IMG/VR virus record: IMGVR_UViG_3300045988_184127
Length of the DNA stretch: 64,000 bases
DNA from: a virus
Strand: one strand, 5' to 3'
Positions 1 through 64,000 of the stretch are shown piece by piece (within the stretch, counting starts at the first letter, position 1; every line of letters begins with the position of its first letter). Below the pieces are notes generated by a model, which was not told the DNA's origin, ran no database searches, and was given only the letters and a program-made list of their open reading frames with translations. The translations under genes were made by a program, and so were the position numbers.

Positions 1-314
1 ATACAACCGTTACTACTGGGCGATATGTTGAAGCATACATCAATGAACAGAAATGCAAAACCATAACGCTGCCGGTCATTGAGTTTGAAGAACTCGAATA
101 TCAAAAAAACGGACGAGTGCCTTATCATGTCGTTTGTGAGCGAGGAACGCAAGACGGTATCAGCCGGGCACTAGGAAGCAAAGTTCTCGATTTCAAGGAT
201 TTTGACAACATCCCAATGCCAGCACATAAATACGACGACGACGGAATTCGCCGCGATGGGATTAACCCATTGACGCATAATGGATACAATGAAGAGGAGA
301 TGGATGACCAATGA
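1..314 (+). CDS. hypothetical protein, C-terminal portion (5-prime end lies outside window)
   Basis: Frame open from window start to stop at 312-314 (track ORF 117..314 is its internal Met); no recognisable motif. Confidence 0.35.
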   Translation, partial: TTVTTGRYVEAYINEQKCKTITLPVIEFEELEYQKNGRVPYHVVCERGTQDGISRALGSKVLDFKDFDNIPMPAHKYDDDGIRRDGINPLTHNGYNEEEMDDQ

Positions 315-613
315 TAGCGATTCGAGTATGTCCAACCTGCAAGCGCAAGTTTGAAGCTCGTGTGGGAGAACCCCAAACTTATTGTGAAGAGTGTCTTGAA
401 CTCAAAACCATGAGTGAATCGTCCGTGTGTTCTTGGTTCTTTGATGACGATGACTTCGATGACGATTTCGATATCTCAGAAGCTGGAAAAGAAGAAAAGG
501 CGGAGACACAAGATGGAAAGCAGAGTAGACAAGTATTTGACTTGATTCCGCCGCACAAGGAAAAGACAAGACGCATGGACAACGCTTTCTTCCAGGAAGC
601 ATTGAAAGGTTGA
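311..613 (+). CDS. small acidic zinc-ribbon-like protein (CPTC...CEEC)
   Basis: Two CxxC pairs near N-terminus, Asp-rich middle; overlaps upstream stop by 4 nt (coupling). Confidence 0.35.
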   Translation: MIAIRVCPTCKRKFEARVGEPQTYCEECLELKTMSESSVCSWFFDDDDFDDDFDISEAGKEEKAETQDGKQSRQVFDLIPPHKEKTRRMDNAFFQEALKG

Positions 614-844
614 CAGAAGGGTTGATGGAGCTACTTCAACCTCTCGTCTGGCAGGCTGGCAACACTTTGACCGCTAATCGTGAACTTTCATTTAACAAAC
701 CGGCTTCCAAATTGAGAAAAAGTGCAATTTATGGTATAATGCAGATATAGAAAAGAAAAATTGTACATACCTCTGACCACAAATCATTCAGATGCAATCT
801 AATCAAGGTTTGAGGTTATCTAAATCAAATCGGAAGCATGTCCT

Positions 845-1513
845 ATGAAAAGAAAGTTTTTAATTCCATACGCTGCAGCAACACTTGCAATGGCAGCCGC
901 AATCTGCACTGCCGGAATACCTTCCGTTGCTTTAGCAAGGACCTATGAGGGCTATAATGGAATGAAGCGTAGCTCGACGGCAGAAGAGACATTCCAGGAA
1001 ATCAAAGTTCCTGCCTTTGCCTCCATCAAAGAAGTGACGGCGGAGGAAGCACGAAGCGTAGCTGATGGCATTATCGTTTTTGCATTTCCTACCTGCCCTT
1101 ATTGCCGGAACCTGATGCCGGAACTTATCGAGACCGCAAAAGAGGAGGGAAAGCCCCTCTACTATTGCCAGATTGATAACTACCGCGACAAGTATGAATT
1201 TGATGAGACTCTGAATGGCCCGGTCATGACCGTGGCTCCCGAAAAAGGGTATTATGAGCTTCTTGACTGGCTGAGCGATTATCTCATCGACTATACTGTG
1301 AAAGACGAGAACGGCGAAAGCATCAGTATCGGTGAAAAGAGAATCGGAGCGCCCACCATAATTACAGTCCAGAACGGGGTTCCTGTATCCTCCTGGAAGC
1401 TGAGCATGGTAGAGAATGCCGAGTTCCCTGACAATGCGTATACTCGTTGGAGCCAGGAAACGCAGGAAATCGTATCGGAGTCACTGCATCAATATTTTGC
1501 TGAGGAGGCATAA
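845..1513 (+). CDS. secreted thioredoxin-fold protein (thiol-disulfide oxidoreductase-like)
   Basis: N-terminal hydrophobic signal/anchor; CPYC active-site motif (FPTCPYCRNLMPEL) typical of thioredoxin fold. Confidence 0.6.
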   Translation: MKRKFLIPYAAATLAMAAAICTAGIPSVALARTYEGYNGMKRSSTAEETFQEIKVPAFASIKEVTAEEARSVADGIIVFAFPTCPYCRNLMPELIETAKEEGKPLYYCQIDNYRDKYEFDETLNGPVMTVAPEKGYYELLDWLSDYLIDYTVKDENGESISIGEKRIGAPTIITVQNGVPVSSWKLSMVENAEFPDNAYTRWSQETQEIVSESLHQYFAEEA

Positions 1514-1516
1514 GTC

Positions 1517-1741
1517 ATGTCGAATATCACTGTTGGTCGAATCTTGCTTCTGGACCTTGTGTTCCTTGTTAATTCTGCTTTAACTCTTGTTGTTTTCAAG
1601 TTCGTTGGTCTTTTGGATGTTATGTCTACATCGGCCTTGTTCTTTCATTTTGTTGGTTCTTATATTATCCTGGCATATTTCATGTTTTGGATTTATCCGC
1701 AGATTCTGGAAGACCGGGAAAACAACGACGACGATAAATAA
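1517..1741 (+). CDS. small hydrophobic membrane protein
   Basis: 74 aa, two predicted TM stretches, starts 4 nt after upstream stop. Confidence 0.3.
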   Translation: MSNITVGRILLLDLVFLVNSALTLVVFKFVGLLDVMSTSALFFHFVGSYIILAYFMFWIYPQILEDRENNDDDK

Positions 1742-1985
1742 CCTGGTCGGAACCGTAGGCGCTTGAAACCGTAGGTACTTGCCTAAAGTTGAGCGAAATG
1801 TACTTGCGGGAAGCGTAGCCGCAATAGACTACTCCGAAAGTACCGTAGGCCCGCATACCGTAGGTCATACAATGAAGCGTAGCTGTTTGTAAAGAAATGA
1901 AAGACGGATGACGAAAGCGTAGCCGCTGCCCGGTAACAGGCTGCCGGTTGCGTAGCTGCCATTCGTCTTTTTGGGCTTAGAGGAG
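1741..1985. repeat. cluster of short direct motifs (A/G)CCGTAGG x4 and (A)AGCGTAGC x4, plus GTACTTGC x2
   Basis: Read directly: ggaaccgtagg, gaaaccgtagg, gtaccgtagg, cataccgtagg; gaagcgtagcc, gaagcgtagct, aaagcgtagcc, ttgcgtagct. The 13-mer ATGAAGCGTAGCT also occurs inside the upstream CDS (~962). Confidence 0.6.
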
Positions 1986-1993
1986 AGACGAGA

Positions 1994-2227
1994 ATGGTAT
2001 ATGAGGTAATCAGTCCACGCCCACATGGTTCAGAAATATTCGTGGGATTGCATACAGAATACCCGGAATGCATCGACCCGTTGAGTGTGCAGGAAGCAAT
2101 GCTCAGCGGCGGTAACAAAATCACATTCAAGGGCACTGAGAAAGAATATGAGGCGGTCAAGAAAAAGCTGGCAGCCAAAGTCAAGGTGACCATCATCAAA
2201 GAACAGAAAACGAAGAAAGAAAAATAA
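1994..2227 (+). CDS. hypothetical small lysine-rich protein
   Basis: 77 aa ORF with RBS-like GAGGAGAG upstream. Confidence 0.35.
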   Translation: MVYEVISPRPHGSEIFVGLHTEYPECIDPLSVQEAMLSGGNKITFKGTEKEYEAVKKKLAAKVKVTIIKEQKTKKEK

Positions 2228-2228
2228 T

Positions 2229-2978
2229 ATGGTAAAGACTGATTTCAAGAACACTTATGAAGCATTTATGCATTGCGATAAAAACAAGCTGGCGAAAGAA
2301 TTTGCTGCCATGTATTCCGATAACGAGGAACAGGCGGCAGCAGTCAAGGAAGTCGATAGAGCATTTGCCAGAATGGAGACCGTCACGCCGAAAGCGGTGA
2401 ACCCGGATGAACAGAGTATCATTGTGGTTTGCAAGGGATTTGGCGATGAGGGGGATGACACTGTCTGCATCGAAGTGGAAGACCTCCGTAAATGGAGAGA
2501 AGAGCACCTGAAAGAATCTGAGCCCATCAGTGATGAGATGCTGACCTTTATGAGCACGGACGAAATCGAGAATGCAGTGATGAAACAGGACCTTCCCACG
2601 AAATATGCTTTTGAGCTCAGTGCTTGGAATGAAATTCTTAGCTGGAAACTGGCACCATCCAGCATCTACATCTATGGCCTTGAATTCTGCCTGTCCCGTG
2701 TGTTATGGGAAATGACATTCTTCGGAGTGGATGAATCCGGTGTGGAGTTGGAAAAGGAAAAGCTCGATACGAGATTTGAGGAAGCGCAGAGGTTTTTTGA
2801 TGAAAACAAGGAACCTCAAATCGGATTCTCGATTGAAGACATTGCTAAGAAGCTTCTCGGCGATGATTATACAGAAGACTGGTATCCCGAAGAGGAGCAG
2901 GAACGCGACCGCCGAAATATGGTTATTTCCTCCTATAAGGACAACAATGAAATGGAACGGCTGCTCATGATGCTTTAA
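2229..2978 (+). CDS. hypothetical protein
   Basis: 249 aa ORF immediately following previous gene (operon-like packing). Confidence 0.4.
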   Translation: MVKTDFKNTYEAFMHCDKNKLAKEFAAMYSDNEEQAAAVKEVDRAFARMETVTPKAVNPDEQSIIVVCKGFGDEGDDTVCIEVEDLRKWREEHLKESEPISDEMLTFMSTDEIENAVMKQDLPTKYAFELSAWNEILSWKLAPSSIYIYGLEFCLSRVLWEMTFFGVDESGVELEKEKLDTRFEEAQRFFDENKEPQIGFSIEDIAKKLLGDDYTEDWYPEEEQERDRRNMVISSYKDNNEMERLLMML

Positions 2979-2997
2979 GAGAAAACGAGAAGGGGAG

Positions 2998-3843
2998 ATG
3001 AGGATGAGCGAAATCTTCGTGGCGGGAGATATCCATGGAAACTATCAAGGATTGATGGAATCTCTCAATGCAGCAGGCTGGCAGGAAGGCGATACCATCA
3101 TCTGCGTGGGAGATGTCACCGACCGTGGAAAAGATAATGCCAGAACGGTGTCTTTTCTGCAAGAGCATGAATGTGATGTGAGATTGGTTCAGGGCAACCA
3201 TGAGCTTCAACACAGGAAGATGCTTCAGTACTATCATGTGTTAATCAAAGTCCCCCAAATTCGGTTGTTTGCGGCAGGAATATTCAGAACATACAAGGCA
3301 GGATATACTTATCCCAAAACAAAAGAAGAACTCAAAGAGTATGAGTGCAGTGCTGATAAACGAATCGAAATTATTCGGGGGAAGCCAAAGACTTTCTATG
3401 CATTCGTTCGTGCCTTTATCACCTATACGATAGCATGGGAAGACGATAGCCTTTGGAAGATTATTCTGTACTTGCTGGAAGTGATGTGCGGCAATCCCTA
3501 TGATGCCGAAAGAACTATATACGAGTATCTCTCCTGTACAAGGAAACAAAGAGCATTATTTGAATGGCTTTGGAATCAGACGGTTACGGAGGTTAATATA
3601 GATTATACAGAGCCATATAGATATCAGCATATAGTGATTACGCATAACAATCCTTTTGGAAGATATTACAGTTACGACCTGGATGAGTTACGACCTGGAC
3701 ACGATAAGACGCTCTATATCTTTGGACACATCCCGCATTCCGAAATTGTGAGATTCGACAGGGATTGTTCCGGATGCACTTATCTGGACATTGACACATC
3801 TCCGAACTCGGTTGGCGTCATTAAGCTGAGCGATTATCTCTAA
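2998..3843 (+). CDS. calcineurin-like metallophosphoesterase (Ser/Thr protein phosphatase, lambda PPase-like)
   Basis: GDIHGN...GDVTDRG...GNHE metallophosphatase signature motifs in N-terminal 70 aa; alternative start ATG at 3004. Confidence 0.8.
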   Translation: MRMSEIFVAGDIHGNYQGLMESLNAAGWQEGDTIICVGDVTDRGKDNARTVSFLQEHECDVRLVQGNHELQHRKMLQYYHVLIKVPQIRLFAAGIFRTYKAGYTYPKTKEELKEYECSADKRIEIIRGKPKTFYAFVRAFITYTIAWEDDSLWKIILYLLEVMCGNPYDAERTIYEYLSCTRKQRALFEWLWNQTVTEVNIDYTEPYRYQHIVITHNNPFGRYYSYDLDELRPGHDKTLYIFGHIPHSEIVRFDRDCSGCTYLDIDTSPNSVGVIKLSDYL

Positions 3844-3849
3844 GAAAGC

Positions 3850-3897
3850 ATAAGCACCATAGGGGCACAGAGCCTCTGTGGTGCTTTTTCTTTTTGC
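3850..3897 (+). terminator. rho-independent terminator
   Basis: GC hairpin gcaccat..cacagagCctctgtg..gtgc followed by tttttcttttt. Confidence 0.6.
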
Positions 3898-4404
3898 ATG
3901 GGTAAAGTTTCCTTGCTCATACGAAAACGATGCGCAGGTAAGGGCTTTCTGACGGCTGTGAGGAGGTAGAGCAATCAGTCCAAAGTCTGGTTTCATAATG
4001 TTCATCAGAACGGATGGCCTGGTCAAAACGAATCTATGCCAAGGCATACAGATTTCTCAGCAGAGCGCAGTCGTCCCAATAAGATAGGTTCAGAACGTCT
4101 GCAGGGCCTTGTGACAACTGCCAGCTTGTCTTTTTGGCTACCCGGTTGTCTCAGCAAACTCTCCTGTAACCAAAACCAGAGACTTGGCTATTCGGCTTTG
4201 ATAAAAGCAGTTCACAAAGCGGACTTCCCATTGTATAATAGTGACATACATTTGAGTTTCGCAGGACTGATATCAGGTGGAGCAGATGGGCAAGAATCGG
4301 ATGAGCCGCAGGGAAGCGTGAGCAAGGAAAATCACAAAGACCACAAATATAATCTTGGCAGAACGGGAAAATACCGATATCATTCAAGGAGGGAGGAATG
4401 TGAT

Positions 4405-5802
4405 ATGGAACGAACGATTGACGCAGAGACGGAGGAGCTCTCAAAGCGGGAAAAGTATCGTGAACGGCGTGGTGAGGAGTATGATGTTGTCTCAAAAGTC
4501 GCTTTCCTTATTGGCGTGCCAGACTCTCACTGGAAGAGCCAGTATACGGGTTTGGATTCAGATATTTATGAGCAACTCAGCGATAACCGAGATGCTCGCA
4601 TCATCCGAAACCTCTGTGGCTTACGAACCGAGATAGAGCGCAACTTCAAGCACTTTTCAATGTTAATTCTGATGGAGCTCAAGAACCTGCATACGATTCC
4701 TCAGACACAAGGCATGGTTAATCAGCTTCGAAAAGATGGAATCGATATCATAAAAGCGAATCCAAAGCTGGAAGAATACCTGCCAAAAATCAACACTCTC
4801 TTACAGCAGCATATCGATGCTTGCAAGTCTCTGTTTCCAATCTGGGTCAACTGGGAGTTCGTGCGGCAGCTGTTTATCATCCCTGGCGGCAACAGCACAA
4901 AGAAGTCCAAGGAAGTCTTCGAGTATTATATGGAGAACCTCGAACGCTATCCGTATCGCATGTTCATTAACTGGCGCTGGAGCAAAGATGAGGAAGGAAA
5001 TCTTCTTTATAATGACGAAAAGTTTCTGAGCAGACTTTATCAGCAGAATGGTGAGGTATTCACCGGCTACTCCAATGTCAGAGGAGAAGGAAGAGAAACC
5101 AAGAGAAACATTTATGGATTTGTGGATGCCAGCGAACAGACGGTTGCTCTCGTTGACTGCGAAAACTGTGACCCGCTGAAACTGTGTGCGGCTCTTCAAA
5201 GTATGCAGCCGGAAACGCTTGCTAAAATCACAAAAATCATTTTGTACAATGATGTTAATGCTTCTTCTGCCTGGAATCTGCTTCAGAAACACACAAGGGC
5301 GGTTATTGAACATCAAATGTCAGAACGAGTCCTTACCGGGAAAAGCCTTGTGGATGTGATGCTGGTGGCGGGGTGCTGCAAGGAGCACTATGTCAACAAG
5401 GTGGACAGTTTCCTGCTGTTTTCATCGGATTCCGACTATTGGGGGCTTATCAGCTCGGTGTCCACTGCCAAATTTCTCGTGATGGTTGAGCAAAATAAAG
5501 TCAGCAGCGAAATTGTACAGAAAATGATTGACAGTGATATTCCCTTTTGCTATCTGGACCAGTTTTGCCAAGGTGGGCAATCTCACAAAATGAAGGTCGA
5601 TGCACTGCTCAGTGAATGCCAGCGCTTTGTCGGCAGGCACTTTGAAAGCTTCAATGTCAAGGAAATGATGAATGTAGCTTATCTACAAACCCGCATCGAG
5701 CTTTCGAAGGCTGAGGAAAAACAGTTTTATGAACGATATATCAAAACCATGCGCATCAAGATTTCAGCGGATGGTTCCGTAAATATTGAGTTCGGAAGCT
5801 GA
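4405..5802 (+). CDS. NYN (PIN-like) nuclease domain protein
   Basis: C-terminal region has LabA/NYN-like motifs VALVDCENCD ... LLFSSDSDYWGLI; start chosen at MERTIDAE with GGAGGGAGG RBS rather than track start 4036. Confidence 0.55.
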   Translation: MERTIDAETEELSKREKYRERRGEEYDVVSKVAFLIGVPDSHWKSQYTGLDSDIYEQLSDNRDARIIRNLCGLRTEIERNFKHFSMLILMELKNLHTIPQTQGMVNQLRKDGIDIIKANPKLEEYLPKINTLLQQHIDACKSLFPIWVNWEFVRQLFIIPGGNSTKKSKEVFEYYMENLERYPYRMFINWRWSKDEEGNLLYNDEKFLSRLYQQNGEVFTGYSNVRGEGRETKRNIYGFVDASEQTVALVDCENCDPLKLCAALQSMQPETLAKITKIILYNDVNASSAWNLLQKHTRAVIEHQMSERVLTGKSLVDVMLVAGCCKEHYVNKVDSFLLFSSDSDYWGLISSVSTAKFLVMVEQNKVSSEIVQKMIDSDIPFCYLDQFCQGGQSHKMKVDALLSECQRFVGRHFESFNVKEMMNVAYLQTRIELSKAEEKQFYERYIKTMRIKISADGSVNIEFGS

Positions 5803-5807
5803 AGACG

Positions 5808-6179
5808 ATGCACAATGATAGCAAGGAGGGTAAATACCAAGTGATACCGATTGTATGTGTCGATGACCGATTCGGCATGGCGTTCAACAAACGGCGCTGC
5901 AGCTCGGATGTGGCCATCCTCAAAGATATTCTTGGCAGAACGGATAATGCCAAGCTATGGACCGACTCGTACTCTGCAAAACTGTTTTCACCTGAATCTG
6001 AGATTCTAGTGGATGACAGGGCTTTTGAGAAAGCCGAGGCAGGGGAATATGTGTTTTGCGAGCGAGTAGACCCAGGAAAATATCAGGATAGAATCGAGAA
6101 AGTCCTTGTGTATTTCTGGAACCGGAATGCCAGAGCTGTTCGGTCGAGATACTTCCGTTCTGGAAGGCTCATTCGATAA
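5808..6179 (+). CDS. hypothetical protein (may be 5-prime part of a frameshifted gene with 6106..6519)
   Basis: 123 aa ORF overlapping next ORF by 74 nt in another frame. Confidence 0.3.
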   Translation: MHNDSKEGKYQVIPIVCVDDRFGMAFNKRRCSSDVAILKDILGRTDNAKLWTDSYSAKLFSPESEILVDDRAFEKAEAGEYVFCERVDPGKYQDRIEKVLVYFWNRNARAVRSRYFRSGRLIR

Positions 6180-6519
6180 GGACGGCCTGCCCGATAACTG
6201 GGCGGACTTTGTTGGCAGGCTGAAGGATTTTCTCCAGGGCCAGAGCCTCGGGATGCTGTTCGACTCTCGCGTGTATAGCAAAGTATTGAGAAAGAGCAAT
6301 GAGGTGGCTTTTTGTGGTATCGATGGCGTGGTGAGAACACGCTATTACCGCTGTGGGGACGAAATCTGCGAGGGAGATACGGTCGTGGTCCCGACACCGA
6401 TGAAGCACACATTGGCTATAGGACGGGCTGTCGAAATTCGGTATTGTCCCAAAGACAAGATTCCGAAAGAGATGGCGCAGGCACAAGAGATTCTGGGCCT
6501 TGCCAAAGAAATAGAATAG
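6106..6519 (+). CDS. hypothetical protein (possible 3-prime part of frameshifted gene)
   Basis: 137 aa ORF; followed by bidirectional terminator. Confidence 0.3.
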   Translation: MCISGTGMPELFGRDTSVLEGSFDKDGLPDNWADFVGRLKDFLQGQSLGMLFDSRVYSKVLRKSNEVAFCGIDGVVRTRYYRCGDEICEGDTVVVPTPMKHTLAIGRAVEIRYCPKDKIPKEMAQAQEILGLAKEIE

Positions 6520-6523
6520 GGAA

Positions 6524-6566
6524 AAGAAAAAAGAGGGGCTTAGAACAGCTCCTCTTTTTCTTATTG
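6524..6566. terminator. bidirectional rho-independent terminator
   Basis: aaaaagaggggct..agctcctctttttc hairpin between convergent genes. Confidence 0.6.
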
Positions 6567-6568
6567 CC

Positions 6569-6958
6569 TTATTCTTCCAAAACCTCTCCGAGCGAAAGGA
6601 CCGCATTGCGGACACATTCAGGGCAGGGACACAGAACTTTGCCGGTTCCAATGCCTTTCAGGTCCTTGCAGATGGTAGCACCGCATTTACGCTCGAAATT
6701 CTGTACAAGCTCTTTGGAAATACGGGGCGTGCCTTTGCCATCTGTGAGAATGCCTGCCACCATGACAGCGCCAATCAGGGCCCCGCAAGTGCTTTCCATA
6801 CACCCCATCCCGGCAGCGTATCCCGCCGTCAGCTTCATCAGCGTTTCATCATCGATAGGTAGTTTATCCTCAAACACCTTGACCACAGACTGTGTGCAGT
6901 TGCATTTCCCGGTCGCCTTCAGTTCAGCAGCCACCGCTGCGCGTTCCTCAATACTCAT
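6569..6958 (-). CDS. C_GCAxxG_C_C family putative redox-active protein
   Basis: GMGCMESTCGALIG core and C-terminal CPCPECVRN cysteines typical of C_GCAxxG_C_C family. Confidence 0.7.
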   Translation of the reverse strand: MSIEERAAVAAELKATGKCNCTQSVVKVFEDKLPIDDETLMKLTAGYAAGMGCMESTCGALIGAVMVAGILTDGKGTPRISKELVQNFERKCGATICKDLKGIGTGKVLCPCPECVRNAVLSLGEVLEE

Positions 6959-7077
6959 ATTTTACACTCCTTTTTCTTTCCAGTATACCACAAAAAGACG
7001 GGCACAGGCAAAAAAAGAAAGGAGCCGCCCGAAGGTGACTCCAATAGTTTAGGTTCCTGTTTTAGCCGTGAAAAGCA

Positions 7078-7551
7078 TCAGGCGGCAGACGGGGTATCCG
7101 TTGCTGCGTCAAAGAGCAGTGTGCCTTCGCCGTTATAGCTTGCGTCGTTCAGAGCGGCGTAGATGTAGTCAATGAAATAGCCATCATCACCATTGTAGGT
7201 GGACTTCATGGAGACAAGATTGCCGTTGTCATCATAGGTGTTCTCGAAGGCCTGTTCGAAGTTGCCCATCGTAGCATCTTTGCCCTGCTGTTTGGTCATA
7301 TTACCATGCTCATCGTATTCGGTCGAGACATCACTGCCCTGACCAAAATAATAAGTGGTCTTGTTGTCGCTCACGCGCTTGTGATACACAATGTCATCTG
7401 CACCATCTTCGCTGACAGTCTCGATATACAGACTATCGACGTCCATCGTATCAAAGTCACGAGTCGTGGTCTGAACGCCACTGTCATTCGTGATGACCTC
7501 CTTGACACCTCCCACGATTGAAATCGTGGGATTCCTGGGCGGCAGCTGCAA
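7078..7551 (-). pseudogene. YD/RHS-repeat protein fragment; its N-terminal codons are supplied by the IS right end
   Basis: Repeated YDxxGN motifs (YDDNGNLVSM, YDEHGNMT); first residues PPRNPTISIVGG are encoded by the IS terminal palindrome, so the ORF is not an intact gene. Confidence 0.4.
7506..7531. repeat. IS right-end palindromic hairpin
   Basis: cccacgattgaaatcgtggg. Confidence 0.7.
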
Positions 7552-7766
7552 GGCTCATCACCATGCAGCATGCCAGGTAGCGAGTTATGCGGTTTCCCAC
7601 AAAAAGCCACGGGTGTGGCTTTCCATGAGTATCCAGCCTTTGCAGGTTGACCAACACACTTGTCTGCGTTCCCAGCTTTTTGAGTGCATCCTCCTGTGAA
7701 GTTTCACCCCTTACGGGGCAGCTCTCTTACGAGGGACGTGTCGAGACCCCCGGAAAACTATTATTT

Positions 7767-9503
7767 TTAGAATCCAACGCTTGCAGGAAGATAGCTTTCA
7801 GCTTCCTGCAGGCGCTTTTTTGTATTTTCATGCATCTTCAAAAATGCAGGAAAAGCAGCTTTAAGAGCTTCGGTATCGTATTTTAGAGTTTCAGTATTTA
7901 TATGGGCGAGCAGAAAAGCGGAATACAGGTCACGCTGAACCACTTCTCCGCTGCTGAGATGTGCCATCCGTTCAGATAGTTTCTTCTTGGTATAGCTTTC
8001 ATCCGTATGGTCAAACTGAGAGGCTTTCGTCTCAAAAGTATCTACCTTGATAACATTGCCGCCGTTGTGGACAGCTTTGTTTGTAAGAATCGTGATAAAC
8101 TTCGCGGGAGCACAGCGACTTAAAGATTTACCGAAACGCTTTTTCGTATGTGCTCTACCGGTTTTTGGATTGACTTTCGTTTCCTTGCTGCGCTTCTGCA
8201 AGGCTTTGTAGTTCATATCTTCAGCCACGAACTCGTTGCCATGCTGCAGCAATTCGTTAGCAAGGATGTTGTGCTCCATCTTGCGGATATCCCCCAATCG
8301 GCGGTTTAAGTCACGCAGTTTTGCTTTCAAACGGAAATAGCGCTTGCTGCACTTCCAGTCGCGCTTTTGCTTTTGACCGTGCTTGCACTTCAATCGTTTT
8401 ATCGTGCCATCCGGATTATAATATTTCGGATTCGTGGCGCGACGGGAACGGTCCATTGCTCGCATGGTGCATGTAATTTCGTTCACAAGGCTTTTAGCTT
8501 GCGCTCTTGCCGATGGCGCGAGCACCCTCAAATCGCAGATATCATTGCTGCTGATGGCGAGCGTCTGTGTGCCAATATCAAGGCCCACACGGCCTTGATT
8601 GACGGGATACCTCATGACGCCGTTGCTATCGCATTTGACGGGAGGATACCCTTCCAAAACAAGTTGAGCATAATACTTCCACTTATTGCGAACCCATTTA
8701 CGGGTGATACGGCAATACTTTACGCCGCATTTGAGGGCTTCCTGCTGATATCTTCCCGTCTGAGTGTTAGGATTACGCACCACAACGGGAAATTCATGGT
8801 CGCCATACACTATGCGCAAAGAGCCTTCCCCAATAGACAGTTTGACTTTCGCAACGGCAGCGACGATATCGGCTTCCATTTGCGGTATTACAGCATCAGG
8901 AAGAATGACCTTTTTATCATCTTCAGGGTCAGGCTGTCCGTATGCTTTATAGTATCGCTGCTCAATAGCCTTTTGCTTTTTATTTTTTGCTGACCTTATA
9001 TTGCTCGTTGTGAGATTTGCCGGACGAAGCACAATGCCGGTGGCGTTATTCTTGCCAGAGATAGAAGTTACATCCTCAAGCTTTTTATAATGGACGGCCT
9101 TTCCTTTGCTGAAGAAAAAGCCTTCCCAAGCCGTCCAGACAGCAGATGCAACTTTCTGTGCTACATGAGAGTGGATAGCAAAGTGCTTTGCGTACGGCAC
9201 AACCAACTTATGAAAAGCATCTTCAGAAAAACGATATTCTTTAAGCATCTTTTCGCGCTGCTTAAAGAGTGTTTTTTGCTCATCGCTGTCGGGAGTTGCT
9301 TTTGCAATAGCTGCCATCAACTCACGATACTTGCGCGTCTTGCGCAATTGATGCCACATTTTTGTAGTCACACTCACAAGCTGATTGTAGATGACACCAC
9401 ACTTCTTGAACTCCTTATACAGATAGTCTTGCTCGTTGAGACTTATATCAAGAGGCAATGTCAATACAAATGATGGCGTGCTATTCTTGCTCCCGAAAGC
9501 CAT
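7767..9503 (-). CDS. tnpB: TnpB-like RNA-guided (OMEGA) RuvC nuclease, IS605 OrfB family
   Basis: RuvC-I VGLDIGTQTLAISS, RuvC-II FVAEDMNYKAL, RuvC-III-like RDLYSAFLLAHI; arginine/lysine-rich linker; unusually long (578 aa). Confidence 0.8.
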   Translation of the reverse strand: MAFGSKNSTPSFVLTLPLDISLNEQDYLYKEFKKCGVIYNQLVSVTTKMWHQLRKTRKYRELMAAIAKATPDSDEQKTLFKQREKMLKEYRFSEDAFHKLVVPYAKHFAIHSHVAQKVASAVWTAWEGFFFSKGKAVHYKKLEDVTSISGKNNATGIVLRPANLTTSNIRSAKNKKQKAIEQRYYKAYGQPDPEDDKKVILPDAVIPQMEADIVAAVAKVKLSIGEGSLRIVYGDHEFPVVVRNPNTQTGRYQQEALKCGVKYCRITRKWVRNKWKYYAQLVLEGYPPVKCDSNGVMRYPVNQGRVGLDIGTQTLAISSNDICDLRVLAPSARAQAKSLVNEITCTMRAMDRSRRATNPKYYNPDGTIKRLKCKHGQKQKRDWKCSKRYFRLKAKLRDLNRRLGDIRKMEHNILANELLQHGNEFVAEDMNYKALQKRSKETKVNPKTGRAHTKKRFGKSLSRCAPAKFITILTNKAVHNGGNVIKVDTFETKASQFDHTDESYTKKKLSERMAHLSSGEVVQRDLYSAFLLAHINTETLKYDTEALKAAFPAFLKMHENTKKRLQEAESYLPASVGF

Positions 9504-9507
9504 AAAG

Positions 9508-9909
9508 TTACCCTCCTCTCTTTTTTTGCTGTTCTACATAGTGTTGAATCGTAGCGGTAGACACATCTCCGGCAGTGCTTACAAAATAGCTGCGTGTCCA
9601 CATTTGCATAACCGTGTCAGGAAAAAGCTCTTGCTTGAGTATCTTGCCGGTGGTTCCTTTAATAATTTTCATGATTTCTGCAGCACTTAATGTAGGCGGA
9701 GCATTCACGAAAAGATGACAATGGTCTACATGACATTCCATTGCCAGTATCACAATGTCGTTTTGCTCACAAATTTGAGTTACAAGTTCCTTGAAACGAG
9801 CTTCAAACCCATCCACCAGAAATAATTTTCTTCGATAGCGTGGGCAAAACACAAAGTGATAATTTATCATAGAAACGGTTGCTTTTGTGCGCCTATAATC
9901 TTTTTTCAT
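9508..9909 (-). CDS. tnpA: IS200/IS605 family HUH (Y1) transposase TnpA
   Basis: HVDHCHLFV HuH motif and conserved catalytic Tyr region (MWTRSYFVST); 133 aa. Confidence 0.85.
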   Translation of the reverse strand: MKKDYRRTKATVSMINYHFVFCPRYRRKLFLVDGFEARFKELVTQICEQNDIVILAMECHVDHCHLFVNAPPTLSAAEIMKIIKGTTGKILKQELFPDTVMQMWTRSYFVSTAGDVSTATIQHYVEQQKKRGG

Positions 9910-10016
9910 GTATCTATTATATCATATTTTAGATGCCATGTTGTTACAAACACATGAATATATACAAAGTTGTTTTGAAATTTCTCCCAAAGTAACTCTA
10001 AGGTGCGGCCTTTCAT

Positions 10017-10042
10017 CCCACGATTGAAATCGTGGGCTTTCC
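10017..10042. repeat. IS left-end palindromic hairpin
   Basis: cccacgattgaaatcgtggg upstream of tnpA. Confidence 0.7.
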
Positions 10043-10167
10043 CGGCCTTCGTTTGGTAACTGCTCTGTGCGAACACTGAAAACCACAGGATTTCTTCGAT
10101 GACTTCCGGTTGTAGTGTATTTGATTGGACTTCCAAATTCTATTTTGCTCGCACATATTGCAACTTA

Positions 10168-10200
10168 CGGTTGTATTTGCTATACTAATAACAACCAATA
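10168..10200 (+). promoter_or_regulatory. sigma-70-like promoter for Y-family polymerase operon
   Basis: TTGCAA-17 nt-TATACT ~60 nt upstream of ATG 10261; followed by AACAACCA direct repeats and GAGGAGG RBS. Confidence 0.5.
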
Positions 10201-10260
10201 ACAACCAACAAGGCACAAATAACAACTAATAGGTGTTACCGCGAACCGAGGAGGCCAATC

Positions 10261-11529
10261 ATGGCAAGCGAAAGAACCATTCTTCATTGTGATATGAACT
10301 GCTTTTACGCCAGCTGCGAGATGGCCTACAATCCAAAGCTGCAGGGAAAACCAATTGCGGTATGTGGTGACCCGGAAAGGCGAAATGGCATCGTGTTGAC
10401 TGCCTCGTATCCGGCCAAATGGATGGGCGTGAAAACCGGAATGCCTCTATGGGAAGCACAGCAGCATTGCCGAGATATCATCTTTGTCCCGGCACACTAT
10501 GACCTTTATACCAGATACAGCGGCTATACCAGAGAAATCTTCCTGCGCTTCACGGACCAGGTTGAGCCGTTTGGCTTGGATGAGGCGTGGCTCGATTGTA
10601 CCGCAAGCCAGTCACTTTTTGGGACAGGGGAAAAGATAGCCAAGAAAATCTCTGATACCGTGAAGGATGAACTCGGCATTACCTGTTCTATCGGGGTGAG
10701 CTGGAACAAAATTTTTGCAAAGCTGGGGTCCGACTATAAGAAACCGAATGCCACCACCATCATATCAAGGTCAAACTGGAAAGATATCGTATTCCCGCTG
10801 CCTGCCACGGACCTTTTGTATGTTGGGTCCAGAACGGGAAAAAAGCTGTCAAACTATTGCATTCATACAATCGGGGATTTGGCAACCTCCAATCCGAATT
10901 TTCTGAAAGAAAAACTCGGAAAAATCGGTCCCATGCTATGGGGATTCGCAAATGGCCTTGATACAGGAGCAGTAGCAAAATACGATGGCAGGGAAGCTCA
11001 AGCACCTATCAAAAGCGTTGGGAACAGTTGGACCACGCCAAGAGACCTCCTAACTGATGGGGACGTCTGGATAGTGCTTTATCTTCTTTCGGAGAGTGTT
11101 GCGGCCCGCCTCCGGGAAAATCATTTCCAATGTCGGGGAGTAGAAGTGAGTCTCCGAGATTCCAGCCTTTTCAGCTTTGAGCGACAAGTCAAGCTGCCTC
11201 AGCCAACGATGCAGGAAAAGGATATTGCGGAGGCAGCTTACCAGCTGTACAAGAAGAACTACCGATGGAGTGAGCATCTTCGCTCAGTTGGCGTGCGTGC
11301 CATTGACCTGCGGTCGGATACCGAGCCGAATCAGATATCTTTTGAGTATAGTGCCGAAAAGCAAGAGGAGACTGAACGACTCGAATCCGCAATCGACGGG
11401 ATACGAAATCGGTTCGGATACTACTCCGTGCAGCGAGCCGTCATGTACAAAGACCGGTTTCTCTCGCATTGCGATGCAAAGGGAGACCACACCATACATC
11501 CACACGGATATTTGCAGGGGAGTATCTAA
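10261..11529 (+). CDS. Y-family translesion DNA polymerase (DinB/UmuC-like)
   Basis: N-terminal ILHCDMNCFYASCE and FGLDEAWLD motifs of UmuC/DinB palm domain; 422 aa. Confidence 0.85.
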   Translation: MASERTILHCDMNCFYASCEMAYNPKLQGKPIAVCGDPERRNGIVLTASYPAKWMGVKTGMPLWEAQQHCRDIIFVPAHYDLYTRYSGYTREIFLRFTDQVEPFGLDEAWLDCTASQSLFGTGEKIAKKISDTVKDELGITCSIGVSWNKIFAKLGSDYKKPNATTIISRSNWKDIVFPLPATDLLYVGSRTGKKLSNYCIHTIGDLATSNPNFLKEKLGKIGPMLWGFANGLDTGAVAKYDGREAQAPIKSVGNSWTTPRDLLTDGDVWIVLYLLSESVAARLRENHFQCRGVEVSLRDSSLFSFERQVKLPQPTMQEKDIAEAAYQLYKKNYRWSEHLRSVGVRAIDLRSDTEPNQISFEYSAEKQEETERLESAIDGIRNRFGYYSVQRAVMYKDRFLSHCDAKGDHTIHPHGYLQGSI

Positions 11530-11532
11530 TTC

Positions 11533-11793
11533 ATGCCAGAACAAAGAACCAAGAAATATGTCGAGGTCGTCGCCGATTTCTCTCCTGAAGGTATTCTGAC
11601 CCCTCAGACGGTCATCTGGGACACAGGTCAGAAATTTGACATCACCTGCATCTCAGAAGTATTGCCGCGTAAATACTCAAAGACCGGCGGCGTTGGGGTA
11701 CGCTATACCTGCCAGATAGGAAGAGCCAAAACATACCTGTACTATGAGGTAGACAAGTGGTTCGTCGAAGCAAAGGAGGGTCACTGTGAATAG
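11533..11793 (+). CDS. small protein co-transcribed with Y-family polymerase (possible YolD-like accessory factor)
   Basis: 86 aa ORF starting 4 nt after polymerase stop; Y-family pol genes in Firmicutes commonly have a small partner; no motif verified. Confidence 0.35.
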   Translation: MPEQRTKKYVEVVADFSPEGILTPQTVIWDTGQKFDITCISEVLPRKYSKTGGVGVRYTCQIGRAKTYLYYEVDKWFVEAKEGHCE

Positions 11794-12340
11794 CAAGTAT
11801 CAAGAGCAGACCTGCTGCTTTGTCGGGCACAAAGATATTCCGCCAGGAGAACAGCTTAAAATATTAGTCAGGGTAGAGCATCGGCTCATTCCACTCATTC
11901 AGCAGGGGGTCACCTATTTTGGCATCGGCGGTTCCTTAGGCTTCGATACCCTCATGGCAGACATGTTAATTTCCTTAAAAGCTGCGCATCCACGGATTCG
12001 GATTATTGAGGTTTTGCCATTTGAGGGATACCGTTCTAAATGGAGCTTGGAACAGCAGCGGCACGCAGAGAAGATAGACAAACAGGTGGATAAGATTGTC
12101 TATGGGGCGAAAGAGCCAAGCAGGGGAGTATATCTTTTAAGAGACCGGCATTTAGTGGATTGTTCTGCCTATTGCATCTCTTATTGTACTAGAAATACTG
12201 GAGGCACAGCATATACGGTAAAATACGCTCTGGAACATGGCGTAACGGTGTATAACGCTTCCAGTTTCGACGTGAGCGCCTTGCTTCAGGCTCAGCCGCT
12301 TGGGAAGAACGAACAGGTAGTGTCTTCGCACAAAATATGA
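11786..12340 (+). CDS. SLOG-superfamily protein (DUF1273/YpsA-like)
   Basis: CCFVGHKD...GIGGSLGFD...TGGTAYTVKYA pattern resembles YpsA/DprA-like SLOG fold; overlaps upstream stop. Confidence 0.45.
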   Translation: MNSKYQEQTCCFVGHKDIPPGEQLKILVRVEHRLIPLIQQGVTYFGIGGSLGFDTLMADMLISLKAAHPRIRIIEVLPFEGYRSKWSLEQQRHAEKIDKQVDKIVYGAKEPSRGVYLLRDRHLVDCSAYCISYCTRNTGGTAYTVKYALEHGVTVYNASSFDVSALLQAQPLGKNEQVVSSHKI

Positions 12341-12384
12341 GGGAGGTTTCCTGGCGTTTGGAGAAATACCCATAGGACTTTGAG

Positions 12385-12418
12385 CTTTGCTGCACAAAAA
12401 CAAGCCTCCGCTCTTTGG
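12385..12418 (+). terminator. rho-independent terminator
   Basis: gcctccgctctttggcgggggc hairpin then tcttcttgtattct. Confidence 0.5.
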
Positions 12419-12860
12419 CGGGGGCTCTTCTTGTATTCTCAAAAACGTTGAATTCAATTTCACTGAATTCCGATTCAGCATTATTTGGCGTGGCTCAGCT
12501 CGATAACTTTATCGACCCTTCTCAGAAGTACCCTGTTATCGCTGTTACAAGCCGTCTGATGAGCACAGGCGTTGATGCCGAGACTTGTGAAATTGTCGTT
12601 CTGGACCTCTGGCCCCGTCCGAAATTATCTATCGCATTGCAGCCAACTATATTCTGGGTTTCTCTGAGGAGCATAACGGAAAGCAGTATAACTTCCGTAT
12701 CTGTAATGCGCTACCCTATGCAAGGGATGGGACGCTGAGCGAGAAGTTGGATGAGTTGTTTTGATAAAACAGTATAGGAATATAGCTAAGCCGCCAAGCG
12801 AGTGAAATCGTTTGGTGGCTTTTCTTTTTGCTATGGAAAAGTAGACATTGTACTTGTCAT

Positions 12861-12921
12861 GAGCTTGTTGCATACTTGCTACGAACTTGCTAAAAACTTG
12901 CTGAGCACTTGCTACGCTTCA
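12861..12921. repeat. four direct copies of ACTTGCT(A/G) including ACTTGCTACG x2 (reverse complement CGTAGCAAGT)
   Basis: catACTTGCTACGaACTTGCTaaaaACTTGCTgagcACTTGCTACGc; shares the CGTAGC core with repeat clusters at 1741 and 39600. Confidence 0.55.
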
Positions 12922-13434
12922 CCTCGAAGCAAGTTCAGTTTTTTGCGCGAAAGAATATCGGATAAGTGACGCTTCCTACTCGTATGACCGAGAGAAAACA
13001 TGCAAAGACTCTACCATTCTGGTAGGGCTTTTTTGCTGCCCAAAAAGTTGGAAAAATGTCGCAAGCGAGCCGCTGAAACCTCAGAATTTTGTCGCAGCCC
13101 TTCCGAATATGAGATGTATCTCACAAAAGCGAAATGCGCTGCTTCGTATCTGTGGTGAGACAATCGGAACAGGCGAATAGCAAAATCTCAGCTGCCGCAA
13201 ATGCTGTCAAGTTCAAATCACAACTCCCAAAAGTTTCGTTTGGGAAAGCCTGCATTAAAAGTTTCGTTTTGGAAAATGCAGAGGGGAAAGGAAAATGTCG
13301 AAGCATATATGCACTGATTTTCTTCTTGCTATTTGTGCAATCCGCTCAAATTGGCGATAAATATTCCCAAAATAAATAAGTCAAAGTGCTTTTGGTGTAT
13401 AATGGCTCTGACAAACAGAAAAAAGGAGAACACT

Positions 13435-14526
13435 ATGAAAAAGGTTGTATCATTAGCACTTTCGACTTTGCTCGTCCTCTCGTTGGCTGCCTGTGGCAAG
13501 GCAGACAGTTCTGCTGCAGCCTCAAGTGAATCCAAGTCAAGTGCTTCGTCGTCAAGTGCTTCGTCAAATAGCACTTCCAATAGCACGCAAGATTACAGCC
13601 CTGACGGGATTAAAGTAGGAGAGACATATACTACAGAAGACGGCAAAACATATGAAAGGGTGTGGAGCGGCACAGGCAGCGATTTACCTACGCCGTCCCC
13701 CGAACCCAAAATTACATACGATAATGATTTCCAGGCACAAACACTTGTTGATAATGAAGAATGCACCATTATCTTGCAGAGCGTTGGCTACGATGATGAT
13801 TATGGCTATTATTGGAAGATTTACTTTAAGAATAAGACATCGGATAAAAAGCTCAACAACTGGTTTGGTTCCTGCACATTGAATGGCGTGGGTGCAAGCC
13901 TTTCGTTCCCGAGTGTTGAGCCCGGTCAAGAGGAAACGGAAGTTTGTCGTTGGAAAAGCGCTGGGCTTAAAATCTATAACATCAATCCGCAGGATATCAA
14001 TACGGTAAGTTTTTATCTCAATGTTTATAACGAATTAGATGATGCTGTCCCACGACATGACCTTGTTGATGACGATTTCGTGGTTTATCCAAAAGGGGAA
14101 GAAAACGCAACCGAGCCAAAGCATGAAACTCAACCCACAGACCTCGTCCTGGTTGATAATGACGCTTGCGCCCTGATGATTTGTGGATTTGACCCCGATG
14201 GTCTGCTCGGTTATACGGCCAAAGCTTACATAGAAAACAAGACGGATAAAGAAATCATGTTTGCCTTTAGAAGCGGAGGCTCTATAAACGGTTTTGAGTG
14301 CTTCCCTGAAACAGATACAATGGGAATCGATGCACATACTAATGTCTATATGGACATCTACTATCGCGATTATTTGGATACTTATGAGGCCAACGGTAAA
14401 GACCCCACCTCTATCACCGAAATGGTGATGCCAATCGTTATAAACAATTTCAATACTCGGGACATCTATGTAGATGAGACTTTCACTATTAACCCTCAGA
14501 CAAATTCCGTGACAACATCGGAATAA
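13435..14526 (+). CDS. lipoprotein with internally duplicated domain (paralog 1)
   Basis: MKKVVSLALSTLLVLSLAAC lipobox signal; extended -10 tgGTGTATAAT upstream; two related modules (DNEECTIILQSVGYDDDYGYYW / DNDACALMICGFDPDGLLGYTAKAY). Confidence 0.7.
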   Translation: MKKVVSLALSTLLVLSLAACGKADSSAAASSESKSSASSSSASSNSTSNSTQDYSPDGIKVGETYTTEDGKTYERVWSGTGSDLPTPSPEPKITYDNDFQAQTLVDNEECTIILQSVGYDDDYGYYWKIYFKNKTSDKKLNNWFGSCTLNGVGASLSFPSVEPGQEETEVCRWKSAGLKIYNINPQDINTVSFYLNVYNELDDAVPRHDLVDDDFVVYPKGEENATEPKHETQPTDLVLVDNDACALMICGFDPDGLLGYTAKAYIENKTDKEIMFAFRSGGSINGFECFPETDTMGIDAHTNVYMDIYYRDYLDTYEANGKDPTSITEMVMPIVINNFNTRDIYVDETFTINPQTNSVTTSE

Positions 14527-14536
14527 TTTGACGCCC

Positions 14537-14566
14537 TCCTGCGATTAAAATTGTTGGCTTTCCCAG
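14537..14566. repeat. degenerate IS200/IS605 end-like sequence (solo end remnant?)
   Basis: cctgcgattaaaattgttggctttcccagac resembles IS end cccacgattgaaatcgtgggctttcccggcc at 10017. Confidence 0.35.
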
Positions 14567-14681
14567 ACTTCATTTGCAATTTTGCAAATAAAGTTTCATT
14601 CTGGAAAACACGGTGGAAAAGTAAAATGCCGAAGCGCTTTTGATGTATAATAGCCTTATACAAAGAAAAAAGGAGAAAATC

Positions 14682-15704
14682 ATGAAAAAGGTTGTATCAT
14701 TAGCACTTTCGGCTTTGCTTGCCCTTTCCCTGGCCGCCTGTAGCAGCTCTAACACTACCAGTACTACTGCCAGCAGTGCAGCTACATCTGATGCTGCATC
14801 CTCCGAGGAAAGCACCAGCGACTCTTCAACGAGTACTGCAAGTAGTGCTGCCGATAATGCAACGGCTGAACCCGACATCCAGTTCGATGAGAGTTTCCAG
14901 CCACAGACGATTGCCGACAACGATACCTGTACCATCATCTTGCAGAACGTGGGTTATGATGACAGCTATGGCTACTACTGGACCGTTGATTTCCAAAATA
15001 AAACGGATGACAAAACTCTTTGCGCTATCACAAGCAGCTCGTCCTTGAATGGAATCCCGGCAGATACCAGTTGGTTCCCGGAAATTGGGCCAGGAGTGAA
15101 AACCACCGAGGTCGTTTCGTGGGATAAAGCAGGACTGGAAATCTATGGAGTGAAACCGCAAGACATCGATACCGTCAAACTTCACATCGATGTCTATGAT
15201 GAAGCAGAATGGGATGTGTCGAATCGTGATGACCCTGTCGATGATGACTTTGTGATTTATCCGAAAGGTGAAGAGAACGCGACAGAACCAAAACACGAGA
15301 TTCAGCCCACGGATATTGTGCTGTTCGACAATGATGCCTGCAGCATGGTCGTTTGCGGATTTTATTCTGATAGTTTCATGGGCTATACGGCGAAAGCCTA
15401 CTGTCAGAACAAGACAGATGACCGTATCGATGTCATTCTGGACAAAGGCTCTATCAACGGCTTTGAATGTACCCCGGAAGGAGCGGCACTACTGGAACCA
15501 CATTCCAACGCCTATGTTGACATTCGTTGGCAAGAATATGCTGAAACTTATGCAGAGAATGGCAACGACCCAACATCCATCACAGAAATTGTAATGCCAG
15601 TTTTTGTGAGAAAAGACACAGGGAACAATACGGTATACATTGATGCCACTTATTCTATTGACCCGCAGGCAAGAACTGCAACGCCGATAGTGAACCCCCA
15701 ATGA
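14682..15704 (+). CDS. lipoprotein with internally duplicated domain (paralog 2)
   Basis: MKKVVSLALSALLALSLAAC lipobox; long blocks near-identical to paralog 1 (DDDFVIYPKGEENATEPKHEIQPTD); extended -10 tGaTGTATAAT upstream. Confidence 0.7.
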   Translation: MKKVVSLALSALLALSLAACSSSNTTSTTASSAATSDAASSEESTSDSSTSTASSAADNATAEPDIQFDESFQPQTIADNDTCTIILQNVGYDDSYGYYWTVDFQNKTDDKTLCAITSSSSLNGIPADTSWFPEIGPGVKTTEVVSWDKAGLEIYGVKPQDIDTVKLHIDVYDEAEWDVSNRDDPVDDDFVIYPKGEENATEPKHEIQPTDIVLFDNDACSMVVCGFYSDSFMGYTAKAYCQNKTDDRIDVILDKGSINGFECTPEGAALLEPHSNAYVDIRWQEYAETYAENGNDPTSITEIVMPVFVRKDTGNNTVYIDATYSIDPQARTATPIVNPQ

Positions 15705-15724
15705 TAGTCGCATGATTTTCCGAA

Positions 15725-15830
15725 GCCAAAAAACTTCTGGAATAGCAGCAAAACTTTTCTGAGTTCAGAAAACTTTTGGCATTTTTGGAAAAAGTTTTCT
15801 GGAATGGGAAAACTCTCCGGCTTTTTGGAA
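15725..15830. repeat. tandem array of ~16-bp motif GAAAA(C/G)TTTTCTGG (5 copies)
   Basis: aaaaacttctggaat, aaaacttttctgagt, gaaaacttttggcat, aaaagttttctggaat, gaaaactctccggct; related AAAAGTTTCGTTTTGG copies at ~13231, ~13259, ~14591. Confidence 0.55.
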
Positions 15831-15841
15831 TGAAAAAATAA

Positions 15842-15880
15842 AAGCGCTCACCATTTTTCGGTGGGCGCTTTTCTTCATAA
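15842..15880. terminator. bidirectional rho-independent terminator
   Basis: aaagcgctcaccatttttcggtgggcgcttttcttc between convergent genes. Confidence 0.65.
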
Positions 15881-15904
15881 ATCAGGGCAAGGAGACCCGC
15901 GACT

Positions 15905-17449
15905 TTAGTCGTGGGTTATTGACTCTTCAGTTTTCTTTTTCAGCCATTGTCTTCTCACAAACGGCGTGACATAAGTTTCATCACTCTTCGGCTCATAGCC
16001 ATAGCTTTCAGCTATCAGGATGGCACGTTCGCTTGCTTTCTGTCCGGCAGGCAGGTGGCGAATGAAACCATTGATGTTCTTGGACGAAGCATCATATTTG
16101 GACTTGTCGAACACCCGCAGCGGCTCGTCGTCACCATTGCCTTTCTTGCGATAATCGCGGGGCTTTCCGCCAATCATCAGACAACGAATCCCGAATGGAG
16201 CATCCGCGTGTGTCACAAACGAAGACCGGAACGACGCATCAGTGGGCAGGACATCCGGCAAATCACAGGCGAGAGAAGTGTACAGCCAGAGAATCAGATT
16301 CGTGACGCTGTCAACCAGCTCTGGAAATTGAGCTCGGTCAGTCAAAATATAAAACCACTCGGTGCTTGTGTTATAGTATCCGGCCAGGTCACCGAACTTG
16401 GTTACGATTTTATACAGACACACAATCTCGTTGTCGCGGCAAGTCTCTTTCAGCTTAATTTCCTGTATCAGCTGGCAGGCATCAAACTGAAACAATGCAC
16501 CGTTGGCGGGAAGAGTTCTGCGGCGATGGTGCAGCGTATCTTTCAGAAACTCTGTCGTATATTTGGGTGAGATGGGCTTTGGCCACCAGGACCACATGTT
16601 CGGAGTATTCTCAATCAGCGGCTTGTCCGGCAGCATGTCCACGGTATACTCGTTCACATAGGTAGCCATCGAAAGGACTGTGTTCGTATACAGATGTGAG
16701 AGCAAAGCGAGGTTGTTGATGCTATCGAAATCTGCAACATTCTCATAGCCATAACGCTTATAGTACGAAAAGACCATATCCAGGCGTCTGTCTTCAGAAA
16801 TCTGAAAATCGCATTTATCGTATGGCCGATTATTGAAAAGGGCTTCACTATAATAGACTGGAACATCCGCAAGGGGATAGGGGTCCCGAATGATGATAGG
16901 CTCATTCTCAGTCGAAATGCCAACAATGTTGTTCACAATGTCAAATTCCTGAGGCTTGAGGTATTCGCTCCCCTGCATCAGCATATCGATTACCGCGTAC
17001 AGGACAGAATCATTACGTTCCATAACTCCGTCAATGGACAATCCTGAATGAACACATTCCTGCGCATAAGCAATAGCCTTGAAATACAGAGCATAGTCCT
17101 TGTTCTTCTTGATGGGCTTTGTGAGCCCCTGCAAAAACTGATGATAGCCTTTAATGAACTTGTCGGGGTTTGCCATGGCAAGCTCTACCTGAGAGCTGAC
17201 GGCCTCAATGATGGGTTTGCACTCCTCAGCTTCACGGACCAGGTGAAAGAGGAAAGTAGATGCTTTCCCAAAATCCATGTCATGCAATGTCGTCGCAACC
17301 TGGCAAGCGCTGGACAGGGTTCTTCTCTGAAATACCCAGATAGACTCGCCTTTGCTCCGATACTTCTTATCCCATACCGGTGCGTATTTATCGACTAAGG
17401 CATTACCGAAATCTTCCTGCACTGCCAAAACACCATTTTCGTTCTGCAC
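15905..17449 (-). CDS. large uncharacterised protein, downstream partner of HD-domain gene
   Basis: 514 aa ORF, 10 nt after upstream gene stop (operon); no recognisable motif. Confidence 0.5.
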   Translation of the reverse strand: MQNENGVLAVQEDFGNALVDKYAPVWDKKYRSKGESIWVFQRRTLSSACQVATTLHDMDFGKASTFLFHLVREAEECKPIIEAVSSQVELAMANPDKFIKGYHQFLQGLTKPIKKNKDYALYFKAIAYAQECVHSGLSIDGVMERNDSVLYAVIDMLMQGSEYLKPQEFDIVNNIVGISTENEPIIIRDPYPLADVPVYYSEALFNNRPYDKCDFQISEDRRLDMVFSYYKRYGYENVADFDSINNLALLSHLYTNTVLSMATYVNEYTVDMLPDKPLIENTPNMWSWWPKPISPKYTTEFLKDTLHHRRRTLPANGALFQFDACQLIQEIKLKETCRDNEIVCLYKIVTKFGDLAGYYNTSTEWFYILTDRAQFPELVDSVTNLILWLYTSLACDLPDVLPTDASFRSSFVTHADAPFGIRCLMIGGKPRDYRKKGNGDDEPLRVFDKSKYDASSKNINGFIRHLPAGQKASERAILIAESYGYEPKSDETYVTPFVRRQWLKKKTEESITHD

Positions 17450-17459
17450 AGTATCCTCC

Positions 17460-18857
17460 TCATAGTTTCAGCTGCCCTACACAGCTCTGCGCAGTGGGCA
17501 GTAGTTTGTGGGTTATCTCGTTGCGGAAATACTTAGGGTCCACGGCCCGCATCCCGAACCGCACACGGTCTAAAGCATCTGCATCCTTGAGAATCGTATA
17601 TAGCAGCCACACCCGTTCTTTGTTTCGAATATTGGATGCTTTGAGGTCTGCAAGAGCTTTGCGGTCGTCTAAGCAATGATATTCGATGAGGAAAGCAGTT
17701 GCCGAATTGCATTCGGGAACAGCATCATGGTAAATGTCATTGGACTTTGCTCCGTGGCTGTCATCGACATCATCGTTTGTCCGCCCAATATCATGATAAA
17801 GAATCGCATCACATAGCTGGTGGGATTCATTTTTTGTTAAGGCAATGCCCTGAACCTGAACCAAAAGCAGCGCATCAAAGAGAACTCGCAGCGTATGCTC
17901 GGCGTCGTGCTCCTCATCATTAGCCCGGCCATAAGCATCATACAGAGTGGAAATGCGGCTCCGATAGTGCTGGTAGAGAGGGTAGAACGCCTGAATTTCG
18001 TCTGTCAGAGCGTTGATACCGAGAAGCACATCGACCTTTACATCTTTTACGGCAGCCGTGGGGACAAGGACCTCTTTTTCCTCATCGTTCGGAAAATACT
18101 CGATAATATCACTTTTGTTGATATGGGCAGTGATGATTCTGCTGTTCTCGAGACTCGGAATGCGGCAGGCGAAGAAACAGGCTGCCTTGTAGCTCGTGGT
18201 CCAGGAAAAGGACTTTTTGTATGTAGTAGACTTGCTGCCTTCCCCACGATAGATGGTCATAATATCCGGCAGGCTGGACAGCTTCTTTTCAGTGTCCTGC
18301 TTTTGCTTTTGAGATTTTCCAGCAAAAACCTTTTGCAGGCCATTCTCACTGAGGGAAGAAAAGCCAAAATCACTGGTGCGATACAGGTCAAGAAAGAGAA
18401 CATATAAGTCCTCACCAGGATTGGACAACTCAATGTATTTAGAAAGAACCGATACACGCAGGCAGTCTTCCAGGGAAAAGAGGTAGCTGCGAATGAAGGG
18501 GGCGTTTCCCGATGAGATTTTCTCGGCCATATCCAGAACTCTCTGCTGAAACTTTTCGTCCGATTCGCCGTTCACAGCCAGACGCTTGTCGCCATAAATG
18601 TTTAGAGAAAGAACGATGGGAATGGCCGGATTATCGAGTTCGCAGTAATAGAGCGGGGCCAACATATTGCGAGCGGCATAAATCCTGGTGATGGGCAGTC
18701 TCGGATACTTCTTAGCGAATTCAGTGGCCGTTATACCGATGCTGTAGCCTTCTTTGTAGTACCGTTCAATATCCGCGCTCGTCTGCACTGCAGTAAGGGG
18801 AAGCATCGTATCAAGACTTGCTTGGTTGATGCTTACAAGAATATCCCCGACCGTCAT
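17460..18857 (-). CDS. HD-domain phosphohydrolase fusion protein with central R-S-E-like (possible ADP-ribosyltransferase) motif
   Basis: C-terminal HD signature EHTLRVLF...ILYHDIGR...LKDADALDR; middle region IYRGEG...SWTTSY...EEKEV reminiscent of ART R-S-E triad (unverified). Confidence 0.55.
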   Translation of the reverse strand: MTVGDILVSINQASLDTMLPLTAVQTSADIERYYKEGYSIGITATEFAKKYPRLPITRIYAARNMLAPLYYCELDNPAIPIVLSLNIYGDKRLAVNGESDEKFQQRVLDMAEKISSGNAPFIRSYLFSLEDCLRVSVLSKYIELSNPGEDLYVLFLDLYRTSDFGFSSLSENGLQKVFAGKSQKQKQDTEKKLSSLPDIMTIYRGEGSKSTTYKKSFSWTTSYKAACFFACRIPSLENSRIITAHINKSDIIEYFPNDEEKEVLVPTAAVKDVKVDVLLGINALTDEIQAFYPLYQHYRSRISTLYDAYGRANDEEHDAEHTLRVLFDALLLVQVQGIALTKNESHQLCDAILYHDIGRTNDDVDDSHGAKSNDIYHDAVPECNSATAFLIEYHCLDDRKALADLKASNIRNKERVWLLYTILKDADALDRVRFGMRAVDPKYFRNEITHKLLPTAQSCVGQLKL

Positions 18858-19280
18858 TGTTTTTCTCCTCCCACAATTCTTTCTAACATAATTATATCAT
18901 ATTTTACAGATGGACGGGCCAAAATCGCAACTTTGTTCATGAATACTTAACCTTTATGCACGAGATTTATTGTTGCCCTAATATATAAAACTAGAGCCCC
19001 GTCATCTTGGATGGGGCTCTTGAGTTGTAGCTGGAGGTGTATCTCATTTTGTGCCAGGGGTATTGTATGGTAGTTTTCGAAAATGAGTGCAAAAAAACAA
19101 ACACCAGAAGTCAAACTCAAAAATATCTTAGTCTTGGCAAGTTTACCCTTGCGCCGCTGTGCGAACCTCATAAAATAGAAATTGTACAAGAGAAACGGCA
19201 AGTGACGTTCATCGCGATTGTAGTTGGTTGCCACGAATCGATGCCGTGTCTGCTTGCGCATAATTACCTCTTTTCGAAGC

Positions 19281-19315
19281 CCACAGGTCATTCTCTCACC
19301 TGTGGGTTTTGTTTA
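19281..19315 (+). terminator. rho-independent terminator
   Basis: cccacaggtcattctctcacctgtggg hairpin + ttttgttt. Confidence 0.6.
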
Positions 19316-19343
19316 TTGCGGAATCGTGCGAATTGCAGACAAT
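19316..19343 (+). promoter_or_regulatory. conserved-module promoter P1
   Basis: TTGCGG-16 nt (aatcGTGCGAATTGca)-GACAAT, then AATTAAAG. Confidence 0.55.
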
Positions 19344-19436
19344 TAAAGACAGAGCGATTGCGAGATGGGGCGATACCGATGCAGTAGGAATGAGAATCTT
19401 AGCAGCTAAAAAACTGAATGTGGAGAAATAAAAATT

Positions 19437-21080
19437 ATGGTATACGTGATTGGAATTGTAGCAGCCCTGATTATTCTCTTTGGATTTCTCTGCTACAAGA
19501 AAGCTCCGCCCACGGAGGCTATCGTTGTAACTGGCTTTGGCCTGTCTAAGCCTAAAGTGGTTTGCGGAAAGGGTACATTTGTTCTGCCCGTTCTTCAACG
19601 GGCTGACCGACTAAATATGCGCCTTTTGAAAATCGATGTCAAGACTCCTGAAACAGGTGTTAAGACGAAGAACGGCGTAAGTCTCTGGATTGACTCTGTT
19701 GTCACGATTCAAGTCTACAGCGAAAACTCTACCGTTCTGGATGAAGAAGTGAAGGCATCCGGTCTGAAAGACGCCAAGGCGTACATCATGTCCCGCCAGC
19801 AGGCAGCCATCTCGAACTTTCTCGGCATGAACGAGCAGGGCATCAATGACAAAGTCAATGACGTTCTGCAGGGCAATTTGCGAGAGATTGTCTCCGATAT
19901 GACCGTTGACCAAATTCTGACGAACCGCAAGCAGATGGCTGTGAGCGTTATCGAGAATGCTCGCCCCGACCTTGCTAAGATGGGACTTGAGGTTGTGACT
20001 TTTAATGTCCAGGACATCAGGGATGCAGTGGATGTTCAGGGCCACAATCACGGCGTTATCGAAGCTATCGGCATCGAACAGGAAGAGCTCGTAAAGAAAC
20101 AGGCTGAAATTGCCCGTGCTCAGGCTGCCCGTGATGTAGCCTGCGCGAAGGCCGATGCTGAGATGGCTGCAAATGCCAAGGAAGTTGAAGCGCAGACTGC
20201 GATTGCAAAACGCAACAATGAATTGCAGCTCGCCAAGGCAAAGCTGAAAGCTGAAGCTGATAAAGCTGCGGCTGACGCAGATGCTGCCGGTCAGATTCAG
20301 ATGAATCTCCGCGCCAAAGAAATCAAAGAAGCGGAAGCGGATGCTGAAATCGCCAAGCAGAAGAAAATGGTAGACCTTGCCGCACAGGAAGCCGAGGTCC
20401 AGCAACGCAAACTGGATGCGGAAGTCCGCAAACAGGCAGATGCTGACCTGTACCGCCGCCAGAAAGAGGCAGAAGCCAAGAAATATGAGGCGGAACGTGC
20501 AGCTGAGGCACAGAAGTTCTCCAAGCAGCAGGAAGCAGAAGGCATTGAGCTTGTCGGTAAGGCAGAAGCTGAAGCGATTCGTCAGAAAGGCTTGGCTGAA
20601 GCGGAAGCCATGAAACAGAAAGCAGAGGCATATAAGCAGTATAACGATGCGGCTGTGGCTGAAATGCTCATCAAGGTTCTTCCTGACATTGCCAAGAGCG
20701 TGGCTCAGCCTTTGTCCAGCATTGATAAGGTTTCTATCATTGGCGGTGATGCCTCCGGCGTATCCGGCGTTTCCGGGAACGTTCCTATCCTGATGGCTCA
20801 AACCATGCAGACGGTGAAAGAAGCGACCGGCATTGACATGGGCGAAATTGTCCGTGCCAACAGCATCCAGGCAAAGACAGACCGCAACATCAACATTATG
20901 ACTCAATGCGAACAGCCTGAGAATAACAAAGAGAAAGGAGGTGCCAAGGCAATGGAACGCGTAGAAGGCGGCTATCTGATTCATGAGAAGAATCTCAACG
21001 GTGAGGAAGTCACTCATTTTCGACCGGATGTGACCGAAGAAGAGAAGGCTATCATGAAAGACAAAAAGGCCAAAGATTAA
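19437..21080 (+). CDS. flotillin-like SPFH/band-7 protein (FloT/YuaG-like)
   Basis: N-terminal TM anchor, SPFH domain, long Ala/Glu-rich coiled coil (AEAEA repeats) typical of bacterial flotillins; 547 aa. Confidence 0.8.
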   Translation: MVYVIGIVAALIILFGFLCYKKAPPTEAIVVTGFGLSKPKVVCGKGTFVLPVLQRADRLNMRLLKIDVKTPETGVKTKNGVSLWIDSVVTIQVYSENSTVLDEEVKASGLKDAKAYIMSRQQAAISNFLGMNEQGINDKVNDVLQGNLREIVSDMTVDQILTNRKQMAVSVIENARPDLAKMGLEVVTFNVQDIRDAVDVQGHNHGVIEAIGIEQEELVKKQAEIARAQAARDVACAKADAEMAANAKEVEAQTAIAKRNNELQLAKAKLKAEADKAAADADAAGQIQMNLRAKEIKEAEADAEIAKQKKMVDLAAQEAEVQQRKLDAEVRKQADADLYRRQKEAEAKKYEAERAAEAQKFSKQQEAEGIELVGKAEAEAIRQKGLAEAEAMKQKAEAYKQYNDAAVAEMLIKVLPDIAKSVAQPLSSIDKVSIIGGDASGVSGVSGNVPILMAQTMQTVKEATGIDMGEIVRANSIQAKTDRNINIMTQCEQPENNKEKGGAKAMERVEGGYLIHEKNLNGEEVTHFRPDVTEEEKAIMKDKKAKD

Positions 21081-21200
21081 AGACAACATGAAAAGAGGGT
21101 GACTCGAAAGAGCCATCCTTTTTTCTGTTGTGACGCAAACGAAAAGTTCATGGTAGCCATCCAATTTGGGTGACTGTCTTTTTTGCATGTTAAGGCTTTG

Positions 21201-21228
21201 TTGCTGAATTGTGCGAATTGAAGATAAT
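21201..21228 (+). promoter_or_regulatory. conserved-module promoter P2
   Basis: TTGCTG-16 nt (aattGTGCGAATTGaa)-GATAAT then TAAAAAC. Confidence 0.55.
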
Positions 21229-21282
21229 TAAAAACAAAAGATGCTTTGTATCAAATCGATTGAAACCGAAGAGGTGAAGTTA

Positions 21283-22086
21283 ATGCTCGGCGTGAGTTTG
21301 ATTATCATAGCAGCGGCTATAGTCTACATGGTCGAAACCTATATCAGCACCTATTACACTATCGAATACATGCACGGAACATCGCTGTTCCTTATCCTCC
21401 TTGCGAAATATGGCACGCCAGTCCTGTTCCTGCTGCTCTGCGCCTACATTGCATATCGCAAATTCCTCAAAAAGCAGAAAGCTGCGGCTTCTGCTGCATC
21501 TGAACGGCCTACAAGCAAAGAAGAGCTGTATACCAACAAAATTCAAACGGCAGTAAAGACAAAAAGCGTCTTCTCAGAGCAGGCTGACCAAATGCTGTAT
21601 CAGGTACGGCGCTTCGGGCAAAAAATGGCCGTTGCCTACAGCATGACCCAGGATAGCAAGACATCCGGGGAACAAGCCAAGTGCCTAACGTTATTGGAAT
21701 CCGCAGAACGTATCTTCTATGACCGACTGGATGACGCGATTCGCTCGGCTTCAATGTTTGATGAAACGGAATACAAGGCTTTCTGTCAAGGCTCTATCTC
21801 GTTTGGAAACAAAGAAGAAGCGCAGAAAAAGAAAGAAATCTACAATGGTATCGTAAGTACCGTGGATAAGGTAGTTTATGACAATGAGCGCTTAATCCTC
21901 CGATTGGATTCTTTAGCATACGCTCTGAACCAACGTTCTGCCCAGAATCCGTGGGATACAGAGGTTGTGCTCGCAATGTCAAAGCTCGATGCTGTCATTA
22001 ACAAGACGACGCAGGATATTGAACAGGATGAAGATATCAGTCGTGAGGCTATGAAACGATATAACAACTTGAAAGGAGAAATTTAA
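21283..22086 (+). CDS. membrane-anchored hypothetical protein
   Basis: Start at MLGVSLIIIAAAIVYM with GAAGAGGTGAAG RBS; two N-terminal TM helices. Confidence 0.45.
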   Translation: MLGVSLIIIAAAIVYMVETYISTYYTIEYMHGTSLFLILLAKYGTPVLFLLLCAYIAYRKFLKKQKAAASAASERPTSKEELYTNKIQTAVKTKSVFSEQADQMLYQVRRFGQKMAVAYSMTQDSKTSGEQAKCLTLLESAERIFYDRLDDAIRSASMFDETEYKAFCQGSISFGNKEEAQKKKEIYNGIVSTVDKVVYDNERLILRLDSLAYALNQRSAQNPWDTEVVLAMSKLDAVINKTTQDIEQDEDISREAMKRYNNLKGEI

Positions 22087-22087
22087 C

Positions 22088-23782
22088 GTGACAAAAAAGA
22101 ACATTTTCCCTGTGGTTGCAACCATTGCTGTGGTAGGCGTTGTTCTCGGCGTGTTTTCGACGACTGTGCTGCGCGACTCGAATGTCAGCATCAGCACGAT
22201 GACTTCCGAGCAGGCATATGCCAACTTGAGCAGCAAGATGAAGCGCATCGGCGTGCAGGAGGTCAAGGTCAATCCTCAGCAGCTGGATGTCTCTGAATTC
22301 CTTGATGCAAAGGATGAACTGCCCGACATTGAATCCTCCTACCCATTCGTGGTCGTAGGAAACGGAGATGTGAACATCGAAATCTTTTCCTCTGGCGAGA
22401 AAGCAGCAGAGTCCGGCTCAGATTCTTTCCTGACCGAAATGGCAAAGAAGTTCAACGCCCAGCACAACAAGACTTCCGGAGACAAGACTATGAGTGTCTC
22501 CCTGCGCTCCATTCCGTCCGGTACGGCGGCTGAGTACATCTCGACGGGAAAGTATCAGCCCGAGTGCTATACCCCCTCAAATACGCTCTTTGGCGAGCTG
22601 GTGAAGAACGAGGGCGTAGAATTGACCGTTGAGGCTGACCGTCTGGTCGGCAATGTGGCGGGTATTCTCGTATCAAAGAAGACAGGGGATATGCTTCGCT
22701 CTGAATACGGTGAAGCTTCTGTTTCTTCCGTTCTGAACGCAACCATCGATGGCAAACTCATGATGGGATACTCGAACCCCTACACAAGTGCTACGGGTCT
22801 TAATTTTCTGCTTGAGGCTCTTGCGAGCAGCGGCAGCGATACGATTGTCGATACGGCTGCTGTTGAGAATTTCCAGAAATTTCAAGCGAACGTCCCTCTC
22901 GTATCCTTCACGACCCAGCAGATGGTCCAGTCGGCAGACAAGGGCATCGTGGACGGCGTTGTCATGGAGTATCAGTCTTATCAGAATGACCCGACCTTAC
23001 AGCGCAACTACGAGTTCATCCCGTTCGGTGTACGGCACGATAATCCTCTGTATTCCATCGGGAATGTCTCTGCGGAGAAGAAGGAAGTTATTGCTGCCTT
23101 CGTTTCCTTCTGCGCTCAGAACCAGGCAGAGGCGACCAAGGACGGATTCAATGGTCTTGACGACTATGCTTATACAGGCAAGGCATACGACGGCAACACC
23201 ATCGCACAGGCTCAGAGTGTCTGGAAAGAAGAGAAGGATTCCGGTATTCCTATTGTGGCAGAGTTCGTTGTCGATACTTCCGGCTCAATGCGCGGCGAAC
23301 CCCTGAATGCCCTGAAAACCGCGATGATAAACACCATCCAGTATATCAATGACGACAACTATATCGGCATCATTGGCTTTGATTCAGATGTCAGGGAATA
23401 CCTGCCCATTGACCAGTTCTCTCTGACCCAGAAAACTCTGTATAAGGGTGCCGTGAACTCCCTCGATGCGAACGGCAGCACCGCAATGTACAACGGTCTT
23501 TGCGTTGCTATGGACCGCATCTACCAGAAATCTCAGGAACTGGGTGGGAATTGCACGCCCATCATCTTTGTGCTCACGGACGGTGACAACAATACCGGAT
23601 ATGGATTCTCCGATACGAAGAACATCATTGCCGGTATGGATATCCCCATTTACACCATCAGCTACAACTACGCAGCGGATAGTCTTTCGGAGCTCGCTTC
23701 CATCAACGAAGCGGCAGCTATCGTCGGCAACAGCGAGGATATCACCTACAAGCTCCGCAACCTGTTTAACGCAGAGATGTAA
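22088..23782 (+). CDS. membrane-anchored von Willebrand factor type A (vWA) domain protein
   Basis: GTG start after AAGGAG RBS; N-terminal TM; C-terminal MIDAS motif VVDTSGSMRGEP...NGSTAMYNGL...TDGDNN. Confidence 0.7.
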   Translation: MTKKNIFPVVATIAVVGVVLGVFSTTVLRDSNVSISTMTSEQAYANLSSKMKRIGVQEVKVNPQQLDVSEFLDAKDELPDIESSYPFVVVGNGDVNIEIFSSGEKAAESGSDSFLTEMAKKFNAQHNKTSGDKTMSVSLRSIPSGTAAEYISTGKYQPECYTPSNTLFGELVKNEGVELTVEADRLVGNVAGILVSKKTGDMLRSEYGEASVSSVLNATIDGKLMMGYSNPYTSATGLNFLLEALASSGSDTIVDTAAVENFQKFQANVPLVSFTTQQMVQSADKGIVDGVVMEYQSYQNDPTLQRNYEFIPFGVRHDNPLYSIGNVSAEKKEVIAAFVSFCAQNQAEATKDGFNGLDDYAYTGKAYDGNTIAQAQSVWKEEKDSGIPIVAEFVVDTSGSMRGEPLNALKTAMINTIQYINDDNYIGIIGFDSDVREYLPIDQFSLTQKTLYKGAVNSLDANGSTAMYNGLCVAMDRIYQKSQELGGNCTPIIFVLTDGDNNTGYGFSDTKNIIAGMDIPIYTISYNYAADSLSELASINEAAAIVGNSEDITYKLRNLFNAEM

Positions 23783-23901
23783 CTCAAAAGCGCGGTTTTG
23801 TCCGCGCAGCTGCTCCAAAAGACAGCCTCCACGCGGCGAGCAGCGGGCAACGGGAGACAGTTCCGGCAAATTGTCTTTGAGACGGAAGGAGGAAGTGCCC
23901 T

Positions 23902-24291
23902 ATGCGAGTACAACAGGTTCCGAACTCACCCTATTTCATCCATTACGACGATGAGGGCTTTTGCTGTATATCCAAAAGCAGAGAAAGCCAAGAACCTATC
24001 CCGGAATCTGAGATGCAAGCGTTCCTTGATGCAGTAGCCAATGGCCTGCTTTATATCGAAAAGGAACGAAAGAGCAGATACCAGCGCATCGACGAGGCCG
24101 AAAAAGCAGCTTTTGCCAAAGGCGAAGCGAAAGGTAGGGAGGATGAGCTCCTTTCCACGGTTAGAGAACTGAAAGAAGTACAAGCGTCAAGAGCAGAGTA
24201 TGAGCGCAAGCTGCAATATGAAGTATATGCTCATCATACTTCGCACACCACGAAAACCGAGTGGGTTCGCCTTGGTCGTGGAGGATGGTGA
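23902..24291 (+). CDS. hypothetical protein
   Basis: 129 aa ORF with AGGAGGAAG RBS. Confidence 0.4.
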   Translation: MRVQQVPNSPYFIHYDDEGFCCISKSRESQEPIPESEMQAFLDAVANGLLYIEKERKSRYQRIDEAEKAAFAKGEAKGREDELLSTVRELKEVQASRAEYERKLQYEVYAHHTSHTTKTEWVRLGRGGW

Positions 24292-24557
24292 TTGACATGA
24301 TGGGAAGCATTCCGATTCCGAATACAAGATTTTATCTGACCAGCATCGATGGAAAAAAGTGGTTCGTAACAGAATACTACAGAACCGCACCATTTAACCC
24401 CGACAAAGAGACCTATGACTTGTACAAGGAGTTTGCGGAAGCATTCAGAAAGAACGAGATGGAGGAACAGGAGTTTCAGGAGGAGCTCAAAAAGGCCGTC
24501 AATAAAGCTTACGGAAACGGCTTATACGCCGGACGGCATAGTATTGATTTCGGCTGA
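24261..24557 (+). CDS. hypothetical protein
   Basis: 98 aa ORF overlapping previous stop; start uncertain. Confidence 0.3.
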   Translation: MGSPWSWRMVIDMMGSIPIPNTRFYLTSIDGKKWFVTEYYRTAPFNPDKETYDLYKEFAEAFRKNEMEEQEFQEELKKAVNKAYGNGLYAGRHSIDFG

Positions 24558-24603
24558 ACCGAACAAGAAAAGAAAAACGGCACAGGAAAGCGGCAGAACG
24601 AAT

Positions 24604-24849
24604 ATGAGCATAGCAAAAATCGAAACTGCATCAGGCGTAACGCTGCTTCTCAACGGCAAAACAGTTTTCGCCTCAGATGATACCTCATACTGGATGCAGG
24701 GGTCTAAAATCATCGACGAAAACGGTTGGATTTGTGGTAACGCCGAGACTATCCGAGATGCCCTGTGCATAGTCTTGGCAAAGTACGGCGGGCTAAAGGG
24801 AAACAGCGCAAGACAAACAAAACCAATAAAGGCGGTGAGAGCATGGTAG
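24604..24849 (+). CDS. small protein, tandem paralog 1 of 3
   Basis: MSIAKIETASGVTLLLNGKTVFASDDTSYW...; shares S/TGV-hydrophobic-NG-KT/S-W...G pattern with next two ORFs. Confidence 0.45.
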   Translation: MSIAKIETASGVTLLLNGKTVFASDDTSYWMQGSKIIDENGWICGNAETIRDALCIVLAKYGGLKGNSARQTKPIKAVRAW

Positions 24850-25034
24850 TATATACGAAATCAGGCGTGACGGTGAATTGCTGCAGTAATCTCTTCATTG
24901 CATCGGACGGCAAAACCTACAACCTCTGCGGCAGGATGCTGACATGCAGTGGCAAGGTCATTAGCTGCAACTGTCAGTCAAAAGAAGAAGCGCTGGGTAC
25001 GGTCGTGGGGCTGTACGGCGGTCGAAGATTCTAG
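24843..25034 (+). CDS. small protein, tandem paralog 2 of 3
   Basis: MVVYTKSGVTVNCCSNLFIASDGKTYNLCGRML...LYGGRRF. Confidence 0.45.
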   Translation: MVVYTKSGVTVNCCSNLFIASDGKTYNLCGRMLTCSGKVISCNCQSKEEALGTVVGLYGGRRF

Positions 25035-25045
25035 GGAGGTACAAT

Positions 25046-25255
25046 ATGCAAACGGTCATGACGAACAGCGGCGTCGAGCTGCGTGTTGAGAGCAACATCA
25101 TTTACACAACCGATTCGAAGGCATTCTGGCGCAGCGGGAACATGCTGGTCGGAAACGGTACGGTCATCAGCTACCAGTGCCGCTCGATGGATGAGGCGGT
25201 CGATATGGTTGCCGCCTTGTACAATGGCAGAAAAACCGAAGCAGCGCAAGCATAA
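25046..25255 (+). CDS. small protein, tandem paralog 3 of 3
   Basis: MQTVMTNSGVELRVESNIIYTTDSKAFWRSGNMLVGNG...ALYNGRK. Confidence 0.45.
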   Translation: MQTVMTNSGVELRVESNIIYTTDSKAFWRSGNMLVGNGTVISYQCRSMDEAVDMVAALYNGRKTEAAQA

Positions 25256-25274
25256 CCATCCTGCAAAAATATAT

Positions 25275-25310
25275 GCCGTTCACCTTTTTGGGTGGACGGC
25301 TTTTTGTTTT
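25275..25310 (+). terminator. rho-independent terminator
   Basis: gccgttcacctttttgggtggacggc + tttttgtttt. Confidence 0.6.
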
Positions 25311-25343
25311 GTGAATACAGCGATTCAGTGGCGAAGCGAGCCG

Positions 25344-25398
25344 ATTTTACCAGCAGTTTGATATTCTGCGGTATGATTTCCAGCGATTTGATATTCTA
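25344..25398 (+). promoter_or_regulatory. two direct copies of TTTGATATTCT(G/A)CGG operator-like motif (third copy at ~32118)
   Basis: ttttaccagcagTTTGATATTCTGCGGtatgatttccagcgaTTTGATATTCTACGG directly upstream of P3; ttttaccagtacTTTGATATTTTGTGG at 32116. Confidence 0.5.
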
Positions 25399-25405
25399 CG
25401 GGCAG

Positions 25406-25433
25406 TTGCACAGCTGTGCGAATTGAATACAAT
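25406..25433 (+). promoter_or_regulatory. conserved-module promoter P3
   Basis: TTGCAC-16 nt (agCTGTGCGAATTGaa)-TACAAT. Confidence 0.55.
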
Positions 25434-25778
25434 GGGAATTGGAGAACAAAAAGAGCGATGCAAGGATGTATTTGCTATAAATATGGCGGCTGTTTTTTGT
25501 ATTCATGAAACAACACGAAATTAAACGAAAGGCGAAGAGGATACAAGAAAAGACGAATGAAATCCGGCTGATGCGGATAAAACTTGCGCCGAGTAGTTTA
25601 AAGTCCGGACAATGGGACAGCTAAAGTGGTAGAATGATACTAGGAATATCTAAAATCAGACTTAATCGGAAAAACAAAAAAACATGAGTGAATGATTAGT
25701 TGCTAAAAAAGTAACTGCTCGCTTATATACCCGACCAAAAGAAATGACCCAAATCTGTTTAGGAAGGATAGACACAAA

Positions 25779-27377
25779 ATGGCACGAAGGAAAGCAAACG
25801 ACTTGGAAAATCAGATGTCGCTCATGGACATGATGGCATCGGAAAGCCCCGAATACACCGAGGAAGGTCCGGAAGAACTCTTGGACCCCGGCGAGGACAT
25901 GGGGGACAGTGAAGGGCAGACGGATAAGCCATTCAAACTCGTGGCGAACAAGACCACGAAGGGAAAGGCGAGCATCTCCACGCAGGCGCTGAGTGTTGTG
26001 AAGGCGATATATGCTGATACGGTCGAAACGAATTGGGAAGAGTTGTTTGACGGGTTCGACAGACTCTATGCTATCACTTTTTCGTCCGGAATCGAGTTCG
26101 TGAATAAGGTCATCAACAAGTTCTCGTATGCGGAAGTCGTGTTCGGATGCGAGAAAATCATCGCCACCGACATCGCTGCCATCATGTCGGTGCAAATCGA
26201 CAGCGTGCAGCAGCTCGCTAAGTCTAAGTCGGCAGGAAACCTTGCGAACCGCCTCGATGACGGGTCCTTACAACTGTATGTATCGCGGGACACGAAATCG
26301 CACGAGAAAATCTTCATCTTGGAGAGCGCTGACCGTAAGCGGGTCCGAGTCATCACTGGCAGTGCGAATATGTCGGCATCGGCGTTTTGCGGCATCCAGC
26401 GAGAGAATATCGTTTGCTTCGATGACGAGGCGGCATTTTCGCATTATAAGGCTCTGTTCGAGACCTTCAAGGAGACCTGCTCCGACAACGTTTCGTATAA
26501 GGCAGTCGTGAACACCATGAATCAGGAAGATTATCTGAAAGAGAACATCAAAGAAGTGCCCGTCTTCCAATCCATTGAAAAGCAGAAGCTTATCTTTTTG
26601 GAACAGGCGCAACCTGAGGACGAGGTAGAATACGAGATAGTCGCCGATGTCAAGAAGATGCAGGAGCTCGTCAAGCCGATTATGCCTAAGATGCCGGTAC
26701 AGGCGAATCGTATTGTGGTGGCAGCGGAACCGATGCGCGTTTTTACAAAAAGGTATACAGAAGTTCGTCGTGTGGCGGCTGAGGCAGTTAAGCAGCTTCC
26801 GAAACTGCATATCGACTATGATGCCGGGACCATGACCTTCAACGACGAGAATATCGACCTCAATCCGAATCTCAGCGAGGTGGCAAAGAACATCAAGAGC
26901 ATCCAAAAGTTCTTCTCAGGCATGGACTACTTTTACGGCGATGTCGAGCAAGCTAAAAAAGACTACTTTAAGTACATGACCTGGTATCTGGCTACTCCGT
27001 TCATGGCATATCTACGGTATTTTGCATCGAGGAACAACTACGATACCAAGCTGTTCCCGATGTATGGCGTTATATACGGCGACTCAAATGGCGGCAAGAC
27101 GACCTTTATCAAGTTCCTTGTCAAACTCATGTGCGGGGAGACCGTAAAGATGAACACAACGGAGGATTTTACAGCCACAAGAATCGATGGTCTCAAACGA
27201 GTTTGCGAGGGACTGCCGCTGAATATCGACGACCTCGCCAAGACCGTTCCTTCCGAGTTGAGAATAAAGCAATCGTGCTTGTCCTTTGCAACATCGATAC
27301 CAACAAAAATCATTTCTTTTTACCTCCGGCGTTTTATTTTACAGTGCTGCTTAGAGCCACACCTCTTTGCTATGTAA
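25779..27377 (+). CDS. PLD-like (HKD motif) nuclease domain + C-terminal P-loop NTPase protein, apparently C-terminally truncated
   Basis: SHEKIFILESADRKRVRVITGSANMS resembles HxK..D..GSxN phospholipase-D nuclease motif; YGDSNGGKTTFIKFL Walker A and LPLNIDDL Walker B ~90 aa before stop (SF3/VirE-like geometry but too short). Confidence 0.45.
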   Translation: MARRKANDLENQMSLMDMMASESPEYTEEGPEELLDPGEDMGDSEGQTDKPFKLVANKTTKGKASISTQALSVVKAIYADTVETNWEELFDGFDRLYAITFSSGIEFVNKVINKFSYAEVVFGCEKIIATDIAAIMSVQIDSVQQLAKSKSAGNLANRLDDGSLQLYVSRDTKSHEKIFILESADRKRVRVITGSANMSASAFCGIQRENIVCFDDEAAFSHYKALFETFKETCSDNVSYKAVVNTMNQEDYLKENIKEVPVFQSIEKQKLIFLEQAQPEDEVEYEIVADVKKMQELVKPIMPKMPVQANRIVVAAEPMRVFTKRYTEVRRVAAEAVKQLPKLHIDYDAGTMTFNDENIDLNPNLSEVAKNIKSIQKFFSGMDYFYGDVEQAKKDYFKYMTWYLATPFMAYLRYFASRNNYDTKLFPMYGVIYGDSNGGKTTFIKFLVKLMCGETVKMNTTEDFTATRIDGLKRVCEGLPLNIDDLAKTVPSELRIKQSCLSFATSIPTKIISFYLRRFILQCCLEPHLFAM

Positions 27378-27379
27378 CC

Positions 27380-27571
27380 TCGTTCTATATAAACCGTCTG
27401 GCGGTATCTAACTGATTAACACTAAAAACAAAGAGCCGTGGTTGGAGCCTTTCCGAAACCGTCTTGCGGTAGGAGGTTTAAACCAATCCACAGCACCTTG
27501 TCTATTGTAGCATTTTGTCCTTGGAGAGGGACTTTAATAACTACTACTTTATAATACGAGGAGTATCTTGC
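27380..27571 (+). ncRNA. candidate omega-RNA region for IscB
   Basis: ~190-nt non-coding stretch immediately upstream of iscB containing imperfect repeats accgtctggcggta / accgtcttgcggta; omega-RNAs are known to lie 5-prime of iscB. Confidence 0.3.
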
Positions 27572-28924
27572 ATGAGCACTTGCGTTTGTGTTCTCAGCAA
27601 CAGTGGTGAACGCTTAATGCCTACCATCCGTCTTGGCAAGGTACGCCGACTCTTGAAAGACGGAAAAGCAAAAATCGTTAAGCATCATCCTTTTACTATT
27701 CAACTGCTGTATGACAGCAAAACGAACACACAACCCATCGAAATCTGCGAAGACGTGGGCTACAACTACATCGGCATCAGCGTAAAAAGCGAATCCCACG
27801 AATATGTGTCTGCCCAGTATGATACATTACAGGATGAGAAAGCCTGCCACGACAGTTGTCGTAAGTTGCGCCGAACCCGCAGAAATAGACTGCGCTACCG
27901 TAAACCGCGCTTCGATAACCGCAAGCGCGGCGAAGGTTGGCTTGCTCCTTCTTTGAGGCATAAGAAAGAACTCAATGTCAACGTTGTCAAGATGTATTGT
28001 GCAGTAATGCCCATTACTCATGCAACGGTTGAGGTTGGTTCTTTTGATACGATGCTTGTAAAAGCAATTCAGGAGGGAAAAGCCATTCCTGAGGGAGCAG
28101 ACTACCAGAAAGGTCCCCGCTACAACTTGGCAACTTCGCGTGAGGCAGTGTTCTACCGTGATAATTACACCTGCCAAGTTTGTGGACGCAAAGTTGCGGA
28201 TGGTGCCATTTTACATATGCACCACATGTTCTACTGGAAAGGAAGACACGGCGACAGCCTGAACGAACTTCTAACGGTATGCGAAAAGTGCCATACACCT
28301 GCCAATCACCAAAAAAGCGGTAAGCTTTATGGCTTCGGAGAAAATGTAAAGTTTGCCGACCTTTCCGGTGCGGCTTTTATGAACACCGTTAGGTGGCAAA
28401 TTGTCAATGAACTCTACGCTGCTTTTGGAAAAGATTTTGTCACCATCACTTATGGCGCAATGACAAAAGAAAAGCGCATTGCGCTTCAACTTGAGAAAAC
28501 CCACAGCAATGATGCGTATGCAATGGGCGAGTTTCATCCAAACTGCCGCTGTACGTTTGAACATTATGAAAAGGTAAGGCGTAATAATCGCATCCTTGAA
28601 AAGTTTTATGATTCTCGCTACATTGACATTCGTACAGGAGAAATAGCTACTGGAAAAGAACTCTTCAACGGTAGAATTAACCGTAACCACAAAAAGGATT
28701 CGGAAAATTTGCACAGATACCGTGGCAAGAGGACATACGCAGGGCATCGCGCTCTATTACGCAAAAAGGTAAACCTTAATCCGGGTGATTTAGTCTCTCT
28801 CAACGGAGAAGTTCTCGTTGTGCATAGCACTCATACCAATAAAAAGGGTGCTGTAAATGTAGAATTCAAAACACCCGGAAAAGCGGTCAAAAATCTGCAA
28901 GCCTTAAAAAACTTAAAATTGTAA
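27572..28924 (+). CDS. iscB: IscB OMEGA RNA-guided nuclease (PLMP-RuvC-bridge helix-HNH-RuvC-TID)
   Basis: N-terminal SGERLMPTIRLGKVRRLLKDGKAKIVKHHPFTIQL (PLMP domain), ICEDVGYNYIGISV (RuvC-I), RKLRRTRRNRLRYRKPRFDNRKRGEGWLAPS (Arg-rich bridge helix), CQVCG...LHMHHM...CEKCH (HNH), HSNDAYAMG (RuvC-III). Confidence 0.8.
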   Translation: MSTCVCVLSNSGERLMPTIRLGKVRRLLKDGKAKIVKHHPFTIQLLYDSKTNTQPIEICEDVGYNYIGISVKSESHEYVSAQYDTLQDEKACHDSCRKLRRTRRNRLRYRKPRFDNRKRGEGWLAPSLRHKKELNVNVVKMYCAVMPITHATVEVGSFDTMLVKAIQEGKAIPEGADYQKGPRYNLATSREAVFYRDNYTCQVCGRKVADGAILHMHHMFYWKGRHGDSLNELLTVCEKCHTPANHQKSGKLYGFGENVKFADLSGAAFMNTVRWQIVNELYAAFGKDFVTITYGAMTKEKRIALQLEKTHSNDAYAMGEFHPNCRCTFEHYEKVRRNNRILEKFYDSRYIDIRTGEIATGKELFNGRINRNHKKDSENLHRYRGKRTYAGHRALLRKKVNLNPGDLVSLNGEVLVVHSTHTNKKGAVNVEFKTPGKAVKNLQALKNLKL

Positions 28925-29095
28925 AAGCAGCAGATTCCATGCATTCTGCATGGGAAAAAATATCTTAATCATTTAAAGAAAGGAGTAGCAAGGTATTTGT
29001 GCTAACTGAGTACACTTCAAATTGCCTCTTGGTTAGCGCATTCCTCACCGCCTAAGTCGCAAGCGACTATAGACGGTGTACCCTGCGCACATAAT

Positions 29096-29737
29096 TTGAT
29101 GAAATGGATTGTGAAGCAAACCAAATCGAAAGGATATGAGTTCACCTTCGATATCGTGAAAGGCAAGGCCGTTATCGGGCAGGCACACTATATCCCGAAA
29201 TTGCTACGGCAGGGTTATGGCATCCGGCTGAATGATTCCAAGTTCCTGCTGCAATACATGCCAGCTGCTGACGCAAGGGCGTACATGCGCGGCATCAACA
29301 CGAAAGATATTCTGAGACACCCTTTTGCTATCCGTGAGAACAACTGCACGGTAGGCGAGATTTCCGTCATCCATACAAAAACCGGATTCCTCCAAGGATA
29401 CAATTCTATCGCCATGCAGCTGTATGGCGAGGAATACCAGAGCTACAAAATTGGTTTTGGAAAAGAAGGAGTATGCTGTCCCGTATTTCTTGGCGGACAG
29501 CAAATCGCCCAAATCAATAAGAGCGCGGTGGTCAAGGACAATCTGGATGAATACCTGATTTACGCGGTCAATGAAATGGCTCTGCTGCCGTCCGTTATGT
29601 TCGCCATTTACATTGACGGGATATACTACGCAAACCGAGGCGTGTATGTGGATGACGCAACGACTATCAACTGCGAATACAGCTTGAACGAGGAAGTCCT
29701 GTCCCACTACGACCCGAATTTTGTCAAAGGACTATGA
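29096..29737 (+). CDS. hypothetical protein
   Basis: 213 aa ORF. Confidence 0.4.
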   Translation: MMKWIVKQTKSKGYEFTFDIVKGKAVIGQAHYIPKLLRQGYGIRLNDSKFLLQYMPAADARAYMRGINTKDILRHPFAIRENNCTVGEISVIHTKTGFLQGYNSIAMQLYGEEYQSYKIGFGKEGVCCPVFLGGQQIAQINKSAVVKDNLDEYLIYAVNEMALLPSVMFAIYIDGIYYANRGVYVDDATTINCEYSLNEEVLSHYDPNFVKGL

Positions 29738-29770
29738 CTCCGATAACTGGTATTCACAGACAATATCATG

Positions 29771-29798
29771 TTGCGAAACTGTGCGAATCGCAGACAAT
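29771..29798 (+). promoter_or_regulatory. conserved-module promoter P4
   Basis: TTGCGA-16 nt (aaCTGTGCGAATCGca)-GACAAT then TAAAAG. Confidence 0.55.
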
Positions 29799-29837
29799 TA
29801 AAAGTGAATGAATTACAAAAGCTACAGAGGATAAACA

Positions 29838-30434
29838 ATGAGCTATGAACCCATTATCACACCGGGCAGGAATTTCTTTCTTGTCTCGACGGAGTACAAA
29901 GAGAGCTGCTCTGCCTGGTGCCGCAAGCAAATTAGAGCGACACTGAGGACCTGTCAGGGACGAGTCATCATCATTGATGCAACGGGCGAGTACGCGGACT
30001 TGGCGCTTGAACATGACAGATTGATTCGAGAGAAAATCCCGTCCATCATTTATCGGTATAAGCTGGTGGACGGGAAACCGTATATTGCTCATGTCATTGA
30101 AGTTGATACGGAAGCAAATGAAGCACCGCACCTGATTGTATACGATATCAGCCGGACCATAATCACCAGCTGGAAGGTCGGCGTAGAGGCAATTGATAAA
30201 ATCCTGCAATCCTATGCCGTGATGCGGGACAGTGAAATCGCGTGGTTGTATGTTCCGCTGGACTTATATACCAATGTCAAGCCTGAAACCGAATCCTGGA
30301 ACATTCTGGAACGAACTATCAAGGGTAATGAAGGCAAGCTCATGACAGTACTGACGACTCGCAAATTCACCATTGGGATGGTCCAGCGCTGTTTGCATAT
30401 GACAAAAAATAAACTTTTGGAGGATAGCAAATGA
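29838..30434 (+). CDS. hypothetical protein
   Basis: 198 aa ORF 40 nt downstream of P4. Confidence 0.4.
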   Translation: MSYEPIITPGRNFFLVSTEYKESCSAWCRKQIRATLRTCQGRVIIIDATGEYADLALEHDRLIREKIPSIIYRYKLVDGKPYIAHVIEVDTEANEAPHLIVYDISRTIITSWKVGVEAIDKILQSYAVMRDSEIAWLYVPLDLYTNVKPETESWNILERTIKGNEGKLMTVLTTRKFTIGMVQRCLHMTKNKLLEDSK

Positions 30435-31318
30435 CCAATGAACAGCTGAGAATCGCATTGACGGCGAATGCCGTTACCAAACAAACCCGAAACCATTTTG
30501 GATTCAGTGACCCGTGTGGAAAAACGCTAGAAGAATACAACAAGTCCGCGATGCTGTGCTGCATGACAGCGGCGCAGAGAATGAACACGCCGGGTTTTGA
30601 GCGTGTTTTGGCTGCGCAGATTTTTCCCTGCTTTACCATTGGCTGCTGGAATCAGACGAAGACGGTCTATGATTTTGACTACGAGTTTCAGAAAATGCTG
30701 ATGGATACGGATGACGTGGCAATTCATCAGGATATCCTGCAGCGACTCCCGGTTCGTGATTTCTTTATCCCGGTGTATGACAGCTACGACTACAACGGTA
30801 TGTTCGTGCATGTGGAATTCGACGAAAAAGAGAAAACCACAGCTTTCGGTATCGTTCTTGTCGGCCCCACTAAGGGCAGCCACGATGATTTCACGTTCCT
30901 GACTCTGCCTGCCTGGGCCAAAGAAAACCAGAGTTTGACGGAAGCAACCCGGAGTACGAAAGAATACCTGGAAAAGGCAGCAGGGCAGCGGCAAGTAAAT
31001 GGTATCAGCGTACCGGCTGTGATGGAAGCAGTTCCTTCGGTCTTTGACGGCGGCACACCTTATGTCCGGCTGGCAATCCTGTGCGCCAACTATCTTGCCA
31101 GCAAGAACCCAGATGTCCGCCTTGAAACTTCCAAAAAGCGTGACCGCCCGGTATTCGTGTTTCAGGGAAAGGCACAGCGAATCAACGTCAAGACATATAC
31201 CGTTGGTGAGAATGCGGCCAAAGAATACAAAAAGAATGGGGAAGGCAAAACCCCCCGCTGGCGGCATTACTGGTGCGGCAATGGCCGGGAACGCCGGGAA
31301 TGCAAGTTTATTTACTGA
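30431..31318 (+). CDS. hypothetical protein
   Basis: 295 aa ORF, 4-nt overlap with upstream gene. Confidence 0.4.
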   Translation: MTNEQLRIALTANAVTKQTRNHFGFSDPCGKTLEEYNKSAMLCCMTAAQRMNTPGFERVLAAQIFPCFTIGCWNQTKTVYDFDYEFQKMLMDTDDVAIHQDILQRLPVRDFFIPVYDSYDYNGMFVHVEFDEKEKTTAFGIVLVGPTKGSHDDFTFLTLPAWAKENQSLTEATRSTKEYLEKAAGQRQVNGISVPAVMEAVPSVFDGGTPYVRLAILCANYLASKNPDVRLETSKKRDRPVFVFQGKAQRINVKTYTVGENAAKEYKKNGEGKTPRWRHYWCGNGRERRECKFIY

Positions 31319-31336
31319 TGGCGGTGAGGGTGAATC

Positions 31337-32044
31337 ATGGCTCCCCATACTTATCAGGACCCGATTGGGTTCTATGAATGGTTCGATGACCTTCCTTATG
31401 CTATCCAGGATAGTATTCTGAAACACCTGCCGCATATGGAAGGCGAGGAATGGCTCATTGTCATTATCCTTGCAGCTCTTCTTCTGATGATTCTGGTTTC
31501 AGCGTATCTGGGCTTTGCAAGACATAATGTCAAAAAAACGAGTGAACGACTCAACGCTTTGAAAGAGCTGAACAACACGACTGAATTCATGCCGGTCGAG
31601 GCGCAGTACCGCTACTATCTACGTTCTGATACGAAGCTGGAATACGAGGAGTTCTCGCTCCCGAAATTCTTCCGCCGCGAAGTGAGAGAAAACTTTAAGC
31701 TGTTCAACACTCTTCTTGGCAATGCTCGGGCAAACACGGTATTGTATGAAACATACGGCCGCGAAATCCAGGAACTCCCGGATTGGACAGAATCGGATGA
31801 CGATTGCGGGCGGCATATCCCGTTCTTTCTCTACCACAACATCGAGAAAGAGTTGTACGATGAAACTGTCCTGGACTGCCCTGTAACGAGCCCTGAGTTT
31901 GTCTGTACGAAAAGCTATCTGCCCAAAGATGCCAAAGAGCCGATTGAGACGGAAGAAACCTATACACTGGAGGAACTGGAAGAGTACATACGCCGCTTGA
32001 AGGTTGCAGCCGATGTCAAGAAGAACAGCCAGAACGCAGGCTGA
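31337..32044 (+). CDS. hypothetical membrane-anchored protein
   Basis: 235 aa, one TM segment (LIVIILAALLLMILVSAYLGF). Confidence 0.4.
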   Translation: MAPHTYQDPIGFYEWFDDLPYAIQDSILKHLPHMEGEEWLIVIILAALLLMILVSAYLGFARHNVKKTSERLNALKELNNTTEFMPVEAQYRYYLRSDTKLEYEEFSLPKFFRREVRENFKLFNTLLGNARANTVLYETYGREIQELPDWTESDDDCGRHIPFFLYHNIEKELYDETVLDCPVTSPEFVCTKSYLPKDAKEPIETEETYTLEELEEYIRRLKVAADVKKNSQNAG

Positions 32045-32239
32045 AAAAAAGTCAGCAGCCATAAGCAAGAGGCAGGGCCCTGTGTTTCATGGTTCCAGAA
32101 CGTCTTCCCACCTTAATTTTACCAGTACTTTGATATTTTGTGGCCATTGACAAACGGCGCAAAAGGTGCTTGGGTTAAAAGCCCTTGCAAAAAAGTGCAA
32201 TATCCATATAATAAGAAATCCAAAAGGGAGATACACATT

Positions 32240-32848
32240 ATGAGTGAACAGAAAGAAAATGCTCAGCTCGAAGCTTATCGGAAGCTCGTTGAAGATTTCA
32301 AGCGCTTCGTCAGTTCTGAAATTCGGGCAGAAGAGAACAGCTACAGGATTGTGGACATGACTTCCGAAGATGCCGAAATCGATGACCCGAGCGTTCCGGT
32401 GACTCAACTGGAGGACGAAAAAGCAGAGAAGCTTGCCGGTATTTGCATGGACCTGTCCAATGCCACGCTGTGGCTCTACTACAACCGTGACAAATTTGCA
32501 AACGTCGAGTTTATGCCCCTGACTGATGAAACTCTGAAAGAATACCAGAAGCAGGCTCAGAATGCTCTGAATGAACCGAAGAGCCCTCTGTATCTGAAAT
32601 CCTGGTATCAGCTCATTGAAATGTTGAGTCAGGAATGTATCCCGCAGCGCTACGAGGACGACGGTCAGCGATATACAGACGTCTATGTGAACACCTATAT
32701 GCTCATGTACCTGACCATGACCCGACTCAAGAACGGCGGAACCTTTACACGCCTTGCAAACGGGCAGGGAAGCGATGCTGTGAAAATCACGACCATCGCA
32801 ATGTACTACTTCTCCAGCCTTTTGACGGTTCTCTGCACTGAATATTAA
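32240..32848 (+). CDS. hypothetical protein
   Basis: Start at MSEQKEN with AAAAGGGAG RBS (track ORF begins earlier at 32138). Confidence 0.4.
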   Translation: MSEQKENAQLEAYRKLVEDFKRFVSSEIRAEENSYRIVDMTSEDAEIDDPSVPVTQLEDEKAEKLAGICMDLSNATLWLYYNRDKFANVEFMPLTDETLKEYQKQAQNALNEPKSPLYLKSWYQLIEMLSQECIPQRYEDDGQRYTDVYVNTYMLMYLTMTRLKNGGTFTRLANGQGSDAVKITTIAMYYFSSLLTVLCTEY

Positions 32849-32856
32849 GAAATTTT

Positions 32857-32897
32857 TTCCCGTGTGAGCAGCGACGCTCATGCGGGAATTTTTTTGT
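32857..32897 (+). terminator. rho-independent terminator
   Basis: tcccgtgtgagcagcgacgctcatgcggga + atttttttg. Confidence 0.5.
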
Positions 32898-32906
32898 AAT
32901 TTTCTA

Positions 32907-32934
32907 TTGTCAATCTGTGCGAATTGCGTACAAT
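32907..32934 (+). promoter_or_regulatory. conserved-module promoter P5
   Basis: TTGTCA-16 nt (atCTGTGCGAATTGcg)-TACAAT. Confidence 0.6.
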
Positions 32935-32966
32935 GAAAAATATAAACCAAAAATATATCTTATCGT

Positions 32967-33003
32967 TGTCCCGCATGAGTTGTTTGTGCGGGACTTTTTT
33001 GTT
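32967..33003 (+). terminator. intrinsic terminator inside 5-prime leader of P5 transcript (attenuator or sRNA 3-prime end)
   Basis: gtcccgcatgagttgtttgtgcgggac + ttttttg located ~35 nt after TSS and 20 nt before ATG 33023. Confidence 0.55.
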
Positions 33004-33022
33004 TGCGGAAAGGAAATGCACT

Positions 33023-33220
33023 ATGTACGGTTTATCAGAAGAAAGCTTAACGATTGTTGGTGTTATTTTGATTGTGGTTGGTGTCGCTATGATTGGTTGG
33101 GGATTTGAATGGAATCAGGACATTACCAATGATAAACGGGTCGGAACCGTTGTCAGAGACATTGGCGTTATGGTTTTGGCAACCGGCATTATATTTGTGA
33201 TGCAGCGGGCAATGAACTAA
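33023..33220 (+). CDS. small two-TM membrane protein
   Basis: MYGLSEESLTIVGVILIVVGVAMIGWGFEW...; GGAAAGGAA RBS. Confidence 0.45.
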   Translation: MYGLSEESLTIVGVILIVVGVAMIGWGFEWNQDITNDKRVGTVVRDIGVMVLATGIIFVMQRAMN

Positions 33221-33231
33221 ATTGAGAAAAA

Positions 33232-33265
33232 GTAAGGCAGGCACATTTCGGGCCTGCTTGTTTTT
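33232..33265 (+). terminator. rho-independent terminator
   Basis: aggcaggcacatttcgggcctgctt + gttttttgg. Confidence 0.6.
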
Positions 33266-33275
33266 TGGGTGAAAT

Positions 33276-35471
33276 ATGATTACAACAAAGAAGATTGACC
33301 CACGGCCATATCAGCAGAAAGCTGCTGCGGCGATTCATAGAGAGTGGGATGCCGGGAATAAGAAAACGCTGGTTGTGATGCCGACCGGAACCGGCAAAAC
33401 TATTGTGTTTGCAAGCATCGTGAACGACCAGGTGGCAAAGGGTGAACACGTTTTGATTCTTGCGCACCGGGAAGAGCTTTTACAGCAGGCAAGCGACAAG
33501 CTCAAGATGGTGACGGGGCTAGAGACCGCGTTAGAGAAAGCGCAAAGCTCGGCGCTCGATTCCGATAAGATGGTCGTGGTTGCCAGTGTTCAGACTCTCT
33601 CTAAGCAGAATCGGTTAATGAAGTATCCGCGTGATTATTTCGGGACTATCATCATTGATGAAGCGCATCACACGGCAGCCAAAACTTACAAGGGAATTCT
33701 CGAGCATTTCATCGATGCCAAAGTGTTGGGCGTGACCGCAACACCCGACCGAAGCGACATGAAATCCCTATCTGATATCTTTGATAGTCTTGCATTTGAA
33801 TATAAGCTCCCGGATGCAATTCGGGAAGGATATCTCTGCAAAATTAACACGAAGACAATTCCGGTCGAGGTAGACATCAGCAAGGTTCATATCAATGCCG
33901 GTGATTTCAGTGCTCAGGACCTCGGCAATGTTCTTGACCTGTATCTGGACACGATTGCGGATGCCATTGTGCGAGAATGCCAGAACCGAAAGACTGTCAT
34001 CTTTACGCCTCTGGTACGAATCAGCAAAAGACTGTGTAATATCCTCAATAAGCGAAACTTCAAGACCGCAGAAGTCAACGGCGCGTCTGCGGACCGGAAG
34101 GACGTTCTGAAAGGGTTTGACAATGGCGAGTACAAGGCGCTGACGAACGCGATGCTCCTGACGGAAGGCTGGGATTGCCCGACCGTTGACTGTATCATCT
34201 GCTTGCGTCCTACCAAGAGCCGTAGCCTGTATGCGCAGATTGTGGGACGCGGAACACGCCTATGTGAAGGGAAAAAGAATCTTCTCGTGCTGGATTTCCT
34301 GTGGCTGACAAAGAAACATAGTCTTTGCCATCCTGCTGATATTTTCTGTGAAGACCCGGAAGTGGCACAAAAGACCACCGATATGCTGGCGGATGCGGCA
34401 CTCACCGGTTCGAATAGCCAGGAGAATTTCGGGAGTCCCGAATTGGGGCTGATTGAGGCAATCGAGGAAGCACAGACTGAGCTGGACGAGGAAAAGCGGA
34501 AAGCACTGTGTGAACTCGAAAAGCAGGATACGATTCAGCGCAAGCTCAAGGCACAGCGTCAAAAGCCGAGAGGATTGGTTGACCCGCTGCAGTACATTTT
34601 CAGCATCGAAGCGCCGGAACTCAACGATTATCAGCCGATGTTTGAGAGTGAGAGGCAGGAGCCTTCCGATGACATCATCGATAGTATTTCGTGCTACGGC
34701 GTAAAAGGGGATGCCATCAAATCTCAGGGCCTTGCCGCTGCAATTCTCAAACGACTCATTGCTCGCAGAGCCAGCGGAATGGCTACCCCGAAACAGATTC
34801 GGTGTCTTGAAAGTTTTGGGTTCGTCCATGTTGGGCGCTGGACATTGCGCTATGCAAGCAGCTTTTTGGACATCATCAGTTCTCATGACTGGAAACTTCC
34901 GAATGGGTTCGACGCATCCACGCTGGACCCGGAAAAGAATACGGCAGAAGACCTCGCCAAGCTGTATCCAGACTACAAGGAAGATGAGACGAAGAAAGCA
35001 CCGCGTGGGGATGCTTTCATCTGCTGCTACTACGATGCAAGCTACAATTTGGCTCGCAAGAAGGTCTGCAACAGTGAAAAAGAAATGTTGAATCTGTATT
35101 ATTCACTGTTCAATACTTGCGAAGCAAAGTACTTCTATTATACGAAGGAAGCTGATGCCTGGATGGCAGAAAAGCAGAATCTAATTGCCAGAAAGACTGG
35201 AACACCGATTCCTGCCACGCAGGCGACAAAGACAGTGCCAACGGCACCACCTCCCTTTGTCCCGGCAGCTCCCGCCAAGAGCCACGAATATTATTGCTGC
35301 CTTGCACGCTGGGACGGGTCTTATATCGGCTATGAAACTTACAAGAGTGAGCAGGCGGCACAGAATGCCCGAAAGCAGATTGCCCGGCGCGGTGAGACGG
35401 CAGTGTATGCCACGGTAGAGGAAGCCGAAGCGTGGGTCGAACGGCAAAAGGCAGCGAGAACCAGGAGGTAA
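33276..35471 (+). CDS. SF2 DEAD/DEAH-box-type helicase (ResIII-like N-terminal core) with long C-terminal extension
   Basis: RPYQQKAA...VVMPTGTGKT (motif I), IIIDEAHH (motif II), VLGVTATP (motif III), QIVGRGTR (motif VI); 731 aa. Confidence 0.75.
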   Translation: MITTKKIDPRPYQQKAAAAIHREWDAGNKKTLVVMPTGTGKTIVFASIVNDQVAKGEHVLILAHREELLQQASDKLKMVTGLETALEKAQSSALDSDKMVVVASVQTLSKQNRLMKYPRDYFGTIIIDEAHHTAAKTYKGILEHFIDAKVLGVTATPDRSDMKSLSDIFDSLAFEYKLPDAIREGYLCKINTKTIPVEVDISKVHINAGDFSAQDLGNVLDLYLDTIADAIVRECQNRKTVIFTPLVRISKRLCNILNKRNFKTAEVNGASADRKDVLKGFDNGEYKALTNAMLLTEGWDCPTVDCIICLRPTKSRSLYAQIVGRGTRLCEGKKNLLVLDFLWLTKKHSLCHPADIFCEDPEVAQKTTDMLADAALTGSNSQENFGSPELGLIEAIEEAQTELDEEKRKALCELEKQDTIQRKLKAQRQKPRGLVDPLQYIFSIEAPELNDYQPMFESERQEPSDDIIDSISCYGVKGDAIKSQGLAAAILKRLIARRASGMATPKQIRCLESFGFVHVGRWTLRYASSFLDIISSHDWKLPNGFDASTLDPEKNTAEDLAKLYPDYKEDETKKAPRGDAFICCYYDASYNLARKKVCNSEKEMLNLYYSLFNTCEAKYFYYTKEADAWMAEKQNLIARKTGTPIPATQATKTVPTAPPPFVPAAPAKSHEYYCCLARWDGSYIGYETYKSEQAAQNARKQIARRGETAVYATVEEAEAWVERQKAARTRR

Positions 35472-35475
35472 TCAT

Positions 35476-36030
35476 ATGCGTACCAATAAGACAGTAAGCC
35501 ATATTTACTACGAACTCGACCATGATGTGCAGGAATATGCGAAACGGCTTTTGGCTAAAAAGATTCTGCACGCGGCACAGCAGGACAATGCCGTTCCGTT
35601 TCCTGATGAAACGGCAAAGAGAATTGCCGAGACGGCGGTGTTTCTGACCGAACGCCTCACGCTTTTGTATGAGCTGAATTCTGGATTCCGAGGCATTCGG
35701 TTCAGCGATTCCGGGAAACAACCCGCTGTTTATACTACCATGGTTCAGCGCAATGCTCCTTTGTACGATGAGCCGATGCTTGGGCGGGCCTACAACCTCG
35801 CCAGCTTCCTTGCCGCTGAAAGTCCCGATATCAGAGAAGTGGTTTTGATGAAGCATGGGGTTTTGGCGGCAATTTATAATGCTGCTGCGCACATGAAAGA
35901 GCGGACTCCGGAGCCGGGAAAAATCTCGGTTCAGAGCCAGCTGTTTGTGTCTACGGCAGTTGAGTTGTTTGATGGTCTTTTGAGTACAGCAGTAGAGAAA
36001 AAGAACAGCGGCAATAAAACCGCCGCATGA
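35476..36030 (+). CDS. hypothetical protein
   Basis: 184 aa ORF 4 nt after helicase stop. Confidence 0.4.
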   Translation: MRTNKTVSHIYYELDHDVQEYAKRLLAKKILHAAQQDNAVPFPDETAKRIAETAVFLTERLTLLYELNSGFRGIRFSDSGKQPAVYTTMVQRNAPLYDEPMLGRAYNLASFLAAESPDIREVVLMKHGVLAAIYNAAAHMKERTPEPGKISVQSQLFVSTAVELFDGLLSTAVEKKNSGNKTAA

Positions 36031-36051
36031 GATAGAGAATAGGAGATTCGT

Positions 36052-36504
36052 ATGATTCGATTCAGAAAAGATACCCCTCGCTACTGGTTTATGAGTAACT
36101 ATTATTCTTGCGAATTTGTGATGAATGGGATTCGTTACAAGAATGCCGAAGCAGCGTTTCAGAGCCACAAGGTTCCGCTGGAAGAGCGCAAACAATTTTC
36201 AGACATGCCTCCGGCAACGGCTAAGCATTTTGGCCGTCATGTGGCTTTCCCTGCCAACTGGGACGAAACCCGGGACGATGTAATGCGCCGCGTGGTGATG
36301 GCTAAATTCGAACAGAATAAAGACCTCAAGCAGCGTCTCCTCGAAACGGGAACGCAGCCAATCGAGGAAGATACCACCAGTTGGCACGATAACTACTGGG
36401 GAAACTGCCATTGCCCGAAATGCCGGAACATCCCGGGTCAGAACCGGCTTGGGATTATTCTGATGGAAACGAGGGACAAGCTAAAAAAACAAACGAGTAA
36501 ATAA
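36052..36504 (+). CDS. NADAR-domain protein (YbiA-like, DUF1768; ADP-ribose/NAD-processing hydrolase family)
   Basis: FSNYY..C.F..NG..Y...E..FQ..K......RK.F.......AK..GR......W.......M...V.AKF.QN..L...LL.TG...IEE....D.YWG pattern of NADAR domain. Confidence 0.7.
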   Translation: MIRFRKDTPRYWFMSNYYSCEFVMNGIRYKNAEAAFQSHKVPLEERKQFSDMPPATAKHFGRHVAFPANWDETRDDVMRRVVMAKFEQNKDLKQRLLETGTQPIEEDTTSWHDNYWGNCHCPKCRNIPGQNRLGIILMETRDKLKKQTSK

Positions 36505-36535
36505 TATTTGCGAGTCATTTCCTTTTTTAAGACAA

Positions 36536-36572
36536 AAGGCTGCCGCCCATCACGGGTAGCAGCCTTCTTTTT
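36536..36572. terminator. bidirectional rho-independent terminator
   Basis: aaggctgccgcccatcacgggtagcagcctt + ctttttttg between convergent genes. Confidence 0.65.
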
Positions 36573-36576
36573 TTGT

Positions 36577-37029
36577 TTAGTGGGTGTCGTGGCACACATG
36601 CTCGAAATCGACGAGCAGCTCATTTGCTGCCTTTTGCACACATGCTATGGCCGGTTCATCCTTGACTTTTTCAGGTAAAAGGATAAGGCACGGACGGTTA
36701 ATATCAGTTGAGCTGCTATAGTGGCAGGAGAGCAACTCTTCTCCAAATTCGTGATTAAGGGCGGAGGCAAGACATTTACCGAGCAAAGCACAATCCTCAT
36801 CTTTCGCCAAAAGCCTATCCGCCTCATCGTAGTTAATGCGGCCGTTATCGAGACATATACGGTCAAGAAATGCACGAACAGAAGCAGATGCGCTCATGGC
36901 ATCTATAGTCTGACGATGATTCTCAAGAAAAATGCAAAATATCGGCTTTTCGATTTCATCCAAGTAAAAGCCAAGGCCGGTAATACGGGTATTGGTATCG
37001 GTTTGTGTCATAGGAAACACCTCATCCAT
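36577..37029 (-). CDS. hypothetical protein
   Basis: 150 aa ORF on minus strand, co-oriented with next gene. Confidence 0.4.
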   Translation of the reverse strand: MDEVFPMTQTDTNTRITGLGFYLDEIEKPIFCIFLENHRQTIDAMSASASVRAFLDRICLDNGRINYDEADRLLAKDEDCALLGKCLASALNHEFGEELLSCHYSSSTDINRPCLILLPEKVKDEPAIACVQKAANELLVDFEHVCHDTH

Positions 37030-37065
37030 TATGGCAGCGAATCACCTTGCCGCATTCAGAACAAC

Positions 37066-38952
37066 TCACTGAACAACTTCGCCAAGGTCATTTGCGTATT
37101 TCGGGTCACACATCATGAAATAGTTGACGGGGCCGTACTCCAGACCGAGCTCCTGCGCGTATGCCTTGATAGCTTCCAGAACGTCCTCTCTCTTGAGGCC
37201 AAACTTGGAATGCAGACGGGCAAACTCTTTGTCAGAGACAGAAACGCAAGAGCAATTTTCTGCATCGGTTTCTTTGCTGCCCAGCATCCCGTCAAAGATG
37301 TCCTGCCCTGCACAGAGAATCGTCTCATTGTTCATCGCATAGGCGATAACGGAAGCCTTACAGTCAAAGTCGCTGTTTTCCACAAGGAAATCCTCAGGGC
37401 GGCCGTGACGTTCAACAACGTTTTCATAGATGTCCCGGAGTTCGATAGGAGCAGAAGGAGCGGTCAGAGCTGCTTTATGAAGGCGCATGAATTCCACAAA
37501 CTTTTCATTCGAGAGGGTATCGGTATAAAAGCCGATGCCGGAAACGCGAACCTTCACTTCGCTGGCAAAGTAATCGTCAATTTTGGAAACGATTTTCTGC
37601 TGGACCCGCTTGTATGCTTCCTGAACATTGGAAGCCGTGTAAAATACCGGGAACTTCATGATGTCGATTCCCTCCGGCAGACTCGCGTCATAGGCCGCAT
37701 CAATGCCGCCCCGCAGCGCCGGAACTGCGTCATGCAGCTCTTTCACAGAAGAAATGTATCCGGTAATGTACAGCTCATCGTTTTTGCTGTAATGCCCGAT
37801 AAGTCCCACATAGAGGGTCTGCATCAGCATCCGCTTGAAGCTGAACCAACAAAGACGAATAGGTAGAATGACATTAGCAGCCGTACCTTCCGCACGATAG
37901 GTGCCGGGGGCAGAGACCTTTTCCAGCAGAATCTGGTCATTCTTGTCGCCGTATTTTTCCTTGAAAAGAGCTTGAAGAATTTCAGTGGACGAAAGAGGAG
38001 TGGACATTGGAATCGTTTCATTCAGAAAAGAGAGGAATGCATCCACATTGTCTTTCTGCCATGCGTCATCAGACATGCTTGCACGCTGCATAGAGAGCTT
38101 GTCTTTCCCGTCGTCAGGCAAGGGCTCATACCCGCAGGCGATACGAAGCTCGTTCTCCGTGACAGCATCCGTTGCGCTTGCAATTTTCTTGATGGTATTT
38201 TCGGTCGGCTGAGCTTTTGCGTTGCCATTCACGAGGCTGCTGATATACCCACGAGTCAGTCCTGCCTGAAACGCAAACTTACCCTGTGTTCGGGTTCCGA
38301 TGGCTTTTTTGACCAGCGATGCCAGCCTTTGAAAGTCGGGCTCTTTGGGAAAGGTGGCCTCCGTATCCTTATTGCTGTTCTTTTCAAGTACCGACTTGTC
38401 CCAACCGGTGACAAGAGAATACCCAATATCCTTCAAGGATTGATAGGCAACCCCGTTCTGGTCAAGAGCCGGGGAGTATGTACCGCTGTTATCTTCCAGC
38501 TGCTCTACTGCGTCACGCACCATCCTTGCTTCGTTCATCAGGATGACGTCCGGGGCTTCAAGCCGGGCAAGACTCTTGTACCGATTATTGAGGCGCTCGA
38601 CTCGTGCGGCCAATGCAGTGATGTTGGCAACTTGGTCTTCCGTTGCATGGGCAGAGATATCTGCACCAAGTTCAAAATGGTTCAGTGCAGGAATATCCAC
38701 GCCTTTGCTCTTGGCGAATTCCACAATGGCTTCCGCGCCATAGAAACGCTTCTCATGGGCTGCGACAACTTTCGTTATCGTGTCGGCCGAGTTGTCCAGC
38801 TCAAGCACTTCACCTTTTCCGGCACCCTCGACATAACACCTGGCGTTGGTGAGAAAGCCTTTCAAAAAATCAGCATCCACATCCAGCTTCTTAGCGATGC
38901 CGGGCAGCTGCTTATAGAAAATCACGGGCGTGGCGAGGTTAACAGAAATCAT
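37066..38952 (-). CDS. large hypothetical protein with central XRE-like helix-turn-helix
   Basis: 628 aa; segment QRLASLVKKAIGTRTQGKFAFQAGLTRGYISSLVNG resembles HTH_XRE DNA-binding motif. Confidence 0.45.
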   Translation of the reverse strand: MISVNLATPVIFYKQLPGIAKKLDVDADFLKGFLTNARCYVEGAGKGEVLELDNSADTITKVVAAHEKRFYGAEAIVEFAKSKGVDIPALNHFELGADISAHATEDQVANITALAARVERLNNRYKSLARLEAPDVILMNEARMVRDAVEQLEDNSGTYSPALDQNGVAYQSLKDIGYSLVTGWDKSVLEKNSNKDTEATFPKEPDFQRLASLVKKAIGTRTQGKFAFQAGLTRGYISSLVNGNAKAQPTENTIKKIASATDAVTENELRIACGYEPLPDDGKDKLSMQRASMSDDAWQKDNVDAFLSFLNETIPMSTPLSSTEILQALFKEKYGDKNDQILLEKVSAPGTYRAEGTAANVILPIRLCWFSFKRMLMQTLYVGLIGHYSKNDELYITGYISSVKELHDAVPALRGGIDAAYDASLPEGIDIMKFPVFYTASNVQEAYKRVQQKIVSKIDDYFASEVKVRVSGIGFYTDTLSNEKFVEFMRLHKAALTAPSAPIELRDIYENVVERHGRPEDFLVENSDFDCKASVIAYAMNNETILCAGQDIFDGMLGSKETDAENCSCVSVSDKEFARLHSKFGLKREDVLEAIKAYAQELGLEYGPVNYFMMCDPKYANDLGEVVQ

Positions 38953-39166
38953 GGTGTACTCCTTTCAGATGTGTCATTTGCTGTATAATAATGTCATCTT
39001 CTGTAATTATAATAGCACATCTCACGCCAAAAAGCAAGCATGAATTTACAATAAATGACAATAAAACACACAAGATGACATATTTGAGCAAAGCAATTGA
39101 TTCTTGAGCTTTCCGGCTTGGTGACGGAACAAGCTCTATGCGCCTTGTCTTTACCACAGTTTTGCC

Positions 39167-39194
39167 TTGTGCATCCGTGCAAATTAAATACAAT
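39167..39194 (+). promoter_or_regulatory. conserved-module promoter P6 (diverged spacer)
   Basis: TTGTGC-16 nt (atCCGTGCAAATTAaa)-TACAAT then TAAAGATG. Confidence 0.5.
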
Positions 39195-39243
39195 TAAAGA
39201 TGTCGAAAGATAAAGCACAACACACAAAAAAGGAAATTTCACT

Positions 39244-39564
39244 ATGAACACCAGTATTTTGAAACTCAAAGCCACTGTAATCCGCCCCAAAGACGATGAT
39301 GAACTTGACGGCCTTGCCGCATCCATCAGCTTTCCCGTCGAATGCGATGATGAAGCAATTGGCGAGGCTCTGGGCGACCATGACCTGATGGCCTATGTTG
39401 TCGGAGAGCTACACGACCTCGTTGTCCGAATGCGTCCCGAATGGCTGGATAATGAGGATACTAGCCTGACCATCAAGGCATTCCTGGACGAAGCTGAGTA
39501 CCAGACGTTCAAGGGCCTTGTCGCGATGAAAGAAGACAGCTACACCTTTGTTATTGAGGGCTAA
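39244..39564 (+). CDS. small acidic hypothetical protein
   Basis: 106 aa, AAAAAGGAAA RBS. Confidence 0.4.
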   Translation: MNTSILKLKATVIRPKDDDELDGLAASISFPVECDDEAIGEALGDHDLMAYVVGELHDLVVRMRPEWLDNEDTSLTIKAFLDEAEYQTFKGLVAMKEDSYTFVIEG

Positions 39565-39599
39565 ACACCACAGAGCAAAAAGCAAACCAAGCCTGCAGT

Positions 39600-39685
39600 A
39601 AAATGCGGGTAGGACTTTTTTGTTTGCGTAGCTGCATCCTTTTGTCCGCAGAAACCGTAGGTGCCAGGATGCGTAGCTGCCGATG
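39600..39685. repeat. second cluster of GCGTAGCTGC x2 / ACCGTAGG motifs
   Basis: gtttGCGTAGCTGCatcc...gaaACCGTAGGtgccaggatGCGTAGCTGCcg; same cores as 1741-1985 cluster. Confidence 0.55.
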
Positions 39686-39689
39686 TGTC

Positions 39690-39717
39690 TTGACCCGGCG
39701 TGCGAATCTCATACAAT
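39690..39717 (+). promoter_or_regulatory. conserved-module promoter P7
   Basis: TTGACC-16 nt (cggcGTGCGAATCTca)-TACAAT. Confidence 0.55.
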
Positions 39718-39723
39718 CAAATC

Positions 39724-39800
39724 TGTACGAAAGATACTATGCACACAATAGAATTCACACTAAGCTGCTCAGTGGCCTTATGGCTATTGGGTAGCTTTTT
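39724..39800 (+). ncRNA. candidate short transcript/leader from P7 ending in weak terminator
   Basis: ~80 nt containing AGATACTA and GAATTCACA motifs shared with P12/P13 leaders; ends gggtagctttttctttt just before P8. Confidence 0.3.
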
Positions 39801-39823
39801 CTTTTGTGCGAACTGCGTACAAT
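39795..39823 (+). promoter_or_regulatory. conserved-module promoter P8 (weak -35)
   Basis: cttttt-17 nt (cttTTGTGCGAACTGcg)-TACAAT, 24 nt upstream of ATG 39847. Confidence 0.45.
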
Positions 39824-39846
39824 AAAAATCAGACGGAGGAACAACT

Positions 39847-40254
39847 ATGAAAAAATTTATTGGGACTGCTCTGGTGCTGTGCTGCCTGGCTCTACCTTTG
39901 GCTGGCTGTGAGGACGCAATCAGCACTGTGACAAGTACCACAATGTCTGAACTCGAAGATATCCCGAACCAGATATTGGCCACACCGGAAAGTGCTGAAA
40001 CGGAACCGGAATACAATTACATTCATTTTCGTTACGACAACATCTGGACTGTATCTGCCCTCGTGAACTACGAAATCGTAGACAACGGCCAAAACATAAA
40101 ATTTGAAATCAACGATAGTCGTTATCGAGACAAGGTTTTTTATACCAGCATGTCGAATGTAGAGCTCGTATACCGAGACGATAGCGTTGATTATCGCACG
40201 GGCTATGCGGTTTATCCGGGGGATGCCTCGAAGCTTGGAAAAGGTGGTAAGTGA
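39847..40254 (+). CDS. lipoprotein
   Basis: MKKFIGTALVLCCLALPLAGCED lipobox; 135 aa. Confidence 0.55.
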   Translation: MKKFIGTALVLCCLALPLAGCEDAISTVTSTTMSELEDIPNQILATPESAETEPEYNYIHFRYDNIWTVSALVNYEIVDNGQNIKFEINDSRYRDKVFYTSMSNVELVYRDDSVDYRTGYAVYPGDASKLGKGGK

Positions 40255-40255
40255 G

Positions 40256-40732
40256 ATGAGCGTAAATTTTGTCGATGGCAATATTTTTTCACGACTTTCT
40301 GCGAGTAAGCCAACTTACATTTGCCAGCAAGTAAATTGCAAAGGTGTAATGGGAGCTGGACTTGCCATGCAAATTTGCATCCAATGGCCGGTGGTATATC
40401 GGCGCTATCTGGAGTTTTGCCATGGAAACGACGGCAACAAGCTCGGTACTTATCAGGAGGTTCTGGTAGAACCGAAGCTGTATGTCGTGAATCTGTTCGG
40501 GCAGAATGGTTATAGCCGAGGTGAAAGGCAGACGAATTATGCTGCACTGGCGGCTGCGCTGTTCTCGTTTTTTAGAGACTGCGCTCAAAAGTATCAGGAC
40601 GTAACTATCCGGTTGCCATATGGTTTAGGCTGCGGACTTGCCGGAGGCGACTGGGACACGGTTCTGGACATCATCAGCGATGCAGCAAAAGCCTGGAATC
40701 TGAATGTTGAGATTTGGGAACTCCAGAAATAA
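40256..40732 (+). CDS. macrodomain protein (ADP-ribose binding / hydrolase family)
   Basis: Start at MSVNFVDGNIF (AAGGTGG RBS); ICQQVNCKGVMGAGLAMQI matches macro-domain N..G.GGV..AI core; C-terminal GLGCGLAGGDW. Confidence 0.7.
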   Translation: MSVNFVDGNIFSRLSASKPTYICQQVNCKGVMGAGLAMQICIQWPVVYRRYLEFCHGNDGNKLGTYQEVLVEPKLYVVNLFGQNGYSRGERQTNYAALAAALFSFFRDCAQKYQDVTIRLPYGLGCGLAGGDWDTVLDIISDAAKAWNLNVEIWELQK

Positions 40733-40737
40733 TAGCA

Positions 40738-40790
40738 ATAAGACCTTTACCGAAATTCGGTAAGGGTCTTTCTTTTTTTGTAGGGATGCA
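40738..40790 (+). terminator. rho-independent terminator
   Basis: agacctttaccgaaattcggtaagggtct + ttctttttttg. Confidence 0.65.
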
Positions 40791-40890
40791 AATATGTACA
40801 GATTGCAAACAAATGGCACCTGCCGTTGCAGAAAAAGCACGATAGTGGGATAATATTAGTAAAGAAACAACAACATCATCAGTAAAGTGA

Positions 40891-41910
40891 GTGAAAAAGC
40901 CTATGACAAACGCAGAACTAAAAGCAATCGTCCAGCGTGAGGAATACGATTTCCTGCGCACCAACAAACACTTGGGGAGCAACATTTTATTCCTAACGCT
41001 TAGCGGCAGTCATGCCTACGGAACCAACGTCGAAGGCTCCGATATCGATATACGTGGCGTGGCAGGCTCACCCGAAATCTTAGGGTTTAACCACTTTGAG
41101 CAGGCCATTGACAACCGGACAGATACAGTCATCTACGCTGTGAACAAGTTTGTCAGCTTGCTTGCGCAGGGTAATCCCAACATTATCGAACTTCTTGGCA
41201 ATGACCCGGAGCTATATGTGAACATGACGCCGGAAGGCCAAATGCTGCTTGACAATAGGGAACTGTTCTTGACTCGGCGCATTGCCTACAGCTATGGCGG
41301 CTTTGCAAACGACCAGCTCAGACGTTTGCAGATGGGTTTGCTTCGCAACAGAGTCTCGCCGGAGGCGCTCAAAAACAAATTCGAGAAGAGGAGTCTGGAA
41401 CGGGCGATTACCGGATGGGGCAAGGATGACATTTTTGAAATCTCCATCAGTAAGGATACAGATGAAGAAGGCAAACATCCGCTCCTGATTTCTTGCAGCT
41501 TGAACGATTATCCAGTCACCTCTCTAAAGCCGCTGCTAAAGAGTCTGACTACGACCATCGACCAGTATGAGCAGCCGCAGCATCCGAAAGCGCAAAAGGA
41601 TGCTGCCCACATCAATAAACACGCAATGCACCTTGTAAGACTGTATTACACGGCATTTGACATTCTGGAACAAGGACGCATCATCACCTGTCGAGACAAG
41701 GAACGCGAGGAATTATTAGCCATCCGCAACGGCAAGTACATGTGCGAGGATGGGTCATACGCTCCCGAATTCTTTGAGTTTGTTGATGCGCTTGAAAAGA
41801 AATTTCAGGATGACGTGAGGAAAACCTCTCTTCCTGCTAAGCCTGACTTTGGAAAAATTGAGGAGCTTCTGGTGGAAATCAACAAGGAATATTTGCGGCG
41901 CGTCATGTAA
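40891..41910 (+). CDS. minimal nucleotidyltransferase (Pol-beta superfamily) domain protein
   Basis: LTLSGSHAYGTNVEGSDIDIRGV = GS..x(n)..[DE]hDh NTase signature; 339 aa; track start is GTG, alternative ATG at 40903. Confidence 0.6.
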   Translation: MKKPMTNAELKAIVQREEYDFLRTNKHLGSNILFLTLSGSHAYGTNVEGSDIDIRGVAGSPEILGFNHFEQAIDNRTDTVIYAVNKFVSLLAQGNPNIIELLGNDPELYVNMTPEGQMLLDNRELFLTRRIAYSYGGFANDQLRRLQMGLLRNRVSPEALKNKFEKRSLERAITGWGKDDIFEISISKDTDEEGKHPLLISCSLNDYPVTSLKPLLKSLTTTIDQYEQPQHPKAQKDAAHINKHAMHLVRLYYTAFDILEQGRIITCRDKEREELLAIRNGKYMCEDGSYAPEFFEFVDALEKKFQDDVRKTSLPAKPDFGKIEELLVEINKEYLRRVM

Positions 41911-41970
41911 TTGACATGCTATCAGCAACAAAATACTGCTCGTCCATTTGAATATGGGCAGCAATTTTTG

Positions 41971-41998
41971 TTGCAAAACCGTGCGAATTGAAGATAAT
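41971..41998 (+). promoter_or_regulatory. conserved-module promoter P9
   Basis: TTGCAA-16 nt (aaCCGTGCGAATTGaa)-GATAAT. Confidence 0.55.
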
Positions 41999-42003
41999 GA
42001 AAA

Positions 42004-42190
42004 TGAAGTTAACGGAAGCAAAGGTGATGCCGATGCAGTAAAAAATATAAATAGTGCAAGATTGAAATGTCACAAAGGACGGCCGACCTGTTACCGGCTA
42101 CCGGTTGAAATAGCAGTCCTTGAGGCTGCGTAAGATTATAAAGAACTCCTATTACTTTTTTGAGTAGTGGGGGTTCTTTTTTCCTCTAAA
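42004..42190 (+). ncRNA. candidate ~180-nt non-coding transcript from P9 upstream of cas operon, containing CRISPR-repeat-tail-like motifs and ending in intrinsic terminator
   Basis: Contains gcaaGATTGAAAT (~42056-42068), hairpin ACCGGctaCCGGT followed by TGAAAT (~42093-42111), GCGTAAGATTAT (~42128), and terminator cctattacttttttgagtagtggggg + ttcttttttcc (U-G wobble stem); the 61-aa track ORF here is not credible. Confidence 0.35.
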
Positions 42191-42338
42191 AACGAAAGCA
42201 TACGCCAAGGTCAATATCTGCAGCCTTAGAAACATGAAACTGTACATCGACTGCGGCTTGATGTTTAACGATATATCATAAAGTAATGCTATCTTTCTGC
42301 CGGAGGGGAAGTCAAGCAATTAAAATTATAATAAACAC

Positions 42339-42366
42339 TTGCCAACTTGTGCGATTCGCATACAAT
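42339..42366 (+). promoter_or_regulatory. conserved-module promoter P10 (drives cas5c-cas8c-cas7c)
   Basis: TTGCCA-16 nt (acTTGTGCGATTCGca)-TACAAT, ~70 nt upstream of cas5c ATG. Confidence 0.55.
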
Positions 42367-42434
42367 CAAGGATAGAGACAGATAAAAGCAAATAACAACC
42401 ATCCGGCAACATAGATGACAAGTGGAGACGTAAA

Positions 42435-43121
42435 ATGATTGAGCAGAAAGACAGTGAAATTTTGGAGCTCGCGGGGTTTGCAGACCGGAACAGAAAGGCC
42501 AGGGAGGTTCATTCAGAGCCTATTTTCGTACAGGTGAACAGCAAGCTGGCAGCCTACACGATACCAGGAATGCGTTCGGAAGGAACGACCTATGATGTTC
42601 CGACTTACTCGGCACTGAAAGGTGCAATGGATTCCATCTACAAACATGTCGGTATGGAAGCGATTCCGACGGCGGTGTACATTCACTCTCCTATAAAAAA
42701 GACACGTATCCTGCTGCGAAATATTGAGAACATCGAAGGAATGCGCTCCCGCGAATGCTTAACGGATGTTTGCTACACGGTCGTTGTACGAATCGTAAGA
42801 ATGGATAACATGGCTTTAGAAAGCGACCTCACAGTGCAGTACAGGAATTTCTTAGAGTATGCTTCCGACAGCTGTGGGATGGGATATCCGTATCTTGGCG
42901 TGATGGAAACACCCATGTATTTCCATCCTGTAACGGAAGCTGAAATCCTTCCGACGCTGCCCATCACATCTGATTTGTGCAACATGCCTCTGACGCCGGA
43001 TTATACGAACAAATTTGAACCGGATTTGGTTTGCAGGCATCTTCGCATCGAGAATGGTGTCATCGATTTTACGAAGGGGGAGTATTTTCGCTGCTATGGA
43101 TATTCTGAATGCGCTGGTTAA
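42435..43121 (+). CDS. cas5c: Cas5c (Cas5d) type I-C Cascade subunit / pre-crRNA endoribonuclease
   Basis: FVQVNSKLAAYTIPGMRSEGTTYDVPTYSALKGAMDSIY matches Cas5d N-terminal signature (..yAlF..P......Y.vPTysALKG..esIY); 228 aa; overlaps cas8c start. Confidence 0.8.
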   Translation: MIEQKDSEILELAGFADRNRKAREVHSEPIFVQVNSKLAAYTIPGMRSEGTTYDVPTYSALKGAMDSIYKHVGMEAIPTAVYIHSPIKKTRILLRNIENIEGMRSRECLTDVCYTVVVRIVRMDNMALESDLTVQYRNFLEYASDSCGMGYPYLGVMETPMYFHPVTEAEILPTLPITSDLCNMPLTPDYTNKFEPDLVCRHLRIENGVIDFTKGEYFRCYGYSECAG

Positions 43122-45042
43122 GCACTATGATGCGATGGCAGCAGCTGGAAATGCAACGCCTTTCGGCTGGACACACAAGTTTGCTCAATATGCCGTCGAA
43201 CTAAACGATGACGGAGAAATCGATAGGATTTTCGCTCTCGGTGATTTATCCGATAAAAAGAACAAAGGCGAGGAATTCAAGATGCCAACACGCAGGCCAC
43301 GGTCTGGCAAGCTGCCGATTCCGTATGTGTTCTGTGATGATGCGGAACATCTTCTCGGCAAAGTCGGTGAAGCGAGCAATCTTGTTCGATACACTATGAT
43401 GCGCGACGCAGTCTTTATGCTGCGTGACCTGTTGGGACATTCTAAAGCCTTAGATGTCGTCTACAAGTTCTACGAAACGTGGGACCCAGAAAAGGCGCTT
43501 GACAATAAATGTGTCAGCGACGTAATGGAGGCGAAAGGCCAGGAAAAGAAAACCTTTATCCTGTTCTACAATGGCGTTCCAGTTTTTGATGATGAGACAT
43601 TTCGCAAAAGCTATGCGGCGATTGTCAATAAATATGGGGAAATGCCGATTGATACACTCAAGGGCGGTGAAATTGCTCTGTTGCCGGAACCTATCAAGAT
43701 TCGAAGCATGATAAGCGGCAATATCGGGTTTAAGGCTCGCTTGTTTCGAGCCATCACGGCATGGGGAAACAAAAAGAATGGCCCTGTCACAAACACTCTT
43801 TTGTCCAACAACAAAGCAAACACCGAGTATTTCGGACGTCAGCAGGGCAACGCCATCCCCATCACAATGCAAGATGAACATAAGATTTACGAAGCGGCTA
43901 CAGATTTGCTCGGCTCCAAACATCGGTTTCCGGTTCCGGCCACTTCACAGTCTCTTTATTCAAAGAATCAAATTATCTGGTCGGATGATATGCCAACAAA
44001 GCTGGAAGACGCGGTCATTGACCTATGCTGTTGCCGCAGTGATAAAGCTAAAACTATCTCTCAGGCAAATGAATCAGGTTCTGAAACCACTATCAGAATC
44101 CTTGAAAAAACAAAACTCTATCAGGGACGAATCACGGTTCTTTCGGACATTGAAAAGAACTTAGTCGTCAACGTCTGGAATCTTGATATGAATAATAAGG
44201 GATGTTCTGCATCCAGCTTTACGCAGATGACGCTTGACGAGCTGCTTGGAAACTTTGCCAAGCATTACACTGACATGGAAATTGACCGAAGCCAGACTTG
44301 CCGAGATGCGGATGGAACCAGCCGAGATTTTGCAAGAGCCATCAACATCTACAACTCACTTTTCGCCAAAAACAGTGATGGAAGCACGAGTTCTTTCAAC
44401 AACGCTCTTTGGAAACAACTGAGTATCAGCATTTATTCCGGAACAAAGTATCCGGAGCAAGTCCTTTCCCTGGCACTGCTTCGGTCCTGCCGTTTGCTTC
44501 AGCAAAATAAGAAAGGCAAAGAAAATCGCATCACGGCGTCTTTGGCCGGTATCACAAAAGCGTTCTTAATTCGCAATTACGGAGAGAATATGACGATGGG
44601 ACTCAACTCAAACAACACCAGCCCTGCTTATATCACAGGACGAATCTTCGCACATATGGAAAGTGCGCAGAGAAAGATTGACCCCAACAACCAAACCACT
44701 TACGCTAAACGGTTCTTTGAGCGAGTTATGATGAACCCGGCCAAAACCATGCCGGAACTTCACAAGAGTTTCCTTCTTTTGAAGAACAAGGCTAAAGCAA
44801 ATGGCATGAGAGGTCTTTATAATTCCAGCGACAAGAAAATTATGGCTCTTATCGATATGCTGGATGGCAACTATCCCGACCATCTATCCGAAAAGCAAAA
44901 AGGTGAATATCTCGTCGGATACTATCAGCAGCGAAGCGCAAACATCAAGGATGCCGAGGAGAAGAAAAACCGGAAAGCCGCCAAAATTGAAACTAATAAT
45001 ACGGATACTGCGACAACCGTTGCAACACAAAAGGAGAAGTAA
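43096..45042 (+). CDS. cas8c: Cas8c (Csd1) type I-C Cascade large subunit
   Basis: N-terminus MDILNALVKHYDAMAAAG...GWTHKF...VELNDDGEI...MPTRRPRSGKLPIPYVFCDDAEHLLG matches Csd1 family pattern (M.L.aL..yYdrl...vP.R..RTsg..p.flcD...Y.LG); ~648 aa; position between cas5c and cas7c. Confidence 0.8.
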   Translation: MDILNALVKHYDAMAAAGNATPFGWTHKFAQYAVELNDDGEIDRIFALGDLSDKKNKGEEFKMPTRRPRSGKLPIPYVFCDDAEHLLGKVGEASNLVRYTMMRDAVFMLRDLLGHSKALDVVYKFYETWDPEKALDNKCVSDVMEAKGQEKKTFILFYNGVPVFDDETFRKSYAAIVNKYGEMPIDTLKGGEIALLPEPIKIRSMISGNIGFKARLFRAITAWGNKKNGPVTNTLLSNNKANTEYFGRQQGNAIPITMQDEHKIYEAATDLLGSKHRFPVPATSQSLYSKNQIIWSDDMPTKLEDAVIDLCCCRSDKAKTISQANESGSETTIRILEKTKLYQGRITVLSDIEKNLVVNVWNLDMNNKGCSASSFTQMTLDELLGNFAKHYTDMEIDRSQTCRDADGTSRDFARAINIYNSLFAKNSDGSTSSFNNALWKQLSISIYSGTKYPEQVLSLALLRSCRLLQQNKKGKENRITASLAGITKAFLIRNYGENMTMGLNSNNTSPAYITGRIFAHMESAQRKIDPNNQTTYAKRFFERVMMNPAKTMPELHKSFLLLKNKAKANGMRGLYNSSDKKIMALIDMLDGNYPDHLSEKQKGEYLVGYYQQRSANIKDAEEKKNRKAAKIETNNTDTATTVATQKEK

Positions 45043-45044
45043 CA

Positions 45045-46007
45045 ATGTCTGAACTCGTTAAGAATCCTATCACCATTGTTCTAGCGTTTGATGCGCAGAA
45101 CTGTAATCCCAATGGGGACCCCGACAACGACAACAACCCGCGTCAGTTTGAGGATGGAATCGGGTACATGTCGTCCGAAAGCATCAAATATAAGATTCGC
45201 AGCTACATCCGTGACAAGGTCTTGTTTGACGGTCTGGAAAAGAACAGCCATGCACTATATTGCAGCCCCGATACTTTTTCCATTGAGCGCAGCGTTAAAG
45301 AGTGCCTGGAGCCTATCATCGGCAAAAAAACCAAAGGCATCCCCGATGACCAGCAGCTGGAGGCTTATAAGGAGCTGTGCCGGTACTACTATGATACTCG
45401 CATGTTTGGGCTTGTGAATACGAGTTATTCCAACTGCAGCCTTCTCAGCCGCATCAAGGGTGCCTGCCAGGTATCTATGCCGATGTCCTATGACCCTATC
45501 GAAATCATCCCGATGACGATTACTCGCTGCTGCGTTGCTTCCGATGCTGAACGCAAAGGCGAAGATAAAGGCGCCAAGAAGGGCGTCAGTATCGACGAAA
45601 GCGACGATGGAGCCGAAAAGAAGACGAAAGACCGCATGATAGGCCGTCGAAGCATTATCAGATATGGGCTGTATCACATGAGCATTCAAATCAACAGTGC
45701 AATGGCACAGCGTAACGGTGTTACGATGGATGACGTTAATTTGTTGATTGATGCGCTGCAGCATATGTTCGAGGAAGATATGAGCTCCAGCAGAGCCCTA
45801 ACGCTGCGTAAGTTGTTTGTCGTTGAACACACCAAACCGATGGGAAATGCTTATCGGGACACCATTGAGCGGGCACTGGCGGCTCGACTGAAGCAACCTA
45901 ATGATGCACCTACATCTTATGAGGATTACGAGGTGACTTATCACCGCGAAATGCTGCCTGATGAGGTCAAGGTGACTGAGTATAATTATAACAGTCAAAG
46001 CGTTTGA
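45045..46007 (+). CDS. cas7c: Cas7c (Csd2) type I-C Cascade backbone subunit
   Basis: ITIVLAFDAQNCNPNGDPDNDNNPRQFEDGIGYMSSESIKYKIRSYIRD = hallmark Csd2/Cas7 N-terminal motif (nsNPNGDP...N.PR.d..tG.g..s..s.KrkiR); 320 aa. Confidence 0.85.
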   Translation: MSELVKNPITIVLAFDAQNCNPNGDPDNDNNPRQFEDGIGYMSSESIKYKIRSYIRDKVLFDGLEKNSHALYCSPDTFSIERSVKECLEPIIGKKTKGIPDDQQLEAYKELCRYYYDTRMFGLVNTSYSNCSLLSRIKGACQVSMPMSYDPIEIIPMTITRCCVASDAERKGEDKGAKKGVSIDESDDGAEKKTKDRMIGRRSIIRYGLYHMSIQINSAMAQRNGVTMDDVNLLIDALQHMFEEDMSSSRALTLRKLFVVEHTKPMGNAYRDTIERALAARLKQPNDAPTSYEDYEVTYHREMLPDEVKVTEYNYNSQSV

Positions 46008-46110
46008 CAAAAACTAATAATTGCTGGTCAACAAAACTGTATAAGATTGAAAACACAATAGTCTGCCTCTTGTTAATACGTTGCAAGTGAGAACCTGCGG
46101 GACTACAAAA

Positions 46111-46140
46111 GTGATGCACTATGCCACATATGATTGAAAC
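46111..46140 (+). repeat. degenerate type I-C CRISPR repeat-like sequence ending in canonical GATTGAAAC
   Basis: GTGATGCACTATGCCACATATGATTGAAAC; compare I-C consensus GTCGCACTCTTCATGGGTGCGTGGATTGAAAT. Confidence 0.35.
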
Positions 46141-46220
46141 GATATTTTGCTATGGTGCGGAAATGCAGCGGCTGCAGGTAACACAACTGCCGTAAGAAAG
46201 GCTACAAAGCGGCCCATGAG

Positions 46221-46251
46221 GTCGCGTAAGATTATGCGCCCATCTGCAAAC
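46221..46251 (+). repeat. degenerate type I-C CRISPR repeat-like sequence
   Basis: GTCGCGTAAGATTATGCGCCCATCTGCAAAC; shares GTCGCG...GCGC...AAAC frame with I-C repeats (GTCGCGCCCCGCACGGGCGCGTGGATTGAAAC) and the 12-mer GCGTAAGATTAT with 42128. Confidence 0.35.
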
Positions 46252-46304
46252 GCGGGTGGACGTTCTTTTTTTGCCAAAAATAAAAATAAAACGTGATAAA
46301 AACC

Positions 46305-46332
46305 TTGCACATCTGTGCGAATCAGATATAAT
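46305..46332 (+). promoter_or_regulatory. conserved-module promoter P11
   Basis: TTGCAC-16 nt (atCTGTGCGAATCAga)-TATAAT. Confidence 0.55.
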
Positions 46333-46415
46333 AACCCTAATAAGATAAGAATTATGCCCTGACGGCATCTGAATTGGATGCTGCCGGGGCATTTTTGTTG
46401 TTAGGAGATATAGCT

Positions 46416-49136
46416 ATGACGCTGAACGACTTGTCAAGCGAACAACAGGAATTCGTACATTTGGCATTGTCGGGAAAAAACGTATTGTGTGACGCCTGCA
46501 TTGGCAGCGGAAAGACATCGACCATCAACGTGCTCTGTGATGCGTACCCTCCAGAACGGCGTATCCTGTACTTGACCTATAACCGATTACTCAAACTTGA
46601 CGCCAAAGACAAAATCAAAAATCATAATGTCTTGGTCCAGAACTATCACGGATTTGCAAGCCTGCTGCTGAACAAAAAGGGAATCCGAAATTGCGGGCAG
46701 GGTGAACAGCTCGCTATGGTATTGGAAAAGAAAATTCCGATTCCGCCGATTGATACTCTTATCATTGACGAGTATCAGGATATCAATGACGAGATTGCGG
46801 AACTACTCAAATATATCCGTTCTCAGAATCCGAGCCTTCAAATCGTCGCAGTGGGCGATATGAAGCAGAAAATCTACGATGATACAGCGTTGGATGTCTG
46901 GACATTCATGCAGGATTTCCTCGGCCGCCATGAACAAGTGATTTTCACAAAGTGTTTCCGTATTTCCCATGACTTGGCAGAACGGCTTGGCAATATCTGG
47001 GGGAAGACCATCGACGGCGTAAATAGCTCCTGTATCGTGGAACAGATGTCGGTCGATGAAGTGATAGAGTTCCTGAATAAGCAGAACCCCAAAAATGTCC
47101 TTTGCCTGGGTGCTCGAATTGGAGCCATGACGAAGGTGCTCAACGACTTGGAAAATCGACCGGGGAACCTCTATGACAAGCATCATGTCTATGCAAGTAT
47201 CGCAGACAATGATGGGAATAAGGCAGTAGCACCCTCCTCGGATGTTGGTATCTTCACGACTTTTGACGGCAGCAAAGGTATGGAGCGGCCTATCTGCGTT
47301 GTGTTTGATTTCACGGAAGAATACTGGTCGTCTCGCACAAGCAAACCGATGGCACGATATGAGATTCTTCGAAATTTGTTTTGTGTCGCAGCAAGCCGTG
47401 GAAAGCAGCGAATCATTTTCGTAAACTCAGACCATCCGTTGAGCGATAAATCTCTGATGACCCCAACTGAAACTCTTCGCGGATTTCCGCATCCGTTCGC
47501 ATTCTCTGAGATGTTTGACCATAAATTCATCGAGGATGTAGATGCCTGCTATAAGCTGTTGGAAGTCGCACCGATTGAACGTAATGATACCACGTCCATT
47601 GATATCCAGACGGCAGATGCAATGATTGATTTGTCTCCCTGCATCAGCATCTACATGCAGGCAGGATTCTTTAATTCCTACGATATAGATGACGCACTTG
47701 CGTATTACATGGACCTGCATAAAGACATGCAGTATTTGAAAATCAAGAAGGGTGCAACGGTCGAGGATAAGGTTCTACTGCTCACAGCACTCGAAACGAA
47801 TCAGTGCAGGTATGTAAAACAGGTCAAGCCTCCTTTTGTGAACGCAAAAGCCAAAATGTCGCTCAGTATGCGGCTTGGAACCGTGTTCACTCCCGATGAA
47901 TATGTTCAGGCACGTGGCGATATCGACATTCATACTAAGGACCATAAAGTAATTTATACCTCGGGCCTTGCGGATGTCGTAAAGAATAATACCGTCTACT
48001 GCATCAAGTTTATCAGCAGCCTGGCACATAAGCATTTTCTGCAGTGTGCGTGTTCCATGATGGCATTGGGGTTGCCGTATGGCGTTGTCTGGAACGTCAA
48101 AAGTAACCTGATGTACAGCGTAAAAATCAAGGATATAGACGCTCTGATTGACGCAATTACCAAGTGCATTACGAAACGGGTTTATGATAGCGCAGATGAC
48201 TACACCTGCAGGAAAGGTTTTGTACAGGATACCGCGTCGATTATCGACCGATGGACTGACGACGGATATGCGGAAGAGCCCACCACTATCACTTCCGGCG
48301 ACGGTATTGCCATCATCAAGCAAGGAAGCCGCTATTTTGTGATGGACGGAGCACGTCGAAACACCCTGAACGATAATTTCGGGATGGGCTTTGCCGATGT
48401 AAAAGATGCTTGCCTTGCTTATGCAAAGAGTTGTGAACTCCAGAAAATCGTGGACCATGATTCTCCTTATTCCGAAGTCGAATTCTGGCTCGACCAGAAC
48501 AAGGCGTTTGAGGAATACATGACGCAAGTAAGCCATGAAATCGAACAGCACAAGGAAGGACCGTATGCAAAGTATAAGTCTTTCGCTGCTCCCGCTGTCC
48601 GAAAGATGCTGGCCGAAAAGGGACTGACCATCATGTTCCCGGAAAAGGTCCTCATCAAGGTCTGGAAGATGCGCCGTGTCGAAGATGCCATGTATCAGAA
48701 AATTGAAGAAGCAAAGAAGCAGAACAGCTCCAATGTACCGCTTGATGAGGCGTTCTTTGACTCTGAACTGGTGGATTCCGTTGAGGGAAGCATCGAAAGC
48801 GCCAAGGCAAAATCCAAGCCCAAAAAGGAATCCGCATTACCGTTTTCCAAGTACTGCGCAGATGAGAAGAAGAGCTATCGTGTCGTGAAAAGCGATGAAC
48901 TCTCAAAGCCCAACCAGCCCCGTTATGTTGTGGTCGAGACCGCTACTGATAAGGTCCTGGACAATGCTAACGGATATGGCTACCTTTCCTATCAGGCTGC
49001 CTGGAAAGGGTATTCGTACAAGAGCAAGCATCATCTGGACGGCACGAAGAAACCGATAAGTAAGAGTGCAAAAGAGCAGGCAAAGAAAAAGGCGGCTTTC
49101 TTTTCGACTGACTCAGAGCAGCTCAGCTTTGGCTGA
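46416..49136 (+). CDS. UvrD/Rep-like SF1 helicase core (N-terminal ~370 aa) fused to ~540-aa uncharacterised C-terminal region
   Basis: LNDLSSEQQEFV...VLCDACIGSGKTSTI (Walker A / motif I), LIIDEYQDIND (motif II DExQD), FTTFDGSKGMERPICVV (motif V/VI-like); start at MTLNDLS with AGGAGA RBS; C-terminal part has weak GDIDIH...K nuclease-like stretch (unverified). Confidence 0.7.
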   Translation: MTLNDLSSEQQEFVHLALSGKNVLCDACIGSGKTSTINVLCDAYPPERRILYLTYNRLLKLDAKDKIKNHNVLVQNYHGFASLLLNKKGIRNCGQGEQLAMVLEKKIPIPPIDTLIIDEYQDINDEIAELLKYIRSQNPSLQIVAVGDMKQKIYDDTALDVWTFMQDFLGRHEQVIFTKCFRISHDLAERLGNIWGKTIDGVNSSCIVEQMSVDEVIEFLNKQNPKNVLCLGARIGAMTKVLNDLENRPGNLYDKHHVYASIADNDGNKAVAPSSDVGIFTTFDGSKGMERPICVVFDFTEEYWSSRTSKPMARYEILRNLFCVAASRGKQRIIFVNSDHPLSDKSLMTPTETLRGFPHPFAFSEMFDHKFIEDVDACYKLLEVAPIERNDTTSIDIQTADAMIDLSPCISIYMQAGFFNSYDIDDALAYYMDLHKDMQYLKIKKGATVEDKVLLLTALETNQCRYVKQVKPPFVNAKAKMSLSMRLGTVFTPDEYVQARGDIDIHTKDHKVIYTSGLADVVKNNTVYCIKFISSLAHKHFLQCACSMMALGLPYGVVWNVKSNLMYSVKIKDIDALIDAITKCITKRVYDSADDYTCRKGFVQDTASIIDRWTDDGYAEEPTTITSGDGIAIIKQGSRYFVMDGARRNTLNDNFGMGFADVKDACLAYAKSCELQKIVDHDSPYSEVEFWLDQNKAFEEYMTQVSHEIEQHKEGPYAKYKSFAAPAVRKMLAEKGLTIMFPEKVLIKVWKMRRVEDAMYQKIEEAKKQNSSNVPLDEAFFDSELVDSVEGSIESAKAKSKPKKESALPFSKYCADEKKSYRVVKSDELSKPNQPRYVVVETATDKVLDNANGYGYLSYQAAWKGYSYKSKHHLDGTKKPISKSAKEQAKKKAAFFSTDSEQLSFG

Positions 49137-49183
49137 TTCAGAAAATCAACAACAGATTTCACGATTAAAAGGAGGAAGAAATC

Positions 49184-49957
49184 ATGGCAGCCAAAAAGGA
49201 TAAGATGATTCCGTCTGAGAAAGAACGGAAAAGAGCACTGAAATATGCGACCCCGGCAGGTACGGGTCGGATGTGGGTAGCAATGGGAATCGCCTTTATA
49301 ATTTTCGGCATTATCTTGCTGCTGATTCCAATTGGCCTTGTTATCTCGGAGGCATCAGCGCAGAGATACGACCCCGAAAGCATCCATACAGCAACACTTG
49401 TATTCTATCTGCTTGGCGCATTTTTTGGTTTCTGCGGATGTTTATGCGTTATCTTTGGTAAGCTTGCCGTCAAAGCATTTGCGAAAATACTGTGCAAGGG
49501 TGAAATTAACTATCCGGTAGCGGAATACAAAACACCTAAGAAACTGCTGCTTCAAGAGGCAGCAGCTATCAACCAGAGTCCTAATGCTCCATTGACAGCT
49601 TCCACATTCGGGAACTGGATTGATTTTGAAGCCGATTGGCAAAACTGCCTTTCCATTCATAATGGCATCTTGCAGAGTCATCAGATTTTCAAAAAACTGA
49701 TTCTTGTACAAGACAATTTTACTTACAAAGAGCTGGACTACGAGAATAACTCGGAGCTCGGCGTCGGAGTCAAAACATTCGCCGCAGGAAGCACAACGAC
49801 CATCGGCAAAATGAAAGGCCACAAGCTCATTTATAATATCGGCATGAATCTTTCCAATGGCAAACTGGGAGTTAACAGCTATTCCATCGATACATTGGAC
49901 GTTACGAATGAAGTACATAAATGGTTAGCTGACCACGGATACACCCGCACAGACTAA
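49184..49957 (+). CDS. membrane protein (2 TM) hypothetical
   Basis: 257 aa; two hydrophobic helices near N-terminus. Confidence 0.45.
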   Translation: MAAKKDKMIPSEKERKRALKYATPAGTGRMWVAMGIAFIIFGIILLLIPIGLVISEASAQRYDPESIHTATLVFYLLGAFFGFCGCLCVIFGKLAVKAFAKILCKGEINYPVAEYKTPKKLLLQEAAAINQSPNAPLTASTFGNWIDFEADWQNCLSIHNGILQSHQIFKKLILVQDNFTYKELDYENNSELGVGVKTFAAGSTTTIGKMKGHKLIYNIGMNLSNGKLGVNSYSIDTLDVTNEVHKWLADHGYTRTD

Positions 49958-49975
49958 GAAATAGCTTTGTTCGTT

Positions 49976-50114
49976 GTCGATACTTCCGGCTCGATGCGCG
50001 GAGAACCTATCAATGCACTGAAAACGGCCATGATTAACACCATCCAGTATATCAATGACGACAACTATATCGGCATCCTCGATGAGTTGCTGGATATTCT
50101 TAACGATAAATAAT
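49976..50114 (+). pseudogene. duplicated internal fragment of vWA gene (MIDAS region) - gene remnant
   Basis: ~113 nt ~88% identical to 23270-23385; in-frame translation FVVDTSGSMRGEPINALKTAMINTIQYINDDNYIGI then novel tail and stop; no start codon or RBS. Confidence 0.55.
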
Positions 50115-50117
50115 TGA

Positions 50118-50160
50118 TTTTTACACCTCCGATGTTACGGCATCGGAGGTTTTGTTTTTT
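50118..50160 (+). terminator. rho-independent terminator
   Basis: cctccgatgttacggcatcggagg + ttttgtttttt. Confidence 0.65.
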
Positions 50161-50170
50161 GGAGGATACT

Positions 50171-51991
50171 ATGAGCAAGGGAATGCGTACAGAGGATGAG
50201 GTTCGTGACAGCGCCAAGCTGGTTCTTGGCTTCGATAAGACCGAAGATGGAGTGCAACAGGGAACAGGGCAAATCACCACCTTCAACCAGCTGGGATTCC
50301 GTGGATGTAATGATAAACCGGATGGCTGGTATCTGCCGGATGACGCCAGCAAACCCGCCATCATTCTGGAGACGAAATCAGAAGCAGAAGGCGTTTCCAA
50401 GGAAAAACATGTCAAGGAACTGTTCAAGAACATCGATGTAGTTGCCAAGAAATACTCCAAGACCATCGGTATTCTTTATAGCGGCAGTGCAATCCGCGTG
50501 TTCAAGAGCAAAATCGAGCTGTCTGATGCGTCCAAGCGCTTAGAGGATAAGAACTACTATATCCGTCTGTGTACGAGCCAGAAACTCGACAGCAACTACA
50601 CCTTCGAAATCACGCAGAAAATCAACAACAGTCTGCATTTCAAGTTCGGCATGACGGACTTGCAGGACCGGATGATTTTCACGGCTTGCGCCCTTGTCGC
50701 CCAGCGTTACAACCCTCAGAACGGTCTTCAAAAACTGAAAGACATGGATTACAGCACCTTCCATAACTGGATTTACAGTGCCCTGTCTAAGGCTCTGGAA
50801 GATGATAAGAAGCAGAATAGCAAGCTGGATGTGCTCTTGGAGGAGTATGCCTCTGTCCGTATGTCTATTACGGAGAATCAGGAAGCTATCAACGATTTCA
50901 TCGACAATGTCTGCCAGATTGCCGACCTCGTCAATTCCGATAACTGGAATGGCGAAGATGTCATGGCTATTTTCTTCAACGAGTTTAACCGCTACCGTGG
51001 TAAGGCTCAGGCAGGACAGGTGTTTACCCCTGACCATATTGCATCCTTTATGTACCGACTCATTGATGTGAATATGAATGACCGGGTTCTGGATGCCACC
51101 TGTGGTTCCGGCACCTTCCTCGTAAAGAGCATGTGCAATATGATTCGTGAGGCTGGCGGCAGCAACACCAGCAAGGCAAAGCAAATCAAGTCTGAGCAGT
51201 TGTTTGGTATCGAGATGTACCGGAAAGTCTACGCTCTGGCATGCGCAAACATGATGATTCACAAGGATGGAAAGACCAACCTTGTGCAGATGGATGCCAC
51301 TTCGGCTGAGGCGACTGAATGGATTCGGAAACAGAAAATCACCAAGGTCCTGATGAACCCGCCCTACGAGAGACGGTATGGTTGTGCAACAATCGTTGGC
51401 AATGTGTTGGACAGCGTCCCTGCAGGTACAAAGTGTGCCCTCATTCTCCCGGATAAGAAGATGGAGAAGGAATCCAAGCTGAAAGCCTTGCTGGAACGGC
51501 ATACTCTGACTACTATCATCAAGCTGCCTGAGAACCTTTTCTTCGGTCTGGGCGTTACTACTTCTATCTTCATCTTCGAGACTGGCAAGCCTCAGAATGG
51601 GCGCAACATCAAGGGTTACTATGTAGCTGATGACGGTCTGGAGACAGTCAAGAACAAGGGTCGCCAGGATGTACATGATAAGTGGCCTGCGCTGGAAGAT
51701 TACTGGGTCAAGGCAATTCAGGATGACAACGATGACCGCTACAACACTCGCCAGCTTATCAATCCGGCTGAACACCTGTCCTATCAGATGCCGGAGAAGC
51801 CTTTTGAATTGTACGAGGAAGATTTCATCAAAACGGTGATGGACTACGAGATGTACAAGCGTGGCATCAACGCCAAGGAGTTCGGGGACAAACTGCTGCA
51901 GAAGGTGCTCTACGGTTCGACTGTTACCGGCACGGAGGAAGGCACAAACATTCTGGTAGAGAAGGGAGAGGACAATAATGGGGAAGATTGA
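50171..51991 (+). CDS. hsdM: N6-adenine DNA methyltransferase, Type I HsdM-like (gamma-class)
   Basis: VLDATCGSGTFLV (motif I, AdoMet binding) and VLMNPPYE (motif IV NPPY); translationally coupled to downstream S-like gene; 606 aa. Confidence 0.7.
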   Translation: MSKGMRTEDEVRDSAKLVLGFDKTEDGVQQGTGQITTFNQLGFRGCNDKPDGWYLPDDASKPAIILETKSEAEGVSKEKHVKELFKNIDVVAKKYSKTIGILYSGSAIRVFKSKIELSDASKRLEDKNYYIRLCTSQKLDSNYTFEITQKINNSLHFKFGMTDLQDRMIFTACALVAQRYNPQNGLQKLKDMDYSTFHNWIYSALSKALEDDKKQNSKLDVLLEEYASVRMSITENQEAINDFIDNVCQIADLVNSDNWNGEDVMAIFFNEFNRYRGKAQAGQVFTPDHIASFMYRLIDVNMNDRVLDATCGSGTFLVKSMCNMIREAGGSNTSKAKQIKSEQLFGIEMYRKVYALACANMMIHKDGKTNLVQMDATSAEATEWIRKQKITKVLMNPPYERRYGCATIVGNVLDSVPAGTKCALILPDKKMEKESKLKALLERHTLTTIIKLPENLFFGLGVTTSIFIFETGKPQNGRNIKGYYVADDGLETVKNKGRQDVHDKWPALEDYWVKAIQDDNDDRYNTRQLINPAEHLSYQMPEKPFELYEEDFIKTVMDYEMYKRGINAKEFGDKLLQKVLYGSTVTGTEEGTNILVEKGEDNNGED

Positions 51992-53045
51992 TACTTCCGG
52001 GTGGAAGGAGTTCCGGGTAGGGGATTTGTTCGATATTCATCCAACCAAGGCATACAAATGTACGAACGCTGAATTACTGGACGGAGGAGGCACCAATGTT
52101 GTTGTAAACTCTGCGTATGATAATGGAATTGGTGGAACGAGTACATTTAGCCCTACAGAAAACGGTAACATGATTACTTTCAGTGATACCGTGGACGCAA
52201 ACACCATCTTCTATCAGAAAAGTCCGTTTGTTGGGTATCCTCATGTACAGGGATTATACCCTGTTGGCAAGTATCAAAATGCTTGGACACAGGAAAGTCT
52301 ACAGTATTTTGTGACAGCTTTTCGGGAACGCGCGTTAGCAGTTGGATTTGATTACGGAAACAAGTTTCGGAGGGATATTGCTGCAAATCTGTTTGTAAAA
52401 CTCCCCTCCACCCCTGACGGTGACCCCGACTGGGCTTATATGGAATCCTACATGGCAGACCTTGAAGCTAAAGTCGCCGAGTCGCTGACTCTGCTGCAGG
52501 CTGCGAAGGATGCGGAAAAGAAAAAGGTGGATACGAGGGAGTGGGGAGAGTTCCGGGTGGGGGAGTTGTTTGATATCAAGCGCCCTGCAGCGAGAAGCGA
52601 AAAGAAATATTGCGAGGGCGAAATCAATTATGTATCGTCAGGAGCATTTAACAATGGCGTTGCTAACAAATTGATGCCATTGCCTAATGAATTACTTGAC
52701 CGGGGTGGATGTATAACGGTTAGTCCATTGGACGGTTCGTCTTTTTATCAAGAAGAGGATTTCCTCGGGAGAGGTGGCTCAGGAGCATCAATTTCAATTT
52801 TGTATAACAGCCACTTAAACAGAAATAACGCTCTTTTCATCTGTTCAGTTATTCGTAGTTCTGCAAACGGATTTGGCTATACAGATTTGTTAAATGGCGA
52901 GAATCTAAAATCTCTCACAATTAAGCTTCCCATGGACAAGACCGGTCAGCCTGATTGGGGGTATATGGAGGAGTATATGAGGAAGGTAGAAGAACGGGTG
53001 AAGGCGACGATGGGGAAATTGGAGAAGAAATGTTATGTTTCTTGA
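51978..53045 (+). CDS. hsdS: Type I restriction-modification specificity (HsdS-like) subunit with two target-recognition halves
   Basis: Duplicated conserved blocks GWKEFRVGDLFDI and EWGEFRVGELFDIK plus DPDWAYMESYMADLE / QPDWGYMEEYMRKVEE coiled-coil spacers; ATG overlaps hsdM stop. Confidence 0.65.
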   Translation: MGKIDTSGWKEFRVGDLFDIHPTKAYKCTNAELLDGGGTNVVVNSAYDNGIGGTSTFSPTENGNMITFSDTVDANTIFYQKSPFVGYPHVQGLYPVGKYQNAWTQESLQYFVTAFRERALAVGFDYGNKFRRDIAANLFVKLPSTPDGDPDWAYMESYMADLEAKVAESLTLLQAAKDAEKKKVDTREWGEFRVGELFDIKRPAARSEKKYCEGEINYVSSGAFNNGVANKLMPLPNELLDRGGCITVSPLDGSSFYQEEDFLGRGGSGASISILYNSHLNRNNALFICSVIRSSANGFGYTDLLNGENLKSLTIKLPMDKTGQPDWGYMEEYMRKVEERVKATMGKLEKKCYVS

Positions 53046-53283
53046 TAAGGAAGAGGATATTATTGGATATCTTACATGCGAATTAAAAAAAGCGACGCCC
53101 TTGTTGTACAACGGAAATTCCTTTAACAAAAAAGTGCTTCGTTGGATAAAGAATATTGAAGTATTCAAAAACAACAGTGGGCATGATGCCTTACCACCCG
53201 ACTTTTACTCAGATGAATTTAGCTGTATGTTCGATGCTATGCGCATAAATGACTCGGAAAAGAAAAAAACTATAACCCTGTGA
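53035..53283 (+). CDS. hypothetical protein (AT-rich islet)
   Basis: 82 aa ORF overlapping hsdS stop; low GC. Confidence 0.3.
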   Translation: MFLDKEEDIIGYLTCELKKATPLLYNGNSFNKKVLRWIKNIEVFKNNSGHDALPPDFYSDEFSCMFDAMRINDSEKKKTITL

Positions 53284-53795
53284 AAATTCGAGAGCGCGTT
53301 ATCGAAAAAGAATTGAAGGATGCGGGGGTCCTCCAGCCTCACATGAAACTGATAGTAAATTCTGAAAGCGATGACCTCCAAGAACACACATACGAACAAT
53401 ATAAAAATAACTGTGGAAGAGTATTAAAACAACATATAACAAAAATTGATATATGGAAAAAAGAGCATCCAACAATTCAATATAAGGGCTTACTTGTGTG
53501 TGATGAAACCGAGTGTTATTTCGAAGGTAAAGCCGTGTACATGGGAGACAGGTCATTTACTTTTTGGGGAAGCAAAAGCACTTTAGAATTGCATAAACCA
53601 TGGATGGATTCTAACTTTGTAGAGAAAGTGTATGATTCGAAATTGGATTTCGTTATATGGTTTTCCCCATACAAGCCACACAGTATTTTACTTCAAAAAT
53701 ATAAAATGACTTATCCAAGTGTTGTGATTCTTGATACAAGATACAAGAGAACGGACTTTGAAAGATACGATACTGAATACTTGTCATCGATGTGA
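53280..53795 (+). CDS. hypothetical protein (AT-rich islet)
   Basis: 171 aa ORF, low GC, codon usage distinct from neighbours. Confidence 0.35.
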   Translation: MKIRERVIEKELKDAGVLQPHMKLIVNSESDDLQEHTYEQYKNNCGRVLKQHITKIDIWKKEHPTIQYKGLLVCDETECYFEGKAVYMGDRSFTFWGSKSTLELHKPWMDSNFVEKVYDSKLDFVIWFSPYKPHSILLQKYKMTYPSVVILDTRYKRTDFERYDTEYLSSM

Positions 53796-53949
53796 TACAA
53801 GTGTTTTAGCCACAGCTTATTCTTGCAATATATTCCATATAAAACGTAAGGGTGTGGTACAAAGAAATGTACTGGATTTTTTAGAAACCTCGACACATAT
53901 CAAGAGTTTGTACATGAAGAAATTATTACAACTAATGGAGGATTACATT

Positions 53950-54525
53950 ATGAACAATCAACCCGCAACACTTTTAACGTTTAAAAGGAAGTTTTCAAAA
54001 ACTACAATCAGTGCAAAAGAGTTGAATGATGCCATTATTACAATAGGAAGCGAGTTATACAGTATGAGAACTGATAGCGCTCTCCTTTATCAAGAGCTGG
54101 TTCTTTTAAAGGTAAAGTTTCCGGAGGGTGAGGCTGATGGAATTGTGTTTGGCTCGGTAGATGATTTCCTTGCAAAAATAATTGAAACCTCAACCGCAAT
54201 GTTTTCTGCAATCATAACAGTTGTTCTTACAGCTGGTGCAACAACAAACCAGCTCGACTTTATGCAAGCGGTCAAAATAGCATGTAAGACTTTTGGGGTA
54301 TCTATAATCGTAATTGGCATCTTTATAGTAGCAAAGAAGCTGATAGCAACAGTGACAAAAGCAAGACCCGTAACAGCGGCTTTTAATACCTCGTTTCGTC
54401 TGCCACTTATACAAACAATATCATACATGCTTATACATCAAAGTGAAATGAATAATATTGATGAAACAGAGCTTCTTGCTATTCTGCGAAGAAATATAGT
54501 CACACAAGCGGAAGAAAAGCAATGA
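53950..54525 (+). CDS. hypothetical membrane protein (AT-rich islet)
   Basis: Start at MNNQPATLL with GGAGG RBS; TM-rich C-terminal half. Confidence 0.35.
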   Translation: MNNQPATLLTFKRKFSKTTISAKELNDAIITIGSELYSMRTDSALLYQELVLLKVKFPEGEADGIVFGSVDDFLAKIIETSTAMFSAIITVVLTAGATTNQLDFMQAVKIACKTFGVSIIVIGIFIVAKKLIATVTKARPVTAAFNTSFRLPLIQTISYMLIHQSEMNNIDETELLAILRRNIVTQAEEKQ

Positions 54526-54643
54526 TATCAAACAGATGTTAATAATAAACTATACACAATTAGCAAGATGAAAAACAATGCTTAATATGAAGAAAACCAT
54601 CCACTAGAACGCTCACAGAAATGAAGCTACTTACTCCTGAACT

Positions 54644-54988
54644 ATGACCACCGTCACCCACAAGACCATCGTGGTCTTCATCCCGGCACTCGATGTCGAG
54701 GTGGATGTCCAGCGTAACCCTGATGCATCCGTCCAGAACGGTTCTGTCCCCGAAGTAGGAGATATTGCTACTGTGAAAGTAGTGCTTGATGGCGGTGATT
54801 ATGCTGCCACCGCTGCCACATTCGTACCCCAGCAGGACAACCGGGAAGACATCCCCGTCACAGATGACGACCTTCTTTTGCTTAATGACGACGAGGAAGC
54901 AGAGGAATGCGACTGGTACAACGAGTCTCTCGCAAACGGTTTTGACAACTTGGAGATTAACCGAATCATTGATATTGGCCTTGCGTAA
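54644..54988 (+). CDS. acidic hypothetical protein
   Basis: 114 aa, Asp/Glu-rich. Confidence 0.3.
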   Translation: MTTVTHKTIVVFIPALDVEVDVQRNPDASVQNGSVPEVGDIATVKVVLDGGDYAATAATFVPQQDNREDIPVTDDDLLLLNDDEEAEECDWYNESLANGFDNLEINRIIDIGLA

Positions 54989-55032
54989 TTTGTAAAGTGT
55001 GGTATAATAAAACTATCACAACAGGTTCTGAA

Positions 55033-55085
55033 CCTCCCATCGTAATCAGTAGCATGCTGACTACGGTGGGAGGCTTTTTGTTTTT
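55033..55085 (+). terminator. rho-independent terminator
   Basis: cctcccatcgtaatcagtagcatgctgactacggtgggagg + ctttttgttttt. Confidence 0.65.
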
Positions 55086-55102
55086 AAGGAGTGAAATAAG
55101 TC

Positions 55103-55933
55103 ATGAAACAAACCACATCAAAACAGCATTATCTGCCAAGATATAGAATCAAATGGTTTCTTCGTCCAAATAACCAGTTTTTCGTCTATGGAAACGGTCG
55201 AAACCGGCATGTAAGAGATAGAGAAACAGGAAAGAATGACAGCTTTTTTGGCGTACAGAAAGACACTTATGAGTTACAGAGTGACTCATGGTACAACTAC
55301 AAAAATCGAATTGAAACCAATTTACTGGCCAATGATGTTGAACCTGAAGACTCCAAAAAAATCGATGCATTTATAAACAACATCGAATCTAATAAAGGCG
55401 TTTCATTAGATGCTACTGAGTGGATGGGAGAATATGCCTCAAGAATGTTATATCGTTCTCCCGCGTATATGAAAGAAATCAAATCATTACCGCTATCAAA
55501 TGACCCCGTAGCATATTGCGCATTTATGAGTTTCACACAGAAAGGTGAACACCCACATCTTACACCGCAAGAATGGGCGATTGCGAAAAGGCGTCTGGGT
55601 TTATATAGTGATGGTACAGTTGTACTAAAAAATCCGCACAATACATTTCTTCTTCCGGATTCCGGACTTGGAATTTGTATTTATGGGAACTCAATGTTTC
55701 TGCTAACGCCATTAACCCCATCGATTTGCGCAATCACATCCAAAGGCCCATGTCCCATTCTAAGACGAATGAATGGAACAGTTGTTGGTGCAACGGTAGA
55801 CCAAGTGTCTACAATTAACAAATGCTTGTTTTTTTGTAGTAACAATGAAGTTGCTTCCTTTTATAAATTGAATAAGTCGTATATTGATGACTTGAAAAAC
55901 TGGTTGAAGGGTAACGAGAACAACGCTAGATGA
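55103..55933 (+). CDS. DUF4238-like protein
   Basis: N-terminal KQHYLPRYRIKWF matches the H-Y-h-P-x-F-Y-L..F start of DUF4238 family; 276 aa. Confidence 0.4.
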   Translation: MKQTTSKQHYLPRYRIKWFLRPNNQFFVYGNGRNRHVRDRETGKNDSFFGVQKDTYELQSDSWYNYKNRIETNLLANDVEPEDSKKIDAFINNIESNKGVSLDATEWMGEYASRMLYRSPAYMKEIKSLPLSNDPVAYCAFMSFTQKGEHPHLTPQEWAIAKRRLGLYSDGTVVLKNPHNTFLLPDSGLGICIYGNSMFLLTPLTPSICAITSKGPCPILRRMNGTVVGATVDQVSTINKCLFFCSNNEVASFYKLNKSYIDDLKNWLKGNENNAR

Positions 55934-56068
55934 GACATTGTCTGCATACCAGTGTTTAGATGGGGTTGATACAGGATTGCTAAAATCATCGCAGCATGGT
56001 ATAATATACTCATTATAAAATCAGTACCAACAACCCAAACAAATCCCATCACGAAAGGAGCCAATACC

Positions 56069-56533
56069 ATGTCCACCCTCAAAAACGGCGAGTTCGGTAT
56101 CGACCTGAACAAGGAGAAAATTCTCTGGACTGACCGAAAACGCCACACCATCTTTTCACTGCCACTGTCCTTTACAAAGTACACCCTGACCGAGACCAAA
56201 CTTATCATCCAACGTGGCTGCTTCAACCTGCGCGAGGATGAGATTCAGCTGTACCGCGTCCGGGACATCGCGTTCAAGCAGAACTTCTATGAGCGTCTTT
56301 GCCGTGTCGGCAGCATCCATCTCTGCTCCACGGATGCCATGACACCGGAAATCGATATCCGTCGTATCAAGAACCCGCGTGATGTCAAGGAAGTGCTTTC
56401 TAAGACCATCGAGGCTTGCCGAAAAGCCAATGGTATCCGCACTTCGGAAATCATCGGGGACCATGGTCGCTTTCCCAAGCCTGACCCGCATGGTATGCCG
56501 CCTGAACCTTGCCACGAACATCTCCACGACTAA
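56069..56533 (+). CDS. bacterial PH-domain (bPH_2/DUF304, YdbT-like) protein
   Basis: EKILWTDRKRHTIFSLP...YTLTETKLIIQRGCFNLREDEIQLYRVRDIAFKQNFYERLCRVGSIHL matches bPH_2 topology. Confidence 0.5.
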   Translation: MSTLKNGEFGIDLNKEKILWTDRKRHTIFSLPLSFTKYTLTETKLIIQRGCFNLREDEIQLYRVRDIAFKQNFYERLCRVGSIHLCSTDAMTPEIDIRRIKNPRDVKEVLSKTIEACRKANGIRTSEIIGDHGRFPKPDPHGMPPEPCHEHLHD

Positions 56534-56936
56534 TACGAAGCCTGTACAGATTCAGTTCTGTGCGGGCTATTTTTTGTTTACAAAGAAATTTTTGGGTGGT
56601 GAGGCAGTTGACCAGCTATGCGAGCGGCTTAGAATTATAAGTGCAATAAGCAAACACACATCGACACAGTCAACAACCCCGCCAAAACCGGCTGAACCAG
56701 TATTATAAGACTGCCACCGGGCAGCGGGTTGCCAAGCGTGTCAACAATGGGGATTTCCCGTACAATGTTTACGATGCCAACGGCGGTATCGTGAAACCCG
56801 AAACCAAGAAAACCAAGAAAGCTGGGTAATGCCATCAACTTGAGTCTTTGCAGCTGTATGGATGTTGCAAAGCTCAGATATAATCCCGGAATTCTGATAA
56901 TACGCATGGAAAATTGTTGCAAGGAGGACGAAAACT

Positions 56937-57212
56937 ATGAATGAATTCAAAGCAAGGAGCACGCTGGGAAGCGAGGCTGTCCCGGTTTTCGACGATGACG
57001 GTGAGCTCACGGAATGGCTGCACCGGGACAACTATACTGTCGAGGAATTGGAACTGATGAACTTTGTCGGCGATGAAAAGCCCGTCATCAAAAAGGATGG
57101 CGTGAAAATCATCCGGGATGGCACGGTCATTCGGAGGACCAACACTGAAACAAGAAAAACTGAATTTCTATTCATCCCGCGCATTGTCACCAGCGAACAG
57201 AAAACGGTGTGA
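56937..57212 (+). CDS. hypothetical protein
   Basis: 91 aa ORF with AGGAGGA RBS. Confidence 0.35.
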   Translation: MNEFKARSTLGSEAVPVFDDDGELTEWLHRDNYTVEELELMNFVGDEKPVIKKDGVKIIRDGTVIRRTNTETRKTEFLFIPRIVTSEQKTV

Positions 57213-57502
57213 GGTGCAACGTGGTCAAAATTTATGGGTCCAGTGACGACCTTGTCTGCCTGGATAATTCCAACTATGGGGTCGATGAAATTGGTTGCTT
57301 CGATGTCAAGGGAGTCCGGCTGTTCTTGGATGATGACACGATTTTGGTAGTGCGCTATACGAACGGTATCTGGCGCATCGAAATCGAGCGAAAGGGTACT
57401 GCACCATATCAGCATGAGGTCTGTGCGGGCAATGATGAGGCCGATTACAGCGATATCTTTTGTACGGAATCCGACATTATTGCGCACGAAATCATTCGAT
57501 GA
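57209..57502 (+). CDS. hypothetical protein
   Basis: 97 aa ORF (GTG start) overlapping previous stop. Confidence 0.3.
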   Translation: MRCNVVKIYGSSDDLVCLDNSNYGVDEIGCFDVKGVRLFLDDDTILVVRYTNGIWRIEIERKGTAPYQHEVCAGNDEADYSDIFCTESDIIAHEIIR

Positions 57503-57516
57503 GGATTGGAGCAGCC

Positions 57517-58182
57517 ATGGCAAAAACTCTTCTGACTCAAAAAATAGAATCAGCGCTAAAGGTTTGGCATCCTGCCAACTATGGTGGATACCGGGTTAAT
57601 TCGTTCCGTCAAGGCTTCGACGCTCTGGAAGTACCTGTCGAGTGCGGTTCGATAAAATCCGGTCTTGTTGACTTCGTTCGGGTCCAAGAGTGCTTCACAT
57701 CAGAAACAAAATGTGGGACCTGCAAACTCTCAATGTACAGGGATGAGGACAGAGACTTAGTTATGCCGTCCGTCCGGCAGTGGACGCAGGAAGTATCATG
57801 CCCTAAAGATATCGCCAACTGGAGTTTTCGTAATGAACCGTGTACGGAACGGTTCTGCAGGCTGTACAAAACGAAACATACATACACCATCGACACCGTC
57901 ATCACCTGCGTGGAAATTAAGGTTTCCGTGAGTGACTTTCACTCTGACCATGGCCACAACTTTGTGGGGCACTGTAACTACTATGCGATGCCGTTAGCAC
58001 TATACAAGAAAGTCAAAGATGAGATTCCTGATGGTATAGGAGTTCTGCTATATTACAACGGCGAAAGTACCTGCGGGATTCGCAAGAAAATCGAATGCAA
58101 GCCCTGCCAACTCTCAGAGAAAACCCAGAAATGGCTCATCATGTCAGTTGCTAAGCGACTGACAAAAATGAGCAAAGCATAA
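57517..58182 (+). CDS. cysteine-rich hypothetical protein
   Basis: Start at MAKTLLTQK with GGAGCAGCC upstream; multiple Cys pairs (CGTCKL, CPKD...C). Confidence 0.35.
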   Translation: MAKTLLTQKIESALKVWHPANYGGYRVNSFRQGFDALEVPVECGSIKSGLVDFVRVQECFTSETKCGTCKLSMYRDEDRDLVMPSVRQWTQEVSCPKDIANWSFRNEPCTERFCRLYKTKHTYTIDTVITCVEIKVSVSDFHSDHGHNFVGHCNYYAMPLALYKKVKDEIPDGIGVLLYYNGESTCGIRKKIECKPCQLSEKTQKWLIMSVAKRLTKMSKA

Positions 58183-58477
58183 ACAATTATTCTGCGAGTA
58201 TCACGATGCCATAAAGATATTCGCAGCGATAAAAATTTTCTAAAAAAGGAGAGAGATATTAAGAATTGGTATATATCGGCCGTGGCAAGTCGGTATAAAA
58301 TGTTTTATAACTGCCCTTGCGGTGACATCTTTGCATCCGCAGCATAAAAGGAGAAATAAATGAAGAAGCTTTTGAAAATCATCATTTTCGCTATCCTGGC
58401 CGGATTTGGCGTTATCTGGTATTCAGAAAGCCAAAAGCGCCGGACCATGATTCCGCTCGAATTTCGAGGCGAGTGAA

Positions 58478-58690
58478 ATGCGAAAAGACATCAAAATTGT
58501 GCTGGAAAGCATCTGGTATCTAATTCTGCCGGTGTTTATTTTTGTACTTAACATTAGATATTGGCATGGGTATCTAGCGAATCCTGGCTGGTCCTTAACT
58601 CACCCGTCGTATATCGTTCTCGGATTTGCCTTGAGCGCTGCACTGTGCTTTGAGATTGTATATATCGACATCAAGTTTGGGGAAAAATAG
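58478..58690 (+). CDS. small membrane protein
   Basis: 70 aa, two TM helices. Confidence 0.35.
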   Translation: MRKDIKIVLESIWYLILPVFIFVLNIRYWHGYLANPGWSLTHPSYIVLGFALSAALCFEIVYIDIKFGEK

Positions 58691-58693
58691 CGC

Positions 58694-58721
58694 TTGCCAA
58701 AATATACGAACGCCGTACAAT
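58694..58721 (+). promoter_or_regulatory. conserved-geometry promoter P13 (diverged spacer)
   Basis: TTGCCA-16 nt (aaatatACGAACGCCg)-TACAAT. Confidence 0.45.
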
Positions 58722-58767
58722 GTAAAGTGTGAACAGATACTAAGCAATCAGTAGGATTCACAATCTG

Positions 58768-58810
58768 TATTTTAAGCGGACTTATCCCATAGCGGGGTAG
58801 GTCCGCTTTT
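58768..58810 (+). terminator. intrinsic terminator within P13 leader, 20 nt upstream of MBL lipoprotein gene
   Basis: agcggacttatcccatagcggggtaggtccgct + ttttttg; leader also carries AGATACTA and GGATTCACA motifs. Confidence 0.55.
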
Positions 58811-58831
58811 TTTGTTGAAAGGAGAAAAAGT

Positions 58832-59992
58832 ATGAAACTCAAAAACAAGCTTTTACGGAGTACAGCGGCAATCATCGCTACGCTCCTAGCACTCAGCTTC
58901 ACCGGCTGCGGTCAGAATCCGATAATATCGGAAAGTCCATCCAGCACCGGGGTCGTCTCAGAAAGCACTGCAAGCAGTGAACAGACGGCTGGCGGTTCGG
59001 TGGACGGCAGCTTTACCATTCACTTTATAGACGTAGGGCAGGCGGATTCCGCCCTTATCACCTGCGACGGCCACTCAATGCTTATTGATGGCGGTAATGT
59101 CGATGATTCTAACCTCTTATATTCTGTTATGCAGCGTGAAACCGATGGGCACCTGGATTATGTCGTTGGGACTCACGCGCACGAAGACCACATCGGCGGC
59201 TTGTCCGGTGCCTTTGAGGCCGTCACTGCGGACATGACTCTATGCCCTGTGACAGAATACGACAGCAAAGCATTTCGGGACTTTGCAAGCTGTGCGGAAC
59301 AGAAAGGCGGAGGCATTACCATACCGGATGTGGGAGACACTTATACTCTAGGGGAAGCAGAATTCACGATAGTTGGTGTTAATTCTGTTCCCGATGATAC
59401 GAACAATACATCGATTGTTTTGCGTATTGTCTATGGAGGCACCTCGTTCCTCTTTACCGGAGATGCGGAACAGGAAGCGGAAAACGTGATACTTGCATCG
59501 GGACAAGACATTCAGTCAACAGTTCTGAAAGTAGGGCATCATGGCTCAAGTACATCTACCTCAGAGGCTTTTCTGGATGCGGTAAATCCAACATATGCTG
59601 TGATTTCTTGTGGCGCAGGGAACAGTTACGGCCACCCGCATCAGGAAACACTCGACAAGCTGCAAAACAAAGGTGTCGAGGTTTATCGCACAGACCTGCT
59701 GGGTGATATTTACTGCACCTCGGATGGCAAAGAGGTAAGTTTCACTTCCGGTGAATATCATGATGAGAATCGGATTGAAGCCGGTTCTGCTGCAGAGTCC
59801 AATGATGAACAAAACAGCAGACCTCTTGTAATAGACGAGACATACGTTCTGAACACGAGCACTATGAAGTTTCACAAACCCGATTGCTCTGCAGTCGAAT
59901 CGATGAGTCAAAAGAATCGAATCGACTATATGGGGCCCCGCGATGAGCTCATCCAGGAAGGGTATTCGGCGTGTGGGATTTGCAAACCATAA
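58832..59992 (+). CDS. MBL-fold metallo-hydrolase lipoprotein (ComEC C-terminal-domain-like)
   Basis: Lipobox LALSFTGCGQN; HFIDVGQADSALI...DGG...GTHAHEDHIGGL...VGHHGSSTS metallo-beta-lactamase motifs; C-terminal Cys cluster. Confidence 0.7.
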   Translation: MKLKNKLLRSTAAIIATLLALSFTGCGQNPIISESPSSTGVVSESTASSEQTAGGSVDGSFTIHFIDVGQADSALITCDGHSMLIDGGNVDDSNLLYSVMQRETDGHLDYVVGTHAHEDHIGGLSGAFEAVTADMTLCPVTEYDSKAFRDFASCAEQKGGGITIPDVGDTYTLGEAEFTIVGVNSVPDDTNNTSIVLRIVYGGTSFLFTGDAEQEAENVILASGQDIQSTVLKVGHHGSSTSTSEAFLDAVNPTYAVISCGAGNSYGHPHQETLDKLQNKGVEVYRTDLLGDIYCTSDGKEVSFTSGEYHDENRIEAGSAAESNDEQNSRPLVIDETYVLNTSTMKFHKPDCSAVESMSQKNRIDYMGPRDELIQEGYSACGICKP

Positions 59993-60020
59993 AAATTGCA
60001 CCTGATTTACTCGACAAGCT

Positions 60021-60048
60021 GTGCGAACTGACTACAATAAAAAATGTA
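60021..60048 (+). promoter_or_regulatory. conserved-module promoter P12
   Basis: TCGACA-16 nt (agCTGTGCGAACTGac)-TACAAT. Confidence 0.55.
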
Positions 60049-60107
60049 CGATAGATAACAAACATCGAAAAAGGCATTCTGCCTTTCGTACAATTCACAA
60101 TTCTGCA

Positions 60108-60147
60108 GACATAAGGCAGACTCACCGTCTTGGTGGGCCTGCCTTTT
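60108..60147 (+). terminator. intrinsic terminator inside P12 leader (attenuator or sRNA end)
   Basis: aggcagactcaccgtcttggtgggcctgcc + ttttttg, ~35 nt upstream of ATG 60183; leader also has small hairpin aaaggcattctgccttt and CAATTCACA motif. Confidence 0.55.
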
Positions 60148-60182
60148 TTGTTTGCGCAACTATAAAAAAGGAGTATAACGCA

Positions 60183-60923
60183 ATGTTCAAAATTCACGAT
60201 GACAAGGTCTACTTCGTCGCCGAAACCCCTAACATCAACAAAGTTATCGAAATCTTCCTACCTAAGGATGACCGTGGCACCATTATGGATTCACACGAAA
60301 TCCGTGTGGACCTGTGCCGTGCCGTCATTCACATGGAGAAGAAGGGTGTCCGTGTCTTGAAGGTCCGCAACATTGAGGATACCAACAAGGCAAGCATCGA
60401 CATCTGGCACATGCCGGAATATCAGGAGGCTGCAGAGTCTCCCGTAAGCGATGTGGTCAATGCCTGCATTGAGTCCTGCTTTGATTCCGGTGCAATGTTC
60501 AATCTGCCATGCAAAGCCAACCGCAAAACCCATGAAGTTTTTGCTGTCGAATGCTGCGCAAGCCCCGATGATGATGACTCGTTCAGCCATGCAGATGTCG
60601 AAATTGACGGGCAGTCCTACCCGCTCAATTTTGTCTCTGACATCATGGATGAGAACGATGTCAACAACGCATTGGATGAGTTCTACCGAATCCAGCAGAC
60701 CGGCGAATATTGGGAAGCGCACGACGGCAAATCGCTCACGGACGCTATCCATGAATGTCGGTGGGCTATCCTGAAGGATGCCATCCAAAAGCGTGGACAT
60801 GAGGCTGTTGCTGATTTTGTCGGGACCGACATTTCCAGTGATACTTACGACCGTGTGATGGATGAAACCGAAGCCCAGATGCCGGACGAAGAGTTCGAGC
60901 GCTTCTGGGAAAAGTACATCTGA
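60183..60923 (+). CDS. acidic hypothetical protein
   Basis: Start MFKIHDDKVYF with AAAAGGAG RBS; 247 aa. Confidence 0.4.
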   Translation: MFKIHDDKVYFVAETPNINKVIEIFLPKDDRGTIMDSHEIRVDLCRAVIHMEKKGVRVLKVRNIEDTNKASIDIWHMPEYQEAAESPVSDVVNACIESCFDSGAMFNLPCKANRKTHEVFAVECCASPDDDDSFSHADVEIDGQSYPLNFVSDIMDENDVNNALDEFYRIQQTGEYWEAHDGKSLTDAIHECRWAILKDAIQKRGHEAVADFVGTDISSDTYDRVMDETEAQMPDEEFERFWEKYI

Positions 60924-60962
60924 CAAAAAACATCTCATACAACAGAAAGGAAGTATACCGCT

Positions 60963-61289
60963 ATGGCTATCAACAATGTTAACGAATTTCTCCGCAAGAC
61001 CTTTTCCAAAACCATCTTCGGCACCCCTGCGCTTCGGCCGATTGCAGTCTGTGCAGACGGCTTCAACCTGTCGATTCAGGCAAGCAGCATGCACTACTGC
61101 AGACCGAGTAAGGACCTGCAGGACGGCGATTACTCCAAGGTCGAGCTCGGCAATCTGTCTGAGACGGTCGAGGAGTTTCTGCCGTATGCCGAGAACGAAG
61201 CCCGTCCGCTATTTACCGTCTATGGGTATGTCCCCGTTGAGACGGTGGATGCAGTGCTTGCCAAGCACGGCGGTATCGTCAACGCGTGA
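60963..61289 (+). CDS. hypothetical protein
   Basis: 108 aa ORF, GAAAGGAAG RBS. Confidence 0.4.
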   Translation: MAINNVNEFLRKTFSKTIFGTPALRPIAVCADGFNLSIQASSMHYCRPSKDLQDGDYSKVELGNLSETVEEFLPYAENEARPLFTVYGYVPVETVDAVLAKHGGIVNA

Positions 61290-61305
61290 GGGGAGGGAAC
61301 TTACG

Positions 61306-61632
61306 ATGGAAGTATTCACTATCGTCGCCAATGAGGTCATTGGCTTATCCGCAACGGAATGCACACTGATGCAATTCAGCTACAATCCGGAGCAAATCCA
61401 TGACCCCGAAACGGTCCTGCGCAGTGCTGTCATGGACTATCTCAAGACGGATGAAGGCAAACGACAGCTGGAAATCAACTGTGGTTGCTGGAACTGGGGC
61501 GATGTCGATGACATTCCCGGCTCGTTCTTCTTGAACTATGGTCTGACTAAAATCGCTCCGCCGGATGTGAATGTTGTCGTCGACCGCAACGAGAACTTCA
61601 TGGACGACTACGAGGATTGCGAGGAAGAATAA
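61306..61632 (+). CDS. acidic hypothetical protein
   Basis: Start MEVFTIV after GAGGGGAGGGA RBS; 108 aa; C-terminal DDYEDCEEE. Confidence 0.4.
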   Translation: MEVFTIVANEVIGLSATECTLMQFSYNPEQIHDPETVLRSAVMDYLKTDEGKRQLEINCGCWNWGDVDDIPGSFFLNYGLTKIAPPDVNVVVDRNENFMDDYEDCEEE

Positions 61633-61650
61633 CAGAAAGGGCATGAAAAA

Positions 61651-62391
61651 ATGCGTATTTATAGCGCAAACAACGTATTCATAGAAGTTACGCGCCGATG
61701 CAATATGTGCTGTGCGCACTGCCTGCGCGGAGATGCCGAAAGCATCGATATTCAGGAGAAGTACATCGATGCTTTTCTCGACAACTTTGAGAAGGGAGCT
61801 TATATCAGCTCTCTTACCTTTACCGGTGGGGAAATCTCTCTGAATATACCGGCAATTCGATACACCTTGAAAGCTGTCAAAGAGCGCGGTATCGCCGTTG
61901 GAAGCTTTTACATGGTCACTAACGGAAAAGCTGTCGATAAGATGGCTGACCTTGCTATGGCGAGTCTGGAGTGGTGGGCCTACTGCGATGAAAAAGATGA
62001 CTATATGTGCGGTCTTTGCATCAGCAGTGATAACTTCCACGAAGCAATCCCATATGAAAGTGAAAGTATCCTTAGTGGCTTGAAATATAACCGTAACGAT
62101 AAGGTAACGGACTTCCATCTGGCTTATTTACTGAACGAAGGGCGTGCTAAGAATCTCGATTCGAATATCTATAAGAAGCGTGAACCTCATGTAGACAAGC
62201 TCGAATACGAATTCAACAAAACCGGCGATATCGACTTTTACAGCGGCGAGCTGTACTTGAACGCCATCGGTGATGTCGTTTCCGGCTGCGATAGGTCCTA
62301 CAAGTCGCAGAAGAAATATCGTTTTGGTAATGTAATGAACAAAAACTGGCTGGAAAACATTTCCAACAGCGAGTTGTACATTGCAAGCTAA
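61651..62391 (+). CDS. radical SAM enzyme (small, with additional C-terminal Cys cluster)
   Basis: CNMCCAHC = CxxxCxxC 4Fe-4S/SAM motif near N-terminus; later CGLCISSD and GCDRS cysteines. Confidence 0.6.
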   Translation: MRIYSANNVFIEVTRRCNMCCAHCLRGDAESIDIQEKYIDAFLDNFEKGAYISSLTFTGGEISLNIPAIRYTLKAVKERGIAVGSFYMVTNGKAVDKMADLAMASLEWWAYCDEKDDYMCGLCISSDNFHEAIPYESESILSGLKYNRNDKVTDFHLAYLLNEGRAKNLDSNIYKKREPHVDKLEYEFNKTGDIDFYSGELYLNAIGDVVSGCDRSYKSQKKYRFGNVMNKNWLENISNSELYIAS

Positions 62392-62411
62392 ACCATATCA
62401 CTTATACATTG

Positions 62412-62445
62412 CCACTGTTTTCCTACAGAAACGGTGGCTTTTTTA
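62412..62445 (+). terminator. rho-independent terminator
   Basis: ccactgttttcctacagaaacggtgg + cttttttag. Confidence 0.5.
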
Positions 62446-62461
62446 GAAAAGGAGACCACAA

Positions 62462-63895
62462 ATGACTGAAGCAAAAGACATGTTTGAACAAATCAGCGCC
62501 ATCTTAACCGATAAGAAAGATAAGCCGTTTTCTTATGAGGAGCTTGCAGCAATGCTCAAAACTGACCCTGATGCCCTCAAAACCTTTGATGAGGTCTATA
62601 AGACACAGGTTCTTGAAAGCGGAGAGCTGCATGAAAATATGCTCCAGTGGGATACAGCTACAGTCAAAGCAATTCTCGACAAAAAGGTCTACTTCCCACC
62701 GGAACTCAATTCGCTCATTGACCGCATCGTCACAGAACTGGTGCTTGAAACGCGTCTGTACATCTACAACGCGGAACACGGTGGCTATTATGTGACATAC
62801 TCTGCCAACCGCGACTTTATGACAGAGGTTACAAACGAGGAGTTGAAACGCTACCCCGAAGAACTCCGTCCGCAGCTCACCGGAAAGTTGATGAAGATTG
62901 ACATTTCTGAGCCGTCGTACAAGGAATTGCTTCAAAACTACGCAGGCTACAAGAATGCAAAGAACGACAGCACAAAAATGTTCTACTACAACATGTTCCG
63001 TCAAGGTCTTGACATCCTCGACCTTGATGACTTCACTTATCAGATGCTTGAGATGAACCCCAACTCTATGGGCTTCTGGTTTCCTCCTCTGGTAGAGGGA
63101 TTGTACGGCAGCGCATTTTTCAAGGTTCCGGACACAAAAATTCTTCGCGTACCTATCACCATGCTGCAGCTTACCCGCCTTGGTTTCGAGACGTTGAATC
63201 CCGTTACAAAGGAAATCGTGAACCGTTATTGCCAGAAAGTCTTCCATCTTGATGGATACGAAGACTATTTTATCAAAACGGGCACGTATTCTTCCAAATA
63301 CGAATTCCGCAACGCTCATATCCATAATCCGAAGGAAATCAATGAGATGGGCGAGTATTTCTTGTTTTTGAATCATCTGACATGCTCGATGGCATCCCCT
63401 CTGAACAATCGCTGCTTCTACGGCGCGAACACCACGAACGAGTGGGTCGTCAGAGAATACATCAAGGACAAAGAAAATAACCCCACCATCTACAACGGTT
63501 TGCCGCTGCACACTGAATATCGCGTGTTTGTGGATTTTGATACAAAGGAAATCCTTGGCGCAAGTCCTTATTGGCGCAGCGATGTTATGAAGAACGAATT
63601 CAAAAAAGTCAGCAGCCCACAGGAACGCCATGATTATGTTGTCTACAAGATGCATGAAGACATTCTGAACCAGCGTTACCACGAAAGCGTTCAAACTGTT
63701 CTGGCTGAGCTGAAGAAGGTTATTCCTCGCATTGAGTTGACAGGGCAGTGGAGCGTCGATGTAATGCGCAACGGCAATGATTACTACATCATTGATATGG
63801 CGCTTGCTGAGAACTCTGCTCTGAATGACTGCGTGCCGAGTAACCGCCTTCGTGCTTATCCGCAGCAGTGGCTGCCGGGTGAATCGAACAGCTGA
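62462..63895 (+). CDS. hypothetical protein
   Basis: 477 aa ORF with AAAGGAGACCACAA RBS; no recognisable motif. Confidence 0.45.
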   Translation: MTEAKDMFEQISAILTDKKDKPFSYEELAAMLKTDPDALKTFDEVYKTQVLESGELHENMLQWDTATVKAILDKKVYFPPELNSLIDRIVTELVLETRLYIYNAEHGGYYVTYSANRDFMTEVTNEELKRYPEELRPQLTGKLMKIDISEPSYKELLQNYAGYKNAKNDSTKMFYYNMFRQGLDILDLDDFTYQMLEMNPNSMGFWFPPLVEGLYGSAFFKVPDTKILRVPITMLQLTRLGFETLNPVTKEIVNRYCQKVFHLDGYEDYFIKTGTYSSKYEFRNAHIHNPKEINEMGEYFLFLNHLTCSMASPLNNRCFYGANTTNEWVVREYIKDKENNPTIYNGLPLHTEYRVFVDFDTKEILGASPYWRSDVMKNEFKKVSSPQERHDYVVYKMHEDILNQRYHESVQTVLAELKKVIPRIELTGQWSVDVMRNGNDYYIIDMALAENSALNDCVPSNRLRAYPQQWLPGESNS

Positions 63896-64000
63896 TACTC
63901 CTAGAACGAAACTTTGATTCGGATTCTTTCAGCAGAAAGCGTTGGAATCAAAATCATACAAATTGATTGTGCGAAAGCAATAGCAATCAAGACCACTACC

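Follow-up and report, generated by a model that had tools for sequence, protein, structure and literature searches.

A type I-C Cascade cassette with a deleted cas3 and degenerate mini-arrays on a mobile element of human gut bacteria

In canonical type I-C (Dvulg) CRISPR-Cas, the gene order is cas5c-cas8c-cas7c, the architecture is of Cas5 type (not Cas6), the repeats, about 33 nt long, combine a hairpin with a ...GATTGAAAC/T handle, and the PAM is 5'-TTC. Here we describe a locus with all of these traits, and with a likely internally translated Cas11c as in the canonical systems, at positions 42339-49136 of a 64,000-nt stretch of DNA (the window; one strand of IMG/VR record IMGVR_UViG_3300045988_184127). 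Unlike canonical type I-C, it has lost cas3 by deletion, it lacks cas1, cas2 and cas4, its arrays have degenerate repeats and no more than one and two spacers, and the Lys/His catalytic pair of its Cas5c is replaced by Val-Gln.

Several known systems resemble this locus in part. CreTA and other crRNA-like regulatory RNAs (crlRNAs) guide Cascade to repress promoters. Our locus resembles them in its degenerate repeat-spacer-repeat units beside cas genes, which would bind without cleavage, and in a "spacer" (S1) common to diverged lineages, including a cas3-bearing one. It differs in that none of its spacers matched a promoter or toxin gene of the window as a self-target, that spacer S2b is matched over its full length and not in the seed only, and that cas3 is absent rather than merely unrecruited. 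CAST elements (type I-F3, I-B, I-D) likewise combine a type I Cascade lacking Cas3 with short or atypical arrays on a mobile element, but no TnsA/B/C or TniQ genes are present near the Cascade of the window.

In CasPhi-bearing huge phages, Al-Shayeb et al. (2020; PMC7162821) described a type I-C variant read as having a "helicase instead of Cas3". Like our locus, it is found on a mobile element and is without Cas1/Cas2; the active site of its Cas5d-like protein is altered, and a helicase adjoins its Cas3-less Cascade. The likeness is one of described features, and there are differences: relatives of the window carry helicase and Cas3 together, the Cas3-less state is a deletion, and the element has a VirB4-like conjugation ATPase. 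Altae-Tran et al. (2023; PMC10910872) reported an incomplete Cas3-less type I-C system with a "Cas8-Cas5 fusion" as a proposed DNA binder, as is our Cascade, whose cas5 and cas8 are separate; a fusion seen in two of its relatives (L024/L025) joins the N-terminal half of cas3, not Cas5, to cas8. Finally, type IV-A systems of conjugative plasmids share with the locus a large, probably conjugative carrier, the lack of an adaptation module or nuclease, a multi-subunit Cascade-like complex, short arrays and a guide against another mobile element. They differ in having Csf1-3/Cas6 rather than Cas5c/Cas8c/Cas7c, and DinG, whereas our locus lacks DinG and arose from type I-C by recent loss of cas3.

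The element, its Cascade genes and the loss of cas3

The host element is a highly prevalent mobile element of human gut bacteria (gut Clostridia), of ~220-280 kb (~260 kb). Although listed as viral in IMG/VR, it is probably conjugative, because a VirB4-like ATPase (CD1110 family, 7.7e-81) is encoded just upstream of the window. The Cascade genes are located in a variable accessory region, within a compact cassette (41911-46408) composed of a one-spacer mini-array with its promoter, a second promoter with cas5c-cas8c(+cas11c)-cas7c, a two-spacer mini-array predicted to share their transcript, and a terminator. In a related copy (L009) the cassette boundary lies at about 41911, just upstream of the first promoter. 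Anti-defence genes (AcrVA2-like, NADAR, Apyc1-like MBL, methyltransferases) abound in the surrounding region, whose transposases are solely IS200/IS605 TnpA/TnpB insertions, unrelated to Tn7. All genes, promoters, repeats, spacers and terminators of the cassette, and the helicase gene that follows, lie on the + strand.

Pfam and PADLOC profile matches bore out the first-pass annotation of cas5c (42435..43121, 228 aa; Pfam Cas_Cas5d 27.5 bits, PADLOC Cas5c 64 bits, full length), cas8c/csd1 (43096..45042; 230 bits; Pfam Cas_Csd1 6.9e-68, PADLOC Cas8c 2.7e-65; 648 aa from the ATG taken by metagenome gene calls) and cas7c/csd2 (45045..46007, 320 aa; 180 bits), the last being present with identical sequence in 3783 blocks of the collection. 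Within cas8c, GGAGAG (Shine-Dalgarno-like) followed by an ATG at codon 499/501 marks a candidate internal translation product of about 150 aa, cas11c (44590..45042). Cas11 of type I-C is reportedly produced by internal translation (McBride et al. 2020), and the internal ribosome-binding site and start occupy the same position in L022, L014, L011 and L013. Repeat-family analysis and a promoter scan confirmed element-wide conserved promoter copies at 42339..42366 (P10; TTGCCA-16-TACAAT), which is predicted to drive cas5-cas8-cas7 and mini-array B, and at 46305..46332 (P11), upstream of the helicase gene; an intrinsic terminator (46240..46270) would end the transcript of the cas operon and array B.

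Alignment of Cas5c to 3KG4/3VZH and relatives showed that, of the catalytic triad, only Tyr is retained. Gln at the position aligned with the catalytic His of Cas5d occurs in exactly the two cas3-less lineages, which suggests that pre-crRNA processing may be impaired in them. The Cascade genes are under purifying selection (dN/dS 0.09-0.12 at dS ~0.45 between these two lineages). Over nine samples the cassette was 99.4-100% identical (one cas5 98.9%), compared with 92-97% for the RlaP gene and the helicase gene on either side of it, i.e. flanks diverging by 3-8% around a cassette of about 100% identity.

No intact cas3 was detected in the window by tblastn with three family Cas3 proteins, and among abundant Cas3 clusters none could be assigned to this lineage; direct inspection covered 64 kb of the element's about 260 kb, and a cas3 or an array might lie elsewhere in it. 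The earlier claim that cas3 is missing therefore holds for an intact gene, but this is not simple absence: a deletion scar contains a 26-codon remnant of the cas3 3' end (42183..42281), which tblastn matched to the Cas3 C-termini of L013 and L011 at E=0.002-0.006 and whose translation is PLKTKAYAKVNICSLRNMKLYIDCGLMFNDIS* (L011 Cas3 C-terminus: ...VDICCLTNMHRYTEYGLEML*). Another cas3 remnant (Cas3 aa 653-706) is present in L022. An SF2 helicase of 731 aa (33276-35471) was considered as a candidate and rejected as not Cas3. The reported absence of cas4, cas1 and cas2 was upheld, as no sizeable ORF of the 64 kb gave a Pfam match to Cas1, Cas2 or Cas4.

Relatives retain RlaP-cas3-arrays-cas5-8-7-array-helicase, with the parts ordered as in the window: L014 (Cas8c 74% identical) has RlaP-cas3(HD)-arrays-cas5-8-7-six-spacer array-helicase, and L011/L012 have cas3-cas5-8-7-helicase with at least five mini-arrays ahead of it. 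Judged from its sequence, the locus is a derivative of a complete type I-C system from which cas3 has been deleted. In L024/L025, the long "Csd1" ORF is the cas3 N-half fused to cas8 from residue 92 onwards, a dead cas3N-cas8C fusion produced by deletion, and in some element copies (L018, L023, L040) the Cascade is partly or wholly deleted.

Mini-arrays and the target of spacer S2b

The first-pass annotation recognised no canonical array, and strictly speaking there is none, but the operon is bordered by two degenerate mini-arrays (A, 42038-42142, one spacer; B, 46020-46238, two spacers). A covariance model (R1), built only from repeats of relatives, whose hairpin shows covariation, was scanned against the window and matched five sites, all on the + strand and flanking the operon (42038-68, 42110-42, 46020-53, 46108-40 and 46206-38), with no further match below E=2.

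Mini-array A is predicted to be a separate short transcription unit, driven by a further copy of the element-wide conserved promoter (41971..41998; TTGCAA-16-GATAAT; repeat family D2/D3, promoter scan). Its degenerate first repeat (42038..42068; R1 E=0.19) has a weak hairpin, present in the predicted fold, and an intact 11-nt 5' handle AAGATTGAAAT. It is followed by the 41-nt spacer S1 (42069..42109; GTCACAAAGGACGG...), kept in L022 (a 91% lineage) and in the cas3-bearing L014 (position 3302), and by a terminal repeat (42110..42142; R1 34.6 bits, E=1e-7) with the hairpin GCAGTC/GGCTGC and then GTAAGATTA; in L022 this hairpin contains a compensatory change from A-U to G-C. A predicted intrinsic terminator with an 18-bp stem and a T run (42140..42185) closes the unit.

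Mini-array B starts 13 nt past the cas7 stop codon with a degenerate repeat (46020..46053; R1 E=0.0026) homologous to the first repeat of the six-spacer post-cas7 array of L014. There follow the over-long, 54-nt spacer S2a (46054..46107), repeat B2 with a bulged hairpin and the handle ATGATTGAAAC (46108..46140; R1 E=0.099), spacer S2b (46141..46173; GATATTTTGCTATGGTGCGGAAATGCAGCGG...), an eroded repeat-like stretch recognised by direct sequence reading and not matched by R1 (46174..46205; GCAG...CTGC hairpin and CGTAAGAAAGG), and a terminal repeat (46206..46238; hairpin GCGGCC/GGTCGC and GTAAGATTA; R1 E=1e-4) homologous to the terminal repeat and terminator of L014. Spacer lengths are irregular (41, 54 and about 31-65 nt, versus 34-35 nt in relatives).

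Searches of the window, IMG/VR, GTDB representatives and JGI metagenomes found no target for S1, and none was found in the search with S2a. Positions 1-31 of S2b (46141-46171) match, with 27/31 identical, a protospacer with a TTC PAM in the 5' end of a gene for a serine recombinase (resolvase), pairing with the coding strand 17-47 nt inside the gene. This protospacer is present in two independent records: L039 is a genome of Gemmiger formicilis (MCC627), and L038 (IMG/VR 116576) is a mobilisable element that encodes a relaxase (Mob_Pre), a coupling protein of a T4SS and a type I R-M system. Mismatches occur at positions 12, 18, 27 and 30 only, three of the four being non-pairing sixth positions (hypergeometric p=0.008, without correction for ascertainment and biased towards this signature by a search pattern that allowed mismatches at positions 6, 12 and 18 only). 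Two of them, if placed in the target, would introduce a stop codon or cost the resolvase its catalytic Arg, so the changes arose in the spacer. The flanking mini-arrays and the PAM-bearing protospacer in another mobile element give direct support to a suggestion of the first-pass annotation, namely that the Cascade serves silencing or inter-element competition.

Possible roles of a Cascade without Cas3

Our leading, still tentative, reading is that the locus provides nuclease-free, type IV-like, guide-directed DNA binding in mobile-element conflict. Decay is a serious rival, even if we consider it rather unlikely: a type I-C system would be in the course of being lost, cas3 first, with its arrays eroding and the Cas5c His gone, and a Cascade no longer useful would owe its intact ORFs to recent loss or hitch-hiking. 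The cas3 remnants in the window and L022, the degenerate repeats and irregular spacers, the confinement of the His-to-Gln change to cas3-less lineages, the partial Cascade deletions in the population, the cas3N-cas8C fusion and the failure to find targets for two of the three spacers are all consistent with such a process. However, a dN/dS of ~0.1 over a dS of ~0.45 between two cas3-less lineages, a cassette far less diverse than the DNA on either side in a population of worldwide spread, the conserved internal cas11 start, the pairing positions and PAM-bearing target retained by S2b, and the promoter and terminator that array A has kept all argue against it.

It is improbable that the Cascade recruits the Cas3c of a resident type I-C system, in which case the DNA of rival elements would truly be degraded. 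In favour, both the handle at the repeat ends, ATTGAAAC/T, and the TTC PAM are those of canonical I-C; the relatives, which lack cas1, cas2 and cas4, retain diverse arrays and would therefore depend on host functions in trans for adaptation; and Al-Shayeb et al. proposed that phage systems without effectors use host Cas proteins (PMC7162821). Cross-recruitment is nevertheless uncertain, with Cas8c only about 45-75% identical among related elements, the cas3-bearing relatives evidently require their own copy, and the presence of a compatible host Cas3 is an assumption.

Very improbable, in our view, is anti-CRISPR mimicry, by which Cas3-less Cascade proteins and repeat-like RNAs would titrate the crRNAs or Cas proteins of a host I-C system, or assemble into dead complexes, and so shield the element. 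The neighbouring anti-defence genes would suit this role, solitary repeat units of phages serve as RNA anti-CRISPRs (PMC10651486), and array-less viral Cas homologues have been proposed as biomimicry anti-CRISPRs (PMC10910872); against it, spacers are kept, one with a bona fide PAM-bearing target, the relatives have full interference systems rather than decoys, and the host system to be inhibited is assumed.

The first-pass annotation had correctly placed a 906-aa SF1 helicase (UvrD/PcrA fold; 46416..49136) downstream of the Cascade. Of its supposedly unknown C-terminal region of ~540 aa, however, about 240 aa belong to a conserved family core (residues 1-~590) that includes a PD-(D/E)xK-like domain with CIK as its ExK, residues 590-906 being an extension of two small beta-rich domains. 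The proposal that this helicase/putative nuclease replaces Cas3, or is a DinG-like partner of the Cascade, finds some support in the cas7-(array)-helicase adjacency of three diverged lineages (window/L022, L014, L011), in the huge-phage reading cited above (PMC7162821), and in type IV-A, which employs a helicase and not a nuclease. Yet each partner also occurs without the other: a long-form helicase is found at the syntenic position in L043 without cas genes and in L023 with only a 96-codon cas7 remnant, and the Cascade lacks an adjoining helicase in L009, L013, L015/16 and L024. Orthologues (50-51% identity) follow cas7 beside an intact, HD-bearing Cas3c in L011, L012 and L014, and the divergences do not track each other (helicase 50-51% to both L011 and L014; Cas8c 49% and 74%, respectively). 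In Lachnospira chromosomes the ~600-aa core is widespread and has no cas genes as neighbours. All long forms have Cys or Leu in place of the catalytic Glu of the nuclease motif, and many element copies tolerate a TnpB insertion between P11 and the helicase gene. With a promoter of its own, the helicase gene belongs to the backbone of the region; it is a neighbour of the Cascade system rather than an established component, and its action as a Cas3 substitute is the least credible of the explanations.

In nuclease-free, guide-directed binding, Cascade would assemble on fixed, degenerate crRNAs matured from the mini-arrays, recognise TTC-flanked targets and form an R-loop. Lacking Cas3, it would remain on the DNA without degrading it, and would thus block transcription and possibly replication or recombination. 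The S2b guide would be directed at the resolvase gene of other mobile elements in Gemmiger-type hosts, and it is this pairing with a gene of rival elements that argues for a role in conflict between elements. By functional analogy with type IV-A systems, the cassette may therefore represent a type I-C counterpart of nuclease-free inter-plasmid conflict.

The Cascade genes and the fate of cas3

The three type I-C Cascade genes that the first-pass annotation had placed in canonical order were each matched by both Pfam and PADLOC profiles: cas5c (42435-43121; Pfam Cas_Cas5d, 27.5 bits over the N-terminal part only, and PADLOC Cas5c, 64 bits over the full length), cas8c/csd1 (43096-45042; 230 bits) and cas7c/csd2 (45045-46007; 180 bits). 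An internal Shine-Dalgarno sequence with a start codon, located ~150 codons upstream of the end of cas8c, is kept in five lineages, which agrees with the Cas11c protein of type I-C systems being a product of internal translation. In Cas5c the tyrosine of the Cas5d triad is retained, and at the positions aligned with its lysine and histidine the window has Val-Gln, L022 (a sister lineage) Glu-Gln; L014, L011 and L016, all of which carry cas3, retain the histidine. We take these Tyr, Lys and His positions to be the catalytic ones by analogy with Cas5d of B. halodurans.

The conserved promoters predicted over the cas operon and the helicase gene are indeed present (42339-42366 and 46305-46332, respectively). 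They are copies of a promoter-like repeat, TTGC-N5-TGTGCGAAT-...-A.AAT, in which the -35 and -10 hexamers enclose an invariant TGTGCGAA core and of which the window contains at least 12; a further copy is found in this region at 41971-41998, and others lie e.g. at 19316, 21201, 25406, 29771, 32907, 39805 and 60020. The segment 41911-46408 behaves as one cassette, because in L009, a fetched locus carrying the Cascade genes, the sequences upstream of ~41911 and downstream of ~46408 are unrelated to those of the window. Promoter-like sites adjoin both cassette boundaries (41911 and 46408) and, in other element copies, the gene cassettes that vary; they may also serve as points of recombination at which modules are shuffled.

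The reported absence of cas3 is correct in that no intact gene is present in the 64 kb (tblastn with three Cas3 proteins from related loci; Pfam), but a 26-codon 3' remnant shows that the gene was deleted. This remnant (42183-42281) encodes PLKTKAYAKVNICSLRNMKLYIDCGLMFNDIS followed by a stop, and aligns with the extreme C-terminus of the family Cas3 (E 0.002-0.006 in a single-region search). L022, 91% identical, retains another remnant, corresponding to Cas3 residues 653-706. The Cas1, Cas2 and Cas4 Pfam families are absent from the sizeable window ORFs scanned, in line with the first-pass annotation, and the cas4-cas1-cas2 module is also absent from the loci of the relatives. A 731-aa SF2 helicase (33276-35471; N-terminal ResIII/DEAD) was considered as a hidden Cas3 and ruled out, as it has neither an HD domain nor similarity to the family Cas3.

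Homologues of Cas8c were found at 91, 74, 58, 49 and 46% identity, and several related loci retain cas3. L014 (Cas8c 74%) has a window-like synteny comprising RlaP, a small repeat unit, cas3, ~1 kb of arrays, cas5-cas8-cas7, a six-spacer array and the orthologous helicase gene; its Cas3 is a 731-aa Cas3c with an HD domain (PADLOC 3e-177). In L011/L012 (49%), at least five promoter- and terminator-bounded mini-arrays are followed by cas3(HD)-cas5-cas8-cas7 and, immediately after it, a gene for an 888-aa helicase 51% identical to that of the window; L013 contains cas3-cas5-8-7 without the helicase. These comparisons indicate that cas3 has been deleted from the lineage of the window.

Other copies have eroded further. 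Some copies from the same population as the window are reduced to the final 128 codons of cas8 (L018), the final 96 codons of cas7 (L023) or a Cas8 fragment of 124 aa (L040). An 893-aa "Csd1" (L024 10001-12682; L025 155-2836), examined as a possible Cas5-Cas8 fusion, turned out to be a deletion product in which Cas3 residues 1-362 are joined in frame to Cas8c from residue 92 onwards, the 3' half of cas3, the entire cas5 and the 5' end of cas8 having been removed. ORFs of this cas3N-cas8C type are annotated as Cas_Csd1 alone, and could pass for new Cas8 fusions in automated surveys.

Degenerate mini-arrays and the targets of their guides

The first-pass annotation saw no canonical CRISPR array. 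This holds insofar as TRF, which overlooks spacer-interrupted repeats, detects none, but five degenerate repeats border the operon. They were identified with R1, a covariance model built from 23 repeats of the relatives only and used in an unfiltered search of both window strands. Exactly five matches were obtained at E<2, all on the + strand and all bordering the operon: 42038-42068 (E 0.19), 42110-42142 (1e-7), 46020-46053 (0.0026), 46108-46140 (0.099) and 46206-46238 (1e-4). The repeats of the relatives are ~33 nt long (consensus GTAGCAGCCCGCGTGGCTGCATAAGATTGAAAN) and form a 6-bp hairpin, in which 94% of the cells are paired and four of the six pairs show double-sided changes; in slid registers the paired fraction falls to 22-53%.

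Mini-array A, bounded by a promoter (41971) and a terminator (42140-42185) of its own, contains a single 41-nt spacer, S1. Mini-array B begins 13 nt past the cas7 stop codon, contains spacers S2a (54 nt) and S2b, and runs together with the cas genes to a terminator at 46240-46270; its terminal repeat and terminator are homologous to the end of the six-spacer array of L014. Set against the type I-C pattern of ~32-33-nt hairpin repeats ending ATTGAAAC/T and ~34-35-nt spacers, the window has one- and two-spacer mini-arrays with aberrant spacer lengths. In the relatives (L014 5845-5916 and 8469-8501; L011 4260-6780) there are many mini-arrays, each with its own promoter and each finishing with a conserved terminal repeat and terminator; some are spacerless, consisting of a repeat, 6 nt and the terminal repeat. 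Such a modular guide organisation, without adaptation genes nearby, is unusual.

Among the window spacers, a foreign target was found only for S2b. Its scan of IMG/VR, with wildcards at positions 6, 12 and 18, gave one foreign contig (L038) apart from the element's own arrays, and a scan of the GTDB representatives, designed to leave out the array context, gave one genome, Gemmiger formicilis MCC627 (L039). In both, TTC, the type I-C PAM, stands directly 5' of the protospacer GATATTTTGCTGTGGTGTGGAAATGCGGCAGTA, to which S2b is identical at 27 of 31 positions (mismatches at 12, 18, 27 and 30). The protospacer begins 17 nt past the ATG of a gene for a 238-241-aa serine recombinase (Pfam Resolvase, ~1e-20) and corresponds to codons 6-16 (YCRISTPQQNI); the S2b crRNA would pair with the coding strand. 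The L038 and L039 recombinases share 79% identity overall and are identical over the protospacer. The L038 gene is accompanied by genes for an SprT-like protein, a Mob_Pre relaxase, a T4SS coupling protein and a type I R-M system, a gene content that marks it as another mobilisable or conjugative element. Neither the window nor any of the retrieved loci contains a homologue of the targeted recombinase.

The mismatches arose in the spacer, since the spacer base at position 12, if put into the target, would change CAG to the stop codon TAG, and the one at position 27 would cost the recombinase its catalytic Arg. Type I Cascades flip every sixth position out of the duplex, and three of the four mismatches fall at sixth positions (chance 0.008), a test partly biased by the wildcards at positions 12 and 18 of the search; the PAM and the match past position 23 are independent of the search pattern.

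For S1 no target was found in IMG/VR, the GTDB representatives or the JGI metagenomes (self matches at most), nor was a protein-coding origin (VTKDGRPVTGYR) within the window or the loci. S1 is nevertheless conserved in L022 and in the cas3-bearing L014 (26 of 36 ungapped positions), and the hairpin that follows carries a compensatory change. S2a had no target in IMG/VR or the JGI metagenomes, the L022 spacer and one L014 spacer had none in IMG/VR, and neither S1, S2a nor S2b matched elsewhere in the window (64 kb of the ~260-kb element). Another L014 spacer (13183-13217) matches cas7 of related elements; the corresponding window site, 45142-45176 (- strand, inside cas7), is identical at 27 of 35 positions. 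The protospacers in the window and L022 are preceded by a TTC PAM, and L014's own cas7 has CTC. Judging from the coordinates, the mismatches with the window cas7 mostly follow a 3-nt period, as for third codon positions. Related elements seem to direct their CRISPR systems at one another's Cascade genes.

The neighbouring helicase and comparable systems

Downstream of the cassette, 46416-49136 encodes a 906-aa protein (counted from the ATG of the metagenome gene call), for which the proposed SF1 UvrD-type core was borne out by an N-terminal AAA_19/UvrD profile match, the presence of the helicase motifs, and a PcrA/UvrD/Rep fold (AlphaFold and Foldseek). The further proposal that this helicase replaces Cas3 did not survive comparison. 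The helicase accompanies Cas3 in L011, L012 and L014, and an orthologue of 912 aa, whose cluster has >1700 sequences, is encoded at the syntenic position of L043, where there is neither a cas gene nor an array. It remains in L023 after deletion of the Cascade genes, and is missing beside Cascade in L009, L013, L015/16 and L024. Residues 1-~590 belong to a family of >1700 proteins of ~600 aa, which includes chromosomal Lachnospira MAG genes annotated as "AAA family ATPase" without cas neighbours. The adjacent helicase is neither a Cas3 surrogate nor an alternative effector.

A PD-(D/E)xK nuclease, likewise suggested earlier, could not be upheld: the ~600-aa homologues have an intact ADV...YELKF motif, whereas the window protein keeps ADV but reads YCIKF, and the Glu is replaced by Cys or Leu in all long forms from these elements. 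The window protein thus lacks the intact D...(D/E)xK motif of SF1 helicase-nucleases (AddA/RecB-like). The AlphaFold model (mean pLDDT 73) is confident over residues ~1-600, but most of the C-terminal extension is modelled poorly; searched with Foldseek, the model gave only the generic UvrD/PcrA/Rep fold. Residues 820-881 (48873-49058) form a beta-rich module of ~60 aa, with a second copy around residues 630-672; it resembles hypothetical proteins of ~265-kb Staphylococcus jumbo phages (46-48%, 63 aa) and the C-terminus of the TnpB-like LaTranC (PDB 9jfq).

The surroundings of the gene vary. Many element copies have a TnpB insertion between the cassette and the helicase gene; in L001, L003, L005, L006, L007 and L009, this is an IS605-family TnpB (369 aa) at ~11443-12552, equivalent to ~46408-46413 of the window, from which it is absent. 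A 257-aa ORF (49184-49957), without Pfam, PHROGs or PADLOC matches, follows the helicase gene in most copies and is missing from L002, L005 and L009, the last of which also lacks the helicase.

Known Cascades that lack Cas3 and are carried by mobile elements belong to type IV systems, CASTs and a huge-phage type I-C variant. The window proteins match I-C profiles instead of those of type IV (Csf1/Csf2/Csf3, with or without DinG or CysH), typeIV_DinG giving only a weak match in the unrelated SF2 helicase at 33276-35471. Tn7-like tnsA/B/C and tniQ are absent from the window and the neighbouring loci, which sets the system apart from CASTs, and none of the three spacers has a match elsewhere in the window, unlike CreTA/crlRNA modules, where the spacer of a crRNA-like RNA partly matches a promoter or toxin gene in the same locus or genome. 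The proposed parallel with type IV-A is functional: plasmid-borne systems of this type are described as having no adaptation genes and no nuclease. The closest precedent is a huge-phage "type I-C variant ... helicase instead of Cas3" (PMC7162821); the caution that applies to the helicase described here may also apply to that annotation.

The mobile element and the persistence of its cassette

Human-gut metagenome contigs of 219-280 kb carry a Cas7 sequence identical to that of the window, for which the collection lists 3783 blocks, and IMG/VR holds fragments of the element as "viral" contigs. Its IMG/VR membership, contig size and RNA-repair genes had suggested a jumbo phage. This was set aside on account of an 886-aa VirB4-like conjugal-transfer ATPase (L042 1617-4277; NCBIfam CD1110 family, 7.7e-81), encoded ~6-8 kb upstream of the window start. 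We therefore refer to a large mobile element rather than a proven phage; a conjugative megaplasmid, or a hybrid, is the probable nature of this ~260-kb molecule. The locus has no megablast match in INPHARED phages or PLSDB plasmids, the mini-array sequence is absent from the GTDB species representatives, and the element is undescribed as far as literature searches show.

The window, transcribed almost wholly in one direction and dense in defence and anti-defence genes, resembles an anti-defence-rich leading or accessory region. Its cargo includes genes for AcrVA2-like, NADAR and RlaP proteins, an Apyc1-like metallo-beta-lactamase, a Y-family polymerase, a PLD nuclease, and type I methyltransferase and specificity subunits. 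A match to an HDV-like ribozyme family (F. prausnitzii type, Rfam RF02682; 23809-23878, + strand; 58 bits against a gathering score of 44), lies ~27 nt past the stop codon of a vWA-domain gene (22088-23782); it hints that the host belongs to the Oscillospirales and that RNA is processed within an operon. A 109-nt direct repeat (92% identical) links the 3' part of the vWA gene (23263-23371) with the gap between the 257-aa ORF downstream of the helicase and an N6 methyltransferase gene (49969-50077), and could represent a scar of recombination or a junction between modules. In an IS200/IS605-type insertion (7767-9909, - strand), the Y1 transposase (9508-9909) adjoins a 578-aa protein with only a PHROG "transposase" match, which could be a large TnpB/IscB-like partner. 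Two tandem lipoprotein paralogues (13333-14526 and 14640-15704), 84% identical over a 91-nt 5' region (RBS, signal peptide, lipobox), fit an entry-exclusion or mating role on a conjugative element.

Across nine independent samples, all cassette segments show 99.4-100% nucleotide identity to the window (except for cas5 in L006, 98.9%), while their flanks are only 92-97% (RlaP) and 92-95% (helicase) identical, as expected after a recent spread of the cassette across diverged backbones. Between the cas3-less window and L022, dN/dS is 0.09 for cas5, 0.12 for cas8 and 0.11 for cas7 (dS 0.42-0.53). These ratios, the low diversity of the cassette and the conserved internal start of cas8c were counted for maintenance of the module, and the altered Lys/His positions of Cas5c and the eroded repeats against it. 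Plain decay, the main rival explanation, draws on the latter two features; it is less probable than maintenance but a serious alternative. That the module uses a host Cas3 in trans is unlikely, and a role as an anti-CRISPR decoy more so.

The best-supported reading of the genomic comparisons is that a type I-C module lost cas3 by deletion and would persist as a nuclease-free DNA binder with fixed guides, of which at least one appears to be directed against a conserved resolvase gene that rival mobile elements carry in Gemmiger-type hosts. A more complete version can be offered tentatively: by losing cas3, the I-C module of this highly prevalent, megaplasmid-like gut element may have converged on a type IV lifestyle, with a fixed guide silencing the rival resolvase and the whole cassette recently swept through a diverged population by recombination at the conserved promoters. 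Selection would preserve the guide, whose mutations lie almost exclusively at the sixth positions that do not pair.

A Cas3-less Cascade on a mobile element is already precedented; what the analysis adds is the route of its origin, the corrected role of the helicase and a testable target. The transition from canonical interference to binding alone is rarely caught in the act, and here one family of very abundant human-gut elements displays all of its stages, i.e. the full system, deletion of cas3 with scars, a dead fusion and complete loss. The Cas3-less stage combines purifying selection, sweep-like low diversity and a guide whose natural target can be identified, and this combination leads to the testable hypothesis that a type I-C Cascade may have been reused for nuclease-free warfare between mobile elements.

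Follow-up and report, generated by a model that had tools for sequence, protein, structure and literature searches.

A probable eroded CRISPR array downstream of a Cas3-less type I-C-like cas operon on a phage-like element of the human gut

Introduction

What is the short, repeat-bearing interval that follows cas7c in a virus-borne type I-C-like cas operon: the remainder of a CRISPR array, a guide RNA gene, or a resemblance due to chance? The question is raised by a 64,000-nucleotide stretch of DNA from an IMG/VR virus record, referred to hereafter as the window, in which a sequence-only reading had noticed two degenerate repeat-like strings downstream of cas7c and proposed either a decayed array or CreA-like repeats that guide Cascade to regulate a target. 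Both strings are present, at 46111-46140 and 46221-46251, 80 nt apart. Pairs of repeat-like sequences likewise lie beside type I cas genes in CreA, CreR and mini-arrays (Shmakov et al.; bioRxiv 10.1101/2023.03.10.532045; PMC10120712). Mini-arrays have been reported at 7% of I-C loci (Shmakov et al.; PMC10120712), those that lack conserved spacers or targets probably represent degraded repeats, and short partial matches are hard to detect by computation (PMC10120712). A literature search found no paper on this particular gut element.

Results

Gene content of the locus and its carrier

Pfam and PADLOC assignments identified a type I-C-like operon, cas5c-cas8c-cas7c, on the + strand 5' of the repeat-like interval (Table 1). 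The UvrD-like helicase gene downstream is followed on its 3' side by an unassigned gene and then by a methyltransferase with a specificity subunit. No cas3 was found in the window by tblastn with three family Cas3 proteins, and nothing in it resembled the cas4-cas1-cas2 regions of five canonical I-C loci (in one of which, L177, Cas4, Cas1 and Cas2 were confirmed by Pfam); the I-C gene set is thus represented by cas5c, cas8c and cas7c only. A 731-aa helicase encoded at 33276-35471 was considered as a Cas3 and rejected, as it is a ResIII/restriction-type helicase.

The carrier is a very prevalent phage-like element of the human gut. The exact Cas7 protein of the window is recorded on at least 1000 public contigs, near-identical copies of the locus occur on IMG/VR contigs of 47-160 kb, and PHROG matches in the window include a tail protein and a DNA polymerase. 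The carrier is thus virus-like and lacks an adaptation module, as expected for a virus-borne mini-array. A megablast search with the locus against GenBank phages gave no match, a Cas8c search in species genomes gave none either, and a 14-mer of the repeat had only single chance matches in species genomes. The window Cas7 belongs to a separate clade, matches running from 100% down to 47% identity and then falling to ~31% for canonical I-C proteins; 648-aa members of a 'Cas7 cluster' proved to be Cas8c, a clustering artefact.

Relatives of the 90% clade (L014 and L138-140, Cas7 90% identical) retain a 53-aa stub of the Cas3 C-terminus between the unit upstream of the operon and cas5, indicating that cas3 was deleted in the window lineage and that this upstream unit is the remainder of arrays lying 5' of cas3 in sibling elements. 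The Cascade genes are under purifying selection despite the loss of cas3 (dN/dS of cas5, cas8 and cas7 of 0.09-0.11 between the two Cas3-less clades, with dS ~0.45 against L014).

Table 1 Positions of the features flanking and forming the cas locus, with the evidence for each
Feature	Position	Strand	Evidence and details
Promoter-like site 5' of the upstream unit	41971..41998	+	TTGCAA-16-GATAAT
First pseudo-repeat of the upstream unit, 11-nt 5' handle only	42058..42068	+	Handle AAGATTGAAAT; model match 42051-42068, 13.5 bits, E 0.41
Spacer-like segment, 41 nt	42069..42109	+	
Last pseudo-repeat of the upstream unit, full stem-loop	42110..42139	+	GCAGTC/GGCTGC, then GTAAGATTAT; model match 42110-42142, 29.2 bits, E 2.4e-5
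Intrinsic terminator of the upstream unit	42140..42185	+	18-bp stem and T run
Promoter-like site of the cas operon	42339..42366	+	TTGCCA-16-TACAAT, same promoter class
cas5c	42435..43121	+	Pfam Cas_Cas5d; PADLOC Cas5c 4e-18; PDB Cas5d structures matched
cas8c, 648 aa from the ATG of public gene calls	43096..45042	+	Pfam Cas_Csd1 7e-68; PADLOC Cas8c
cas7c	45045..46007	+	Pfam Cas_Cas7 6e-53; PADLOC
Degenerate first repeat, tag kept, stem lost	46027..46053	+	Tag ATAAGATTGAAAA; model match 17.8 bits, E 0.03
Degenerate repeat (repeat 1 of the sequence-only reading), tag kept	46108..46140	+	Tag ATGATTGAAAC; model match 13.1 bits, E 0.52
65-nt interval with putative repeat scraps	46141..46205	+	
Leader-end-like 10-nt sequence	46144-46153	+	ATTTTGCTAT, identical to the leader end before the first L009 repeat
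Putative stem arms fused without loop	46164-46176	+	TGCAGCGGCTGCA
Putative shortened repeat tail	46187-46202	+	CTGCCGTAAGAAAGGC
Terminal repeat, full stem-loop	46206..46235	+	Hairpin predicted; model match 21.4 bits, E 0.003
Intrinsic terminator of the cas5-8-7 and mini-array transcript	46236..46272	+	Stem 46240-46259, T run
UvrD-like helicase gene	46416-49136		Downstream of the cas operon; Pfam, PADLOC

The repeat of the family and its distribution in the window

The repeat of this lineage was read from real arrays in two relatives, L009 and L146. It is 33 nt long, GTAGCAGCCnnnGAGGCTGCGTAAGATTGAAAT, and consists of a 6-bp covarying stem, a 5-nt loop and an 11-nt tag, GTAAGATTGAAAT. Among the 22 repeats of related arrays from which a covariance model was built, 93% of stem cells were paired and double changes occurred in all six pairs, a degree of covariation reached by none of 500 shuffles. 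Canonical repeats from 11 loci have a GC-rich stem of 6-7 bp and an 11-nt 3' tag ending in ATTGAAA(C/T), as the family repeat does, and the tag GATTGAAA(C/T) is common to the family and to canonical I-C repeats of gut bacteria. Only the tag is shared: the canonical I-C repeats recovered from gut metagenome loci all have a different stem sequence.

When the entire 64-kb window was scanned with the model, unfiltered and on both strands (128 kb searched), the five best matches all fell on the + strand within two short intergenic regions flanking the cas operon. This clustering indicates a signal beyond chance. The core shared with the upstream transcript at 42128, to which the sequence-only reading drew attention, is confirmed and is an important link: GCGTAAGATT occurs only at 42128 and 46224 when the whole window is searched on either strand. 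No regular CRISPR array or repeat family was detected anywhere in the 64-kb window, nor do the remnants form the three or more near-identical ~32-nt repeats with a period of ~65-68 nt that make a canonical I-C array. Rfam returned no family at the site and none of relevance even at a permissive threshold. Only two repeats of the window keep an intact stem, 46206-46235 and 42110-42139, both with a tag shortened to GATTAT, and an intact tag is seen only in repeats that have lost the stem.

A resemblance without any relation to CRISPR would accord with some of these data taken singly: repeat 1 is not significant by itself (E 0.5), GATTGAAA also occurs at three unrelated + strand sites, and an ungapped 22/33 match to the consensus occurs once elsewhere, on the minus strand. 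It would leave unexplained why the top five matches cluster beside the cas genes on one strand, why a 10-mer is common only to the two units, and why the orthologous position of a relative holds a real array with a homologous terminator. Chance is refuted by the model scan, the alignment of orthologues and the L009 array, and we assign it a negligible probability; that the interval is CRISPR-derived is beyond reasonable doubt.

Organization of the interval downstream of cas7c

Three repeat remnants follow cas7c. The first, which contradicts the earlier impression that no further copies exist, is preceded by a leader-end-like sequence, AATTGCTG, which may correspond to the leader ends of L009 and L146. 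The second retains a 5'-handle tag, GATTGAAAC, with no credible stem (at most 3 bp); in a MAFFT alignment it coincides with the handle of the L014 unit, and its tag has T at position 2 where the family has A. The third is the sole full stem-loop repeat of the interval: its stem GCGGCC/GGTCGC pairs 46209-46214 with 46220-46225 around the loop CATGA, and its 3' part reads GTAAGATT-AT, ending in GTAAGATTAT, with a tag, GATTAT, that is three bases short. The remnants are separated by 54 and 65 nt compared with 34-36 nt in normal arrays. Three pieces within the 65-nt interval (Table 1) are on our reading scraps of repeats, so that even the 80-nt gap of the earlier note would contain further traces.

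The pair of repeats claimed by the sequence-only reading is therefore CRISPR-derived, with the top model matches flanking the cas operon, but was framed wrongly; the correct frames are 46108-46140 and 46206-46235. Its second repeat ran from the last 15 nt of 46206-46235 into the terminator, taking in the 5' arm and loop of the latter, GCGCCCATCTGCAAAC. The supposed GTCGCG...GCGC...AAAC frame of I-C repeats thus straddles the terminator and is accidental, 'AAAC' being the terminator loop.

Neither a terminator before 46240 nor a consensus promoter was found between cas7 and the mini-array, from which we infer that the interval forms the 3' end of the cas operon RNA. Open reading frames over the interval lie on the minus strand only (63 and 80 aa) and cannot be conserved in L014, where the sequence differs. 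Against L014, 3 of 27 nt differ in the terminal repeat and 3 of 36 in the terminator, compared with ~35% expected; these are the parts that look constrained. Conservation tests of this kind take intergenic DNA to have diverged for as long as the cas genes, which a mosaic locus may break. Cas5d requires a hairpin and a 3' flank, and the conservation of the terminal repeat fits continued use as a putative Cas5c binding and cutting site and as operon terminator.

The same position in related loci

The proposal of a decayed array is supported by the relatives. In L009, whose Cas7 is 79% identical, a 7-repeat array with 6 spacers lies directly 3' of cas7; beyond it come a terminator homologous to that at 46236-46272 and the promoter and helicase gene that the window also has. 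In the 90% clade a clean one-spacer unit occupies this place, composed of a tag-only first pseudo-repeat ending in ACGTAAGATTGAAAT, a 35-nt spacer unrelated to the window sequence at that position, a stem-loop repeat ending in GTAAGATTAT and a homologous terminator. This unit illustrates that a well-formed guide gene can occupy the position downstream of cas7. In the 68% clade no array separates cas7 from the helicase; its cas3 and arrays lie upstream, and its UvrD-like helicase coexists with a true Cas3. L146, a sibling element, carries at least six small tandem arrays upstream of a true cas3 (HD, helicase and Cas3 C-terminal domains), each array with its own leader and terminator module and with repeats that vary while the stem is kept by compensatory change.

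The downstream unit recurs almost unchanged on more than 20 metagenome and IMG/VR contigs. The cassette 41911-46270, which includes both units, is near-invariant in >20 contigs, with flanks differing by 3-11%, and in a recombinant locus, L162, the cas genes differ by 6-12% and the downstream unit is identical. Because the cassette is near-invariant as a whole, its eroded part is not visibly decaying faster than the genes. Variation among copies of 46141-46205 comprises two point variants and one deletion, the latter removing 46141-46186 (46 nt) in L181. The quality of L181 is doubtful, its cas8 and cas7 being frameshifted and homopolymer errors being present. Substitution rates within the near-identical population were considered as a test of selection and discarded, as events are too few and the locus is mosaic.

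An upstream unit with the features of a guide gene

The second cluster of model matches forms a compact unit between a promoter-like site and an intrinsic terminator, upstream of the promoter of the cas operon (Table 1). Both promoters belong to a class typical of the element, TTGC-N6-GTGCGAAT...AyAAT, of which the window holds eight motif copies, all on the + strand. A TATAAAT box lies ~7 nt 5' of the upstream tag in both clades, so that transcription of the unit may start at the tag and need no processing to expose it. Its terminal stem-loop, the strongest model match in the window, has a tag 3 nt short and shows a compensatory A-T to G-C change in L139.

Conservation within this unit is uneven. 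The handle and spacer nt 1-14 show 0 of 25 differences against the 90% clade (P ~2e-5), compared with 8 of 27 in spacer nt 15-41, which is about neutral; cas-gene synonymous divergence between the window and that clade is ~0.33-0.37 per site. The downstream segment is unrelated in the 90% clade. CreR/CreA guides act by a short PAM-proximal match, and it is this pattern that upstream conservation shows (bioRxiv 10.1101/2023.03.10.532045). The upstream unit accordingly looks like a hard-wired guide gene in the style of CreR/CreA. Its own promoter and terminator, the tag at the likely transcription start and the invariant 14-nt segment favour it, rather than the downstream interval, as the more probable working guide of the Cas3-less Cascade.

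Searches for targets

All spacer-like segments were searched, at whole length and as seeds, against the window, related loci, 59 other I-C loci, GenBank phages and IMG/VR, and matched only the units themselves or sequences at chance level in these sets. TTY plus the 14-nt seed had 25 matches in IMG/VR, none of them in the contigs of the family. The promoters of the cas operon, the helicase and the units contained no PAM-flanked partial match, no promoter of the window had a PAM-proximal match of at least 10 nt, and none was matched among the I-C cas promoters of the 59 loci. The best seed matches, 11/14, were scattered in coding DNA. The ~10-15 PAM-proximal nucleotides that CreR/CreA share with a cas or toxin promoter thus have no counterpart in the 64-kb window or related loci. 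For CreTA, in which the promoter of an adjacent creT is the target, flanking intergenic DNA offered no target, and the suggested match of the intervening sequence to a nearby promoter was absent from the window, related loci and the IMG/VR contigs of the family.

Individual candidates were discarded. The best whole-spacer self-match of the upstream spacer, 23/35 at 34364, has no T-rich PAM and a mismatch at seed position 2, and its score was reached by 7 of 200 shuffled spacers. At 36934 the downstream segment has 10 matching PAM-proximal nt, flanked by GCC and within coding sequence, with a chance expectation of ~0.1; an 11/14 match that spans the start codon of the helicase gene, at 46405, lacks a PAM and does not stand out from other chance matches. 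Some 17-mer matches proved to be a conserved coding motif, TKDG..., and not targets; this motif is one that we take to be chaperonin-like.

A match to a related virus was found only for a spacer of L146, 27/27 with a TTT flank, just upstream of cas3 in its sibling L136, and for none of the window segments; the copy of that site in L146 itself differs by an indel and mismatches. Siblings or cas3 control regions are thus the aim of some guides of the family at least. This match bears on the proposal that the interval is a live minimal array, putatively renewed in trans by the I-C adaptation machinery of a host and working in interference with the Cas3 of that host. Spacer content wholly different between clades at the site, with six spacers in L009, is also in keeping with such renewal, as are the tag common to canonical repeats and the finding that phage arrays are typically compact and without adaptation genes (PMC7162821). 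We regard it as improbable, given a single intact repeat, intervals of 54 and 65 nt rather than 34-36 nt, no protospacer match in the searched sets and no cas3 in the window.

Discussion

On balance, the interval is probably the eroded remainder of a short CRISPR array that belonged to a Cas3-less I-C-like Cascade and is co-transcribed with the cas operon; this is our preferred explanation, by a modest degree of confidence. That the array is eroded follows from its one intact stem-loop, its tags without stems, its irregular spacing and the scraps between. The interval would most likely form the 3'-terminal part of the cas operon transcript, with the last stem-loop as the site at which Cas5c, by analogy with the known Cas5d mechanism, would bind and cleave. 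It could give rise to no more than one oversized crRNA-like RNA, comprising the tag ATGAUUGAAAC, 65 nt and then the hairpin, and this RNA is more likely a relic than a working guide. Type I complexes can accept lengthened spacers, as known from work on the E. coli Cascade, and the 65-nt body does not therefore exclude function; still, we think it rather unlikely, if far from negligible, that it yields a loaded guide. The upstream guide would let the Cas3-less Cascade bind a target without cutting.

The most serious competitor is a working long guide of CreA/CreR type, in which one RNA made of a tag (46130-46140), a 65-nt body and the hairpin of 46206-46235 would be loaded into the Cas3-less Cascade and repress a promoter through partial complementarity. 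A tag-only first and a stem-only last pseudo-repeat are the published CreR/CreA layout (bioRxiv 10.1101/2023.03.10.532045), and this layout recurs in the family, in the upstream unit, in L014 and in the first and last repeats of each L146 mini-array. To this extent the earlier CreA-like proposal was right about architecture, handle-only first and stem-only last, which is best seen in the upstream unit; the partial promoter match that it suggested looking for was absent from the window, the related loci and the IMG/VR contigs of the family. The layout is clear in the upstream and L014 units and carries a mutated tag, ATGATTGAAAC, downstream. The conserved terminal repeat, purifying selection on Cascade without cas3 and near-invariance of the unit across many samples would also suit a guide. 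Yet the body is about twice the length of a normal spacer and built of repeat scraps, the tag has T for the A of the family at position 2, and there is neither a hairpin nor a suitably spaced -10 box to make the 5' end. The sister clade has an unrelated 35-nt spacer in place of the segment, two point variants and one deletion lie inside it, no PAM-proximal match of at least 10 nt exists at promoters of the window (at best 11/14 in coding DNA), and no target was found in family loci, canonical I-C loci, GenBank phages or IMG/VR. We therefore consider a working long guide possible but doubtful.

As in CreA/CreR, the position of the mini-array is conserved in related loci, and conservation of the upstream spacer is confined to its ~14 PAM-proximal nt. 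Unlike CreA/CreR, the window has no PAM-flanked match at a cas or toxin promoter and no evident toxin gene, the downstream body is 65 nt of repeat scraps, and the carrier is phage-like with a Cas3-less Cascade, for which partial complementarity is not needed against self-cleavage. As the target test of CreR/CreA gave no match, we do not file the interval as either CreA or CreR.

A wider version, which we hold to be a little less probable again, is that a Cascade without Cas3 and adaptation genes, kept under strong purifying selection, is programmed as a repressor by hard-wired single-guide genes at both ends of the operon. Each guide gene would then run from a promoter of its own, through a tag placed at the transcription start and a spacer, to a stem-loop and terminator, with a seed of ~14 nt recognising a gene of the host or of a rival phage, and the downstream unit would be a second, lengthened guide and not a relic.

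An RNA anti-CRISPR would place the interval outside the element's own system altogether, as a solitary repeat of the Racr/Cracr kind acting as decoy or mis-programming the I-C Cascade of the host. The phenomenon is published (PMC10651486; bioRxiv 10.1101/2024.10.29.618823), and like Racr and Cracr the interval is a near-solitary repeat unit with a stem-loop and a terminator on a mobile element; its tag resembles those of host-type I-C repeats, and an AcrVA2-like gene adjoins cas3 in a related element. Racr and Cracr act on host Cas proteins, usually without cognate cas genes, whereas here a cognate Cascade under selection is directly adjacent; the stem differs from every canonical I-C repeat recovered, and the I-C cas promoters of 59 loci yielded no match. 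We judge this explanation even less probable than a live array.

The eroded array that we favour has a close likeness, by description, in a phage I-C variant (Al-Shayeb et al. 2020, PMC7162821), which is likewise phage-borne, consists of Cas5d-like, Cas8c and Cas7 only, with no adaptation genes and no Cas3, and has an adjacent helicase and a very small array. Repression without cleavage has been proposed for it (PMC7162821). That variant has a helicase instead of Cas3; unlike it, the UvrD-like helicase here has its own promoter after the terminator, and its coexistence with a true Cas3 in the 68% clade shows that it is more than a plain substitute for Cas3. Type IV-A systems, which are nuclease-free, helicase-associated and plasmid-borne and acquire spacers in trans, similarly pair an adjacent helicase with a Cascade-like effector that is borne by a mobile element, lacks Cas3 and adaptation genes and has a likely binding or silencing role (bioRxiv 10.1101/2023.06.23.546257). 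They differ from the present locus in that its proteins are Cas5c, Cas8c and Cas7c, not Csf, and its helicase is UvrD-like, not DinG. The family also has, like mini-arrays that act between viruses, several tiny arrays, no adaptation module and one sibling-matching spacer; unlike those, the units of the window have no such match. Virus-borne mini-arrays in conflicts between related viruses, reportedly treated by Medvedeva et al. in 2019, are said to be a well-established class.

By itself the interval is an ordinary vestige; residual repeats and mini-arrays beside type I cas genes are common and already catalogued. It points, however, to a distinct clade of I-C systems on mobile elements, with heterogeneous covarying repeats, multiple mini-arrays that each run from promoter to terminator, a deleted cas3 alongside a Cascade under purifying selection, and a type I effector with a compact natural 'single-guide' layout. 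It is the Cas3-less Cascade with its hard-wired upstream guide that merits an experiment. If the target of that guide were found, the locus would be a natural phage-encoded CRISPR-interference device on an element present on at least 1000 public contigs, and its layout, tag at the start and stem at the end, would offer a ready-made plan for building minimal type I guide cassettes.

Exchange of the guide-Cascade module and loss of cas3

The block made up of the upstream guide unit, cas5-cas8-cas7 and the downstream guide unit is a module exchanged by recombination. Among more than 20 contigs it differed by 0–0.3%, and the genes flanking it, encoding the RlaP protein and the helicase, differed by 3–11% across the same contigs. 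In the related locus L162 the cas genes had diverged by 6–12%, yet the downstream unit was identical. Three related loci (L014, L139 and L162) still carried 53 aa of the Cas3 C-terminus, 58–60% identical to Cas3 of the family, in the interval that separates cas5 from the upstream guide unit; this remnant is a footprint of the cas3 deletion.

Features of the window and of related loci
Feature	Location	Strand	Remark
Guide-cas5-8-7-guide block	41911-46270
Cas3 C-terminus remnant	L139 259-417; L014 and L162 2092-2250
Promoter-like motif TTGC-N6-GTGCGAAT-N5-6-A(T/C)AAT	19149, 19316, 21201, 25406, 29771, 41971, 42339, 46305	+ (all)	8 copies, each before gene(s)
Hairpin and T run	46350-46400; L136 about 6070-6115	+ (window)	between helicase promoter and start codon
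IscB-like ORF	27515-28924	+	469 aa; RRXRR and HNH domains
Likely defence or counter-defence neighbours	33276-35471, 36052-36504, 40891-41910, 50114-53045
HDV-like ribozyme	23809-23878	+	Rfam hit; 58 bits, E 4e-8
Short direct repeats	12852-12916	+	11-nt period (ACTTGCTACGA-like)
Tandem mini-arrays	L146 4300-7560		upstream of cas3
Spacer	L146 7311-7343
Spacer-matched site	L136 7-33
L146's own copy of this site	L146 7687-7707

Promoter-like motif and helicase leader

A promoter-like motif, which may represent an element-specific promoter or operator class, occurs among other places ahead of the cas operon, its upstream guide unit and the helicase gene. Ahead of the helicase the motif was kept in the clades with 79% and 90% Cas7 identity to the window and in the 68% clade. 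The hairpin that follows in the helicase leader was retained in the 68% clade with compensatory changes (ATTGTACCCTGATGGCAAAGTGGGCTGTCAGGGTACTTTTT), and together with its T run resembles a promoter-proximal terminator or attenuator. An IS605/TnpB-type ORF (KVHKGYKFRLEPTEEQ...) was found approximately 400 nt after cas7 in several related loci (L011, L148, L151 and others); its insertion, which separates the helicase gene from the promoter leader, was polymorphic, being present in several otherwise identical contigs.

Genomic neighbourhood

The neighbours of the window Cascade are likely to be defence or counter-defence genes. Their products are a ResIII helicase similar to the helicases of type IV/type I restriction, a protein with a NADAR domain, a nucleotidyltransferase of the RlaP type, and an N6-methyltransferase accompanied by a specificity subunit. 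Elsewhere, the window carried an IscB-like ORF; an ORF noted alongside it, in the relative L175, starts ...PLMPTTRCRHVRHLL and lies directly after cas7, past a long non-coding stretch. The window also had a tract of short direct repeats. An Rfam search of the window returned no match besides the HDV-like ribozyme family 'HDV-F-prausnitzii', which scored over the gathering score.

Mini-arrays of a sibling element

The sibling element L146 (IMGVR_UViG_3300045988_183547) carried at least six mini-arrays in tandem, every one of which had a separate leader as well as a conserved terminal module. Their repeats were heterogeneous with covarying stems, the first of an array often being reduced to the tag and the last to the stem, and spacers were 26–36 nt long. 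One spacer matched a second sibling, L136, at 27 of 27 positions with a TTT flank, at a site directly upstream of that sibling's cas3. L146's own copy of the site is altered by a 2-nt indel and by mismatches close to the PAM end. The match to L136 could reflect sibling-directed targeting or regulation of cas3.
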